Shown here: positions 1 to 64,000 of the stretch, piece by piece
How positions within the stretch are numbered: the first letter of the stretch is position 1
Layout: every line of letters starts with the position of its first letter
Origin: Zygnema circumcarinatum SAG 698-1b
Taxonomy: Eukaryota > Plantae > Zygnematophyceae
DNA length: 64,000 nt
NCBI GenBank assembly: GCA_037447605.1
Contig: CM074806.1
Location: forward strand, 1,054,001 to 1,118,000
Direction: 5' to 3'
The notes under the pieces: generated by a model
Databases searched by the model: none
What the model saw: the letters and a program-made list of their open reading frames with translations, nothing else
Told to the model about the DNA's origin: nothing
Position numbers and translations under genes: made by a program

Positions 1-3000
1 TGTCCTTGCTCTTGAGAACTTTCTTCAATACTGTTGAAGTTGAAAGATCAGGAAGTATAATTCGTTCTGGTAAGATAAGGGCAGTGCTCGGCCAACGTTA
101 GTTTCCGCCATTTTGAATGGTTATTTGCGGTTGAAGAGTCAAAAAGCCGCCGCCCATTCAGGAGAGCTGTGAAAGAATCAGAGTTTTGCGGAATGCAAAC
201 CTTCATAAGCGACGAGTTCTTTCTCGGTCATGTCTTCAAAGCCGAAATGTTCTTTCCACATCTTTACCAGTGGATTTATGGATGGGACAAGGAGAAGCTC
301 CACCTACACATTCACCGGTGCATAAGAACCGTCCTGCAAGTTGCTCGAAACAGGAGGTGAACCAAGCCAACAGAAATCATAGCACTAGTTAAGTGGGGAG
401 AGGATGAACCTTCAAATCCACCAACAGCCCCTGGATAGCCTGCAAAAGATTGTTAAAAACGAACAACCGAATCAGATACTTGAAGCAAACAAAGTAAACA
501 AGATCAAACTTTACGTTATTGCTATTACTACGCTGACGAGGATTATGTGAGACAGCTCGTTACCTCGATAAGGCTCCGACAGAACTTTTTTCGACGAAAT
601 CCTGTATGATGACCCCCTCCCCTCCCCACACAGCAAAAAGGACGAAGAAAAAAAAATCAAATAAACATGTCCAGGAAGTCTTGGAGAAGCAACGATGGGT
701 GGTAGGATGCAACAAGCATGCTGATGAAGTTTGAATTCGATGACCAGGTCTTATTTGTCATTGACATATGCATATGCAAGCCCCTCTGCAAAGGCAAAAC
801 TTCATTCAAGGATCCCTCCTAGTTACGAAAGTTATGCTTCAGTTGGCCTGTTTTTCAGAAGCACTTGCCATTTTCAATACTCATTTTGTTGCCCTGGACC
901 CAACTTCCGATTATTGAGACTGAGCAATAGTTCATTTTTCCACACCTAACTTTGTTGCCACGAAAGGGATCTCCGCCAATTCGGTACCGAATACTCTGCA
1001 CGCTCGATACAAGGTTATGTCCTTCGTAACGCAAACTTTCATTGAACTCGCGATGGCGAGGCCATCAAATTTACATGGATAAAGGCAAAATGTGGAACCA
1101 CGAAGGACTGGTCACAAAGGACCGAAACACAATAAAACGAAGCTAGGAGCGGAAAACTACGCCTAGGCACAACAACGCAGCCCTAGAATTCACGGGCCCT
1201 TCGTGAACCCTTCGTAACCATTCACGAAGATTGATTGTCAACCAACACGAGAACCAAGCATGAAAACCAACACATTGCTTTCAAGCAACACCTTCACAAA
1301 AAACAGAAATATCATGGACCTCCAAACGGTGCTTCTTTGGCATTGGAGTAGATGTGGGTTAGCAGGGTTGTGCACCTTAGTGTTGCGGCTGCAACAGGAG
1401 TGGCTTGATTTCGCAAAATGCAAACACGGAAATCACCTGCGAAATCGTTCTCACAAGGTCAGAACAACGACTTCGCAATGCAGTATTTCTGCCTCCTCAC
1501 CTACAAGTCGTTTTTTTCGAGCACAAACGCCTTCCTATGGATTACAAAATATGCCGCCTGGTTGGCAACAGCGATTCAGGCCTTAACTGAGGTCGAGGCT
1601 TTCGTCCCTGCATTTTACAAACAAGTGCCCTAAATTCAGAAGATTTTTCAATGCAAAGATAAAACTTTTGAAAATTCTCGGAGCATCAAAAGTGCTGGTT
1701 GCCTTGGGGTAACGGAAGCCACCGCAGCAGAAAATTGGGACAACAGCATCCCACCAATCGAAGAGGGGGCTCGTTATCGAAACAGACTAACAGCTTCTAT
1801 CGGCATCTTGAAAGTATGCATGTGGAGAAGAAGAGAGTATGTTCAACAATACTTGGCCTTGCAAATGCTTTCAAGAAGGTCGGCGCCGTCGTCCATTACG
1901 ACTTCACCAAAAGCGCACTTAAGGATCTAATGCCAACCAGAGTACACCAAGCCATTGAAGGCGAGTTCCACCTTTAGGAGTATCACTGCTACATAGCATC
2001 GATTGCAAGCGCTCTTCCTAACGACATATCGTGCCTCAAGACAGTCGGAAAGGAATGAAACCTGACCTTGAGAGCCGCAGCCACAGCGCCCCTACTGCCT
2101 GCAAGCTACAAACGCACGTAAGGACAAGTTGGCGAATGCTTCATCGTTAAAAGCGAGTAAGACGATGGAAACCACACAAACTGAGTCCCGATGTTGCAGA
2201 CCTCGGTCTTGCTCATTGTACTTCTGTACTTCAAAAGTGATCGTGTCGCCACAAATGGAAGTCCTTTTGCCTTCCAATGTAGACAGATTGTCGGCGACCT
2301 GGAAAACGAACACACGGGATTACCCAACAAATGTGTATCACAACCAAGCCTTTCTGGTGAGATGACACTTACGCCAGGTCGGACCGGTAGAGGCACTCAA
2401 TGAGAACGGCATGCTGAGATAACAAGTGATTGAAAGGAGTCTATGGCTAGTCGCATCCCTTTGCTTTGGTGATATGCAATGGTCTCATGCACTGTCGACG
2501 TGGGTAATTCAATACCGGAGTACGAAAGAATGTATAATGCGTCTTACCTGTTTGCAAGGTGTGCAAAACCACGGTGCAGCCATCTTGCCAGCAAGTTCAT
2601 TGAGCTCAATGCCGAAAGCATTTGTGATACAACTGGCCGCAATATAAAAAGCGTAAACAATCAGAAAAACACAGTGCACGAGCATTTCCTATCGCAAGCC
2701 GTCATGCTATTTAAATTCTGATAATTCAAAACGTACACAGAAGTCACGGGAATTGCCTGACCGCATGCAATATCATTTTACTATATTCGTCTCTTCTTGT
2801 CTCAGTTCCATTGTGGCCATTTACCCTACGGATAAAGTACTCACCCACAATGCCATTGGAAGGTACAGCTTGAGCAGGAATACATGCACCTGCATCCATT
2901 CACCAGCACGAAGATATCATATGCCAAAAAAAAAGCCTCAAGTTCTTCGCTTCACAAAACGTACGACAGGATTCTTTTTATAATTCCAGAAACAGATCAT

Positions 3001-4089
3001 TTCCTAGACTTCGCCAGGCCTAATTGGTTGCTGGTCAAACTGTTGAACATTTTTCCTGAAAAGTTCCAAAATGTCAAGCTATTGGTTGAGGTTTGCATTC
3101 ACCTCGGACTGAAGCTGACGGTGAAGTCTGACAAGTTACAATAAGCACAGGCTGTACCGAGACCCTGTCAGCCAGTCGCACCACACGTTTGCATGCTCAG
3201 GCTTTACGTAGTCTACAAACTTAGAACGAAAATCGACAATGTACAAATGAACCTGCGCTGTTTGCGACGTACTTCTCTATTTTCCTCGCCTTGAGGCGTG
3301 GTTTCGTCAATGTTTGACTCTAACTCCACGCGTACTCGAGAAGGTGAGCATTTCTGAGAAAATCGAGTTGCAGCTTCAGAGACAGCTTTGTTGAAATCTG
3401 CACGCTGCAGTGGAGACGAAAGTACGGGTCAAGTAGGAGCATTTTGCATCCTGGATTTTTAAAGTAATCCAATGCAGAAGCATCAGCACGAACAAAAACC
3501 AGTCAGATTAGAAGTATGCAATTCTCCACCCAGTCATCCGTCCCAAATACTCTCCGTAATCAACGAATTTCTTTCAGCGTGCGGCTGCTTCGGGAAAAGC
3601 CAGGAAAGAAAAAAGTTACATGATTACGTCGCACATCGCGCAGCTTGCAGTATTGGTCATAGTTTTCCTTCCATGATGGTGCCTTTCGCACAAGTTCCAC
3701 CTCCTGCATTCAAGAACAAATCAAGTGACTGCAGAAAAAGTGTAGCTTTTAAACGCTTACGTGACATCACCAAACACCTCTATTGTGGCAGTTGGCTTGC
3801 AGTGAAAGAGGAAACCACGGACGAAGCGGCCACAATGAAGCCCGTTACAATCGAGAAACCTCCGAAATCATTTTAGTCAAGAAAATTGCTTTGCGTGCCA
3901 TACATTTGTGACAAAAAATCGGACTGGAAAGCACTTGTATTTTGCCGCCTTTGCCTGTAACGAAGCTGGCAAATCCATTGTTCCAAGCCTTTCAGCTGGC
4001 CAAATGATTTTCAACCGCTTCATCCGAGCCCAACAAACTTCCCCTTCTGGCCCGCGTGATGGAGGACCTTTGAGGTTTCTGGGTGCCAT
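1..4089 (-). CDS. PWWP-like + PHD finger + GNAT acetyltransferase protein (IDM1/ROS4-like family); multi-exon, 3' end runs off the window
   Basis: Spliced minus-strand exons read GEVCWARMKRLKIIWPA (PWWP-like); CAYCNLSDF..CMYSCSSCTFQWHCGC..WFCTPCKQ (PHD); and TPVAAATLR|VFGTELAEIPFVATKL|GFRRKKFCRSLIEAIQGLLVDLK|VELLLVPSINPLVKMWKEHFGF (plant IDM1-type GNAT). GT-AG boundaries. Start gccATGg at 4089 is inferred. Confidence 0.8.
1040..1175 (+). repeat. Unclassified dispersed repeat, copy 1 (intronic)
   Basis: cattgaactcgcgatggcgaggccatcaaatttacatgga...gtggaaccacg...aaggacc aligns with 43481-43620 (+), 34440-34565 (-) and 62970-63080 (-). Confidence 0.75.
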
Positions 4090-4219
4090 GGCTTCCAAGC
4101 CTGCAGAGACTCTGCAATTGCGGCCGCTTGCAAGACTTTTGCTGGGTCAGCGTCCTTGCGATAAGCCGTCGATCCTTTGAAGGGGAGACCCCCTTGAGCT
4201 AGAGTCCTGTTAGACTAAA

Positions 4220-4272
4220 CCAATCACAACATGTCACGTAAGCGAAGAGCACACGTGGCAGAATCTGGTTGG
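4220..4272. promoter_or_regulatory. Two ERSE-like composite elements upstream of the PHD-GNAT gene
   Basis: CCAAT-N10-CACG at 4220-4238 (+) and CCAAC-N9-CCACG at 4254-4272 (-, one mismatch), 130-180 bp upstream of the ATG at 4089. Confidence 0.45.
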
Positions 4273-5508
4273 CTGACGCTTATCAGGTTTTTTTTTGGTG
4301 CCTTTCAGACGGAGACTCGCCCTTCGAATTTTCAAAGGAGGCGCTTCATTGCTGGGCTGTACCTGGCGCAATATCGACGATCAAAACAGGCGATTATGAG
4401 ATTTATTGGGCGGTTAAAATATTTGGAAATATTGAATCCAGTGCGCAATGTCATTGATATGTCAAACTCCTTCACACGTTTGAATTTCGAAATTTGAAAA
4501 GCAACCCGCCAATGTTTATGGCAACACGGCGGGTTCGGTTTCGGACAGCTGCTGTGGTGAAGGGTTGGAGGATTTGGCTGTCATTCAGAACTCAGAAGTG
4601 CTGCAATATAGAAGACGAAAGATATGGACTTGGTTCAGGGAATAATTGTTTCATCTCGGACGAACAGATTTCAAGTTCGAACGACTCATGGCCTCCCAAC
4701 TATGAAGTTTTCCCATTTCCTGCACATGGGCTGGAATTTGCGCATTACAGTATAAAGCGCTTCCGCCGAAACATCGTTCACATTCAAACAAGGATCCTTC
4801 AAAGGGTAACTAACGCTGAAATGTTTTGAGTTCTGGGGACCACACTGCAGATTTTTCTGGCAAGGGCTGGACTTTTCCTGAACGCTTAATGGCAGGCGAG
4901 CTTCTTGAGTCAATGAGAATATCACTTTGGCATCTCAGCATCATCGTCAGCACAGTTGCCAAAAAGGAGCACAAGCGATTGCCTGACATCAATCCTTCCG
5001 CAGCCACAAAGTTAAAAAAGTATTTTCGATGAAGCCAGGACTGGTTTGTACTCAATCTGATCTATCCAATCACAAAACAAGACTATAAATGGGAGTTTTA
5101 TGCATAGCAACAACAATCCAACAGCAGTTGAAAAAAAAAAACGCAATTCCGAGTAAACATGGATGATTATACACAGTGGGGAAGGCCAACACAAATTTGC
5201 AAACACGGTATTTTCATGTTATCCCGTAGGCAAAATAATGCAGCAGTAGCAAGAGTGCTGCCAACCGGACCAAACATGTTTTTCTCAAAGACAGAAGGAA
5301 CACAAGCCACAAACCAACTACTTCAGGTCAGATACAACCCAAGTCTCCATGCAAAAACTGCCATATCCGGGACTGAAGAAAACATGGACCTCCACTGACG
5401 TGCCCCATCAAACCCGTTTTGGAATAGACTTCAAGTGACGCGCTCCGCCCATTCTTCTCATTCGCTTGCTGAAAAAACTCAGGCATGCAAAGCCTGCTTG
5501 GGTATGTT

Positions 5509-8500
5509 TCAAGCATCTTTGTTCTTTTCTTCTGGAGCCACCGCTCCATTTGCTGATGGCACAGGCGGCGGTGCCTTCTTCTCAATCCATTGGAGCTCAA
5601 TCTTGAGTTTGCCATTCTTCGAATCATCCAGCTGGAAGATATCATTGATTCGTCCATTCGCCACCACATCCCGCAACGGAATACTGATGTGTCCCAGTTG
5701 CTCCTGCACAGCAGTGGCAGCAGCAGCAGTCAATACAGCACACAAATATGACGGTGCAGTGGAAAAACAGGTGTACTAGCCTGCATTGATAGCGACTCTT
5801 CCCAATACCATTAGCCTTTGACCTCACGTGCAGCAGGCTAAAACAATACCTATTCCAAAACCAGACTTTGGCGACTATGCATGCATTTGAAAGGATAATC
5901 AAACGTCAGTCTAGAAACCAGCGTAAAAAAAAAAAAAAAAAAAAAAAAGCCTCACTCTTGAGTTGATGACACCCGTCACACGCGACAGGTTCTTGCTCCA
6001 AGCCTGCACATGGACTTTCTCCTCGATGGGAGGTTGCTCCACAAGAAACTCAAATGGAAGCTCATCGAACTCAGGTTCAGTGGTTTTCTTCACCACCTGC
6101 ACCAATCGCAAGCAACACAGGTCAATGCAAGACATTACTCCAGTACGGTCCTAAAGGATGCTGTCATCTTCAACTTGGACGGAAATTAAGAAACGGACCA
6201 TCCAAAAAGAGCTGTACAAAAACCGGCCCGCTGTAATATTGCTCTTTGATGACAAACATAAGGCCAGCCTGCAGAGGAAACTCACTTTCGTCTTTTTCTC
6301 TATTCGTCTGAAAACCACTTTGACATATGGGTTGCTGTAGCTCTTCCCCTCTAAGTTTTCTCCACTGCGGACGGTTACGCGGAGGATTCCTCCACCGACT
6401 GGCACTGTCTCAGGAATCAACTCCTCCTGGTTATCGCCATCGTCGAAATCCAGGTTGGCTTCATCATCTTCCGAAAATTTTCTGTGACCCCCACATCCTT
6501 CCATCGTATTGGTGACTACTTTGCATAGAAGCTCATTGGGGCAATTCATACAAAGGAGTCAGTCACCCTAGATTCACTCCTAACAAGGAAAAGGGAATGC
6601 AGCCCCCTGTAAGACCACAGCGGGCACCTTCAGTGACCTTTTCAGTAATATCCCTCTAGCATAGAGTGTGCTAGCGTCTGAATTGCTCTATCTACTTGCG
6701 ACCAATGGAGGCCAAGTTAGATCCTACGTAGAAATAGGTGTTCAGCGTGCGCCAAATCATGATTCGCAGGCAACTTCGCCTCTAACAGAAGAGATACATA
6801 CCTATATGTCAATTCTGCTGAAAGCTGACCCAAACTTTGCTTTGACATTGTCGCTGATTTGCCCAGTGAAGCTTGTTGACCTGGCGTAGACTTAAAGTCT
6901 TTAACGAGTTCCAAAGTCACACTCTTTGGCTCATCTGGGACGAGGTCTTTCAGAGGAAACCTCTGCACGGACATTAATTTGTCTACTGACGACTGCAACA
7001 TTCCCAAAGGGCAGCGTCAGAAAATTTCTCAGACACCGCAATATTTGCGTCTTAAAAGGAATCTGTTAAACTTTGAGGTAAGGCCCATCATCGCCACAAA
7101 TTCAGAAAGAACACAGTGCTTATCAACAACAAAAAGACGAATAAGAGCATTTGTGCAAGGAAATGAGCATTTTTTCCTCTCCTTGTTCCAAAACACGAAT
7201 CAGACGTAAAAGAAAAACTTGAATGCACAGTTCCCAAGAGCCCAGGAAGGCACAACGCACTTCTTTGTCGTACACTTGGAGTTCCAAGACTTCATTCTCC
7301 GGATCTTTTACAAGCAGTTGGAACTCCTCATCGTCCCAACTTGGGTTCAAGTTGTCGTATTTGACGGTGGTTATCTTATTGCCGAGCTTACCCCCTAACG
7401 AGAGCCTCACATACGGATCAGATTTTCCAAAGCGTTCTAGATTCTTCAAATTCTTTGCAACCAATTTCTTAACGTAAAGCCATCCCACTGGCTTCTTCAA
7501 CCCACTGCAAGAGGCGAGATAATGGCATGGATCAGATTCAAGCCTATGAGCTTGTACAGTACGCATTCGTGGTTAAACCCAAGAACTTGACTCACGGCTG
7601 ATTGCCATCATATCTAATTTCCCTCATCCATAAGGAAAGCAGCCTGTTGTTCTGCTTTCTCCATCTGACAGACTCTCTGCATTTCCTTGCCCCATTTTCT
7701 CCATGTTTAATGAAGCTTCAAGCAGAGATTGAAAAGGTCTTCAGCTGATGCGGTGCCACGGTGCACATAGATCATTGAACAAACAGTCAGAATTCCTGCC
7801 CAATTGAAAATATTTGGAAACCAAAATAAATTTTCTTCATTGAATCAAAATGCACGCTTTCGAAATGCTGAATGCCACACAGTACCTGCCATCATCAGCA
7901 TTGAAAACCTCAAACACTTTCGGCCACAACATTTTGTCCGCCACAATATTTCCGATAAGTTCCTGAAAAATCAAACCAAACTAATCAGCTCACCTGCCTA
8001 ATGTTACCATCGATCAATGAAAAGCTTCAAGCAAACCTGACTCTATCATCTTAAAAGAGTAGCCTTAAGACTCTGTAAAGTTTCTAAGCGTCCCAAATGA
8101 TCAAGGAGATGAAGCATCTCTACGCAGGAAGGGCAGTGAGGTCGAGAAAGGATATGTGAGCACACCTGCACAAAGTTGTAGAGGCCTGGAATGGCCATTA
8201 AGTCTCCGCCAATAACCTTCAAACCAAAATCAACGGTTGGCTGCAGTTCAACACAAGAACATGTGTCAGGAAGTCAATACAAAGATCTGAGACTCTGAAG
8301 CCATTCCCAGTGCCAACAAATACCGCGATTAAAAATTCCATACGGCTACTCGCCAGAATCATCCAGACATCAAACTCCAGTGCTTGTCTAGTCGCTTCTT
8401 AAGCCATTCCTAGGTTAGAACAAAGACATAAACCATGCAACTAAGCTTGAAATTGTTTTTCAACACATCGGAAGGCAACGCTGTAGCTAACCTTGGACAT

Positions 8501-10595
8501 GAGGCCGACAGTGATGCGTGAAAAGCATGGAAATACGGGCACTAGCGGCTTGAGTGTGATTCTGGCTGTGGCGAACACTGTCAAGTCCACCAGCTGCACC
8601 TCCAACAAGCTCCTTTTGTGAGCACAAAGAAAGCCGTACGAGAAAGTTTTACATGCCTTTATTACACATGGAAACATACAAAGAGTAAGTATGAACACTG
8701 ACATTAGACAGTAGCCTACCAGCGATTTACCTGGACTGTCGCTTTCACACCAACAGCCTTGGCAGCCACAATAATGTTGGGATTTCCAGCCCATTTCAAA
8801 ACAGGCTCGATAATCATCTCGTCATCAGCAGTATCGTATACTTTAATTCCTGTCGGTCCAAGACAATAGGAAAAACAAATAAACCAATTGCAAAAAAAGA
8901 ATGAACTGCAGTCACCCTTGACCTTACTCGAGGAACATGCTAAGAAATGACTCGAAAAAAAAAACTCTGAGCAGCTCTAGTTGAGTTGAATACAGTAATG
9001 ATTCAACAGATGGTTTCACTATGTTGTGCATATCATTGAGCATATCAAACATTCCTTCCTCCAGGTGGGAAGAAAATGCAGCAAGCCACACACCTGCAAG
9101 TGTCGGAGGCAAAGAGCCCAACGTAAGGGTATCGATTTCGATCGATTCGAGAGGCTTTGGCTTATATTGGGCAATCAATGGAGGCACTATAGTTTTCACT
9201 TGAGCCTCCACGGCCTGCACAGTTTGAAATAAGAACTCTTTGCTTTAGAAGGTACTCAAAAAAATAAATTTTGACAGAAAAATTGGAAGTTGACAAAGGC
9301 TCCCTTCTCAGCAAGAGAAACCACTGGTGTGATAGGACAAAGGATAAAGGATGCACTTGATGCAACGTGAAAGGTTTAAGACCCAAAAAAACGCGAACTA
9401 AAATTCCGTACCCCGCGCAGGTCATACATTAATCGCTACAATCACGGAACCATGATCACTTTTGACAGACCAAGGGGTCAGACCATAAACAAGATTTAAC
9501 AGCTGTGGCGCATCAGGTTCGTCCCAAGTATCTAAAACAGGGTGAGACATCATTGTGGAAATCAGAACGAGGTCCCTTTGCTATCACCGTTGCAACTTTT
9601 ACAAAGGAAGTAAACCACCATCAACGCCGTCCAACAGTAGATTACAAGACGAAGGTGAGCGAATAACACCTTATCAATGAATGGCCACATTTCCCTGAGG
9701 AGTGTATTTATCCAATCGACCTGTATAGAAGCATGAGAAGACGGACAAACAGATTATTTTGGTGCCTGCAATAGCTGCTAAATGCTGGCATGGGCTTCTG
9801 CACATTCCAAAATCTACAAAGCTCAAGACGTCCTTGTCAACGAATCTTTAGCCGTTAAAACCATGACAGCGTCAAATAAGCAAAATCACTCTTGCTGCTG
9901 AATAATGGCTGTCAGTGCAAGGCGAGCTGCAAAGGACGACTTACTCTGTCATAGTCAGGATTTTTCACCCAGATTGGCATTTCCTGAACGAGACGCTTAA
10001 GCGTTTTAGGATCGATCAAGCCGTTTTCACCACCGAGGTTCTCAGGAATGGTCTGTCTCTGTATACGGGCACAACCAGAACACCACACTGGTTAGTACTT
10101 AACGATTTGTGCTTTGGCCATGCTTGAAACACTTAGTACTCATAACGACGTAACCACATTTAATTTAAAAAAAAAGAGTGCTGAGGAAATTATTGCGTCT
10201 ATCAACCGACTGCAAAATATCCTTGCAACAATGCAGGAGCTCATTGCTGGAAAGGCTTCAGGAGGAATAAACAAAGAGACAACTTTAAAACTGCTGCAAG
10301 TCGTGATTCTGCATTATTCAACCACAAGGAGTAAAAAGGTATTTATCAGAGCTCACTAGTGAGCGTTTTCCCAAAGAAGGTTCCCGCAGCCAAATTAAAC
10401 CGTCATTAAGGAAGTGAAACACACCTCGACAGTCATAGGCAGTGTGCAAATGAACGCCCAATATCCAACCACGAGCCCGACGAATAGGCCACATCCGAAG
10501 CCAAACGTTCCCGATATCGTGCTCAGCGTAAAGATAGAGAAGAACCCGACATAGATCAATTTGAACGGCAACAACAGCAACGCCAAGATTCCCAT
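5509..10595 (-). CDS. SYT: Plant-type synaptotagmin (N-terminal TM, SMP domain, two C2 domains); multi-exon
   Basis: Exons read MGILALLL..GFGCGLFVGLVVGYW (TM); IEIDTLTLGSLPPT and LTVFATARITLKPLVPVFPCF (SMP); KPVGWLYVK..KSDPYVRL..NLNPSW (C2A); GGGILRVTV..NPYVKV and EQLGHISIPLRDVVANGRIN..LQW (C2B). Stop at 5509-5511. Confidence 0.92.
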
Positions 10596-10959
10596 ACTGT
10601 CCACTCCTTCACTCCAAACACCACTATTCCACCCTCCAAACCTACCTCTCAACCTCCCCTACACTCCTCCTAACACCCGCCCTGCAACTGCCCTGCAACT
10701 GCCCTGCAACTCTCCAACAAGTCCAGTTCCTGCAGACTCCCTGCTCGCAGAGCGTCCAACTCAGGCTACAGCAGCCGCCCCAGCGGAGAGCCAGCACTCA
10801 GCAGCAGCAAGTCCCAAGCAGGCGAGCCCCGGAGCACGGAGCGCGTCGAGCAGGCCGCGTGTCCTCCCCCCTCCCTCCGCCATGGCTCACTCGCGCCACG
10901 CGGCGCCTGGCGCTCTTCGCCTGCCCGCTTGGCGCCCCCGCGGGAAACCACGTGGGCCA

Positions 10960-11115
10960 GCCGAGCCGTACGGCGCCCGCTGACGGGGCGGGCGGGCGGA
11001 CGGTTGCAGCCGCCAGGGAATCCGGGTCCTACTCCGCTGGGACCGTATTGTACCGTACAGTACGGTGCCATACTTTGCCGTACGACAGGGCGGAAATTTG
11101 GAATATCGGTACAGT
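10960..11115. promoter_or_regulatory. CCGTAC/GTACGG motif cluster in the short divergent SYT-KNL1 promoter
   Basis: ccgtacgg, gtaccgtacagtacgg, ccgtacg and cggtac within ~150 bp, between divergent ATGs at 10595 and 11435. Confidence 0.5.
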
Positions 11116-11434
11116 GGTAGGTCAGTGGTAGCATATTTGGAATATTTGGAGGGGAAACTGAGAAGGGCGGTTCTATTGGATTGAGATGGATTTCACGCTG
11201 AACGCGACACGGGATTAAGACATGGACATGGAACGGGGAGCATCAACGGTCGGAAGGGAATTTGAATTGGGGATTCGTAGGGAAGGGCGCGCTTTCAGGG
11301 AGGGAGGGTTTCCTGCTCCTGCTCCGGCTCCTGCTGCTGCTGCTGCTTGATACTGCAGTGAAGGCTGGGCTGGGCTGTTTCAGGGCCGACAGGGGCACCG
11401 CTTTTGCTCCCAGGGATTGAGACTGGCTCTTGCA

Positions 11435-14400
11435 ATGGCGATGTCTCCGGGAGGTTTCAGTTTAAGGCGCGTGAAGCGAACGGACAAGCAAGATCAGGAC
11501 AAGGAGAATCGGGCGGAGTTTCCTTCTCCTTTCTCGGTTTGTGGCTCATTTCACGACAAGCTTGATGTTAATGATGCAGTAGGACATGCTCGTGGCTATT
11601 CCGTTCATAAAAACCATTTCCATACGTTGAGAGCCATGATATGGAGTCTTCCTGCTGAAGCTTGGCAGCGTCTGTTGGTCCCACTGAAGCTTGAAGAGGT
11701 TTTTCCAGGATATGTTTGATTTGATGACTTCAGGGACACTATTTCAAAAACGTTGGCTGACATGCGATTATGTTCTGGTGTCGCTTTTTCGAGTCCCTGA
11801 TATGAAAACTGAAGGGTTGATAGCTCGAACCCGCTCCGTATTTTGCAGTCTCGTAAAAAAGCCCTTGGAGGTAGAGGGCTTGGCGCTGCCGACCAGCAAT
11901 CATCACCCATGCGATTTCCAAACCAGGTCTTAGGCAGCCATTTGACAGGTGATCTAGAAACTACTCCAATACCTCACGAAAAACAAAAGAAGCGTAAGGT
12001 TTCCCAGGGCCGAAGAGTTAGCTTCGCAGACACTCTGACTGTTCATGAGTTCACAAGAGACGAGGACTACGAAATCTATGAGTTGCCAGTAGAGAAAATT
12101 GAAGTTGCAGACAGCAGTGACAAGGAGACTACCAGTCGTACAATTCCCTCTCCCCTAATAAAGAAACAAAAGGAGCAGGAAGATATTGCATTGTCTGCAC
12201 CAACTGTTGCATTATCATCTATAGAGGAGAATGGCAGAGCGCAGCCATGTACGGGCGCCTCCAACGATACAGCCGTAAGTCCTGGAATGAGACATGAAAT
12301 TGAAGCAGCTAGTTTGAATTTTCTGGACACAATCTCTTTAGAAGATGAATCGGGAACGAAGGAGGAAGAACCTGTACCAGATATGAGCCCGTTCCGATCT
12401 CCAAGAGAGCAGGAATTGCTAAATTCTCCAGCAATCAGGTATCTGGATTTCCACTCTGAACTCCCACCCCAATTTGCAGACTGACACCACCAGTTAACGG
12501 ATATGTACTGCATCATATTATTTATGTAGCACCTAGCCAGGCAGTTGCATAAGGGCATAATTGCAGCAAAAAAGTTCCGCGTAAATTGAAGTTGCTTTCC
12601 TACCTTGTCACACGGCAAGACCTTCGCGGTTTGCTGCGTCACATTGTCACCCGAAGAATAAAGGGGATAAAGGTGAACCAGGTGTATGTATGCACCAACC
12701 ACAGTTCCATGCTCTAACCCCAATCATTTCGTTGGCCATTTCAGCAAGAATGAAGACAGCCTTGAGAAGGTTGGGCCTGTTGACATGCGACTTTTCAACC
12801 CGCTTCAAGACCAGGGCGATGAAATGTTTGCAGAAGATGATACCACACAAATGAATTTGACATTCAGTGAACAAGGTGAAATAACTCGGATGATTCCAAG
12901 ATTTGAAGACCTTTTGGCGGCATACGACGAGGACACTACCATAGAAATTAGCCGTGGTCTGGAACCGGGTTTACGCAGAAAGTCTGCTGGACGGCACGAA
13001 AAGACTTCACGAACGTTTCAAGAAGAAGAAGTGCAACCGGTTCTGCATGCAGCTTCAAGACAGAGTCACCCAGAAGCGCTAGAGAGCAGTCAGATTGGAG
13101 ACGTTGGAATCGTCAAAAATGTGCCTTCTGCTAGGAGTGGAGATGATCGTACAACCCAAATTCAGCCACCAGATGATGTGCTTTTACCGGCTTATCGGCA
13201 AGCCCAAATTTTGCCAACCTCTGATTGCGTGGATAAAGGGGCGGATATAGAACGAACTGATGACAGCCAATTAATTGGTTATCAAGCTGAACGGGAAGGA
13301 GCCTCACAGCAGCTTCAGGATGGAAGACACGCACATTATGCTCATCAAGGGAAGTGCGAGCATGCCCCTGTTCATGACGATGACAAAACGTCCAAAAACC
13401 TAGATGAGGGGTCGACTTTGGCGAAGGTGGCTTGCCATTCCTTATTTCTTGAGCCCAACCTTGCTCGTAACGCTGGTCAGGGCTTGACCATGGACTTAAC
13501 ATTTTTCAAGAAGCTCGCTTTCTCTGACGGACAACGAACTTGGTGCAGGGCGTAAGCTTGTCGTAATGAATCTAGGAAGTGATGAATTGCAATAGTATCC
13601 CAGAGTTAAGGAAGGATCATGACCTATTGCCGCCGTTGGATACAACTACTGAATTTCTTAAGAACCTTCTCTCCTTGACACATGAGAAATTGCTCAAGAG
13701 AGACTTTCCTGTTAATAATCAACACTAAAAACATGCAGAGCACATTACTAAGTGAACCTTTTTTAAAAAATTCACCGCTCACGCAAGCAGATCTAAAAAA
13801 TGTTAGTACCCACAGACGTTCTCATCTGCTCGTTTTGGCTTTTATTTGAATTGCAGTTGTTGGAAGGCGAGCCACTTTGTGTATCAAGGTCGCAATCATC
13901 GGAAGATTATCCAGAACAATTTTGGGACTCTACGAGGACAATTGCAGCTGTGACCTCCAATAGTTTGCTGGCACAAGACGACGAGGTTTCGTTAAATTTA
14001 CTAGAACACCTATCCTCAAACTATGCCACAGAAGCAAGCCAGATTAAGTGTCATGGCATCAGGGCTTCAGATACCGAGCTGACGGGTGAATATGAGGTCA
14101 GTTCCTATCCAGGACGACTTGGATTCCTTGACGACTTGTGTGGTAGCATCATAAAGGGTCAACAAAAGAAGTTTTGCTGCGTAGGGAATATGTCGCGCCA
14201 AGACGTTTTTGGACTTGCTGTGTAGCTAGAAAGCCTGGTGGACGAGCTCTTCAAGTTCCAATGCTTCAATGGTTTTGGAAGAATGCTGGGCCCATGAGCA
14301 TAGTGGCAATAACGTGCTGTCTTCTGCCTGTTTGTCCGTTTCCAGGCTGCGACGGCGCAACTCCTTCAAGATCACAAGAAAGACCTGTTCAGTGGAAAGC

Positions 14401-17400
14401 AGGCGAGTTGATGTCTCCGTTCTTATTGCATGCTACCCGACATATCTTTGCATGGAATTGCATACCGAGAACCAAAATATTGGCTCAAACTTCGACACTG
14501 ATAATGTAGCGATAAAGTCACAGCCGGGATCTCCTTGTGTCAGTTGTTACAATGGGATTGGTGTTGATTGCCGACCTGAACTCCACAACACCAATGCTGA
14601 TATTGATACTGGAGCAAAATCGATTCCATTGTTTCATGAAAACAATGACATGATGGGTTCATATAGAGGAAGGCAAAGTAGCCAAGTATTGTCTGGGCAA
14701 GTTCTGATGGGTTCGGCGTTCCAAGGTGACAAGTTCGTGATCATAAATGCAGACTCATTGAGAACCCCATATTAGCTTTTATTTCATTATCCTTGGAGTG
14801 TTTATTTCTGTCGACGTGCTACAGCTTGCCTTGCCAGCATTTGATGATGCTGACTCACCTGTGCTATTGCAGCAGCTCCAAGTCCTCAAGGAGACCGTAA
14901 GGAAACTCTACGAGAAGGTCGAAAGCGAAAGATCAGTTCTGGTGTGCGGAGGAACCATTCCTTTACATTTGGGCACTGTAAGCCTATGCTTCTTCAATCG
15001 CCCATCTTTAACCCATGGATGATTCATGTGCAAAGGGTGAACTTTCAGAGTATTATGCGTGAGTTTATTTACGACCATAAATTATACTTGTGAGCTATGC
15101 GGAGAACTAAGCCACGAGGAGATTAATGAGCATATGTTCACAAAAATCGCACAATGCGCCTGAGATGAGTAAGAACGTGGTGGCCATGGCGGGAGCAGAC
15201 TCTGAATAATCAAAAGCAGCCACTGGAGGAGGAAAAGCTGACAACGATACGAAAAGCAAGCAGGTGCCTTCTCACTGGCCACCGACTCAGTTTCGTTGAA
15301 GGGGAAGACCTTGTCATTATAGTAATGTTAACATTGATCATAACGAGCACATCGTCTGGTGAAAAGCAACGGATTGATAATTTTGCACAGAAGGTCTGAA
15401 TGTAGGGCATTTCACGGGGGACAGGTTACAAGGAGCTGTTGCTATATGGAATTTCTGGGCAACCTGCCGACAACGCATGCTGCAGAGTTCGAAAGACGAT
15501 TGCGAAAAGCTTGAGGTGTGTCTCCAAAACATCTCGGCAAAATGGTGATTGATATACTGAAAGAATGGTTCTCTACCCCGAGGTTAACTTGTCTGAGTAA
15601 TGTTCAGACGCTCATTTGAGCGTGCTGGATATGTTGGATTGCAATCCAGTAAGCAATGTCGCTGGGTACCATGTGTGACTACCCTCGTGACAGATAGGAG
15701 TTTTTGAATCTGTGTTTGAGTCACCATACGAGATAGACATTTTTTTTACAGAAAACTTAACTGCTAGAAACGTGATCTGTATGGATCTTTGGCAGGAGAA
15801 AATGAGCACGCTCCATCGCAGTAGGCAGCAATGGGAGAAGTTTCACTCTCCAGGATGCCTAAGTCGTTTGGAAGAAATGGTGTCTACCAAAGAAAGGAAA
15901 CTTCTTGAGATACAAGAGCGGCGTCGGTCCTTACAAGAAGAGCATCACACTCGGAAAAGCAACATCGACCAACAGGTGTGACTTGTGATGGTTCGTGCAC
16001 GTCAGTATATAAGATTTGCGAACCTCTTGTTAGCAAAAAACTGCATATTTTGAATGATTGCCTGAATGATGAACACGTCGATTCAGCAACATATGTTATT
16101 TCTACCAAACCTCGAGCTGTGATCGGACGACGGCCTTTTGGGCATCGCAAAAATGTGGAGAGTTTCTCAAATTCACTCGGATGATGCGGTCATTCTACCA
16201 TTCAAGCATGTTTGTCCCCGAAAATGTTCTGCTTTGGACGATTTCTGACATGAAGACCGGTTTCTGCGGAATTGCTGTGAGTTTCAACAGGTCAGGGAAG
16301 TTCAGACGAGATTGCGGAGGGAAAGGCCGGAACTTGATGTCCTCGTTGAACACGTCGAGGTGCTACTCTCTTTCACATATTTTCTTATATTTTCTAAGAA
16401 CTCTATTGGCAATGTGCTGCAATGTACAGATATGATTGCTGTACGAAGAACTAACTAGTGCTGAGATGCCCGCCTCTATTTGTTTATAGAGCTCATTTTG
16501 GTCGAAGATGTATTTGCTGGGAAAATGGCAGAAGAACAAGCAGGTCTTACAAGAGGAAAATGGAAAACTGGGTGAAGAGGAAACCGAACTGCGACATCTG
16601 AGGAAGCTTACAGGGATAAGTAAAGAAGCTGTGTTGGAACCAGTCATCGGACTTCTGCCCAGCCTTCAGGTGTGTCAAAAAAACCTCATCTTTGGATATT
16701 TGATGTCTTTGTTGTCCTCCCTACAGCTGGAGGACTCCGCTGCAGCAGGTACATTTCAATTGAGTGGAGTATAGTTACATAGAAACTGTGACACATCGTG
16801 ATTGTGTGGAGTATAGTTACATCGAAACTGTGGCACATCGTGATTGTGAGCCAAATTCTTTTTTTAATTCAACTTAAAACTCATGGCATTGGCTTGTATG
16901 GAAGTATCCTTCTGATCTGTGGAGAATACCCTCTACATCCACCCCCTTAGAGGTGGACTTTCATGAGCTGAAGAGACTGACGAATGGTCTTGGCAGGCAT
17001 GGACAGTACGCAATGACGTCGTTGACGTTGAATCTCCAAAGTTGACACTCGACTTCCAAGGCTGCGTTGAGATCTGGTAAGCATCCTGATGAATTTCTTC
17101 GTGGGAAACCGCCAATGTCCGCTTTTTCTCGCAACGATGAAATGTCGTTTGACTAATTACCATTCTAACGTACCTCTCCATACAGATGGTCTTGATGGCC
17201 TTGTAATGGGTTCGCTCATGTATCTTAGCGTAACTGATAAGTGGACTCCGTTGCATTGATGGAAACAGTTTTAAAGAGGAGCGAGGCGAGAAAGACAAAT
17301 CAATTCGTCAGACGTGGAATGTCAACCAGGCCGCTCTAGAGAAGGTATACTGAAGGGGAGTTCATGACGTAAGAGCAAATGTTTCCTTTGGGTGCAACAC

Positions 17401-18763
17401 AAGAATTTGCAAGTTACAGTATGCATACACTCTGAAACCAGCTTAAGCATGGACTAACACGAGTCCTTTCAGTATGTAGAGGTTCGGTCATCTTCACATC
17501 TATTCACCATCTTCGCCAAGCAGTAGACAATGGCTTGAACCAATTGCAGCTTTTAGCTGGTAACCAATCTTTCAGGACAGCAGTCTTTTCCGTGTTGTGA
17601 GAGAGATAGGAGTCGATAACGTGCCGAGCACAAAGTCATTCCTTATCATAATGGCTGAGATTTTGTTTACCCAGCCGCATAAGGTCAATAGCAACTTGTA
17701 CGAAGTTCCAAGCTGAACATTTCATGACTTCTTTTTGCAGACATACCCCAATATGGGAGCGGCGGCACTGTTTCCGGACAATTCGATAAGCACCTCCGCC
17801 GAGCGAGCATTGACTAGTGTTCCTCATGCACTACAGGTAAGCTCCTTTCAATAATTGAACGATTGAAGCTTTTTTCCGGCTTTCCTGGCGTGCTCCATCT
17901 TCTTCCGACTTGGCTACTGGATTTCATCATTACATGGTTGTAATTGGCTGCTTTTCGATTGTGTAGATGGCGGAGCTGCAAATTGGAAGGGCCTTTGACC
18001 TGCTAAAAGAACTGCAAGACTGTAAATCTAAGTTCCAAAAGCTCGGCCTTGTCCGTCTCACTCTCCCATCAGGTAAACATTAACTTGCAGCTGCATAACC
18101 CCAACACCCCTGCCCATTTTACTAAAACATTATGGAAACGTTTCCTATTTAAGCAGATGCTGTTATCTTGTTTAGATGTTTTCATGTCTGTTGCATAATC
18201 GAAACGGGAAAGCTAGATTTATTGATGGCAGTGAAGCATTTTCAGTCTTTTTGTTGATTGCTTTGGTGTCTGACACCAGCAGGCATATCATTCATTCACT
18301 GTTTTTACCTTGTCCACACCGTAGGCCTTCAACAACCCTTCATCGAAAAATGAAAATTTCTTTTCACTCTGATGCTATTCTGTCTGCAGACAGCAGCGGC
18401 CCACAAGCTTCCTTAACGTTTTTGGACATGAACAAGAATATGAAGATTACATCAAACGTCTGCCTGGCGCCACCACTCATGTGAGTATCATGAACTCGTC
18501 TCTCTTTTCTTGAACGTATATAAAAGTATCCTCTTAACCAGCCATTTGGTAACGAGCGATCTCTCTGGGCACTTTCTTGCAGGGGAGGTGCTTCGTTCGG
18601 CCCAATGCTGCATACGGCTGAAGCAAAGTGCGGGGGCAGTAGTGGTGGCCTGAAGAGCCGGAAGATCCAAATTATCGATCTTGGGAAGATTGACGTCGCT
18701 CCGGGCTTTCTCCGAATGGAGCGGCTTTGTAAAGCTATGCAGGACCTTCTGGATGGTTTTTGA
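11435..18763 (+). CDS. KNL1: Kinetochore scaffold KNL1/Spc7-like protein; multi-exon
   Basis: RRVSFADTLTVHEFTRDEDYE matches the plant KNL1 RVSF (PP1-binding) block. Long disordered acidic region, coiled-coil exons, and C-terminal GFLRMERLC before the stop at 18761-18763. Internal exon structure only partly resolved. Confidence 0.75.
16763..16848. repeat. Intronic tandem duplication, ~42 bp x2
   Basis: gtggagtatagttacat(a/c)gaaactgtg(a/g)cacatcgtgattgt occurs twice. Confidence 0.85.
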
Positions 18764-19232
18764 ATGCGAGTTCTCCTCTGACAGATACGAGGCTTAAGTT
18801 ATTACGACGAGCATACGTTTACAGCACACTTAGCATTTAGCTTGTCAGATCCCTATGTACTGTACGTTGTATATACACGTATGCGCAGGTATCACGGGAA
18901 CAATAAATTTTGATCACGGGTGTTGAAAGTTGGATCAAACACTTTGCAAAGGTGTAGGAGAAGAAAGGAAGAAAGAGAAAAAAGGATTTCCACGAATGTA
19001 AGAGATGCTGAAGACTATTGTGTTTGGTATTTTGTGGCTGCGATGATGAGCTAGCTCACCACGTCATCTAAGAGAAACCCAGCATCATGCGCTCAATATG
19101 CAGTACTTTTGTTGGTCCATGCCATGCTGAAAGAGTTGACAGTTAGGTAGCCCTCTGCACCCGTACACATCAAATGCAATATAATTATGTATCAAATGAC
19201 ATCCCACCCTGAAGCTTTTAAATTCATCAAGC

Positions 19233-19396
19233 TTTTTGTTACGGTATCTCTTATTACAGTGTTATGTATCTAAAGCAAACGAACACATGATAACTTCCGA
19301 GCGTGGATGATTCAGATTTTTGTTACGGTATCCCTTATTACAGTGTTATGTATCTGAAGCAAACGAACACATGATAGCTTCCGAGCGTGGATGATT
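19233..19396. repeat. Tandem duplication, ~80 bp x2, between the convergent KNL1 and RRM 3' ends
   Basis: ttttgttacggtatc.cttattacagtgttatgtatct.aagcaaacgaacacatgata.cttccgagcgtggatgatt occurs twice. Confidence 0.85.
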
Positions 19397-20066
19397 TCTC
19401 TTTATGGATCGGTGTAAGGGGATGAGGGAGAGACGGTAATGGTCTGCATGAATGATACAACGACCTACCTTCCTTCCTTTCTGGTCTGCAGACACATGCT
19501 GGACAGCACATTTCCACAACTTTTCTGGCTGAAATTTGGAGTTTTTTGAAATTAAAACCCCAACACCCTTCTAACCGCATAGTGAACTTCAAGTTGAACA
19601 TGCATGCATTATCCAGATGAGGAACACCCTTGGTCACAAATATATGCCAACACACAATCTCTGCCCATTCCACGCACAATGAAGTTCAATTTAGCCCTCA
19701 AGTCGTTTACATGCCACACACTGTACAACAAATACCTTGGGAGGCGTTACAAACTGAATTGTCCTATCATCTGGCGCCATGTGACTTCCTTGCTCTCTAA
19801 AGAAGGGCATATCTGCACGACCATGATGGCCAACCGACACTTATGTGTATCTATGGAAGGCGAGATGTGAAATACTCGAAGGAAAACACCAGTCCTACGA
19901 CTGCCAGCATACGAAAATGACATGCATACATACATGCATGCATACATGTAATGTCTCCCCAACGGCACAATACTATCCCATGCTCTATCTCCCCCAGTTT
20001 CCCCCNNNNNNNNNNCCCCCCCCCCCCCCCCCTCTCCTCTTTCTCTCTCTCTCTTTCTGACAGACG

Positions 20067-23000
20067 CTAATACGGGCGATACCGAGGAGCAGAGCGACTG
20101 ACTGGAGAAGAATACTCCGTAGTACCGGGTGGTGCATAGTCGGTATATGTTCCATACTGCAACCCAAGCCCAAATCCAAGCTGTAAACACCATGGTAACA
20201 TCCAACACATGACGGCCTCTCTTGTATCTCAGCCTCCAGCCCCTACACCAAGGCCAAAGTCTGGCAGCTACAACCAACAAGTCATAGTCATCCCACCCCC
20301 CCTCACACCTCCACCACTTCCCCACATGTTCCATCAGCAGGCAAGGGACAAGGGAAGTTACCGGAAGAGACTCCATCGGATTGCTGTAGGAAGCTGTGGC
20401 AGGGTAGAAGCTCCCTGCTCCAGTAGACGCGTGGGCCCCACGAATGGGACCTCCAATGCCTCCTGCAGCCGCGGAGCCACCAGCTCCTCCGGACCCTCCC
20501 TCTGGTGGAGTAGCACGATCGACAGCCACCTGCAGGGCTCAACGAGGCAGAATAAGGTCCCAAAACGAGAGCCTAAAGCAGCACATATAGGATAACCCAG
20601 CAAGCGTACAAAATTAAAAGTGTTAGGACTGAACAAAAAGTGTTAGGACTGGACAAGCATTCACGCCAAATTTCTCACAGGCGAAAGAAAAATATCAATC
20701 CTCCTTGCAGCGATCGGCTGCAAGTAGCTTAGTAGCACGAATCTCTCTGCCTGTCTACTTTTCAATGGCCATCACCATATCTCCGGAGTACGAAACCCAA
20801 TAGAAAAAGGCTTGCATGCGGAGCCTAGAAGCCTAAGCAACAGGGAGATCAAGCTGCACTTCAGGAGCTTACCGCACGACCGCAGATGGTATGGGGCCGA
20901 CCCGCCACAAATGCTGCAACTGCCTCCTCAACAAAAGTGACGAACCCAAAACCACGATGGGATGCCTTATTGAGTTCCTGCCAGACAAAACAAGCAATCA
21001 AGTCTGTCAAAAGTAACAATGCGGTCCATTTCCCTAACAATGGCATATCTGCGAACATTCATCACTCCCGAGAAGTGGACATACTCTCATAGGCTTGAAT
21101 CTGCACCCACCTTGGGAATGTAGACATCTTCGATAGGTCCAAAGCGACTGAAATAGTCGCGTAAGTCCTGCGAGCTCGCTTCAGCAGGCAGTTTTCCAAC
21201 AAATATTTTGGCCTCATTGGAGGGACGCACTCCATTTGCGAAGGACCCCCCAGCAGGACTGGCAACCCCTCCCGCAGCTCCATGAACGGCCCCGGGAATG
21301 CCTGCATTCATGAGACTTCCATAACCCAGCATAGGCTGCCGCCCATATGCACCATATGCTCCCGGCGACCCATATGGCATAGGAAGACGCATATCTTGCT
21401 GCCCTCGCATAGGGAAACCACCTCTGCCAAATCGTGCACTCTCATCCTGCCAAGTCACAGACATGGCAGGCAACATGGGACATTGCGTGGAACAAAGAAA
21501 TCAGAGGGAGATACGGAGGACAAGGCGAGGAATATTGGATTCCAATTAATTGCCAGATGATCGATGCCAATACGAAATGAATGCACCTGCCTTCTTTGCA
21601 GGAAGTCACAGGAAGAATGGTCAGCGCACCTTTGGAGTTGCTCGATCCACAGCGAGGGATACACCATCCATTTCATGCGTCTCTGCCATCACCTTGTCTA
21701 CCGATGCTGTACGCAGCCTCCCCATCATTGAAATAGCCCTATTTAGCTTCCATATAGACAAGGACTAGACCTTGGGGAATCCCTATTCCGCATCCTCATC
21801 GAGAAAACTACCCTGGAGCTTCTCTTTTGATAAAGCAGAAATGCAGCTTAGAATATGCTGATTGAGCAATATGACTGATTGATTGACGAGTTGATTTGAA
21901 GTGTCCAAACAAAAACTCATCATCGGCCGCAAGCAAAGACAAACAACTCTATCTGACCGCTTCTAACCTCCTCCAGATCATCAGGGAATTTCTCTGCCCA
22001 CCATCAACTGTGGCCTACAAAACATATATCAGCAAGAAAATGACAAGGACTCTGAAATAGAATCTATTGAAGGCAGAAACAATAACAGAGTAAACAGGCG
22101 GGTCATCTCTACGAAAGCTGAACAACCTGCCTAGCGTTGCATCTCAATATTAACGGGTTTAGCTTCAAGTGGAAAATGAAAGAAGAATAGGGGCAAATAA
22201 CTCAGTAACGGATAGATGTAGAACTGCCCTCAACCAGCTGCAGTAGATAGACACATACAGACTCAGGAGATTTCTGCTACCAAGACATGTCCTTGGGGAG
22301 AACAGAACCCACACTGCTATTCTCTATTGACGGATTTCGGAATGAAACTAAGTAAAGCATGTGGACAGTGGTATTCTGCACGAACACAGATGGTCAACAA
22401 CACTCCATACATATATACTATCCAAAAACGGGTTCCAATGTTCTCACTTTGTTTTTAGAATGTAGAGTATGCATCTCACAAAAAAATTGGCGCACTGCAG
22501 CATCTAATAGAGGAATTTCAAGCTTACATGATGATTCAAAAGTTACAAATCCAATGCCCCGATGAGCTTTTGAAGCTGGATCCTGCCAAGGAATACAACC
22601 GATCTCCCCAGATATTAATCGCACAACAACACTTACATTCACCTAGAAAAAGCTGGCTTCAATAATCAGGTCAAAGACCAAACAAAAATTGGCGTTCGCA
22701 ATGCACACCGAAGTCATAAAGCAAACACAAGCGGAACCACTGATCTGCATTTTTCTTACTGCTGCTGGAGACTGAGAGACAGTACCTTGGGCATGTAACA
22801 ATCGGTGACAGAACCGAATTCACCGAAATAGCTGCCAACCATTCCAAAATAGGCCAAACCCTTCCCTTTGAGTCCTTCAATATAGGTTTGCAGTTAGCTG
22901 AAGCTCTGAAGACGTTGCTCTGTAAGAGGGAGACTTTGAACAAGGTCGAAAATTGCCCACGGTGGACTGCTGCGGACCGTAAACCTATGATCCATCCTTG

Positions 23001-24439
23001 TAACTGCAAAGCTGAGGCCATAGAGCAACTGGACAAAACGATCTGAGGATGCAAGGTGTACGGACGATGCAAGACATCGCAGTTCCTGCCCAGCGGCTTA
23101 GCTGAAGGTTCGAACCTGCGAAATGCAACTTCCGTGATGCTTGGTGGAATACGTGCCACAAATATTCTCGTTGAATCAGGCTGCTTGGTCATCTCTTCCT
23201 GCAATTCCAAGTTCCAGGATTTCTTGCATTATCCTACAGGAAGCCACCACTTGGAAGCTCATCTAGCGTGGTTGCCATATCAAGTTTGCCGCATCCAAAG
23301 GGGCACTGTCAGAGAGTCTCGTCCGTGCCACCTTTCTCAGAAACAAAAGCAGAGCAAGGCCGGAAGGACGCAAGCACAGAAATGGGTACCTTCGGAGTTG
23401 CCATCTTCACCTCCAGGCGACGATCCTTCAGCATGTGTGCCTGGGCAACAGCTTTCTGCACACAACTAAGCCACAACAGGCTACATCAGGAATTGCAACT
23501 CTGAAGCGATTGGTTGCAAGGAAAGGAGGACGCGGAGGAACGCAGGTCATTGTTCATCATGTCACCTGCAAGACTTAAAAGACCACAAAAAGAAAACGAC
23601 AATAGCCAGACTAGAAAGTGCAGCAAGTCGAGATTAAATTCTCCGACATACACAAAAAATTGTACTGCAAAAAAATGGAATATAACAATCTTGCCTGAAG
23701 GAGTTTCTTGTCATGAAAACCAATTGATTTACATATACACAATCAACTAAACCGTTTTCCTGAACACCAACCAGAGATGATAGCAAACATACACGAGAAA
23801 TCTCTGGGACATTAGTTACCCCCACAAATAATGTCAAACTGCAAATCTCAATTTCCGCTGACAAAAGAGGATTGAAAAAGAAATACCTCAGCTTGTGCGG
23901 CAGTGGCAAACGTGACATATCCGAATCCTCGGGATTTCCCAGTAGCTCTATCCTGCAGAACTTGCCCATGCTCATGGTTAACAGACAGTACAGAAAGATT
24001 CTGATATAATTGCAGAAATGAAGACCAATTCCATCAGCTACGGAAAACGAAAAAGTGCAAAACGAACTAAGATCAATGAATGTCCTTTCTGTAAAGTGTA
24101 AACGAACTGAGAATTAAGCTGCCACAATAGCCGACGATACAGATCGAAAGATAAACACCTTCATGACGATAATGTCATCCATTGCTCCAAATTGTGACAT
24201 GTATTCCCGAAGCCCATCAGTTTCCACATCCCACGGGATGCCCAAAACCTGTGCATAAGCAAGACAGCATAAATTAGAAACCTCTCTAGTTCGCTGATGT
24301 TAAACGTTGGCCTAAAGCGTCCTTTGGCTGCTCAGCCAGCATTCATCAGCAGAACCGAGACCCGTTCTCCTCAAGAACACCAGAGGTTTGAAGGATGGAG
24401 ACATACCACAATCTTCCTGCCCGTGACAGAGGTTTCCAT
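20067..24439 (-). CDS. Multi-RRM RNA-binding protein (hnRNP A/Musashi-like) with a Gly/Tyr-rich tail ending RYRPY (PY-NLS-like)
   Basis: Exons read METSVTGRKIV|VLGIPWDVETDGLREYMSQFG; TRIFVARIPPSIT; HRGIGFVTF; KIFVGKLPAEASSQDLRDYFSRFG; HRGFGFVTF. Last exon ends PRYRPY*. Confidence 0.88.
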
Positions 24440-25164
24440 GGTAGAATCCAGCTTGACGGAGTGGAGTTCCTTTCCTGCAAAGCCCAGATCCTAGGCCCTC
24501 TGGCACTGCTGCCTCTCTCGACCTCGCCCTCGCTCTGGCTCTCGCCCTCGCTCGCTCGCACACGCTCCTCACTTCTGCTGCCTCTCTCGAGACCCTCAAG
24601 AGCTCTCTCTCGCCTTTCCTGCACACACAGCCGCCACTGCTGGTGAGAGCCCCTGCCCCAGGGGCCATGGCTACCGCTTCCCCGGACGGCACGACAAGAG
24701 GCAAGCGCCAGAGGAGCGAGGCAGACAGAAGCGGGCGGGACAGGAGGATCCTCTCACTCTCGCGCGCGCCCGGCCCCTTCCTCCCTCCTCTCTCAGCTCC
24801 TTTCTCCCTCCCTCCTCTCTCAGCTCCTCCTTCCTTCCCTCCCGCCCGCTCGCTAACCCCCTCCACCCCGGGCCGCTTCGGCGGCTTTCAGGCAGCTTCA
24901 GTATCGTATCGTCATATTTCATATACGCATCGTATCGTACCATATCGTATCGTATTTTAGTACAATATGTTTTTAAATCGAATACTGAATAATATTGGCA
25001 ATGAATGCCTCGATATATCTAAGTTCATATTCATGATATCGCGATCTACGTCGAGTGGGGGAGGGCCGTAGCAATCAGCACTGTACAAATCCGTACTCCG
25101 CCTCTCTAGTAAGTACAGTACAGGCAGGCAGGCATCCTCAAATAAGGGAATTATCATAAATATT

Positions 25165-25758
25165 GGAAAATGATACAGGCGCCCCACTTTTTGGATATCC
25201 GCGCCCCCTTTGGGGAAAAGAACTGTACTTTCATGTTGGCTAATCACGCCCCCCCTCCATTGGATCTTTCGGGAGGAGAGATCTTGTAGACAATCGGACC
25301 CCGCGCCTCGCGCGCAGGATCCGACCGTGCACCGACGTACGGCGCCGCGCATCGCGGCGCGGCCCGCGAGATGCGGCGAGCATGGGGGACCGGAAGCAGG
25401 GATGTCCAATGGAAGACTGCCACGTGGCAACCTCTGACCCAACCATTGGACATCCCNNNNNNNNNNGGGATGTCCAATGGTTGGGTCAGAGGTTGCCACG
25501 TGGCAGTCTTCCATTGGACATCCCTGCTTCCGGTCCCCCATGCTCGCCGCATCTCGCGGGCCGCGCCGCGATGCGCGGCGCCGTACGTCGGTGCACGGTC
25601 GGATCCTGCGCGCGAGGCGCGGGGTCCGATTGTCTACAAGATCTCTCCTCCCGAAAGATCCAATGGAGGGGGGGCGTGATTAGCCAACATGAAAGTACAG
25701 TTCTTTTCCCCAAAGGGGGCGCGGATATCCAAAAAGTGGGGCGCCTGTATCATTTTCC
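25165..25758. mobile_element. Foldback Mutator-family MITE, variant A (spans an N gap); 8-bp TSD TAAATATT
   Basis: Begins GGAAAATGATACAGGCGCCCCACTTTTTGGATATCC and ends with its reverse complement. TAAATATT at 25157-25164 and 25759-25766. Confidence 0.8.
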
Positions 25759-25767
25759 TAAATATTA

Positions 25768-27773
25768 GGAAAATGATACAGGCGCCCCACTTTTTGGATA
25801 TCCTTGCCCCTTTTCGGGAAAATTTGTACTTTCATTTTGGCTAATCTCGCCCCCCCTCTCCCTTTGTTTTTTTTTTCTCGTCCCACACATCAACGCAATT
25901 TCCTCAAACACGTTCGAATAGAGAGAGCAAAGCATAGAAGGGAGAGAGAGAGAGAAAGAGAGAGGACAAGAGAAAGAGAGAAGCAAAGCAAAGCAAGCCA
26001 ACCATTACATCATCATAGAGCTTCACATATACAATTGAGCATAATGTGAAATGAAATTAATAAAAGTAAGTAAAAAAAATATGTCAGTGAATCGTTATAC
26101 ATGTGTTGTACTGCTTAATACTTATATTTGCGGTTGCCTTTTAATGGTTAAGCACATAGGTGGGTACCGAGAGGTCCTAAGATTGAATCTTGCTAAAGGC
26201 AGTATGAATATAGGTGGGTACCGAGAGGTCCTAAGATCGAATCCTGCTGAAACTTTGATGAGGGTAGTATATGAACTTTGTTGAGGGTAGTATAAACTTT
26301 GCTGAGGGTAGGTTGTTACATAATGCATTTCAATGGAAACAAAGTGTAAACAAAGAATCAAAAGTTCTTAAAGAAAGAAAAGGTTTATTAAGCGTTTGCA
26401 CATTTGGAGCTTACAATCCTGAGTACAAAACTACAACGCTGAGCCAGCCTGCCAGAACATTCCTGAAAAAGAAGGAGGGGGGGAGAGGGGAGGGGAGGGG
26501 AGAGGAGGGAGGGAGGGGAGAAGAGGGAGAGAGGGAGGGAGGAAGGAGGAGAAACTCGCAAAAGAGTGTATATTTTAAATATAGGAGAAATTGCCTAAAT
26601 CACTTTGAACTCGACAGCCCATCCTTTGGACTTGATGTTAAGCCATAAAACAATCTATGACTAGGGAAAAGTATTGTTTTTCTTTTAATTAGTGCAAGTT
26701 CTTGAGTTGTGGCCTGGTTGCTTACAATTGGAACATTTGTTACCTTCAACATACTCAGAATAGCTCTTGTCCCAGTTGATTGCCAAACTACGTGCGCCAG
26801 TAGGTCAACCTTGTTTCTTTGTAACTAGGTGGGGGTTTTGCAACTGCAGTGGTTCAGTAACCAAAAGGTACTAAGGACCAACGTTGTTGAAGAATCATTT
26901 GCAAACAACCTACTTGTTAATGCCTTGATTGTCATTGCCTATCGTAATAATGATGATCCAATTTCAACAATTGTGGCTGTTTCTTGGACTTGGATAAAAA
27001 ATCAGCAAGGAGCGAGGAGCTTTAAAACCTTGTCATAAAGGAGCGACATCAGCAACGACCGTGTCGACATTGGCGGATGTGTCAGTGTTATCCGTGTATA
27101 GACACATCGGCATATCCAGGACATGTGGTCGCGCTTGTCGGGTGTCATCTCGTCGTCTTTGAGTGATAGGGCGTCCACTGTCATCGGTATCACCCTGACA
27201 CGTCGTTGTATGGCAAGCGACCTTAGCTCGGCGTTGGCACTCCATGAGGGCAGCGAGTTGGTGCCAATGAGTATCGTGGCCCTGATTGTGGCACTGAATG
27301 GGGGCACGGACGTCGGATCACCTCCAGTCGTGACCTTGATGTAGTGGCTGTTGACTTTACCAACGCCCAAGTCTACATCACCGCATGTGGCAACTCTGAC
27401 GGATGACAGCATCTGCACGACACTTGTCTCGACCCTGGACGTGCTCCTGGACATGATACCGCTGACATCTGCGGGTCTACAACAGCCCGCCAGCAGCACC
27501 CTCAGGCACGACATGAGCGTTGACTTACCATTGCCGCCAAGCTCGTACAGCATGGTGAAGTAAGCCGAGTCTTGTGGGTCCAACAACGCGTTGCCTATCA
27601 GCCACATCAGACACTGGTACTCCTTGTCTTGCACAAACAACCTCGACAAGTACAGGGACACCGAGCAGACGTCATCGAACACCCAGCTGACAGGGTGGTA
27701 GTCGTTGTCGATTGTCAGCCTTGAGAGTCCCGTCTTGAGCATGTGTGTACGGCTGTCGTCGTACACTTCTGCC
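25768..27773. mobile_element. Partial duplicate of the left part of the Mutator element (allelic or redundant contig), ending at a gap
   Basis: Near-identical to 29208-31223 except for a 10-bp deletion (ggacagtatg) near 26250. Contains the 3' part of the D5-like ORF (27002-27773). Confidence 0.8.
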
Positions 27774-27783
27774 NNNNNNNNNN

Positions 27784-28665
27784 AACATCAAGTCCAAAGG
27801 ATGGGCTGTCGAGTTCAAAGTGATTTAGGCAATTTCTCCTATATTTAAAATATACACTCTTTTGCGAGTTTCTCCTCCTTCCTCCCTCCCTCTCTCCCTC
27901 TTCTCCCCTCCCTCCCTCCTCTCCCCTCCCCTCCCCTCTCCCCCCCTCCTTCTTTTTCAGGAATGTTCTGGCAGGCTGGCTCAGCGTTGTAGTTTTGTAC
28001 TCAGGATTGTAAGCTCCAAATGTGCAAACGCTTAATAAACCTTTTCTTTCTTTAAGAACTTTTGATTCTTTGTTTACACTTTGTTTCCATTGAAATGCAT
28101 TATGTAACAACCTACCCTCAGCAAAGTTTATACTACCCTCAACAAAGTTCATATACTACCCTCATCAAAGTTCATACTGTCCTCAGCAGGATTCGATCTT
28201 AGGACCTCTCGGTACCCACCTATATTCATACTGCCTTTAGCAAGATTCAATCTTAGGACCTCTCGGTACCCACCTATGTGCTTAACCATTAAAAGGCAAC
28301 CGCAAATATAAGTATTAAGCAGTACAACACATGTATAACGATTCACTGACATATTTTTTTTACTTACTTTTATTAATTTCATTTCACATTATGCTCAATT
28401 GTATATGTGAAGCTCTATGATGATGTAATGGTTGGCTTGCTTTGCTTTGCTTCTCTCTTTCTCTTGTCCTCTCTCTTTCTCTCTCTCTCTCCCTTCTATG
28501 CTTTGCTCTCTCTATTCGAACGTGTTTGAGGAAATTGCGTTGATGTGTGGGACGAGAAAAAAAAAACAAAGGGAGAGGGGGGGCGAGATTAGCCAAAATG
28601 AAAGTACAAATTTTCCCGAAAAGGGGCAAGGATATCCAAAAAGTGGGGCGCCTGTATCATTTTCC
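27784..28665 (-). repeat. Inverted copy of the Mutator left end
   Basis: Reverse complement of ~29208-30089; starts immediately after an N gap. Confidence 0.85.
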
Positions 28666-28674
28666 TAATATTTA

Positions 28675-29198
28675 GGAAAATGATACAGGCGCCCCACTTT
28701 TTGGATATCCGCGCCCCCTTTCGGGAAAAAACTGTACTTTCATGTTGGCTAATCACGCCCCCCCTCCCCTTGGATCTTTCGGGAGGAGAGATCTTGTAGA
28801 CAATCGGACCCCGCGCCTCGCGCGCAGGATCCGACCGTGCTCCGACGTACGGCACCGCCCATCGCGGCGTGGCCGCGAGATGCGGCGAGCATGGGGGACC
28901 GGAAGCAGGGATGTCCAATGGAAGACTGCCACGTGGCAACCTCTGACCCAACCATTGGACATCCCTGCTTCCGGTCCCCCATGCTCGCCGCATCTCGCGG
29001 CCACGCCGCGATGGGCGGTGCCGTACGTCGGAGCACGGTCGGATCCTGCGCGCGAGGCGCGGGGTCCGATTGTCTACAAGATCTCTCCTCCCGAAAGATC
29101 CAAGGGGAGGGGGGGCGTGATTAGCCAACATGAAAGTACAGTTTTTTCCCGAAAGGGGGCGCGGATATCCAAAAAGTGGGGCGCCTGTATCATTTTCC
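28675..29198. mobile_element. Foldback Mutator-family MITE, variant B: 247-bp arms around a 30-bp loop
   Basis: Arms at 28675-28921 and 28952-29198 are reverse complements. The loop contains TGCCACGTGGCA. Arms share the TIR and the gatctttcgggaggagagatctt block with the right end of the large element. Confidence 0.85.
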
Positions 29199-29574
29199 TA
29201 AATATTAGGAAAATGATACAGGCGCCCCACTTTTTGGATATCCTTGCCCCTTTTCGGGAAAATTTGTACTTTCATTTTGGCTAATCTCGCCCCCCCTCTC
29301 CCTTTGTTTTTTTTTTCTCGTCCCACACATCAACGCAATTTCCTCAAACACGTTCGAATAGAGAGAGCAAAGCATAGAAGGGAGAGAGAGAGAGAAAGAG
29401 AGAGGACAAGAGAAAGAGAGAAGCAAAGCAAAGCAAGCCAACCATTACATCATCATAGAGCTTCACATATACAATTGAGCATAATGTGAAATGAAATTAA
29501 TAAAAGTAAGTAAAAAAAATATGTCAGTGAATCGTTATACATGTGTTGTACTGCTTAATACTTATATTTGCGGT

Positions 29575-29760
29575 TGCCTTTTAATGGTTAAGCACATAGG
29601 TGGGTACCGAGAGGTCCTAAGATTGAATCTTGCTAAAGGCAGTATGAATATAGGTGGGTACCGAGAGGTCCTAAGATCGAATCCTGCTGAGGACAGTATG
29701 AACTTTGATGAGGGTAGTATATGAACTTTGTTGAGGGTAGTATAAACTTTGCTGAGGGTA
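29575..29760 (+). repeat. Internal tandem repeats of the MULE (54 bp x2, ~23 bp x3); first unit is tRNA-like
   Basis: ataggtgggtaccgagaggtcctaagat(t/c)gaatc occurs twice; tat(g/a)aactttg.tgagggtag occurs three times. Confidence 0.7.
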
Positions 29761-30134
29761 GGTTGTTACATAATGCATTTCAATGGAAACAAAGTGTAAA
29801 CAAAGAATCAAAAGTTCTTAAAGAAAGAAAAGGTTTATTAAGCGTTTGCACATTTGGAGCTTACAATCCTGAGTACAAAACTACAACGCTGAGCCAGCCT
29901 GCCAGAACATTCCTGAAAAAGAAGGAGGGGGGGAGAGGGGAGGGGAGGGGAGAGGAGGGAGGGAGGGGAGAAGAGGGAGAGAGGGAGGGAGGAAGGAGGA
30001 GAAACTCGCAAAAGAGTGTATATTTTAAATATAGGAGAAATTGCCTAAATCACTTTGAACTCGACAGCCCATCCTTTGGACTTGATGTTAAGCCATAAAA
30101 CAATCTATGACTAGGGAAAAGTATTGTTTTTCTT

Positions 30135-30478
30135 TTAATTAGTGCAAGTTCTTGAGTTGTGGCCTGGTTGCTTACAATTGGAACATTTGTTACCTTCAAC
30201 ATACTCAGAATAGCTCTTGTCCCAGTTGATTGCCAAACTACGTGCGCCAGTAGGTCAACCTTGTTTCTTTGTAACTAGGTGGGGGTTTTGCAACTGCAGT
30301 GGTTCAGTAACCAAAAGGTACTAAGGACCAACGTTGTTGAAGAATCATTTGCAAACAACCTACTTGTTAATGCCTTGATTGTCATTGCCTATCGTAATAA
30401 TGATGATCCAATTTCAACAATTGTGGCTGTTTCTTGGACTTGGATAAAAAATCAGCAAGGAGCGAGGAGCTTTAAAAC
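30135..30478 (-). pseudogene. MULE transposase C-terminal remnant with CCHC zinc knuckle
   Basis: Minus frame reads LQNPHLVTKKQG*PTGARS...EYVEGNKCSNCKQPGHNSRTCTN*: a KGRP-like motif plus the CxxCxxxGHNxRTC knuckle typical of Mutator transposase ends, with an in-frame stop. Confidence 0.8.
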
Positions 30479-31642
30479 CTTGTCATAAAGGAGCGACATC
30501 AGCAACGACCGTGTCGACATTGGCGGATGTGTCAGTGTTATCCGTGTATAGACACATCGGCATATCCAGGACATGTGGTCGCGCTTGTCGGGTGTCATCT
30601 CGTCGTCTTTGAGTGATAGGGCGTCCACTGTCATCGGTATCACCCTGACACGTCGTTGTATGGCAAGCGACCTTAGCTCGGCGTTGGCACTCCATGAGGG
30701 CAGCGAGTTGGTGCCAATGAGTATCGTGGCCCTGATTGTGGCACTGAATGGGGGCACGGACGTCGGATCACCTCCAGTCGTGACCTTGATGTAGTGGCTG
30801 TTGACTTTACCAACGCCCAAGTCTACATCACCGCATGTGGCAACTCTGACGGATGACAGCATCTGCACGACACTTGTCTCGACCCTGGACGTGCTCCTGG
30901 ACATGATACCGCTGACATCTGCGGGTCTACAACAGCCCGCCAGCAGCACCCTCAGGCACGACATGAGCGTTGACTTACCATTGCCGCCAAGCTCGTACAG
31001 CATGGTGAAGTAAGCCGAGTCTTGTGGGTCCAACAACGCGTTGCCTATCAGCCACATCAGACACTGGTACTCCTTGTCTTGCACAAACAACCTCGACAAG
31101 TACAGGGACACCGAGCAGACGTCATCGAACACCCAGCTGACAGGGTGGTAGTCGTTGTCGATTGTCAGCCTTGAGAGTCCCGTCTTGAGCATGTGTGTAC
31201 GGCTGTCGTCGTACACTTCTGCCTGCTCGAACAACAGCTTGTCGTCTGCTAGTGTAACCTTATACCTAACGCTGCCAACACAGACACTGATTGGCAGTGA
31301 CGACACCACTAGCGCGTTCTTCTCCAGTAGTCTTAGATATGGCCTGACTGCCGTCGTGTAGTTGACCGTGGCATTACTGGCACCCACGGCGCGTGTCAGC
31401 TCCACTTGTGCCTCCTCCGACACAATATTAGACCACTCATTGAGCGATGACAAGTACAACAGGATGTCGCCTTTATACTTGACGACATTGCCCAGTTCCA
31501 CAAGCCTGCCCAGGGCGTTAGACTCATTTGTAGCCCGTCTCAGTACTGTCGACAAGCCACTTGACACTTCAGATGTGTCCATGATGATAGTTGCAGAGGG
31601 GGCAGCTTCACAGCGAAGGAGTGGCAAGTCAGACACCACCAT
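30452..31642 (-). CDS. D5-like superfamily-3 helicase, virus-like, intronless, probably C-terminally truncated
   Basis: 396-aa ORF with Walker A FTMLYELGGNGKST, Walker B-like VATCGD, motif C ILIGTNSLP and arginine finger AIQRRVRVIPM. The last ~8 codons read into MULE DNA. Confidence 0.8.
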   Translation of the reverse strand: MVVSDLPLLRCEAAPSATIIMDTSEVSSGLSTVLRRATNESNALGRLVELGNVVKYKGDILLYLSSLNEWSNIVSEEAQVELTRAVGASNATVNYTTAVRPYLRLLEKNALVVSSLPISVCVGSVRYKVTLADDKLLFEQAEVYDDSRTHMLKTGLSRLTIDNDYHPVSWVFDDVCSVSLYLSRLFVQDKEYQCLMWLIGNALLDPQDSAYFTMLYELGGNGKSTLMSCLRVLLAGCCRPADVSGIMSRSTSRVETSVVQMLSSVRVATCGDVDLGVGKVNSHYIKVTTGGDPTSVPPFSATIRATILIGTNSLPSWSANAELRSLAIQRRVRVIPMTVDALSLKDDEMTPDKRDHMSWICRCVYTRITLTHPPMSTRSLLMSLLYDKVLKLLAPC

Positions 31643-31653
31643 CCAGCACCGTC

Positions 31654-32202
31654 ATGGAGGCCGTAGACACCGCAGTGAGACAAGGGTGGAGACTAGAGTG
31701 GGTAGGACAGACTGGCGACATGTGTGTTCTGGTAAGACTAATGAAGGAGGGCCTTGACGACATGTACATACGGCTGACAGTGCCTGTAGACACGCCGTCA
31801 ACATGCGTCGACTACGGTGTCGTGTCCAGGCCCGAGTCAGACGACCAGGGTGTTGATGTCGCCTTAGTGTGGCACTGTCAGCCGTGGCTGAGACTCAGGC
31901 GTAACGCCGCCATACACGGCCTGACTACTGGGTCAGAGCCAAGGTGTGGCTACGTCAAGTGGCAGCCACAGACAATGACACGGTGTATCATGGGCTACGA
32001 CTTTGAGACTAACAGCCTGGGACTACACAAGGGTAGCCTGCCACCAGCGTCAAGGGACGTCGTCTGTGCCACGTTGTGGTGTACGTGCGGGGTGACGGCG
32101 TCATGGCACACGATGGGCACTAGTAGCCAGTTGGTCAAAGTGGGGGACACTCAATCAAATGGTGGTTTAACCACCATATTGCTGATTGATGTTTATGAGT
32201 AA
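31654..32202 (+). pseudogene. N-terminal fragment of a family-B DNA polymerase (start of 3'-5' exonuclease domain), virus-like
   Basis: RCIMGYDFETNSLGLHKGSLPPASRDVVCATLW resembles the ExoI block of RNA-primed PolB (LxFDIE..G.FP....D.V). Truncated near 32140, where MULE sequence resumes. Confidence 0.6.
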
Positions 32203-33480
32203 GATTTTTTCGCCTTTGTCCAAGATCGTTGAAATACGATGCTTACAAGGAGCCCCCAAGTTGAAGTAAATACTCCACTATAAAGCCCTAATGTTGTCGC
32301 TTTCAACTTTGAAACTAGCTTATGCAACCCTTCTAAATGCAGCCTTTCTAAATACGGTTACTTGTAATAAAGACAAATAAAAAACTTCTCAGTTTTAATT
32401 ATTTGCTTAAGCTCGACAAACTGGATTTAGAGCATCAGATTTAGCTGTTGGAAAACTGTAAACAAATTAAGAGTTAGAATTTAGATGTACCGCTTTAGGA
32501 GATGATGGTTTCCCTCCCCACGAGATGTGGAACCCATTCCCAATTGCATGTTCTTGTCGACAAAACATCTAACAAACTTATCCCAATGCTCTTGCTTCTA
32601 CACGTAATGAAAGGCAAACGTCCATCCCCGCGAGCCAAAGTAACTCTCATCGCTACCCAGTTGCCATAATAAGTTTCTTCTATAGTGGAATATAGGCACG
32701 CATTCCACATCTTCATAAATGTCTCAAACTCATTATTGTCCTCGAAATGCTTCTTAGTGTTTGCAAGCACGTTTTTATTAACGTGCCATACACACAAAAT
32801 ATTCATAGTGTCAGGAAAGACTTCTGAGATTGCGTTCATCAACGCTAATTCACGATCAGTAGCGACAAACTTAGGTATTACTATAACACGGAATGCTTAC
32901 AAGGCCCAAACGTATGCATCCTTTGTTTCTTCCCGTAAAATATTAAAAATCGAATAAGTGGCAATGATTCTAATAATGTTCAGCAAAGGCATTCCAAATT
33001 AGACATTGTTGTACTCATTCGCAAGCTTGGCTGAGTCTCGATGAGTAAAGAACAAACTTGAAACAGCACCGTCGATCCCAAAACTAACTTCAAAGATGAA
33101 ATTACCAGCGCTTAGGGTTTCAATTAAGGCTATAATGTGGGTTCAACCAACCAAGAGATTTGTCCTAAATAGAGCAATGTCATTGTACACTACTCTTTTG
33201 GTCATATGTTGGTTCTCGTACTGGTTTTGGAAAGTAAACATTATGGATGGAATGCTGGCGCCATTTTGTGCATCTCTCGAACATATTCCTTCTCGCGAGT
33301 ATTCAAGCGCCTTTTCTTGGCATATCCACTGGAAATAACGTGGTTGTGCTCTTCAATGATGGATTTTACAGCCCATATGTTCTTCTTCTTAGAAAACGTC
33401 GATCTTGAAAGGGCAATTTTTCAAGCGGCTAGAGGTATGCCTGTTCTTTCCGGTCTCTTCTTGACCTCTATCCCTTCCCC
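32150..33480 (-). pseudogene. MULE (FAR1/Hop-like) transposase, 5' part, frameshifted with stops
   Basis: Fragments SSRLKNCPF..IWAVKSIIEEHNH (FAR1/WRKY-like), FVATDRELALMNAISEVFPDTMNILCVWHVNKNV (DDE core with CxxH) and a frameshifted SGVFTSTWG.PCKHRI. Confidence 0.88.
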
Positions 33481-33734
33481 TTGACCTTTATTCAGGGGAA
33501 GGGAGGGGAAGGGTGGGGCGGGGAGGGGAGGGGAGAGCACGGGCGGGGAGGGGAGAAGATCTCTCCTCCCGAAAGATCAGGGGGGGACCGAGATTAGCCA
33601 AAATGAAAGTATAAAATTTTCCCGAAGGGGGGCGAGGATATCCAAAAAGTGGGGCGACTGTATCATTTTCCAAATATGATCGTAAATAGCTAATTTATGG
33701 CTCAAATTGAGATTAATATTATTATGAAATAATA

Positions 33735-34422
33735 GGGTAGTGTTAAATCCACCCCTTTTTTGGATCGACACACCGCTTTTCCACCGGGCAGATTTTAGAA
33801 AAGTTCTAAAACTGAAAATGCTTTTTTCACACCTTTTTAGAATCGATACAACACTTTTTCCCGTCGGGCAGATTTTATTTTACAAAAAAAAAGGTCAAAA
33901 CGCGAGTGCGTCTGCCCTGCCACACGATGTACTGTACTGTACTTGCATTACCGTACATTCCTGTACGGTGATGTACGGCATCCTTTCGGTTCCGTTCAGT
34001 TAAAGCCCGGTCTCGGCTCTCTACTCGCCAGTACAGTACCAGGATCTTCCGCTCCGAGCGGATTCGGGCAGGCCCTAACATATTTTTGTCTCTCAAAAAA
34101 ACCAGGGGGCGGGATATCCAAAAAGGTGGGAAGGGTTATCATTCTCCGATCACGAAAGTGGGTTGATCTGGCGGTTAAGAAGTGCATCCCGAGATCCATG
34201 ATGGTACTTGTACCGGTCTGTTTCTGAATTTGGTGGAATTAACTGATCCTTTTTTCATTTAAATAGGTTGTCGGGCCTTGACCTTTAACCAATGGAAATT
34301 CGCCACGTGTACACATTTGTACACGTGGCGTGTCTCAATTCACGTTCCTGGTATCGGTCGAGTAGAGGTCCGGACCGGGCTTTCACTCAACGGAACCGAA
34401 AGGATGCCGTACAGTGCCGTAC
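33735..34422. mobile_element. Degenerate Mutator-type foldback/MITE relics
   Basis: TIR-like ends at 33735 and 34106-34147 (ggatatccaaaaaggtggg...tatcattctcc). ~60-bp inverted repeat at 33963-34027 / 34359-34422. 13-bp hairpin at 34301-34330. Confidence 0.55.
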
Positions 34423-34439
34423 CAAGAGTACTTTTCCGC

Positions 34440-34565
34440 TCGTACTGTAGCTTCTATCTTTTGCGCTTAGGTCCTTTCACTCTGTGACCAGTCCCTCGTG
34501 GTTCCACATGTTGCTTTTGTCCATGTACATTTGATGGCCTTGCCATCGTGAGTTCAATGCCATTT
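34440..34565 (-). repeat. Unclassified dispersed repeat, copy 2
   Basis: ttttgcgcttaggtccttt...ctcgtggttc..catg..ttgtccatgtacat.tga.ggc..gccatcgt.ag.tcaat is shared with 62970-63080. Confidence 0.75.
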
Positions 34566-34850
34566 TCTTCTTTTCTGGAGAAATATTTGGGAACCGAACC
34601 AAACTAAAGGTGGTCAGGAACAAAATTGCACCTCCTTTCAAAGTTGTTGACTTTGACATTATCTTTTTTCTTTTTCATTATCCATGGAGAAGGCTTTTCT
34701 AAAATAGGAGAAAATTATTGATCGAGGCGTGGCTTTAGGCATTATTCAAAAAATCTGGTTCCTGGTTTTCTTACGAAGGTAATATAGCCACTGCTTCCTT
34801 GGTGCTAGTAAGCTTCCCAAGTAAGCTAGGGGAAACCCTTTTTACTTTCT

Positions 34851-35008
34851 GGGAAGAAATTTACACACCTTTTTGGCTAGATACACACCCTTTTCGCCGG
34901 TCAGATTTGTGTGAGTTTTTATTTAGACAAAAAGGTGTGTATCCAAAAGGTGTGTATCTAGGCAGAAAGGTGTGTATCTAGCCAAAAAGGTGTGTAAATA
35001 GTTTCCCC
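34851..35008. mobile_element. ~160-bp MITE with ~39-bp TIRs
   Basis: atttacacacctttttggctagatacacacc at the left end and its reverse complement at the right end; internal aaaggtgtgtatc repeats. Confidence 0.75.
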
Positions 35009-35269
35009 CCCTTATCTTAGGCCAATCGATCGAGGATCGAGGATCGATCGATGCCTGAGTGTAGGCCTCACAGCCTACGCCGTAGGCCCTTAGCCTAGAG
35101 CTCGTAGATTGTACGGCCGACCGTTCGTACAGCGGCGCGGCAGGGAGGCGCATGATGCCTTCATGATTGCGGTCTGACCTGCCCACCATTTGCAGGGGCG
35201 GCTCCGCCGGAACCCTAACCCTAATTCCGGGCTAACCCTAATCTGAGACCTAATCTGAGGCCGGGAGCC

Positions 35270-36432
35270 ATGGGGGGCTCCTCGGGGGAGAGGTCAGACG
35301 GGAATGGGGAGAAAGAGAGTGGAGCCACGGACTCCGGGAAGTATGTGCGTTACTCTAATGATCAGGTGGAGGCGCTGGAACGCGTCTATCATGAGTGTCC
35401 CAAGCCGAGCTCGATGCGGCGCCAGCAACTCATCAAGGAGTGTCCGATTCTGGCAAACATTGAGCCCAAGCAGATCAAAGTCTGGTTTCAGAATAGAAGG
35501 TGACGACGGAGGGTGGATGTGGGGGGTTGATTGGGAAGACGAGGGTGGGGAGGGAACAATGTCTCTGGATGTCCTTGGAATGGATTGAACTGCCCTGGCC
35601 TCACTTAGGTTTTCTTGAGATGTTGGCGGCGTGAGGTTGCCCGGTATGGCCAGTTAGTGGGACTGGTTTCTCTGTGCCGTGAGGCCGGCGAGCTGTTACA
35701 GTGACATCATCGACAGCTTGTAACGCTTTCCTTGATTGTTTGGAGTTGAGCCTCTTATGATGAGCAATATGACAACTTATGAGCAGAAGAAAAAACCTAC
35801 TTATACAGACTGAGATGGAATTGGTCAACGTTGGTGATCAGTCTATTTGAAGATTGCAAATGTGCTGAAGTGGTATCGCCTGCGACTGCGAGTCCAGAGT
35901 GGTTGTGATAGGCTACTTTGAGCTCAGTCGCAGTGAACATGGTCAACGGATGCATTTGAAGGTCAATGCTGAACTCGTAGGCTGACAGTTCTATTCACGT
36001 GTGCCAGGTGTCGGGAGAGGCAACGGATGGAGTCCAACCGTCTACAGACAATGAATTCAAAGCTGACGGCTTTGAATAAGCTTCTGGTGGAAGAAAATGA
36101 CCTTTCAACGAAGAAAATTTCACAGTTGACTATGGAGAACGCTATCTTGCGGCAACGTCTTGCAAAATATGAGAGCCTTCTGAAATTGGAACCAGATTCT
36201 GCTGCAAAGGCTGTTACTACAGTACCCGAACATGTGAGACCTCACATCATAAAATCTTGCGTCGTGTTTTCCTGTTGTGTATTTATTGTTAGTAGGATGT
36301 TGGATGTCGACTTGATTATTCCACTCAAAATGTTGCGGAATTCGTTAAAATCGAGGAGTTTGATCCGATATAATCGCTTCTTGAAGGGTCTTCATTTGCC
36401 ATTGATGCCCAGAATGTCTGCTCCTTGATGCA

Positions 36433-36464
<32 letters not shown>

Positions 36465-39400
36465 AGCAGCAACAACTTGTACAGGCACAGGCTCAGGCGA
36501 CAGCTCAAGCACAAGCACAACAGGGGATAAAGTTTGACCTCCCACTTCTGATGGCACACGCTAATCATGCACTCAACCGTCAGGCTGAAGGTGTCAGTCA
36601 AGCTCTTCATCAAGCTCCCAAACCCTTCGGCTTCCATCATGACGGAACAACTGGTGTTCCGACCTCTCTTGACAACAGCCAAGAATCTGCTGTGACAACC
36701 AATTTACAAGGAGGAGACGACGTTAGACCCGAGACGAGTACATCTGGGTAAGGACGCAATGGCCGGGGAAGTTCGCGAGCATGAGACCTAGTTGGATATT
36801 CGATTTGTATCGTTAATTCTGCCGCAGAATTAGTTCCAACGTGAATGAGTTTTTTGTGCGCTCGCTTGAACAGAAGGGAATATTGCCCTGGTGAATGCAG
36901 GCTTTTTGCTATTGCGGAGGAGATATTGGCTGAATTCCTAGCAAAAGCTTCCGGAACAGCCATCGATTTTGTCGAGTTGCCTGGAATGAAGGTAAAGCCA
37001 ATTTCGTGCCTCATTTGTGAATGTAAAGTATTCTTTTCAACAATTTTGAGGTTGTAAACTTCCAACTTGCTTCTAGGGCTTAGTGAGGTTATAGCCTATG
37101 CAGAGTTCCTAATAGGAGCCAAAACGGCAGCTGAATTTAGTTGGAGTTGCTGCGCTTTAACAGCAGCTAACTTTCCTGTTATGCTTTGCTCATTGAGATA
37201 TCGTAGATGGGTAACGTAGATAATTATTGGAACTTCCTTTACAATTGTGCAGGCAGGAAATGATTTCATCGGCAGAGTGACAGTTTCTTATGGTGGCACT
37301 GGAGTTGCAGCCCGAGCAGCAGGAGTGGTTCCACTTGAACCATTGAGGGTAAGTAGTTTGAAACAAGAATCACGAGTGCAAGCTCCCATAAAGGTCTGGT
37401 AACTGATTTTCATAGACTTCCTCTGCCATCTAAAAAGCTTGTCCTTCTCTACCGTTGTCTGGGATCTAAACTCTCAGTCACTGGACCAATAAGTGTGTGT
37501 CTCTCACAGGTAACGGAGCTACTAAAGGATCGAATGTCATGGTTACGAGATTGTCGTCGTTGTGATGCCCTTGGTGGTTTTTGCACCGCCAATGGAGGGA
37601 CCGTGGAGCTCATATATACTCAGGTTTGTCCATCCCCATAAAAAGTTCTTGATTGAGACGCTCTTTTGGGAGCGTGCGAGAAGTGAAGCTTTCCAACCAT
37701 AAGGATCTCCTCGTGATGTTCTCATGCATTGTCCAACACTTTTCTGCAGATGTATGCACCAACAACATTAGCACCTCCACGGGACTTCTGCACTTTGCGG
37801 TACACAACAGCGTTGGATGGTGGTAGAGTGGTGGTAAGTCAGCCTTGTTGCTACCCGCTTGAGAACATACCCACTTTAGTAGATGCTGTAAATAATCGGG
37901 CAATTGCAGGGCTCTGGTCCGGTGACAGGCAGTCAAAGAAATTTCAGGTTGATTATGCAACCAACATGTACTCATCCGGCAGTTTGATGACCTTTCGTTC
38001 TGCAGATTTGTGAGCGCTCTCTTAATAGTTCACATGGGGGTGCAACCATGCCAGCTGTCCCCTCCTTTGTACGAGCGGAGATGTTGCCAAGTGGATATCT
38101 GATTCGGCCTTGTGAAGGAGGCTGTCTGATCGTAGCAGTAGATCACATGGATCTGGAGGTTTGTCTCCCTTTTGCCCCACTCTTTGTCAGTCGGTAGTTT
38201 GAGACATCCTCATTTCAGACATGTTGTGAAGATTTACATTTGAGAATGCAGTCCGTTATGTGCTATCAGAGCGAAAGCTTTTTTCCCTGCTTTCTTATAG
38301 TTGGCCCATCGTCTGGAGGAATGTGGCAGCCATGGAGTGTTCCGGAAGTGCTTCGACCATTGTATGAATCTTCGGCTGCGTTGGCGCAAAGAGTTACTTT
38401 GGAGGTAAGGATCCCTTATGCTCATTTAAACAACATTGTTGTAGGTATCATCAATCAACATGTGTTCATTGATCCGTGGTAATATTTTTCGACATCAGGT
38501 CCTTCCTTAGCTCAAGTTTACTTCTGTTTCAATTCATGGCCGAGAAAAACCCCTTATGTCAGGAATGAAACAGGTAATGGATTCAGCAGGTCGGCCATTA
38601 GACAAACTTATGCACTCATGCTATAAACTTAGGTTAGTTTTTGCTTGACTTCTTCCAATATTTCGCATAAGTATGCCTTAGGATCTAACAAAACTAAGTT
38701 GAATTCCACTATTTATAATAGCCCTACACAATTTTTCAATAGCATTCTGCATTAATATTGAAAACATTTGTGCTGATTACCATGGGGGGGTGCTTGCAGG
38801 CCCTCAGATATCTCCGCCGCGTAGCGCAGGAAGCTGCGGGAGGAACAGGCGGAGCAGGAAGTGCTCAGCAATTGGCTGCTTGGAGGGCCATTGCTGAACG
38901 CATAGCAATGTATGCATTCCCTCCTTCTGTTGTCTCTCAGTTCGTTTGAATGCAGGCCCAAAGGATGTCAGTACTACCTCAATGCTAGTATCAATAGTAA
39001 GAATTCCCAGCACCATTCTCTCTTGCGAATCTCTCATCACTTCCTTCCATTCTTTTTTTTTTTTTTTTTTGTGCAGGGGTTTCAATGAAGCCGTGAATGG
39101 TTTCGCAGACGACAATTGGGTTTCGCTGCCCAGCGATGGCTTGGATGACGTAAGCGTTGCATCACGGGCTACATTACCGATGAAATCTCCCGGGCAGAGC
39201 GGATTAGTTCCGGACGGGCCCGGTCCAATTGGAGGAGGAGTACTTTGCGCTAAAGCTTCAATGCTTCTGCAGGTATGGCTATCACTTCAACTTCCAAACT
39301 CCCATTCGTGGTGAATAGCACTAACTGCCCCTTTTTTCCCTTCCATAGCACTGATGTATGTCCATCCTTTGCTTTTCCACCCCGTGAAGTTCGCCACGTT

Positions 39401-42181
39401 CTGAACTCCACTGTGTGGCTGCATGTATATGGGCAGAATGTGCCCCCTGCACTGCTCATCCGCTTCTTGAGAGACCATCGTTCAGAGTGGGCGGATGGCG
39501 ATATTGATGCAAATTCTGCAGCGGCTGTGCAAGCGAGCTTGGTGGGGAGGGCCGATGGCAGCAATGGGCAGGTCCCTCTGCCATTGGCATATGCCGTGGA
39601 TCAGGAGGAGGTGGGTCTTTTCCAACTGATTACATCTTTGGTAGAGGAGTGTGGTCGCTACTTTGGCCTCCAATTCGGCTTCACTATCGCTACATACTTT
39701 CTCAATTTGAAGTAGCTGGGGAGACATGGGACTTTGGAGCTAGTAGACTTAAGGTTTGCTTTTTCATTATTATGATTCGTAAAATTCTTCCTGAACTTGG
39801 ATGGACATATGATCTGGCTGCACTGAGGTAAATTATTTGGAATGAAAACGTGCTTTTGGTCTTTTTGAGGCTGGTCAATGTACGGTTAAAGATTAATTTT
39901 GTTCCAGATGATGGAACAGCACATGGATATTGATTAAAGGCCTTTTCAGAGGAGGCAACAGACTCCTAATGGTAATATCTGAACATTGGGAGGGAGGGCA
40001 TGGGACGGGGAAGGCAGTTCTTGGAGCTGGTGAAGCTTGAGGGGCATAGTCAGGAGCAAGATGGCAGCCTTATGCCGAGGGAAACCTTCCTCTTGCAGGT
40101 AACACATATTGAGTGAGGAAAGGAGACTCTGTCAGTGTAACCTATGTGTTTTTTATGTCCGTCCCTTTTTTCATTTTTACTTCTCTTTGCGTAGCAGTTG
40201 TGAGGGGTCAATTCATGCTATTGTGTTGTGGCGCAGTTATCTTCAAAATGTGGATGTTCCTTTTTTGTGTCGCTTTGTAGCTGTTAAATTCGTATGTGGA
40301 GGTCTTTAAGAAGCTGCATCTCTTTGAGTTAAAAGGCTGTACAACTTTTTGCGGTTCATCTCTCAGGCGAAGGAAGTGGCTTACGAGCTGCCGTGTAAAT
40401 AGATCGGCCAGTCACCTTAGAAGTGTATGCCTCATGTAAAAAAAAAAAAAAAACCCAAGGAATTTCTCTGTTTGCGAACTCAAAATGTTTGACCTGGGTT
40501 TCTTACCTTTTAATCCTCTCTTTGTTCTCTACTTCTGCAGCTCTGCAGCGGAGTAGATGAGACAGCTGTTGCGATGGCTCAGCTCGTGTTCGCTCCCGTG
40601 GATGCAGCCTCAACAGCAGATACCGTACCCCTCCTTCCTTCTGGGTTTCGAGTCATCCCTTTGGAATCCGGCCCTACAGTGAGAACAATTCTTCTTGTTC
40701 TTGTTCTTGTTCTTGTTCTTGTTCTTCTTGTTCTTGTTCTCCTTCTACTTCTTCTTCTTGTTCTTGTTCTTGTTCTTCTTCTTCTTCTTCTTCTTCTTCT
40801 TCTTCTTGTTGATCTTCTTTGAATCGTGTTTGTCTATTCAAGGGCTCTCCCCTGCCGGATGCTCTGCTGAAGTTCAAAGTCTTCTCAATGTATTGATATT
40901 TGGTTTCAATTTCTCCAGGAGAGGCCCGGGCAGCCGTCAGTGCGAACACTGGACCTCGCATCTGCATTGGAAGGGCAGTCAGAAGGAGGGAGACAGGGAG
41001 ACGCATCAGCTTCTAGGCTCCGTTCTGTGCTCACTATTGCCTTCCAATTCGCATATGAAGGACCCACAAGGGATGCTGTGGCAATAGTTGCGAGGCAATA
41101 TGTTCGTTCAGTGGTGGCCTCCGTGCAAAGGGTAGCTTTGGCCCTTGCTCCTTCACCACATAGTGTTGTGGACCATCCTGCCCTGACTACTAGCAATTCT
41201 GAGGCTATGATGGTCCTCTCTCACCGGGTCCTTCAGAGCTACAGGTTAGCAGCTTTCCTGAGCTGGATTGGTCAGTTTGGGACGTTAACCAGCTGCATTT
41301 CCTCTCGTTTTCATGATCATGCCTCTCTGCTTCGATCCCTTTGGCAGGTGTTAGCCATAGCATAGCAATAACATGTCACTGTTCCACCATTCCTACAGGC
41401 TGTTTTTGGGAATGGACCTTGTGCGGATAGACCCCTCTTTGAGCGGGGAAGCGGTCTTTAAGTCGTTCTGGGAATATGCAGACCCCATCATCTGTGTTGC
41501 CTGGAAGGTGAGGACAGAGAGCCCTATGACTGTCGCAGTAGGCAAATGCTTGAGAGGGTTGAATGGGCATGAAAGGAGCATCTAATGTCTGTTAAAAATG
41601 TGTTTCCAAGGTTGTGCATTGGATGGCAGTCGGCATGCTGCAATTGCTTTTGTTCCGAGAGGGTTTATGATTGCGGAGATATTGCAAAGTGACCTTCATG
41701 GATACAGTTCTGATTTTGAGCACTGACTTTTGAATGACTGGCAGATGTCTCCGGAGCTTTTGTTCGCTAACCAGGCTGGTCTTGCAATGCTGGAGACTTC
41801 GACAATGGGATTGGCTGAGATTCCTTGGGAGAAAACGTATAACGAAGAGGGAGCAAAGGCAGCGTATTCTGCACTTTCTCAGGTCATGCAGCAGGTGAGA
41901 AAGGAAAGGAAAGGCAACCGAGTTCTGAAACTTCTGTTCAGCTTTCCTCCAAGGAATCCAAACCAGCTTGATCTTGCTTGCAAGTGCGATATGTTTGGCT
42001 TACCCGTTTCCTCATTTGCTTCTGAGTGCAGGGCTATGCCTACCTTTCCCCAGGCATCCGAATATCTGCAACCGGTCGAGCTGCACGCTACGAACGGGGG
42101 GTAGCGTGGAAAGTGGTGGACGAGGAAGACAACCTCAAATTCATTGCGTGCATGCACATGCAGTGGTCGTTTGTGAGCTAA
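35270..42181 (+). CDS. C3HDZ: Class III HD-ZIP transcription factor (homeodomain, leucine zipper, START, HD-SAD, MEKHLA); multi-exon
   Basis: DSGKYVRYSNDQVEALERVYHECPKPSSMRRQQLIKECPILANIEPKQIKVWFQNRR|CRE; MYAPTTLAPPRDFCTLRY; GFNEAVNGFADD; RTLDLASALE; FANQAGLAMLET...QWSFVS*. Confidence 0.97.
36431..36475 (+). repeat. CAG/CAA repeat encoding 15 Gln
   Basis: (cag)4(caa)5(cag)4(caa)2 in a predicted coding exon. Confidence 0.85.
40689..40810. repeat. Intronic (TTC/TTG)n microsatellite
   Basis: ttcttg/ttc run directly after the donor at ~40679. Confidence 0.95.
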
Positions 42182-43480
42182 AGCCCTTCCACGTAAACTC
42201 ACCTATACTGCTACATTATCTGCTGCATAGCAGGTCGAGGCAATAGGAGGTCTGCAAGAGTGAAATTCACCGAACATAGGATACTGCGCGCAAGCCAGGA
42301 AGGTGATATTTCCGGTCCTTCGATCGCCATTGCAAGTGCTTGTCCCTCACGGATTGCCTTTCATCATTCACTCTCACTGCATCGCATTTCTGGGCAGTTT
42401 TACAGTAGTGGCTATGCTCCACTCATTTATGGGCGCTATTAAAAAATACCTGCACTCTCGTTTATAGAGGTAGCGAGAGGCGCAGTTCCTTCTTTGTGAT
42501 TTGATTCTATATATAGAGAGAGAGAAAGATACGCATATATTAAGATAGCGCTTTATGTGTCGTTTTTAGGGGTATACCTTGCCTTTATTTCAGCAGGGAA
42601 GTAGGGAAGGGACTTTAGTGCGAGGGTTCGCTGCAAAGGCAAGGGGTGCAGATGAAGCTATGTACCATCGTATAAGAAATGCAACCAATTGTTGTTTCAC
42701 CCCTCCCTCCTTTCTTTCCTTCAAGTCGGTGCGACTGAGAGAGGTACTGCTGAAATTCCCTTCTTTTCCTTAAAAAACACAAGGGGCTATACTTCAGCAG
42801 TTCCATGAAATCTTGAACCGAAGAACAAAAGAAGAAGGATCGTGGAACACGGTGCTCACAAGCGGACCAAGTTCTGTAGATTGCCGGTTAACTCCGGAAT
42901 GCTCCCTCAGAAATTCTTATATAATATAGATCGTCCAGTCCCCGCTCCATCTAAATTCTAAGGGAGCGTTTTCCTGCGAATGGAAACCAACAGACTTACT
43001 CATGTCGCATTCAATTTTGCGATTGTACAATGCGTGAAGTTCGCCTGGGCGAGTGTTCAGCGCGCCGGCATCGAAATTGAAACAAGGGTCAGGAACCATG
43101 AAACCCCTTTGTGGAAAGTCATGGGGTTCAGTAGGTGAATAGGTTTGGACATTGAGAAATTAAATAAACAATTGTTTCAATGTCGCAGCCCGTTGACGGT
43201 GAGTGAAGAAAGATAGTAGTCATCGAGAGCCAAGTGTCATCGCCAAATGTAATTGAAGTCAAGCGACATTGGAGTATAACATCTATTTGGGACCTTGCAA
43301 GGATTTTTTCCTTTCTTTGTACACGAATGTAACGAAATCTCCAAGCATTTTATTAATTACAAAAACCGTCCAAGCCCAAGTTTTCGGCCTTCAAATCGAT
43401 TCAAAACATACTGAGCAATTCAAATTATTGCAGACCATGGTCATACGGTTAGATGGGATTGCACCGTTGTAAGAGGGATG

Positions 43481-43620
43481 TGGCATTGATCTCACGATGC
43501 GAGGCCATCAAATGTACATGGACAAAATCAGCATGGGGAACCACATGGAACTGGTCGCGAAGGACCTAAGGAAAAAATGAAAAAAGCTAGGAGCGTAAAG
43601 CTACCCCTAGGCTCAACAAT
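43481..43620 (+). repeat. Unclassified dispersed repeat, copy 3
   Basis: Shares the core and the downstream aagctaggagcg.aaa.ctac.cctaggc.caacaa with copy 1. Confidence 0.75.
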
Positions 43621-44622
43621 CGATCGGCGGAGGAGAGGGCTTGTGGCCGGGGCCGTGCGCGCATCTCCACGGAGCGATCGATGGGCGCACTGGCGGAGGA
43701 AGGAAGGACGGCCTCCAAACGCGCGTCGAGGCACCCACAAATCGCAACAGCCATACGAACAAACTCGTCCGGCGGCCGCGTCACGTCACGCCGGGCATAT
43801 CCTAGCGTATCATGCGCGTTCCTTGCGAAGGGCCGCATCGCCTTCATGATGCGCTGCGCGCAACAATACATCGCGACGGGGAGGATCGGCCAACACAACA
43901 TCCCCAAAAATTCGCGAGCACCCGTAGTCAAACATGAAGACAATGAGAAACTGAAACTGTCACTGAAATTAAACAGTTCTCATCCATATATTTGCGAGTG
44001 GAGGCGACTTCAAAGGAGCCTCGGCCAATAATAGAAATTAAAGAACAGCGGTAGCGGATAGGAGTCTCTGCATCCCCAAGCTGACAGGAGAAACTGTGCC
44101 AAAGAATGGAAAGATTATTTCCCTGCTTCCTATTTCTATGAGGCGCCTTTGAATGCGCTCTACCAGGAGATCCCGACTGCTCTAAATGCTGACGAACGAA
44201 TGGTGGGCAAAGCCACTGCTGAACCTCCTGTAACCTCGGACCGATCAAGTGAAAGAGGATGGGAGTGGGGTTGGGTGCTAGAGAGAGAGAGAGGGCGAGA
44301 AAGAAGCTACTCGTACTCCTAATCTGCTCGGTGCAAGGTTCCAACTTTCACCAATAAGGTCATTCTTACCACGCATCCTTCCCATAAGAGTGATAATAGT
44401 GGGATGGCTGTGCTACTCCCTCTCCAACAGCGGCTAATACTCAAATTGCCGAATAAAGAATCCAGTGCTGGTCATCGCACCCTTGCTCTCTCTTTCTCCG
44501 CCTCAGCTCGTCGTTGTTACTAGCTCTCCACAGACACGCCTCCTCTGAAGAAGCCTATCAGTCTACTTAATGCAAAAGAAGTGACGCTAGCCAAATCGTA
44601 GAGATATCCCCCATACATCCCG

Positions 44623-47600
44623 CTATAGAAGGGCCGTAGCTGTGCCCGTTCCCACCGTTTGCGTGCTCCGCTCTCTTATCTCTTCCATTCGTAGTTCTTC
44701 TCGGAGTTGCATCAGTAACCTTCCCAACTGATTCTGCCCCTTTCCAGTTCGGCCTGAGCCCCAAAAGAAGTCATGGGGGGACGCCTCTACAAGCACAGAG
44801 CCGCCGGTAGATAGCAGCAGAGCTCGCACAGCTGCATGAGTTGAGAACTTGCATCGCAGCGCTCTCTGCATTACTCCTACCCTTGCAGTGGCCCAATCTG
44901 GACGGACCTGCATTCAAACAAATGCAAAGCTAGTGAGTATTTCATGGAATAGCAGACAAAAGAAAGTCGAACTATAACTGTTCACCCTGTGGACCACACA
45001 TTGTTAAACGAGGCACTGAATGAAATGAAATGACTCGCACCCGGTTAGAGGTGTAGATTGAAGTAACGATACTGCCATGAAACCCTGCAGCTGGGCATTC
45101 CTCCTTACCCAATGTCCAATACACAGCAGACACAAACAAAAAAAAAACTGAGCACCCAAACCATGCAAGAAGGGTAGAGAGATAGCCTACAAGGTCAGGT
45201 CTCTGCTTCTCCAATCTCCTTCCAAACCGTGCTGCCTCTTCCGGACTCTTCACGGCCCTTATGGCTCGCACCGTTTCCTCTGCCAAAGCATCAGTGATGC
45301 CGGCAAATTTCTGGGCCTAAAGTAAAAGACCCACTCCCAACCACCCCTGGATTAGGAACATGAGGAGGTCTGACGAGTTGATATGACTAGCTTATCACAT
45401 GGTCAACGACTTGAATTCTGTCCAGCTAGTTATTCTGTCTTACAGATGACGTTTCCTACCTGATAGTAGTGCTCGACACTACGCCATATTGAATCACCCG
45501 CCAAAGCGTCCTTATCAGACATTGTGATTGGATGGTTGGAGAAGTTAGAAAGTCCTCCATAGCGATCCCACGCCTTGTAAAAGTTCACCACGGGAAGTGA
45601 ACCCATTGATCCCATAGAGCCCTCCCCATCAACCACTCCACTTCCGAGAGCTGCCGGCATTACAGGTCTCGGGTCGGGAAGAGGGTGTAAGGAGCCTGTG
45701 ATCAGCAAATCCGGCCCCACCTGCAAATGCAGCAGAGCAGCATTTGCAACTAAATGAGAGCCGCATTCACACAATTCGACTCTCAAAACTATCCCAGAGT
45801 TTTTACTGATGGTTAAAGTAGGCCTCGGTACTCAGAATGGATTTTTGATCCTCCTGTTGTCTACGAATACATCTCACGCATTCCTGGTTTCACAGAAAAC
45901 AATGAATGATTGGAAGGAGTGACATGTTTGACAATTTCTCCGGTTGCCAGCAGCATCACGTAGAAAGCATTCATGCAACTGGCAAGCTTTTAACTAGGAC
46001 AGTACTGTGACTAGGTCAATTCTGAGGCATCCCAAACACCTGCTCAAATGACGTCCCAGAGAGGTTGAGGGCCTGAGTCATCTCCACAAAGCCCAACTCT
46101 CCAACAGGAGAGGGTGCTGTTACACCTCCAATAATCTTTGGTGCAACAAACGCCATAACCTGCAAAGCTTCACCCTTGAAATCAGCACACAGACCTACAA
46201 TCCACAGTAGTGCACGTGTAACCATTCCGCTTTGTGTACAAAAATACGTGAAGACAAGACTTTCCACATACACCGTGCGATCAATGGCACATCTTTTCTC
46301 CTTTCCACATACACCGTGCGATCAATGGCACATCTTTTCTCCTTTCCACATACACCCTATCAACAGTTTGAAAGTCACAGCAGGTTTTTTTTCATGTGAC
46401 ATGGTCAAACGCCTCTCCCACTGTTCAGAATCTTCGCAATGTGAAGGTGTAAAATGACCAAAACCACACACTACAGAACATCAACTACTCGCAGGATAAT
46501 CCCATTGCAGAAATCATGTGGAAATTGCACCTTGTGAATGGCCCCAGAAGTGATAGCGGGAGCTGACAGAGTCCCCCCACATTCCCAAAGAACTTGCAGA
46601 AACCCTCTTTGAGCGCAATACTCCATCACCGACGAAGGTGTCAAAAAATCAAACTCCACCACCTCCACGTCCCTCCTTTTAAGGAAGGCCTGAAAATCCT
46701 CCCGCGCTCCGCGTTGTGTCATTACAATGGTGGGGGCACAACTCACATCCCATAACCGCGCAGTATCCGGCAACCGCAGTGTGCGTGACATGACAATCCG
46801 CGCAGGAACATGGCCCCCTTCTTGGCGAGTAGTTAAACGTGGATCTGTCCTTCCCCATTAACCACGTGCCCTTAATTGTCAGCATAGTCAATATTTCCGG
46901 GAGCTCCACACGGCAGTGCGCTTTATCTACAGCCCAAATTTGGCATGTGAAGGAAACGTCCAATTTGTCCACTAAGACTCTCACTGCTAACCATGAAGTA
47001 CTGAACAATGCGATAAGGGGTATGATGACAAACAGCACTAGGAGTTCTATCGCAAACGGTCGGAAAAAAGAAGCAGATACTAAAATACAGATGGATGACT
47101 AATCCCCACTTTCTCCTGGGCCATCCTCGTTCTTGCATGTTTGAACAGTACATGACTTTCTCTTACCATCTCGTCGAACTGTGTTCCCTCCAACAATAAC
47201 AGCATCCGACTGTGCTCGAGTTTCAAACACACGTTGCCGCGCAGGTTTGCTTGTCACCCATGCTGCATGACCAGTGCTCGCTGCGATCTTTCCTGCCAAA
47301 AACATTTGATGCAAATGAAGGCAATAGGGACTGTCAGATGCTAACACTTCAGAGCTTGCCACCCATGTAGCCAGAACAAGCCAAGGTGAATATTCGTAGA
47401 CATACCAGCGATTTAGTCTACAAGGGAAGGGGGACCCGAACCAGCATGTGGAAGTGCTTAAGAGTGGCAAACAAGGGTGGTGTGATTCTCCAAAATAGAT
47501 TGATGATTGCGTTCAGACAAGTCTTAGAACCTAGACCTGCCTGCTGCCGTGACTTACTTAAAACAACTTGACATGTAATTGAAGACAGTCTTATTCCCCA

Positions 47601-49008
47601 AAGGACGCAACCCTCAAAGGACTGGCCCACCACTGATACCGCCATCAATTTCGAGGTAATTCTAGAGGCAACTCACCATCAAGAGTCATGGCGTACTTTA
47701 GAATGGAAAAAGGGACGCGATACACCGCTCGATAGAGCAGCGGAGCATTTACTTCTCTGCATGCCGTAATAAGATCCTGGAGGCACCGCCCAGTCCATTT
47801 TCCTAGCCTACACGGATCAGTACCCAGTTTAAAAAAAAAAACCCAGAGAAAAAAATATGCATCAACTGATGTTGAACATGGAGGCCCCGAAGATTGCCGT
47901 ATACTGCCAACATAATGGCGAGGAGAGACGCACCTCATATTGAGGGCCTGCTCGGCCACCCTCGCCAAGGATATCAACACAAACACCAGCTTCTCGTAAA
48001 CTGGTGATTGCACGTCCCCACTGGTGCTCTAAAGGATGCCTGAGGCCAATAATGACCCGTGACACGCCCGCCTGCCTAGCCACAAAACTAACCAGCGGTC
48101 AGCAGTGCTTCCCAGCTGCAAGGTTAACACAAGAAATGATGTAAATTTCCCCGGCGACCCTGTGGAGGTCCAGGCGTTATCTCTCACTATGCCACCCTGA
48201 TAAGTAATTGCAGAGCATATTGTCGGGCTGAGAGCAAATTCGTACCTGGCAGAGAGCTTGCACGGCTCCCTCATCTCCATGGCAATCCCCTGGTTCTAAA
48301 TTAAGATAAGCAACAGCTCCCTTCGCCTGTTCCCGTGCCTCCTCCACTGCAAGAACTTCTGCACTAGGCGTCCCTTGTGCATAGAGATAACCCTCTCCCA
48401 CTATCCGGCCATCTCTCACAATAACACAGCCTGAATTAGGGTGTGGCGCCGTCAAACCCCTTGATGTCCCAGCCAACTCCACTGCTCGAAGCATGAACGA
48501 CCTTTCAAAGGCTGCAGCACGTCCGAAATACATCTCAGGTGAATTTTCGAGATTAATCGCAAAATTCACCGCAAAGCAACAACGACCAGTTCCCACCGCG
48601 TAGGAGCACAAATAAATACATCATCACTCAAGCACATAGCTAAATTCACCAAAAACTGCTGAGAACAAGGCAACAGAGCGGTGTGGCAGAATAACCACCT
48701 GAAGCGTCTGAATAATCAGCAATATCACCAGTAACTCCACCATTTCCCACACTCTTTTGCCGCCAGACATGGCGGGGGGACTTCCGCTCGGTTTCATGCA
48801 AATTCTGCCGGTGCACATGGCCTCTCTGCAGCACTCCTTCTCGCGCAGCCTTGCAAACGTCTATACTCCACCGCAATTGCTTCTTACTGACGCTTGCAGA
48901 ACGTTGTCGAGACTTCCATTTCTGCTTACCCTGGACTTTAAGAAACGGGCTCGAGGCCTCCACAGAGAGTCCCACCTCCCTGACCTGTACTATCTGGCCA
49001 CTTGCCAT
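44623..49008 (-). CDS. PYRR: Riboflavin biosynthesis protein PyrR (inactive deaminase + pyrimidine reductase + COG3236/NADAR N-glycosidase), probably plastid-targeted; multi-exon
   Basis: TAPHPNSGCVI..GTPSAEV..NLEPGDCHG (deaminase lacking zinc ligands); KYAMTLDG|KIAASTGHAAWV..DAVIVGGNTVRRD; VLWECGGTL; FYKAWDRYGGLSNFS..SVEHYYQ; EASPHDFFWG..GQNQLGRLLMQLR. Start codon uncertain. Confidence 0.93.
46261..46356. repeat. Intronic tandem repeat, 41 bp x~2.3
   Basis: tttccacatacaccgtgcgatcaatggcacatcttttctcc is repeated. Confidence 0.85.
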
Positions 49009-49745
49009 GGCCTACTCTTGAAACACCAACACCCTTCTTGAAAGTAGAGTGTAAACAGTGAGCCACCTAACCTTACCCTCGCCACCTACACTTACTCGAC
49101 CTCATGAAAAAAAAAGAGCGCCGAGCTCAGAATAGTCCTGGACCCTCCCTTACAACAACATAACATGAACCCCAACCAATTTGAAACAGCATGCCCTCCC
49201 TCCTCAGAGTCCGACAGCAGCAGTCCCAGCCGACCCCCTCAGCCAGCTGTCACACAATTAACGGCGCAGCTCTTACGCCTTGAAAACCGCAGCCAAAAGG
49301 TCGGCCGGGCCTCAGCCGCCATGGACCACAGCTCCCGCCTTGGGAGAGAACGCCGCCATGACGTCTGCAACCTCCAGTGGGAGCGCGAGGGAGAGAGAGT
49401 GAGAGGGAGGGAGGGAGGAAGCTGCTCCCCCACCAAGTCCACCACTCCCAGCGGTTGTACGGCGCGGTTGGTGTCTTTAGCACCGTACGACCGATTATGT
49501 ACGATAGCGTACGCATTCACGCTGTACGGTAAGTAGGATGGCCCGCGTTATAAATTCCGAATAAAATATATATTTTACAACGGGTTTAAAAGTAGTAATA
49601 TATTGCAAAGTAAAACACTTTATTACATATATTATAACCACTCTTTTTGAACAATTAACGACCGTACGACCGTACTCGTACGGTCGTACGGTCGTACCAT
49701 ACCAAAATTAGGTCGTTTTGGCGTTGTCGTTGCGAAATGCGTCCG

Positions 49746-50688
49746 TCTGGTTCTTCAAATAGGGGAGATCCCCTAAATATCGTAAATAGCTTATTTATGT
49801 AAGATTTTGAGATTAGTTTACGTGATTTCAACTTAAATACCACACAAGCCCCAAAAAAGCATTTTTTTGGTTAAAAACAAAAAGGAAATGAATTGCATTT
49901 GCAACCACGATAGCAATGATGTATATGAACTTTACTTGTTGGTATAACAACATGGCTTTAGAAACTGGTGCAACCTTTTCGACTCTTATAGATTGGTAAA
50001 TATTACCAATCAATTAGAACAACTGTGCATTTGGCAATCACAACATATAGTTGCTTATTCAAAAACCCAATTGCACGGAAACTTTGTAGATCCAATCCTA
50101 AGCTCTCTATTTCCTTTTCCATCCATCATTAATTACTCCAAGTATCACTTTAGAATCCATTATAGTCTTGAAATTTCCTCACAAAAACTCTATTCCAAAT
50201 CATAACCTTTGAAATTCTAGGTGTAGTCACAAAAGAAAAACTGAAATAGGAACTAAAATTAGAAATGAAATGAAAAATGGTCTCACTCCCTTAGGAGTTT
50301 TAGGCTGAACAAGACAGCTATAGAAGTGATGCAAACTACTCGAGACCCTCGAAGAACGGTCAAACTATCAAACTGTTTGCAGTGAAGAATGCCTTCCAAT
50401 GAAAAGTCTGTCAACCTCTTTCGAAACTGTCTTTCTCCCATCCAATTACTGAAAAATCAGACTCGACGGTAGCAGTGTTGGGAAATGATGAACGTCCGTA
50501 CGTGCACGGTTTCGTCCGTACAGTCCATATTTACGTGTTTTTACAAAACCAAGTTAGGGGACAGTCCCCTATCTTAAGCCGAAATCCCCTATTAGGGGGT
50601 CTCAGACTTAAACAAAACTTGGTAATCGTACAGCTTGGTAATTGGTAATCGTTTTTTAAGTCTGAGACCCCCTATTTGAAGAGCCTTG
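49746..50688. mobile_element. Nested non-autonomous element bounded by TCTTCAAATAGGGG inverted repeats
   Basis: tcttcaaatagggg at 49752 and its reverse complement at ~50669-50682. The left end is homologous to the DNA flanking the MULE at 25130 and 33680. Confidence 0.5.
50595..50672. mobile_element. 78-bp mini-MITE, TA-flanked
   Basis: GGGGGTCTCAGACTTAAA ... TTTAAGTCTGAGACCCCC with TA on both sides. Confidence 0.65.
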
Positions 50689-51113
50689 CTGCTCGTGCAT
50701 CCGTACCGCATAATACCGTACAGTCGTTCAACCGTACGACCGTACGACCGTACATGTTGTAAAGGCGTTGTAAATTAATATATATCAGCCGTTATCTAGT
50801 CGTCACAATTGTAATAATATAATATATATTATATAGTCGTAACTAATCCATCCCTAACGGTAAGGCACAGATGTACGGATATCTGAGAGGATTGGTTGGA
50901 ACCCACGGTTGGCTTTTTGGGCAAAAAAGGCGAAGGCTTCGCCCGAAGCCAGCCTAGATGGTATCGCAAGTGCGAGAGAGGGCCACGACTGGCCAATCCA
51001 CAATGCGTTCACACGAGAACGAGGCGGCGTCGTTGTGTGCGTCGGCAGGGAGGCCTTGGGATGGGCGGTTAGCCGCGCCAGCTGGCGAGCGGGCGGCTAT
51101 GGCCATGGCGCGC

Positions 51114-51245
51114 GGGAGGGAAGGGGAGGGGAGGGAGCCCTGAAGGGAGGGAGAGAGAGGGAGAGAGGGAGGGAGGAGGGGAGGGAGGGAGGGAGGGAGG
51201 GAGGGAGGGAGGGAGGGAGGGAGGAGGGGAGGGAGGGAGGGAGGC
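51114..51245 (+). repeat. (GGGA)n polypurine tract in the 5' leader, G-quadruplex-prone
   Basis: Long gggagggagggagga run upstream of the ATG at 51298. Confidence 0.85.
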
Positions 51246-51297
51246 TTGCAAGGCAGGGCGGGGCGGGAGCGCTGGTGGAGGCGGAGAGGAGAGGGCG

Positions 51298-54200
51298 ATG
51301 GCGATGGGGCAGCGGCCATGGAGGACGCGGCTGTGGAGTGTCGTGGCTGTGCTCGCACTCAGTGGGCTGCAAGCGGACGCAGGACATTCATGTACGCTCA
51401 TTTGTGCTTTGTTACGCCGTATGGTTCGGTTGAAGGCTCCTGCCACCGCGCTGCAGACAGAAGTTGAACTGGGCCCGGCATGCGGCATGGAATGGATTCC
51501 CCACAAAGTGTGGCTTAGTCCACATTCCGTTTGATGTTGGATTGCGCGTAAATCGATCTTACTGCATGTGATGTTCTCTTTGAGGATAGGGCGAAAAGGC
51601 ATCCTATTGCTCAGCAAAGTAACGCCCGGATTTCACCATTTGACATTGTGTGAGCGCTGCCTCTGGCATGGCATAAAATACAATTGGACATGACTTCCAG
51701 GCATCTTGGGAAAGGGGTCTTTACAGTGTGACACAGACATTTTTCTTTTGTGCCGTAGGACTACGAACAAGTATGGTGCTCTTGGATGATTTTTTTGTTT
51801 ATTGGATCAGAAGCCAGTTCAGCTGTCGAGAAAGAGTAGGCTAGTCCATACTGATTATGGAATTTAGGTTTGTCCACTTCCTTCAGTTTGAATGTTGCAG
51901 TTCAACATTGCTTTGAAGTGAACACCTCGCTTCGACTCCAAATGATTCAACTGGTTGTATAGTGTTGACATCTAAGTAGGGATGGCCCGGTTTTAAAAGT
52001 GGGCAATTAACAATTATTAACAAACGTGTTTTAGAGTTTTCAAACACTTTTAAAACGGGCGTACGACCGTTTGAAAATATGTTTTATAAAACGGCCAAAT
52101 CTTTAAACCTTAAAGTTTGAATTTTAAAGTCGAGGCTGTGTTAAAATAGCCATCCCTACACCTAAGTAGGGTTCAAGTTAGGTGTGAAATCAAACCAGAG
52201 CATGAACATTGGTCACGAACTTACGCTTCAGAAAGAAACTAAATAGACTAGGTTGTCTAGGGGAGTCTTCCACTTGCATCTTCACTAAGACGAATCTTGA
52301 GGGCTATAACTGGAATGAATCGTACCCATTTTTTGTGAACCAATGCAATGTGGAGTAGCTAAACCTTCTCCAAAGTAAAGCAAATTGCCTACACAGCAGT
52401 TGTAGTTGAACTAAAGCTATCTCTGGCACTCTTGTGAAGCAAGGGAAGATTAACTAATCGTGGACTTCCATTTGACTGCCTTTGTGACTGCTCCCAGTAA
52501 ATTTTCATGGTTTTTTTTCAACCTTAAAATGCATTGTTCTGTTTGCCCCCAGGTAATGTGACAGCTTTGTATTGACCTGTGTGTGTTGTCATTCCCTTTC
52601 TCATGCTTTGGATTTCTAATGTGAGCATGATTGGCTGTACGATCCCTCCCGTAGTTGACCTATCATCTGGTCACGTTCTGAGCCCGGAAGAATTGGAGAA
52701 TGATGTCTTGGCTGAATCATAATTGGTCACTCCATAACGAGTCTTTCCTATCACATTGTCTTCTGCTTTCATTTCAGCCTATCGCAGTAGTCCACATTCT
52801 TCTAATTAATAAAGATGAAGTCGATCTGTCGATGAACCAGATGGTCGGCAGTAAGCACTTTTTCGCAAGCTGCTCCTCTTGTGTGAGCTTGAATTTTGAG
52901 TAGGCCTTACAACTTGCACGTAGCTGTTTAGCGAACACAGGCATATATGCCAGTGCCTTACTCAGGCTTCTTTGTTGCCGCTACCCTGTAATTTACAGAT
53001 TCCAAGCATATACCAGTGAACCCTGCTTTAGATGCTTGGGAGTTTATCACAACCTGGGACCTACCTCTGCCTTACCTTGGCAATACTGTGACAGCTGCAA
53101 CCATTATGATGAATGCCTCCCTTGTCACGCAATATGAGGAACGAGAAGACCGTGACAATATCGTGGTGGACATTCTCGGACAAGGTCCTATTCCATGGTC
53201 CATATCTCGTTTCAATCGTGGAGATCTTTCACCTCGCATACAGCCAAGGTTTGTAGTCAGCTCAGATTTGGATATAAAGTGGTGTTTTCAAAGCTGTATT
53301 GCAAAGAAAGCACCTCAGTGCGTGACAGTTGGTTGCTCAGTTGGGGAAAATCAGCAAATGTCCTACAATACAGAAAAAGGCTCTGGTGGTTAAGAGCATC
53401 AGCGAACATGAGTACTTTTGGTTCGCATGCGAAGTAAAAGGGAAAACGTGCTTAGTTGTAGTGAATGGAGTAGGGTGTTTTCCATTCACTCACTGGAATC
53501 AAACAAATCTTACGCAGTCAACATCTTCGCGTAATATGGGTGGAGGGCTGAAACTGTTTTCAGGCATCCATACGCCCAAAGGAATCTGGGTGTGCCTGCA
53601 GACGGGCATGTGGGGTTCTATGCTTCTGGTGCAATGGACTTCTCAGCGCAGGTAACCACATACTGCAAGCTATATTGTGCTATTCAATGTGGTGTAGTTT
53701 GCTGCATTTGTTCTTTCTAGGAAGTTACGTCTGCCAGGTGACGATGATTTACTTGAAGTGTATTGGGCCAGGCATGGAGACCGGATCCATTGGCAGGGGT
53801 GCTCCTTGCATCCGTTGCGCAGAATGGCCAACAGTGGAATGACACGAGTCCACGGTTCTATGGCACTGTGGTACGTTTTTCGCATCCGTTGGTTTGTGTT
53901 GGGTCCTTTGGTCTCGTTTCAAATGTGTGAGCTAGTTTACATCAGAAGCCAGTGCATAGTTTTTGTACATGCAGCTCCAACTCTTGCCACTTCTGTGAAA
54001 ACTCGACACACGTAACCGACACAATATGTCCAAAAGTTGATGGTTTCGCTGGTAACTGTTTGTCGTTCAGCTCACTCCAAAGAATGACTCCACAAACCGA
54101 TTGTTCTCATCTGGTGGTTAAGTTGACTGTGGATATGGAAGTACCCTAGTTTAGATCCATTCTCTGGCTACATAGTCCCCAAAACTTACTCTGTCATTGT

Positions 54201-57200
54201 TGCGTTGGTTGCCGAGGAGGGCAGCTGTTCCTTGGTCTAAAGCTGATAGTACATTATTCTCAGGCTTGAGCTAATAAGGCGATGTTGTTAGTGAATTCAA
54301 TGGTGGTCTTTTTCTCGAAAGTGTACCTTCCACTGGACACTACAATTAATAAGGAATGGCATTTCTTTTTTAAGGTCATGTTGGGCCAGCTTACGGCTAT
54401 AATGTATTTTATTCAGCTGCATATGACAGTGCCCTTTAGGAATTGCTCGCAGTTAACTACTTGAACCGAAGGAATGAGCATGTATGTTTCTAAACTTATG
54501 TCATAGTCTGACCAAGTGGAATTCATTCCAACAGAACGGGGAAGGTACAACTTTTTGTCCAAGAGCCCTTATCGAACCGATTTTTCACCTTTTCTGCATA
54601 GGGGAATGTTTCTGCAGGCATGCGTGACCAATTCCGAGGGATTTGGGTACAGGTATGCTTTCCTTTTATCACTCTTTCTGCTGCGCTGAAAAAAGTGAAA
54701 CTTTGCGTGCTTGGCTGCTGGTAGCATCCATAGATCCATTTTCGCGTGTCAGTCAGCTGAGCTGGGAATGAAGCTAATTCGACAGTCTTGAATGGGATCT
54801 GCCTTTGCTGCAGCATGACAACAGGAACGTTTGGGCATGATGATCCGAACCTTGATGGTAAAGCTAAACATTCAGCGCCATAGTCCAACCACTGAGTTTT
54901 TGCTGCCCCTTTTAGGTGTCTTTTAATTGCTGATTTGCAAGGAAATATGCAGAAACCCTGTGTACGGCGTGGAATCTGTTCAGTACTTACCTCGCTCGTG
55001 TATTAGTTTGCTCTGCATGCCGCCACTCGATTGTTCCCTATCCACTCACAACACACTCATGGGTGCATTGCATTTGGTGGCGAACTGTGAGCAGTTTCTG
55101 TAGGAAAGGCAGGGCAGGCGGGGGAAGCCAACATTGACGTGGCTATAGCATGGTTTCCATACGACCAAGGTGGGTTCACTGCAAGCCTTCTTCATTGCCT
55201 ATCTTTGATTCTCTAAGCTGATTAGATTGCTAATATTTAACGACGCAGAACCTTTCAAAACTCAACCACTGATCAGTTTGTAAGTACAAGTTTCACACTA
55301 GTCTTGCAGCTTAAGGGAGATAGGGAGTGGGGGGGCAGGCTGGATAGCAGGATACCTCGATCAACCTCAGCGGGACATTTATTCTCCTCCGCAATGGCAG
55401 TTCATTGGATCCCATTCTTCCTTGCTTCCCGAGAATGCAGGGGATGTTGTGAAATGGGGAGAGCATGGAGCATCCCTCAAGCTTCCTGGGATAGACCCAT
55501 CTAAGGATGGAATGCTATTCACCACATCGTGAGACAAAGTTATCTTTAAGCCCTCGGTTGTGAAAGAGCAGATGAAATTGTTTGTTCCCAGCTAACAGAA
55601 GCATAGGAACGATCGGCTTAAACGATGGAAGTGTTGGGGCACGGGAGCAGGACTGATCCAAGCAAGGAGAACAATAATGTCAACACAGTTGCGATATATA
55701 CAAAGAGAAGGCAAGGAAAGCATGGTCTTTTGGGATCCCTATCTGGCTGGCGACATGTGTGCTTTGGAATTTTTGCCTGATTTTAGTATGTGACGTGTGA
55801 GTGCAGGGCGAAGGAATGGCGGGTTCAACAGCGAGAAGATAGCACTGACGATCCGACGCAGTTGGTGAAACCTACTCAGATGATGTTCGCGTTTGTTTTT
55901 GTGCCATGGACGGCGGGAGGGTGAGGTCCCATTAATCGACTCATAAACCACATTGCAGTTGCTGAAACACTCAAGAATTTGTTTCACTGGCAGGATGCAG
56001 TTCGACCAGTCTGAGCTAATCTCCTTATTCAGCAGGCACAACAGGGCTCAAAGAGTTTTCCTAAATCAGGGAAAGTGGGAGAGGGTGGAGAAATTTCAGG
56101 CTTATTGGCGGCAATATTGATGGCTTGTCTGGTCGTATCCTTAATGGACGTGGCCCCTTTAGAATGATACGCCGACAAGTGGGAGAGTATGAGCTAACCG
56201 TTGGTGGACCACATGAAGCAGAGTGGGGAAATGACACCAAAACAGCGCAGTAAGTGAAATTTATAAGTCGATTGAGAATCTTAAAGGCAGCATGAAAGTA
56301 CGACCACCAGCAATTTGTTTATGGACATGAACTGCCCTGAAATAGGACACGTTGGGGAGTTTTGCAGGGATGGCATGTTGCTGTTGCAGGTGATTATCAA
56401 GCATCTTTTGCGAACATGAACGAGCAAATTGTTGGAGCAGCATTTATTGGAGAGATGGGAAAGTTGTGACATTGCTTGTACCGAGGCTGTCCTTTCTGGA
56501 GTTGCTCATTTGGGTGCTTTTTTTTTTTTGGTTTCTCTGTGATTGTAATTCTGAACTTGAAAAGGAATATCAAAACAATCTTTCACAGAAAAAAAAAAAA
56601 TATTCCCTCGTTAGCCGCCACGCATTCATACGATAAGCTGCCGATTTCTCACAGTTGCAGACATATATATGCGCCGACACAGATGCTGTGCAGGTCTGAC
56701 TTTTGGAATCTTTACTTTACTTTAGGTGATTGGACGTGACGATGTGAACCGCAAGTATGCTCAGCATGCGTTCCTGTCGTACAACTATACGGATTCAGGC
56801 AGCATGATCATTGAAGCGCGACATTTAGTGAAGGCTGCAAATGGCAGCGAGGACTTTCCCTTAGTTGACTGCGGTAAGTTGAGGCTCCCCCCTCACCCCC
56901 CCCCACAAACACTCTCTCCTCTCTGTATTTCTTCCATTTCAATTGCCTCATCCCAATTCCCCCCTCCCTTGCTCTCTCCCCAAAACCCACTCCCTGTCCA
57001 TCTTCCCTCTTCTGCTCCCTCTTCCTCTCTCCTCTCTATCTGCGTACCGACTCCTTCCGTATTCTCTTTCCTCTTTCGTGCTGCCCTCCGTCCTCGTTTT
57101 TTTTCCATTCTCCTGCTGTGGTGGTCTCCTCGATGTGCATGATGAATTTGGTCAAGTAATTGTTTCCTTTTAGAATTCTCTTTGTTGCTTGTTTACCGTG

Positions 57201-57858
57201 ACTTTTCCAACTCTAAATTTGGCATCTTCAAATTTCGACAAATGAGCTTTGCTGCTGTATTGCAGACCTGTAGCTGTCGGTTAGAAGAAATGACTCGGGC
57301 TATGTATTGGGAGCAGATTTTTCCTTCGTTTGGGTGGACTTCAAGCACCCCTTGACGCCGGATATGAGCTCGTTCTCAGGTACGGAAAGAGAATGTGCTG
57401 TGCTCTCTGCTGCCTTCAAGAAGAAACGAAAGAATGGGGTTTAGAGAGACCATTCTTTGTTTGCTTACAGGATCTCAAAAAGAGGTTTGGATTTTAGTGA
57501 TGCGTCAAATAGTGGACTGATGCTTTGCTTACGGGAACTGTTCCACGTGATGCTGTTGTGGTTGCTTAATCCGACACAGGGACTGCATGCATGCATGCAT
57601 GGGGATAATGCTCCCTGCGTGATGCATGATGTGGTGAGTGCAGGTTATTTTATCGGGTCATCAACTGCTTTGCATTTCTGGACTGGGTTTTTCGTCGCTT
57701 TCGCCATAATGCTGGCTGTGGGTGGTATAGCCGTGGGAATATTTATCTACATTAAGCGCCGAACAGAACAGTCCCCTTTTGCTATGTTTCATGGAGAGGG
57801 AGACGTATCCGAGCTGGGGACCGATCTGCTTCGCTCCGATTTCAAGTTCAGTGAGTAG
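51298..57858 (+). CDS. Uncharacterised type-I single-pass membrane protein; multi-exon
   Basis: Signal-peptide-like exon MAMGQRPWRTRLWSVVAVLALSGLQADA; internal AG/GT-bounded exons (e.g. ~53000-53248, ~56727-56873); last exon FWTGFFVAFAIMLAVGGIAVGIFIYIKRR (TM plus stop-transfer) and a short tail. Linking these exons into one gene is inferred. Confidence 0.6.
51977..52158. mobile_element. 182-bp hAT MITE (intronic)
   Basis: TAGGGATGGC...GCCATCCCTA TIRs; TSD CATCTAAG / CACCTAAG (7/8). Confidence 0.85.
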
Positions 57859-58860
57859 AACCAAAAACAATCCGCTCGATTCCCTCAGGCTGCCTTCTGC
57901 ATTTTAAAGGAGGAGCTGGTTACTGCGGTATGTCCCTGCATCTTCATCAAAGGAGCTTGCTACCGAAGGAGTTTTTCAGGCCCTCCTTCCCCTGAGGTGT
58001 TCAGGCTCTTTCCTTGATCAGTGACTGCATTCTCTCGCGCCTGAAGACGTGTGTAAAATACATACCCAATACCACCCATGTATTCGTCATTTTCAACTTT
58101 TGGTTCGTATAATTTGTGAGAAGTCAAGAGATGTTGGCTCTTCCTATGTCGGTGGAGTATTTGGAAGCTCAACCGTTCTATGGATCAGTAACCTAGCGTT
58201 GATCATGCATGTCTCCCTAGTTAATGTCGATAGGTGATGTAGAATGCCCTTTGAATATGTTCTAAGCTTTTGCTGGGTAAAAAAATGACCGACCGTAGAG
58301 CTTCCGTAGCATTCAGGGGTAGGAACCGATTACTGCAATTCGACCTTTCTTGACTTTGTATTATATTCACTTCACGTCTACTTTTTGTTGTTTTCATTTT
58401 TTCTTTTGGACGCTCTTCATGTTGTGAGCTTTGTCATTGGAGTCCATTGTTTTCAGCTTAATGTCATGTATTCCTGAGAAGAAAAATGAGGGACTCAGGC
58501 CGCGTCTCCGACAATACAACAAGCATAAGCGTAAGACTGTGTGAAAAGTACAAGATTCTTTTTCTGCAAACCTCAACTGAGAAAAACGGAGAAAACCTTA
58601 ACTGGCTGTAAAGGTACACAGAGCACACATAACTGACCACTATTTCTATATTCATCGATTCTACAAAAAAGAAGACGTTCTACAAGAGGAAAACTGCACG
58701 CAGACCCTAAATGGAATTTACAGCAGCTACGTTGTGTCCTTTTTTTTTTTTTTTTTTTTTTTTTCCTTTTGGAGAGAGTGGAAGTGGGGGAGGGGGGGGG
58801 GAGGGGGGGGGGGTAGGGGAGGGGGTGGCAATCTACCTCCTATGTGTAAGGGCAAAGTAA

Positions 58861-61800
58861 TTACATTGGGGGCTCTAGGAGGTGTCCCAGGAAGTTTTGG
58901 ACCGGCAGGACGAGCCTCAAGCGGGGGTCGTAGGAATCCTGGTCGCGCAGACTGTTCAGAATGGCACACGGCTCAGAGTCTCTGCAAAACCAAAACCAAA
59001 ACTTGTTCAAAACCAGAACTACGACTAATTACAACATTAGACCGGGCCAGGTGTTACAGAGGACCCCTCCCCTCCCTTCCCCGCCCCTCCCTTCCCATTC
59101 CCTCCCCTCCCCTCCCCTCCCCCTCCCTCCTGGAGGAGAGGGAGAGGGAGCAGGCGGGAGGGTGCTCACCGCGTGTGCAGAATTCGGTGGAGGCAGCGCA
59201 GGATGGGGCAGAGCTCCAAGGGGGTCACCTTCTCCCCCGTCACAGGATGGGGGATGGCCGCCGGGGCGGTGCTCAGAAGCGCATGGAACGCTGCTACGGC
59301 AGAAACTCCCTACAAGAAAGGTCCCACGAAAGAACTCGCACGCACTTTCAGAAAATCAAACTGAAAACGCTGTTTGCAGATTTACCCCAAAAGTCCCTAA
59401 AACCCTTAAAAATAAACAAACATGAAAGCGTTCAGAACTCTCCCGGAGGTTTCTTTCTTTTCAGAAATGGAGCTTGCTCACCTGAATAAGGCCCTTCCCC
59501 CGCACGTTGTCCCCCATGTCCAAAGTGATCTTCCCCGCGGCGAGCTGCTGTCCGTACCAACTGTTCCTCCCCTTGAGCAGAGTCACATACGTGTCCGCGA
59601 GGAGAGGCCCCGCCAGCTCCTCCGGCTGCGGGGCCAACAGGTGAGTGATAAATATCATCTCCGAGGTCGCGTGGGCGAAGTAGAGGGCCTTGCTTGTAGC
59701 GCTCTCTTGGGTAAGGCCCGCCACAAGGCCTGCTGCTTCAAAGCCATCGTTAGAGTGAGCCGGATTGGGCGACTACTGGCCACTGTCATGGAGAGAATGG
59801 GAAGCAGTTGAAGAGAAGGATGGAGAAGGGGAAGCAGTTGAACAGGGGCATGGAGAGAAGGGGAAGCAGTTGAACAGAGGCATGGAGAGAAGGGGAAGCA
59901 GTTGAACAGGGGCATGGAGAGAAGGGGAAGCAGTTGAACAGAGGCATGGAGAAGGGGAAGCAGTTGAACAGAAGCATGGAGAAGGGGAAGCAGTTGAACA
60001 GAAGCATGGAGAAGGGGAAGCAGTTGAACAGAAGCATGGAGAAGGGCGGAGTGAGGCTGAAGGCTATGGAAACTGGACCTGCTCCAATAGCGTATACGTT
60101 CTTGAGGCCTCCCATTACTTCATGAGTCACGAGGTCGCTGTTGTCCCACACTATGAAGTGTGGCTGCTGGAAAAACTCTGCCAGTGGTTTCCGCCACTTG
60201 GCAGATCCACAGAGTCGCGCATTCGCATATTCACGCTTGTAGATTTCCGCTGCAATGTTGGGACCTCCCAAGTAGAGAAGATTCTCGAGTGGTATTCCCG
60301 CTAGAGAGGAGGAGAAAGAGCCACTGGTAGAGATGGTCAATGAGTGAGCAATCTTAATCTTATCTTAGTTTTTAGCTTGATATTGGAATCTGAAGACTTT
60401 AGCAGAAGTCGCCACTTTGAGATGTGAAGGTGCGAGGACTTACTAGCTTGGTGGATCATAAGGGTAGGAGTCAACATATGTGGCTTTGGCCCAAGCACTG
60501 TCTCCACCCCCTTTGCCAGCGAAACCACGAGGGCGGGAGCCCTCCGTCTCTCCCTCCATGTTCTTCCTATCTGCAGAAAAACGGCTTTCGTTTCTGTTGA
60601 TGGCAAGCCATTCACCACAATGTCGGCGTCCCACACAGCCTCCTGCAGATTGGTCACCACATTCAGAGGAGATAGTGGTGTCTCCGCCATGTTCACACAG
60701 AATCCATCTCTGCAAAGACAGGAGACAAAGGCAAGAAGAAAACAAGGCACATAAACAAAGAGAGATCAAGACGAGAGGGAGTCAGATTTTCGTATTGACA
60801 GCAATAAAATCAAGGGGGCTGACTTAGGAAAGGAAGAAAGGAAAGAAGCCCACCTGAGCACCTCATCAGCATATAGTACTCTCTCCCCCAGCCTTGCCTC
60901 CACATACTTTAGGAAGGCACAGTCGTGAACAAGGCGGCGGAGAACGTCTTCGCTTCCTGTGATGATATTGAAGAGGGAGCGGGCGAAGTCCGGATCTAAA
61001 ACTCGATTTGGTCGCCGCCAAATACGCACTGTCACCTTGTCAGTCATGGAGCCATAAGCGTCCTGATAGAGCAGAAGGGAGGGGAGCGGGAGGAGGGTGN
61101 NNNNNNNNNGGGAGGGGGAGAGGGAGAGAGGGAGAGAGAGAAGGGAAGTTTGAGGACCTCCCTATAGCCTTCTCAACTTTGTCATATTCTTTTCTTTTTA
61201 GAATCTGCTTCACGAGGCTGGACATTTTGCACTTTCTAGGACTGTCACAGAATCTATGTGACTCTTGGTTAAGACCGGATGTGAAGTCCCCATCGTTTTT
61301 CAAACGAAAAGAAAGATAGATATCAGCAAGGGAAAAAAGGAATAAGGGGAAAAGGTGACGATGTTCAAGTTATTTGTAGGGCTATCAATATGCTGTCTCA
61401 AAATGTACATCAAGAAACATAGGGGACTAGACAGGGATAAAGAATAAAAGAATAGGGAGGAAGGTGCAAGAAGCACGTCATGTAGAAGGTGTTCCAGCGT
61501 TTCTGGAAAAGCTATTATTAGCTAAAAACGGGGTGCAAAAGATAATCCGAAAGAAAACTTGAATACACGTTGTCCTTAGTGATAATAGTATAGAGTCGCT
61601 AATTTTTCTAATAAAAAATCGTAACCAGTCTGTCACTCAAGTTGCTCCTTACAGACAAATTTCACTTTCTGACTTAAAAAAAAAAAAAAAAAACACATGA
61701 AGTATTCTAGCCTAATCGAACGTATTGAATATCCCAAGTCATTTGAGATTATAGGGAATGCAAAAAATTAAGAGTCCGAGTCTCCATTGACGTAAAGATA

Positions 61801-62583
61801 CGTCCAAACTCCCTTCACATTCTCTCCCTTTTCAATTCAGATTTTTACAATGAACTCTCTTCTTTATTCTCCATCAAATGGAGGGCTTCTTACTCTTTTT
61901 TTAATATTTCTTAAATGTTTCAAATATTCCTCAGGTGTTCCCTCAGCTCTAACATATTCTCGGACAATCTTTAACCATCGCTTTGACAGGTTCCGTCCTG
62001 CGCGTCCTTAAAGCTCCATTCTGAATTAAACTATGCGGCAGATTATCCTTTCTAATAGAGCCCATTCAAAACTCCAATCAACTCTAACCTCATAAGAGTG
62101 AATATCCCAATATCCTAATTTAGAGTGCCTCACCTTCCTCTCCTGCAATCCTTCCGCCTCCCAACCATTCACATTCACGCCAATGAGGCTGTAATCCCCA
62201 CCATACCTCCAATTTCTCGCTATATCTCTCATCCTCTCCCCCTTCCAAACCCTAAAAATCCCTCTCAGCAAACCAATATTCCCATTCTTGCAGTCGCCAC
62301 CATCCCAACCCGCTTTCCCCTCTACCCCACTTCCCTCTTACCCCCCCCAATTCTAAGAGATAAACATCAGATATACCTGCAACATGGCGATGAAGACGCT
62401 CCCCCACGCTCCCGCCCCAATGCCCACAATCCTCAGCGGGTCTCCATCCACCTTCCCCAGCAGTGCCCGCAGCGTGTCAAGCCGCTCCTCCGCGCTCCGC
62501 CCATGCACAGAATTCGTCGCCTTCTTCCCTCCCTCTGCAGGCGAGGGCCCGTTCCCTGTGGAGACGCCATTGGTAACAGCCAT
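58861..62583 (-). CDS. GPDHC1: Cytosolic NAD-dependent glycerol-3-phosphate dehydrogenase (GPDHc-type); multi-exon
   Basis: [22 protein letters not shown]; LKYVEARLG; [22 protein letters not shown]; [13 protein letters not shown]; [17 protein letters not shown]; [10 protein letters not shown]; last exon ...[15 protein letters not shown]...EPPM*. Confidence 0.95.
59787..60045. repeat. Intronic minisatellite, 30-32-bp unit, ~8 copies
   Basis: catggag(ag)aaggggaagcagttgaacag(a/g)(a/g)g repeated head-to-tail with no spacers. Confidence 0.95.
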
Positions 62584-62705
62584 GGCGGCGGAGGAAGGGG
62601 AGGAGGAGGAAGAGCCTCTCGGGTAACAAAAAAGAAAGTGTCGGCGTTCTCGCGATAGAGAGAGAGAGAGAGGGCCCTCCACTGGGGGCGGCAGGGAGCC
62701 GCCTA

Positions 62706-62764
62706 ACACGTGGCGGCCCGGCATTGGACGAGGACGCATGGTACACGTGGCGGTCCTTCATTGG
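62706..62764 (-). promoter_or_regulatory. Two tandem ERSE-type elements (CCAAT-N9-CCACG), each with a G-box/ABRE core, in the GPDH promoter
   Basis: Minus strand CCAAT-gccgggccg-CCACGTGT (62706-62727) and CCAAT-gaaggaccg-CCACGTGT (62743-62764). Confidence 0.7.
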
Positions 62765-62969
62765 CCCACGGCCCGCCGTTTCCGGGCACGCGCTGCTTTT
62801 GGAGGGACAGCGGGATGCGTGCGACCGTTGAACGGAGCGTAGAACAGGGCAAAGGGGCCACATAGAAAGGGGGAGCTTATCTACGTAACGAAGAACTGTG
62901 GTACATGGAAAGGACGGTTACCGTTCAGTTACATTTCTTTTTAGAAAGGTCAACTTTCGCCCACAGCCT

Positions 62970-63080
62970 TTTTCTTTTGCGCTTAGGTCCTTTACGCCCA
63001 ATTCCTCGTGGTTCGCCATGCTGTTGAATTTGTCCATGTACATCTGAAGGCATCATCGCCATCGTCAGATCAATAGCAAA
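62970..63080 (-). repeat. Unclassified dispersed repeat, copy 4
   Basis: Aligns with 34455-34565. Confidence 0.7.
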
Positions 63081-63655
63081 TCTTTCTTCCTTTAATTAAA
63101 TTAAGATACGTAATTAAATCGAGATCAATGTCACATCATCTTCTCTTAAAGATTAGATATCGTAGTTAGTATTTATATATACTGTATATAAAAGCCACCA
63201 GAAATATCATCGGGTCAATGAAAAAAAGTCGTTCAAGCATACACTACTATAACAATAACGAGCACATTTTGAATTGGTTTGAAACAAACGAAAGTGAGAC
63301 GACAAGCATGGCAGTGATACAACAGCGGCGCATAGTGGGGATAGAGGGGGGCTCTGAAACGGCTGCTCTGAAACTATGAAGACTTCCTATACCGCCAAAA
63401 GCGTAGTAGTACTCTGTAGAATTACAACATCTACGAGTTCACCGGTTTGCTGAATACGAGCTAAGTAAATTAAAATTTAGAGACAGAAGCTTTTATGTAC
63501 TTCTCCCTTATGTAGGTACCACTGCAGAGGGTCGTACAACCTGCTCCGATCTACATCTTTACACAAGTTACCACAGTCGTTTCCACAGTCGGAAACAGTC
63601 AAACTCAATCAAAACCAGGTTAGGTACAAGGTGTTGTCAGCAGAAGAGTTCTCAG

Positions 63656-64000
63656 TTAGTTGCCGGTCTTCGCTTTCTTCGCTGCGGGCTGCTTCGCAGG
63701 AGACTTCCTCACTGCGGACTTGCCGGTCTTTGTGGCCGCCTTTGGTACAGTGGTCTTGGAGCTGGTGCTCTTCTTCGCCAAAGCCGCTGGCTTTGCTGTC
63801 CGCGTGCTCATCCTCCTTGGTTTGGAGGCAGCGGCAGGCTCTGCAGCAGCAGCAGCAGCCTTCTTAGACAAAGCTGGCTTCTTCTCTACAGGCGCTGGCT
63901 TCTTCTCTACAGACGCTACCTTCTTCGCAACCTTCTTTGCAGGAGCTGGCTTCACAGTCTTCGGTCTACCAGCCTTGATAGCCTTCGGAGCAGCCTCCAA
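63656..64000 (-). CDS. Lys/Ala/Pro-rich C-terminal tail, probably histone H1 (5' part outside the window)
   Basis: KAGRPKTVKPAPAKKVAKK...RKSPAKQPAAKKAK composition with an SPxK motif; globular domain not visible. Confidence 0.6.
   Translation of the reverse strand: MEAAPKAIKAGRPKTVKPAPAKKVAKKVASVEKKPAPVEKKPALSKKAAAAAAEPAAASKPRRMSTRTAKPAALAKKSTSSKTTVPKAATKTGKSAVRKSPAKQPAAKKAKTGN

Follow-up and report, generated by a model that had tools for sequence, protein, structure and literature searches.

The window, a stretch of 64,000 nucleotides from Zygnema circumcarinatum SAG 698-1b, contains a Mutator-like element (MULE) whose outermost bases are 29208 and 33671. Long terminal inverted repeats (TIRs) are present at both ends, the left one on the plus strand (29208-29297) and the right one on the minus strand (33579-33671), with 74 of 79 aligned bases identical over the first 80 nt and 91% identity over 99 nt. 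The target-site duplications (TSDs) of MULEs range from 8 to 11 bp, and here 8-bp copies at 29200-29207 and 33672-33679 (both plus strand) agree at seven of eight positions. Repeat alignment and TSD comparison thus bear out the 4.46-kb element proposed in the original prediction. Contigs bridging a TIR to unique flank were found for neither TIR among the matches listed. A MITE of the same TIR family, palindromic and 524 bp long, has inserted beside the left TIR (28675-29198), 1 bp from the MULE's TSD, and is flanked by a perfect TSD of 8 bp. The MULE also has two partial duplicates, at 25768-27773 and 27784-28665, that look like assembly artefacts; neither they nor the MITE figured in the original prediction.

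The transposase gene of the MULE, on the minus strand, is split as had been predicted. Its 5' part (32163-33480) carries the DDE domain (PF10551, E 1.1e-10), while its 3' part (30137-30449) shows a KGRP-like motif and a CCHC knuckle in translation, together with a weak zf-CCHC match (E 0.007, under the cut-off). FAR1-like, CxxH, PCKH and KGRP-like motifs were seen by eye, and Pfam was silent on all four. The gene is decayed: 4 frame switches and 6 stops lie in the 5' part between 20 landmarks, which were picked by eye without a reference transposase; an intron might pass for a frame switch in this count. The 3' part is also broken.

What separates the two halves? Between them lies an inserted block of about 1.7 kb (30450-32162), made up of cargo and junction filler. 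Its limits are set by a cargo-free relative of the MULE, an X1 contig in which 30449 is followed, after 16 unrelated letters, by 32178. The original prediction had placed the block at about 30480-32140 and had proposed a search for cargo-free copies with a contiguous transposase; the relative is such a copy. The insertion stands, and its limits are refined. The block is indeed GC-richer than its surroundings (0.55 versus 0.39 in each transposase half), and its dinucleotide distance to the host is 257, a value reached by none of 130 host windows (median 72, maximum 191). Homology confirms the two genes expected within it, a D5-type SF3 helicase without a primase domain on the minus strand (30483-31582) and an N-terminal fragment of a family-B DNA polymerase (PolB) on the plus strand (31654-32141), whose start codons diverge across a 71-bp spacer (31583-31653). 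The helicase is complete at its N-terminus and lacks about the last 70 residues, its frame being closed by a stop inside the filler (30452-30454). The PolB fragment comprises about 165 codons, corresponding to residues about 8-176 of 720, and stops after the Exo I region. Judged from sequence, neither gene is likely to be functional, because the PolB has no catalytic polymerase domain and the helicase no C-terminal part.

Where did these genes come from? Pfam, word-indexed protein searches and phmmer against the PDB gave no match for either window ORF, and PHROGs gave none for the PolB fragment. Relatives of the helicase comprise 228 representatives (best E 5e-74). In Foldseek, the helicase model matches best with poxvirus D5/E5 and SaPI primase-helicases (E 2e-12 to 5e-12, TM 0.5-0.6), although identity to these is 12-16% and the donor-family protein, of about 440 aa, has no primase domain. 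FastTree placed the window helicase in a clade of 119 rows, separate from 27 phage-type rows with a support of 100, and phage-type matches were partial and mostly of 20-33% identity among the matches listed. The phylogeny that had been proposed as a check therefore rejects an ordinary bacterial prophage primase-helicase.

The donor family is a group of DNA elements with a replication and transcription kit of their own. RNA-primed PolB, D5-type helicase and two large RNA polymerase subunits, a set expected of Nucleocytoviricota, occur in contig L151 and in the G001 contigs L311, L318 and L319; the kit of the family consists of a 720-aa PolB, the primase-less D5, the two RNA polymerase subunits and Pif1, and L151 has the same divergent PolB/helicase order as the window cargo. 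Contigs of the family top out at 23-40 kb, and the elements are likely 25-40 kb long. The named carriers are fungi, in the majority, and one green alga, and the family is also present in environmental sequence data. Its PolB matches PF00136 (E 4e-34), and the solved sequences nearest to it are archaeal PolB and Pol alpha. Foldseek lists phage, halovirus, NCLDV, baculovirus and herpesvirus PolBs alike, at 10-18% identity to the listed viral structures. A gene for a double jelly-roll major capsid protein was not found in G001 with PF04451, where the control matched nowhere and the element may be incomplete, or among 35 scanned ORFs of L151 and L318/L319. The A32 packaging ATPase (PF04665) had no match in G001, where the control matched 1 of 14 and the contigs may be incomplete. 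The cargo had been predicted to be viral, with genes of Nucleocytoviricota type; the virus-like D5-type helicase and RNA-primed PolB support the first part, whereas membership of the Nucleocytoviricota is not sustained, with no capsid or packaging ATPase found and a PolB so distant from viral structures.

IMG/VR yielded no donor-family member by the window helicase or Rpb1, none among the matches listed in two scans by helicase alignment, and only distant partial matches in 148 stretches by PolB alignment, again without a donor-family member. No description of the family was found in the literature searched, and it is apparently undescribed; three of its fungal carriers are not named in the Mycodnaviridae paper. 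A capping enzyme in L319 and a uracil-DNA glycosylase in L318, proposed from motifs, had no Pfam or PDB support, and the motif follow-up of these contigs gave only a weak TFIIS ribbon match. Among candidate donors, Ariadnavirales were rejected because they are reported to have lost replication and transcription genes, and the moss/fundsalphavirus group, proposed on gene content, was dropped after the moss alignments had been read by eye.

A second helicase locus is found in a 3.2-kb contig (X1, X6) that matches 30483-30809 at 87% identity (43 differences in 327 nt). The match ends at 30483, beyond which the contig continues unlike the MULE, and the 4 of the 43 differences that are listed are all C-to-T or G-to-A at CG/CHG sites in that locus. 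On sequence grounds, it suggests repeated entry of the element family into the lineage. Tentatively, and with more doubt than confidence, we picture the cargo as a fossil of an undescribed class of compact (25-40 kb), capsid-less DNA replicons with a giant-virus-like kit of RNA-primed PolB, D5 helicase and own RNA polymerase, which would live in fungi and green algae, would have entered this streptophyte lineage at least twice, and so may also multiply in plants or be transferred to them from fungi.

Both ends of the cargo carry filler. In a template scan, the left filler (30450-30482) was seen to hold two overlapping pieces, of 8 and 9 nt, copied from cargo sequence close by; for a match of 9 nt, two of three backgrounds gave a chance frequency of about 4-5% of positions. 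At the right filler (32142-32162), the same scan showed that 32147-32167 is an inverted (fold-back) copy of flanking transposase DNA, which out of 2950 positions scored highest. The cargo is not bordered by a duplication at either junction. The right junction is bridged by contigs from X1, X4 and X6 (studies P1, P2 and P3), and the left in X1, X4, X6 and X7; for X1, X6 and X7, the bridging contigs lie on an identical duplicate within the window (26908-27547). The X6 contig differs from the window at 10 sites and by 12 gap letters over 1488 nt. Both junctions thus have support in three studies, and the insert is not a chimera.

Read depth, which is no direct copy number, is near single-copy over the cargo in two of three deep runs: 74.7 versus 59.3 in the unique flank for X1, and 31.6 versus 26 for X6. 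In X4, it is 56-59 over 30803-32278 against 29-41 in neighbouring contigs (1.5-2x). The cargo (1476 nt) and the right arm (928 nt) form unbranched contigs at near single-copy depth. The comparison covered 2855 contig pieces with 757 loose ends, and among the matches listed there is no second copy with identical cargo junctions, TSD-flanked copies of which the original prediction had proposed to seek. A further copy could be hidden among the remaining contig pieces; the cargo-bearing element looks single-copy.

How did a virus-like fragment come to interrupt a transposase gene? Probably, a broken, single-copy MULE received the 1.7-kb fragment by double-strand-break repair after it had decayed. 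By the landmark count above, 10 lesions fall within 1246 nt of the transposase and none within 1584 nt of the cargo ORF (P = 2.7e-4 if spread evenly), which argues that the MULE decayed before the cargo arrived; CpG depletion is alike in cargo (0.82) and transposase (0.84) and provides no separation. We infer the order of events from the observed junctions, truncated genes, element family, lesion counts and filler. The MULE would have inserted and then decayed. Next, the plant-lineage host itself or a close associate would have contained a free DNA element belonging to the PolB/D5/RNA-polymerase family. A break in the dead transposase gene would then have been repaired by polymerase-theta-type end joining, which may have stitched in a random piece spanning the divergent helicase and PolB starts, with the loss of few host bases and with templated filler left behind. 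The repaired product would have been inherited and have stayed immobile since.

The original prediction was of a Pack-MULE-like element by which viral genes could be spread. Jiang et al., in 2004, are said to have described Pack-MULEs as MULE TIRs and a TSD around captured gene fragments, and the present element resembles them in this respect. Under such an explanation, a non-autonomous MULE mobilised by another element's transposase would have taken up the viral fragment in gap repair and could spread it. The intact TIR ends, the TSD, and a MITE of the same TIR family whose perfect TSD shows later family activity speak in its favour, and filler junctions, which are also expected from gap repair, are compatible with it. 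The lesion asymmetry, too, would arise if the transposase had been broken already in the parent of a non-autonomous copy that captured cargo while moving. We nevertheless consider capture of this kind unlikely, since no second same-junction copy appears among the matches listed, the cargo and right-arm contigs are unbranched and at near single-copy depth, and the imperfect TSD and TIRs only about 91-94% alike suggest that the element's insertion is older than the cargo. Spreading finds no support either, as both cargo genes are truncated and the lesions favour a dead target. Moreover, the cargo of Pack-MULEs is host genes, whereas here it is of a foreign, virus-like family, interrupts a decayed transposase, and has as its only related host locus seen the 87%-identical one.

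Could the cargo have been copied from that resident locus and not from a free element? The resemblance over 30483-30809, followed by sequence unlike the MULE, would fit, yet with 13% neutral divergence one would expect disrupted cargo frames, whereas they are open, and the listed differences fit decay of the other copy alone; we regard this origin as distinctly improbable. Integration of a whole element, driven by its own machinery, into the transposase gene, with later trimming by deletions, draws on donor-family relatives within fungal contigs of 136 kb, 203 kb and 18 Mb, so the family does enter chromosomes. However, each end of the cargo falls within a gene and bears filler, the cargo is not surrounded by a duplication, and no integrase family was found among 16 ORFs of L151 or 19 of L318/L319, leaving it highly improbable. 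An assembly chimera of host MULE and DNA from a contaminating fungus or its element, to which nearby misassembly (N gaps at 25457 and 27774, perfect duplicates) and the mostly fungal carriers might point, is barely credible: contigs from three studies span both junctions at host-like depth, and one of the runs shows polymorphisms of its own.

Insertion of a virus-like fragment by break repair has parallels. When breaks in plant DNA capture foreign sequence, the junctions typically contain filler, and NUMT/NUPT insertions (PMC12129026) share filler and microhomology at junctions with the present locus; the source of DNA here is instead a virus-like element. The question of which large DNA viruses and virus-like replicons enter streptophytes has been left open (PMC4083422). 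Taken alone, the structure leads nowhere: it consists of two truncated genes in a dead transposon and is apparently not spreading, and the locus is a molecular fossil of contact with the donor family. Its value is that of a marker, a read-supported integration tying a streptophyte to this family of DNA elements. With this locus, the second one and the relatives of 23-40 kb, the capsid, extrachromosomal state and host range of the family become testable.

The NCLDV-like regions of Physcomitrium patens (PMC4083422) likewise consist of replication genes of large-DNA-virus type that have become endogenous in a non-seed plant. PolB, D5 and RNA polymerase subunits are common to these systems, the fungal fundsalphaviruses (PMC7017919) included, and to the donor family; searches for a capsid gene found none, and repeated independent insertions have been proposed. 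In contrast, the present piece is only 1.7 kb and lies within a DNA transposon, and the D5 and PolB rows of P. patens in the supplementary alignments (PMC4083422) are, judged by eye, canonical NCLDV types without the signature motifs of the donor family. The virus-like elements of yeasts and early-diverging fungi, which are cytoplasmic linear plasmids (PMC13348850), are also fungal, capsid-less, tens of kb long and equipped with their own RNA polymerase and helicase. Their PolB is protein-primed, whereas that of the donor family is not of this type with a terminal protein: it falls under PF00136, lies nearest to the solved sequences of archaeal PolB and Pol alpha, and occurs together with a D5 helicase. 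Teratorn, a piggyBac-herpesvirus fusion (PMC6431247), also joins a DNA transposon to replication genes of a large DNA virus; it is active, 41-182 kb long and carries intact viral genes, in contrast to the dead element and two gene stumps described here.

The inserted block that interrupts a transposase gene in the window is a real and well-supported feature. The Mutator-like element (MULE) that holds it spans 29208-33671, bounds that the original prediction had drawn correctly: in the outermost 80 nt its two ends align along 79 bases, 74 of them identical, and an 8-bp target-site duplication with one mismatch surrounds them. The minus-strand transposase matches PF10551 (E 1.1e-10), with a weak zinc-knuckle match in its 3' part, and the block splitting it is GC-richer as predicted (0.55 versus 0.39), with a dinucleotide distance to the host equalled by none of 130 host windows. 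A nearby gene with bZIP-like and MEKHLA domains marks the host as a probable streptophyte, the lineage to which HD-ZIP III genes of such a layout belong.

What does the block carry? Both genes read from the sequence alone, a D5-like helicase and a fragment of a B-family DNA polymerase (PolB), were borne out by homology. The helicase ORF starts at 31582 on the minus strand, and its stop lies in junction filler. It matches PHROG primase-helicase families (best E 1.5e-11), DUF5906 clusters (0.97) and, in a HMMER search cut off at E 0.001, 228 representatives, the strongest at 5e-74; its predicted structure (pLDDT 90.8) best matches poxvirus D5/E5 and the SaPI primase-helicase. The N-terminus is full, the C-terminal ~70 residues are missing, and one near-invariant Walker A position deviates from the family, whose full-length members are mostly 430-500 aa without a primase domain. 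A FastTree phylogeny was built from 146 rows: the window, the metagenome contig L151, 119 relatives of at least 240 aa (of 150 listed) and 25 phage-type ORFs. The window helicase falls inside a clade of 119 rows, with 27 phage-type rows apart (support 100; no named eukaryotic virus among the rows). The PolB fragment, starting at 31654 on the plus strand, is homologous to the N-terminal quarter of a PolB of 720 aa (28% along 149 aa, E 5e-20; profile probability 98.9%) and lacks the catalytic domain, residues 342-655 in the relative.

Six of 24 runs under one organism code contain half or more of the words, and four runs were compared as contigs. Reads confirmed the cargo junctions and a cargo-free relative, two checks proposed with the original prediction. 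Contigs span the right junction in runs X1, X4 and X6, from three studies, and the left junction in all four. Along 1488 nt, X6 and the window disagree in 10 letters, with 12 further gap letters, and the MULE right arm shows 6 differences in 932 nt; because X6 carries its own differences, the insertion is older than the split of the samples. The cargo-free relative is an X1 contig that links 30449 to 32178 through 16 other letters, which, aligned by eye, place the cargo limits at ~30450-32162, at a cost of ~3 host bases. In X1 and X6 the cargo is covered at close to single-copy depth, in X4 at 1.5-2x; among the contigs listed, none joins a terminal inverted repeat (TIR) to unique flank.

How did the cargo enter the transposase gene? 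Between 20 landmarks picked by eye, the 5' transposase has four frame switches and six stops in 1246 nt, against none in 1584 nt of the two cargo ORFs (P = 2.7e-4 under even spread). The right junction folds back, with 32147-32167 an inverted copy of flanking transposase DNA (best of 2950 positions). In the filler at the left junction (30450-30482), 8 and 9 nt of the neighbouring cargo are copied in overlapping pieces; against two of the three backgrounds, chance alone gives the 9-nt match with a probability of ~4-5%. No duplication flanking the cargo was found. Templated filler is a pointer to polymerase theta. In rice, filler and microhomology mark junctions of foreign DNA captured at breaks (PMC12129026). 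The MULE would already have been dead when a DNA break arose within it, and repair would have captured a foreign fragment; we consider this order of events probable. Capture by a non-autonomous MULE copy during transposition, the main rival, seems unlikely. The element is a true MULE, but the Pack-MULE-like label of the original prediction fits it in outline only; considered as a transposon, the element is inert and no more than a curiosity, short of the hopes first placed in it.

The donor family is also present elsewhere. L151 (32 kb, 16 kb of it examined) has the divergent PolB/helicase order of the window, but with one additional ORF between, and also carries an Rpb1-like gene and Pif1. 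A T run then an A run recurs directly after several of its stop codons, possibly a termination signal for the RNA polymerase that the element encodes. Helicase, PolB, Rpb1-like, Rpb2-like, Pif1 and RNase H genes lie across 24.8 kb on three contigs (L311, L318 and L319) within an assembly titled Streptomyces, a genus of ~70% GC; at ~50% GC, the contigs are probably contaminants. The end of L318 recurs in inverted orientation at the start of L311 over 63 nt, which would fit an inverted repeat. These contigs gave no match to the A32 packaging ATPase and none to capsid, the capsid control also matching nowhere. The longest contigs of 42 PolB relatives (E <1e-44) comprise 19 of 23-40 kb, 22 shorter and one of 18 Mb, fungal, a pattern that suggests a unit size. 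Organism names were found on 8 of 30 clusters picked partly for odd length: seven fungal (Rhizoclosmatium, Zopfochytrium, Blyttiomyces, Lobulomyces/Clydaea, Chytridiales, Gautieria and Ophiocordyceps) and one green alga (Cymbomonas). In the database proteins P0104 (Rhizoclosmatium), P0048 and P0019 the helicase is fused to PolB, an Rpb1 fragment or a NADAR domain; some fusions may be gene-model artefacts across neighbouring element genes. Phage, halovirus, NCLDV, baculovirus and herpesvirus polymerases match the family PolB model equally, at 10-18% identity, and we therefore assign the donor to no named group; among sequences with solved structures, archaeal PolB and Pol alpha come nearest. 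The donor's predicted proteins suggest an element operating like a stripped-down large DNA virus.

The nearest precedents are NCLDV-like regions of moss (PMC4083422) and fundsalphaviruses (PMC7017919); the moss D5 and PolB rows there lack the donor-family motifs in alignments compared by eye. Fungal virus-like elements have a capsid-less plan, apparently in common with the donor family, but, unlike it, a protein-primed PolB (PMC13348850), and Teratorn is an active fusion (PMC6431247). Mostly open-access literature yielded no description of the donor family and no MULE with such viral cargo, though either may be in print. X1 and X6 also contain another contig, of 3.2 kb, that is 87% identical to 30483-30809 and beyond that stretch unlike the MULE; judged by this match, the helicase family has a second locus here. 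All four listed of its 43 differences are transitions at CG or CHG sites. We take the feature to indicate that virus-like DNA elements of a family apparently not yet described have reached a streptophyte genome on two occasions, a reason for further study.

The left part of the MULE is present twice more in the window (25768-27773 direct, 27784-28665 inverted), with zero mismatches and a single 10-nt gap, adjoining N gaps at 25457 and 27774. The contig fitting both places has an X1 depth of 69.3, compared with 74.7 where the element occurs only once and 59.3 in unique flank, which suggests one real copy. The stretch 25165-28665, where a MITE and partial element copies are repeated around N gaps, is likely a misassembly, and we read the duplicates as artefacts of this 524-bp, almost perfectly palindromic MITE (28675-29198). 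The MITE has a TIR in common with the MULE and a perfect 8-bp target-site duplication, and 1 bp separates it from that of the MULE; its very high summed read depth suggests a large family. The MULE left arm contains short tandem duplications at 29589-29761 (units of 54 nt and ~21-23 nt). To the right of the MULE lie more high-copy repeats (33730-34570), among them a diverged TIR-like end (34104-34147) and an inverted pair (33963-34027/34359-34422), and, after ~2.3 kb, an HD-ZIP III-like gene (35973-42104) that has a polyglutamine tract besides its bZIP-like and MEKHLA domains.

Follow-up and report, generated by a model that had tools for sequence, protein, structure and literature searches.

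A fossil helicase–polymerase gene pair in a MULE of Zygnema circumcarinatum, and its probable origin in an unclassified family of compact DNA viruses

Two replication genes lie head to head in a 64,000-nt stretch of the genome of Zygnema circumcarinatum SAG 698-1b (contig CM074806.1, positions 1,054,001 to 1,118,000; hereafter the window), and their crowding raises the question of what kind of element donated them. An initial annotation, made from the letters alone, attributed the pair to a divergent, compact DNA virus or self-replicating element that infects streptophyte algae, with perhaps a fuller copy elsewhere in the genome. Its main proposal, an unidentified compact donor, is supported overall. 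The locus itself is an inert fossil, probably a dead 1.7-kb fragment, lodged in a MULE, from an unclassified family of compact (~26–29 kb) eukaryotic dsDNA viruses. This family of compact DNA replicons is deep and apparently uncatalogued, and its members are most likely viruses with a eukaryotic host.

The insert and its host transposon

The two reading frames begin where they were initially placed, at an ATG at 31642 on the minus strand (an alternative lies at 31582) and at an ATG at 31654 on the plus strand, and the claimed spacing of 11 bp is borne out (Table 1). Neither frame has an intron, as proposed: each aligns as a single ORF to intronless homologues. The helicase frame is the longest stop-free frame of the window (399 codons stop to stop; 295 for the runner-up). 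The plus-strand ORF measures 182 aa, not the 183 first reported, and its final ~17–20 aa are filler and transposon sequence. The GC content of the insert is 55%, against 39% in both flanks.

Table 1. Features of the helicase–polymerase insert and of the surrounding MULE, in window coordinates
Feature	Position	Strand	Remarks
Partial duplicate of left flank and helicase 3' half	26650..27773	-	100% identical; ends at a 10-N gap
TIR-like arm	29202..29265		92% complementary to 33614–33677; the arms bracket MULE and insert
3' continuation of the MULE	30100..30449	-	Contiguous with the 5' part in copies without the insert
Foreign insert, about 1.71 kb	30450..32162		Within the MULE transposase gene; filler-like stretches of ~20 bp at both ends
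SF3/D5-type helicase ORF (P0001, 396 aa)	30452..31642	-	Without primase domain; last ~57 family residues gone
Spacer between the divergent ATGs, 11 bp	31643..31653
5' quarter of RNA-primed family-B DNA polymerase (P0002)	31654..32202	+	N-terminal domain and ExoI motif
Decayed MULE transposase gene, 5' part	32163..33400	-	Multi-copy in the genome; PF10551 at 32495–32896, E 7.9e-8
TIR-like arm, other end of the MULE-like unit	33614..33677

A setting absent from the initial annotation emerges from three lines of evidence. First, a MULE transposase domain scoring above the PF10551 cut-off lies between TIR-like arms. Second, other copies of this MULE lack the insert: in three of the four runs position 30449 is joined to 32178, with 16 letters in the joint resembling 32160–32175, and further empty sites join 30449 to 32219 and 30411 to 32219. 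Third, both the left junction (30361–30809) and the right junction (30803–32278) are crossed by contigs in three runs (X1, X2, X6), and in X7 and X11 contigs cross at least one of the two; X6, X7 and X11 come from three studies, none marked as a possible source. Thus, the gene pair is an insert in the MULE transposase gene. The stretch or part of it occurs in 20 of the 24 listed runs, all under one organism label, and no RNA run is among those containing it. No target-site duplication was found by eye around the insert, and small in-frame gaps lie near both of its ends. Foreign genes joined to host DNA, an empty site elsewhere and decay are together the features of an endogenous viral element.

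Pack-MULEs carry foreign coding fragments between their TIR arms. Here, in contrast, cargo of viral type has split the transposase gene, and contig depth suggests a single copy of it.

The helicase and the polymerase

The minus-strand ORF (P0001) is a primase-less SF3/D5-type helicase, with an AAA+ SF3 domain, a Walker A motif and a D5-like fold. Only the C-terminal part of TIGR01613 matches it (E 1.3e-14, below the family cut-off), phage primase-helicase PHROGs match residues about 180–350 through their C-termini, and it has no match in Pfam or among PDB sequences. The fold of its model (pLDDT only 50, thus of low confidence) matches poxvirus D5/E5, SaPI and giant-virus D5-like helicases, with a best Foldseek E of 6e-8 against E5/D5/SaPI; primase-less D5-like proteins of giant viruses and of a virophage are also among the matches. 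As initially noted, no primase domain is present: Walker A lies ~216 residues from the start. Thirteen other unfused relatives listed have 212–252 residues ahead of Walker A, too few to hold a primase, so that its absence is a property of the family; the corresponding length is 467–471 in three primase-helicase fusions. P0001 is moreover truncated, with 171 residues after Walker A versus 227–235 in 12 full-length relatives, and a glycine just before Walker A, kept in all 16 other aligned rows, is replaced.

The relatives of P0001, which make up three of the four matches in a sequence search, are all unannotated and 25–45% identical to it. A profile search returned 20 matches, 15 of them family members and the other five primase-helicases (E 7e-12 or weaker). 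A quick tree was built from 20 rows, with P0016, P0019 and cluster mates left out. All 15 family rows group together in it with a support of 100; their branch is very long, and the outgroup of five primase-helicases lies far away. One member, P0017, bears an N-terminal NADAR domain (PF08719, E 2.9e-39), a possible fusion, which hints that viruses related to the donor may carry conflict genes based on ADP-ribosylation.

The plus-strand ORF (P0002) encodes the first ~165 aa of an RNA-primed family-B polymerase that is compact, at 704–732 aa in full. The initial annotation had named a lack of similarity to PolB exonucleases as the outcome that would count against it; the ORF is instead confirmed as a PolB N-terminus. 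It aligns with its family from residue 1 (P0042 begins at the same place) to about residue 162–167. Alignment with P0028 shows an in-frame gap of 11 codons, beyond which homology stops near 32140; the frame then enters transposon sequence and ends at a stop. The ExoI motif YDFET had been placed ~115 aa from the start, and its aspartate is indeed residue 116. This position is a family trait, found at 110–130 in homologues that keep their N-terminus, without being unique to the family: the N-terminal domain of the family model aligns with those of RB69 and archaeal PolBs. Of the features of a PolB, the window carries only the N-terminal domain and ExoI; since ExoII/III, palm, fingers and thumb are missing, the fragment is unable to make a polymerase.

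The family was reached through a full HMMER search alone. Against 1.84 billion representatives, P0002 gave 18 matches at E up to 0.001, of which 17 belong to one family; the remaining one, P0039, is a TPR/NB-ARC protein and was dropped as unrelated. P0002 has no Pfam match and only chance matches among PDB sequences (E 0.77 or worse), a word-indexed search for longer homologues retained none of 582 candidates, and an Atlas search gave unnamed clusters at 0.91, no more than a lead. Against a profile that leaves out the window sequence, and whose rows had been found using P0002 as query, P0002 scores 130.7 bits versus at most 2.9 bits for 200 shuffles.

Six full-length members (704–732 aa), mutually 28–36% identical, define the enzyme. 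PF00136 matches all six (E 6e-32 to 9e-40), PF03175 only one and below the cut-off, and their exonuclease (Exo I–III) and palm (A–C) motifs look intact. The model of P0028 (pLDDT 84.5) adopts a PolB fold: over nearly the whole chain it aligns with the PolBs of HSV-1 (Z 24.3), Pyrococcus (22.5) and RB69 (20.8), versus 12.7 for phi29. In this structural comparison the HSV-1 polymerase ranks first (15% identity), with archaeal and phage PolBs not far behind. The best 50 BFVD viral polymerases are at most 18% identical to the full-length members in structural alignment; the top ones are phage polymerases, and none is a close match. The nearest Atlas clusters to a full-length member, by model features, are mostly phage and bacterial, and the best profile matches include archaeal PolBs and the phage PolB phrog_262. 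Collectively, the Z-scores and the low identity to named PolBs point to a compact enzyme, RNA-primed and probably a lineage apart, and not to a Polinton PolB.

Relatives, donor genome size and a second copy

Both gene families are deep and known only from unannotated metagenome and Logan assemblies. Successive scans of IMG/VR yielded no relative among 3, 10, 13, 1 and 4 candidates. In 185,579 prokaryote genomes none of seven candidates belongs to the family, and six further weak loci were not matched by the family profiles; 50,697 phage and 72,556 plasmid records hold no family member, PolB identity being at most ~25% among the matches listed. A metagenome scan with a generic Walker A pattern, covering 45 of 64 parts, returned 80 loci with ordinary primase-helicases and none with a family PolB, a result that is no evidence of the family's absence there. 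In the literature searched, no title or opening of an abstract describes the gene family, although subscription papers or bioRxiv supplements might contain a description. The available portions of PMC7544198, 10.64898/2026.10.13.758929, PMC12344493, 10.1101/2025.04.19.649669 and PMC4889955 describe no small eukaryotic virus that combines an RNA-primed PolB with a stand-alone SF3 helicase.

The initial annotation had also named homologues that are never syntenic as evidence that would weigh against it. Instead, a single contig probably carries the best homologues of both genes: P0003, the best helicase match, and P0054, a cluster mate of the best PolB match, each lie on a contig of 5,555 nt with ENA among the sources, and these records are probably one and the same. 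The evidence is circumstantial. Under a rough length model, the chance of a 5,555-nt match is ~2.5e-4 for these three pairs, and that of any length match among the ~55 x 27 possible helicase/PolB pairs is ~0.12. Synteny is here read from this single length match.

Contig sizes recur among the relatives. In one helicase cluster 7 of 11 members lie on contigs of 27,173–29,320 nt, in another both members lie on contigs of 28,479 and 29,182 nt, and one further family member is on a 26.7-kb contig; three of six members of a PolB cluster are on contigs of 26,550–26,552 nt. This recurrence suggests a unit genome of 26–29 kb for the donor and agrees with the compactness initially claimed for it. The 27–29-kb helicase contigs belong to a sub-clade only 27–29% identical to P0001 and known from the helicase alone, and the counts of equal-sized contigs are inflated by repeated assembly of one strain. 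Equal sizes can alternatively reflect such repeated assembly altogether, or an integrated element bounded by repeats. Among the matches listed, no contig with an intact relative exceeds 29.3 kb. Together with the separate lineage of the PolB and the separate clade of the helicase, the ~27-kb contigs support a divergent, compact DNA virus or self-replicating element as donor.

Several homologues end early, as decayed integrated copies would. P0018, P0101, the P0019 cluster and the P0035 cluster are of this kind, some on contigs of 174,957 and 56,608 nt or in many assemblies, and may be endogenous copies in other hosts.

A second copy of the helicase exists in the same organism, on contigs 84–87% identical to positions 30483–31526 of the insert (43 differences in 327 nt; 110 in 688 nt). 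Among the 40 of 168 differences between the copies that were listed individually, 26 fall at third codon positions (p 4e-5), as do 13 of 16 transversions, and 23 of the differing codons are synonymous versus 13 non-synonymous. These excesses indicate that the copies diverged as working genes, and they likely entered as separate integrations from related, functional viruses. In the second copy, C>T plus G>A changes outnumber the reverse (89 vs 36), which suggests that it is the older one; by context, 16 such changes fall at 8 CG, 4 CHG and 4 CHH sites, out of 44, 41 and 92 sites, a distribution that is suggestive only.

Beyond 30483 the second copy reads on in frame for nine codons, gapless by eye against the C-terminal segment of the family, on a contig that extends 2.9 kb further. 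Past 31526 homology persists, with 18 of 30 letters shared, but a stop codon intervenes. The locus also has a 354-bp internal duplication, with a 2-bp deletion in one arm. For the PolB part, six runs yielded no second copy at 80% identity or more, a cut-off that does not cover a more diverged one. The fuller copy foreseen elsewhere in the genome is therefore present only in part: a second helicase reads past the break seen in the window, but it is more decayed and has no second PolB at that identity.

Origin of the donor and alternative readings

The donor is read as a virus from gene types, compactness and contig sizes, and a mechanism can be proposed for it. In the donor, a hexameric, primase-less SF3 helicase would open the genome and a proofreading, primer-dependent PolB of 700–730 aa would copy it. 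As a primase is present in 98% of polymerase-encoding viruses, according to the accessible sections of PMC4889955, the virus is predicted either to have a separate primase gene of its own that supplies the primers, or to obtain them from the host nucleus. Given the narrow gap between the two starts, the promoter of each gene would sit within the opposite gene. In the host, viral DNA in the nucleus may have been patched into a double-strand break of a MULE copy by end-joining repair, an event expected to leave a little filler on either side and no trace of an integrase; break-repair capture is here read from junction anatomy alone. A related virus, ~85% identical, would have integrated separately and probably earlier. 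The fossil ties the family to a eukaryotic, probably algal, host, and the two integrations make streptophyte algae plausible hosts of the donor, as initially suggested.

It is tempting to go further and propose, with somewhat less than even confidence, an undescribed high-rank group of eukaryotic dsDNA viruses of 26–29 kb, outside Polisuviricotina, Nucleocytoviricota and Mirusviricota and missed by IMG/VR, some of which infect the algal relatives of land plants. A ~27-kb family with its own RNA-primed PolB, whose members are 28–36% identical, would represent an ancient lineage that virus catalogues lack, and proteins such as P0028, P0042, P0003 and P0054 offer a direct route to complete genomes.

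Among the closest known systems are Polintons, PLVs and mavirus-type virophages (Polisuviricotina), which, in the part of 10.64898/2026.10.13.758929 at hand, are of like size, place a stand-alone SF3 helicase beside a B-family polymerase and integrate in protist and algal genomes. That part also scores stand-alone SF3 helicases on a polisuvirus PolB tree whose PolBs are protein-primed, and lists protein-primed PolB, PolA, AEP or Rep as the replicases of small eukaryotic dsDNA viruses of such size; according to section 24 of PMC4889955, viruses with small genomes are less likely to carry genes for replication proteins. The donor PolB is, in contrast, of the PF00136 type, with PF03175 below cut-off and a Z-score of 12.7 to phi29 versus 20–24 to RNA-primed enzymes, and neither a protein-primed PolB nor a PolA/AEP-helicase replicase was found. 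Polintons and their kin also possess a DJR capsid, an ATPase and an integrase, whereas the donor family is known here from replication genes alone.

This gene content, the lack of IMG/VR relatives and the early-ending homologues on long contigs (175 kb and 56.6 kb) are also what might be expected of a replicon that has no capsid and copies itself with an RNA-primed PolB and an SF3 helicase, be it a self-synthesizing transposon or a plasmid of the nucleus or cytoplasm. Such a donor is unlikely. A size of 26–29 kb far exceeds the ~3.5 kb of two replication genes and fits a virion gene set, and the copies diverged under purifying selection with no intact multi-copy family at at least 80% identity, a pattern that fits repeated entry from outside better than internal spread.

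Rather less likely still is a slice of a large virus of known type (Nucleocytoviricota, mirusvirus or nudivirus-like) with strongly diverged replication genes. The Nucleocytoviricota module likewise combines an RNA-primed PolB with a D5-type SF3 helicase, the helicase fold matches primase-less D5-like proteins of giant viruses and of a virophage, and Nucleocytoviricota are endogenised in algae and early land plants, including giant-virus regions in streptophytes (10.1101/2025.04.19.649669, in its available part). Their PolB is delta-like, however, and their D5 protein a primase-helicase with an N-terminal AEP primase, while the PolBs described here have 704–732 aa and at most 18% identity to the best 50 BFVD polymerases, and the helicase has no room for a primase ahead of Walker A. 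As primase-less D5-like proteins occur in some NCLDV, the missing primase is not decisive alone; intact relatives on contigs of ~27 kb, at most 29.3 kb among the matches listed, and the lack of an IMG/VR relative also speak against a large virus. Typical of Nucleocytoviricota are also a PolB of the EukVir1/2 clades and the core genes MCP, A32 and VLTF3. Mirusviricota and Herpesvirales have an HK97 capsid, a terminase, a portal and a large delta-like PolB; that the HSV-1 polymerase is the top structural match, at 15% identity, speaks for a large virus.

Improbable, too, is the capture by the alga of DNA from a bacterial or archaeal virus or plasmid. Intronless, tightly packed genes would suit such a donor, as would the best profile matches, which are archaeal PolBs, the phage PolB phrog_262 and the C-termini of phage primase-helicases. 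HelPrimPolB and T4-like or archaeal PolBs, as covered by the available text of PMC7544198 and PMC4889955, share the short N-terminal domain before ExoI and an SF3 helicase acting with PolB. HelPrimPolB is a fusion, whereas the present genes are separate, divergent and, as a pair, without primase, and no family member occurs in the prokaryote genomes, IMG/VR, phage or plasmid records searched. Two separate integrations of phage DNA in one nuclear genome would moreover be unusual. A compact eukaryotic virus stays the favoured donor. An assembly chimera or a contaminant joined to host DNA, to which the N gaps, the perfect 1,138-nt inverted repeat and the 100% duplicate nearby might point, is very improbable: the contigs described above, which span both junctions in three runs and at least one in two others, already largely refute it.

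The duplicate at 26650–27773 is itself probably an assembly artefact, because it is 100% identical, ends at an N gap and is not accompanied by a doubled depth (insert versus diverged copy: 55 vs 40–45, 75 vs 65–68 and 32 vs 20–32); a true tandem duplication was judged unlikely. The inverted repeat (27784–28921 and 28952–30089) starts from the N gap and is centred on a GC-rich palindromic repeat; together with a 99% duplicate at 25511–27773, it looks like a short-read mis-assembly. Near-perfect palindromic elements of ~600 nt, MITE- or foldback-like, lie at 25160–25763 and 28670–29265 and share their ends with the MULE TIR-like arm at 33582–33696.

Its richness in introns marks the host neighbourhood as eukaryotic, and its genes include a C2 gene resembling synaptotagmin (6151–8821, minus strand) and an RRM gene (21087–24113, minus strand). 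A further host gene at 11813–14775 (plus strand), with long exons and an RRVSF motif, may be KNL1-like, although Pfam lends this no support. Simple and 30-bp tandem repeats occur at 40677–40844 and 59787–60072.
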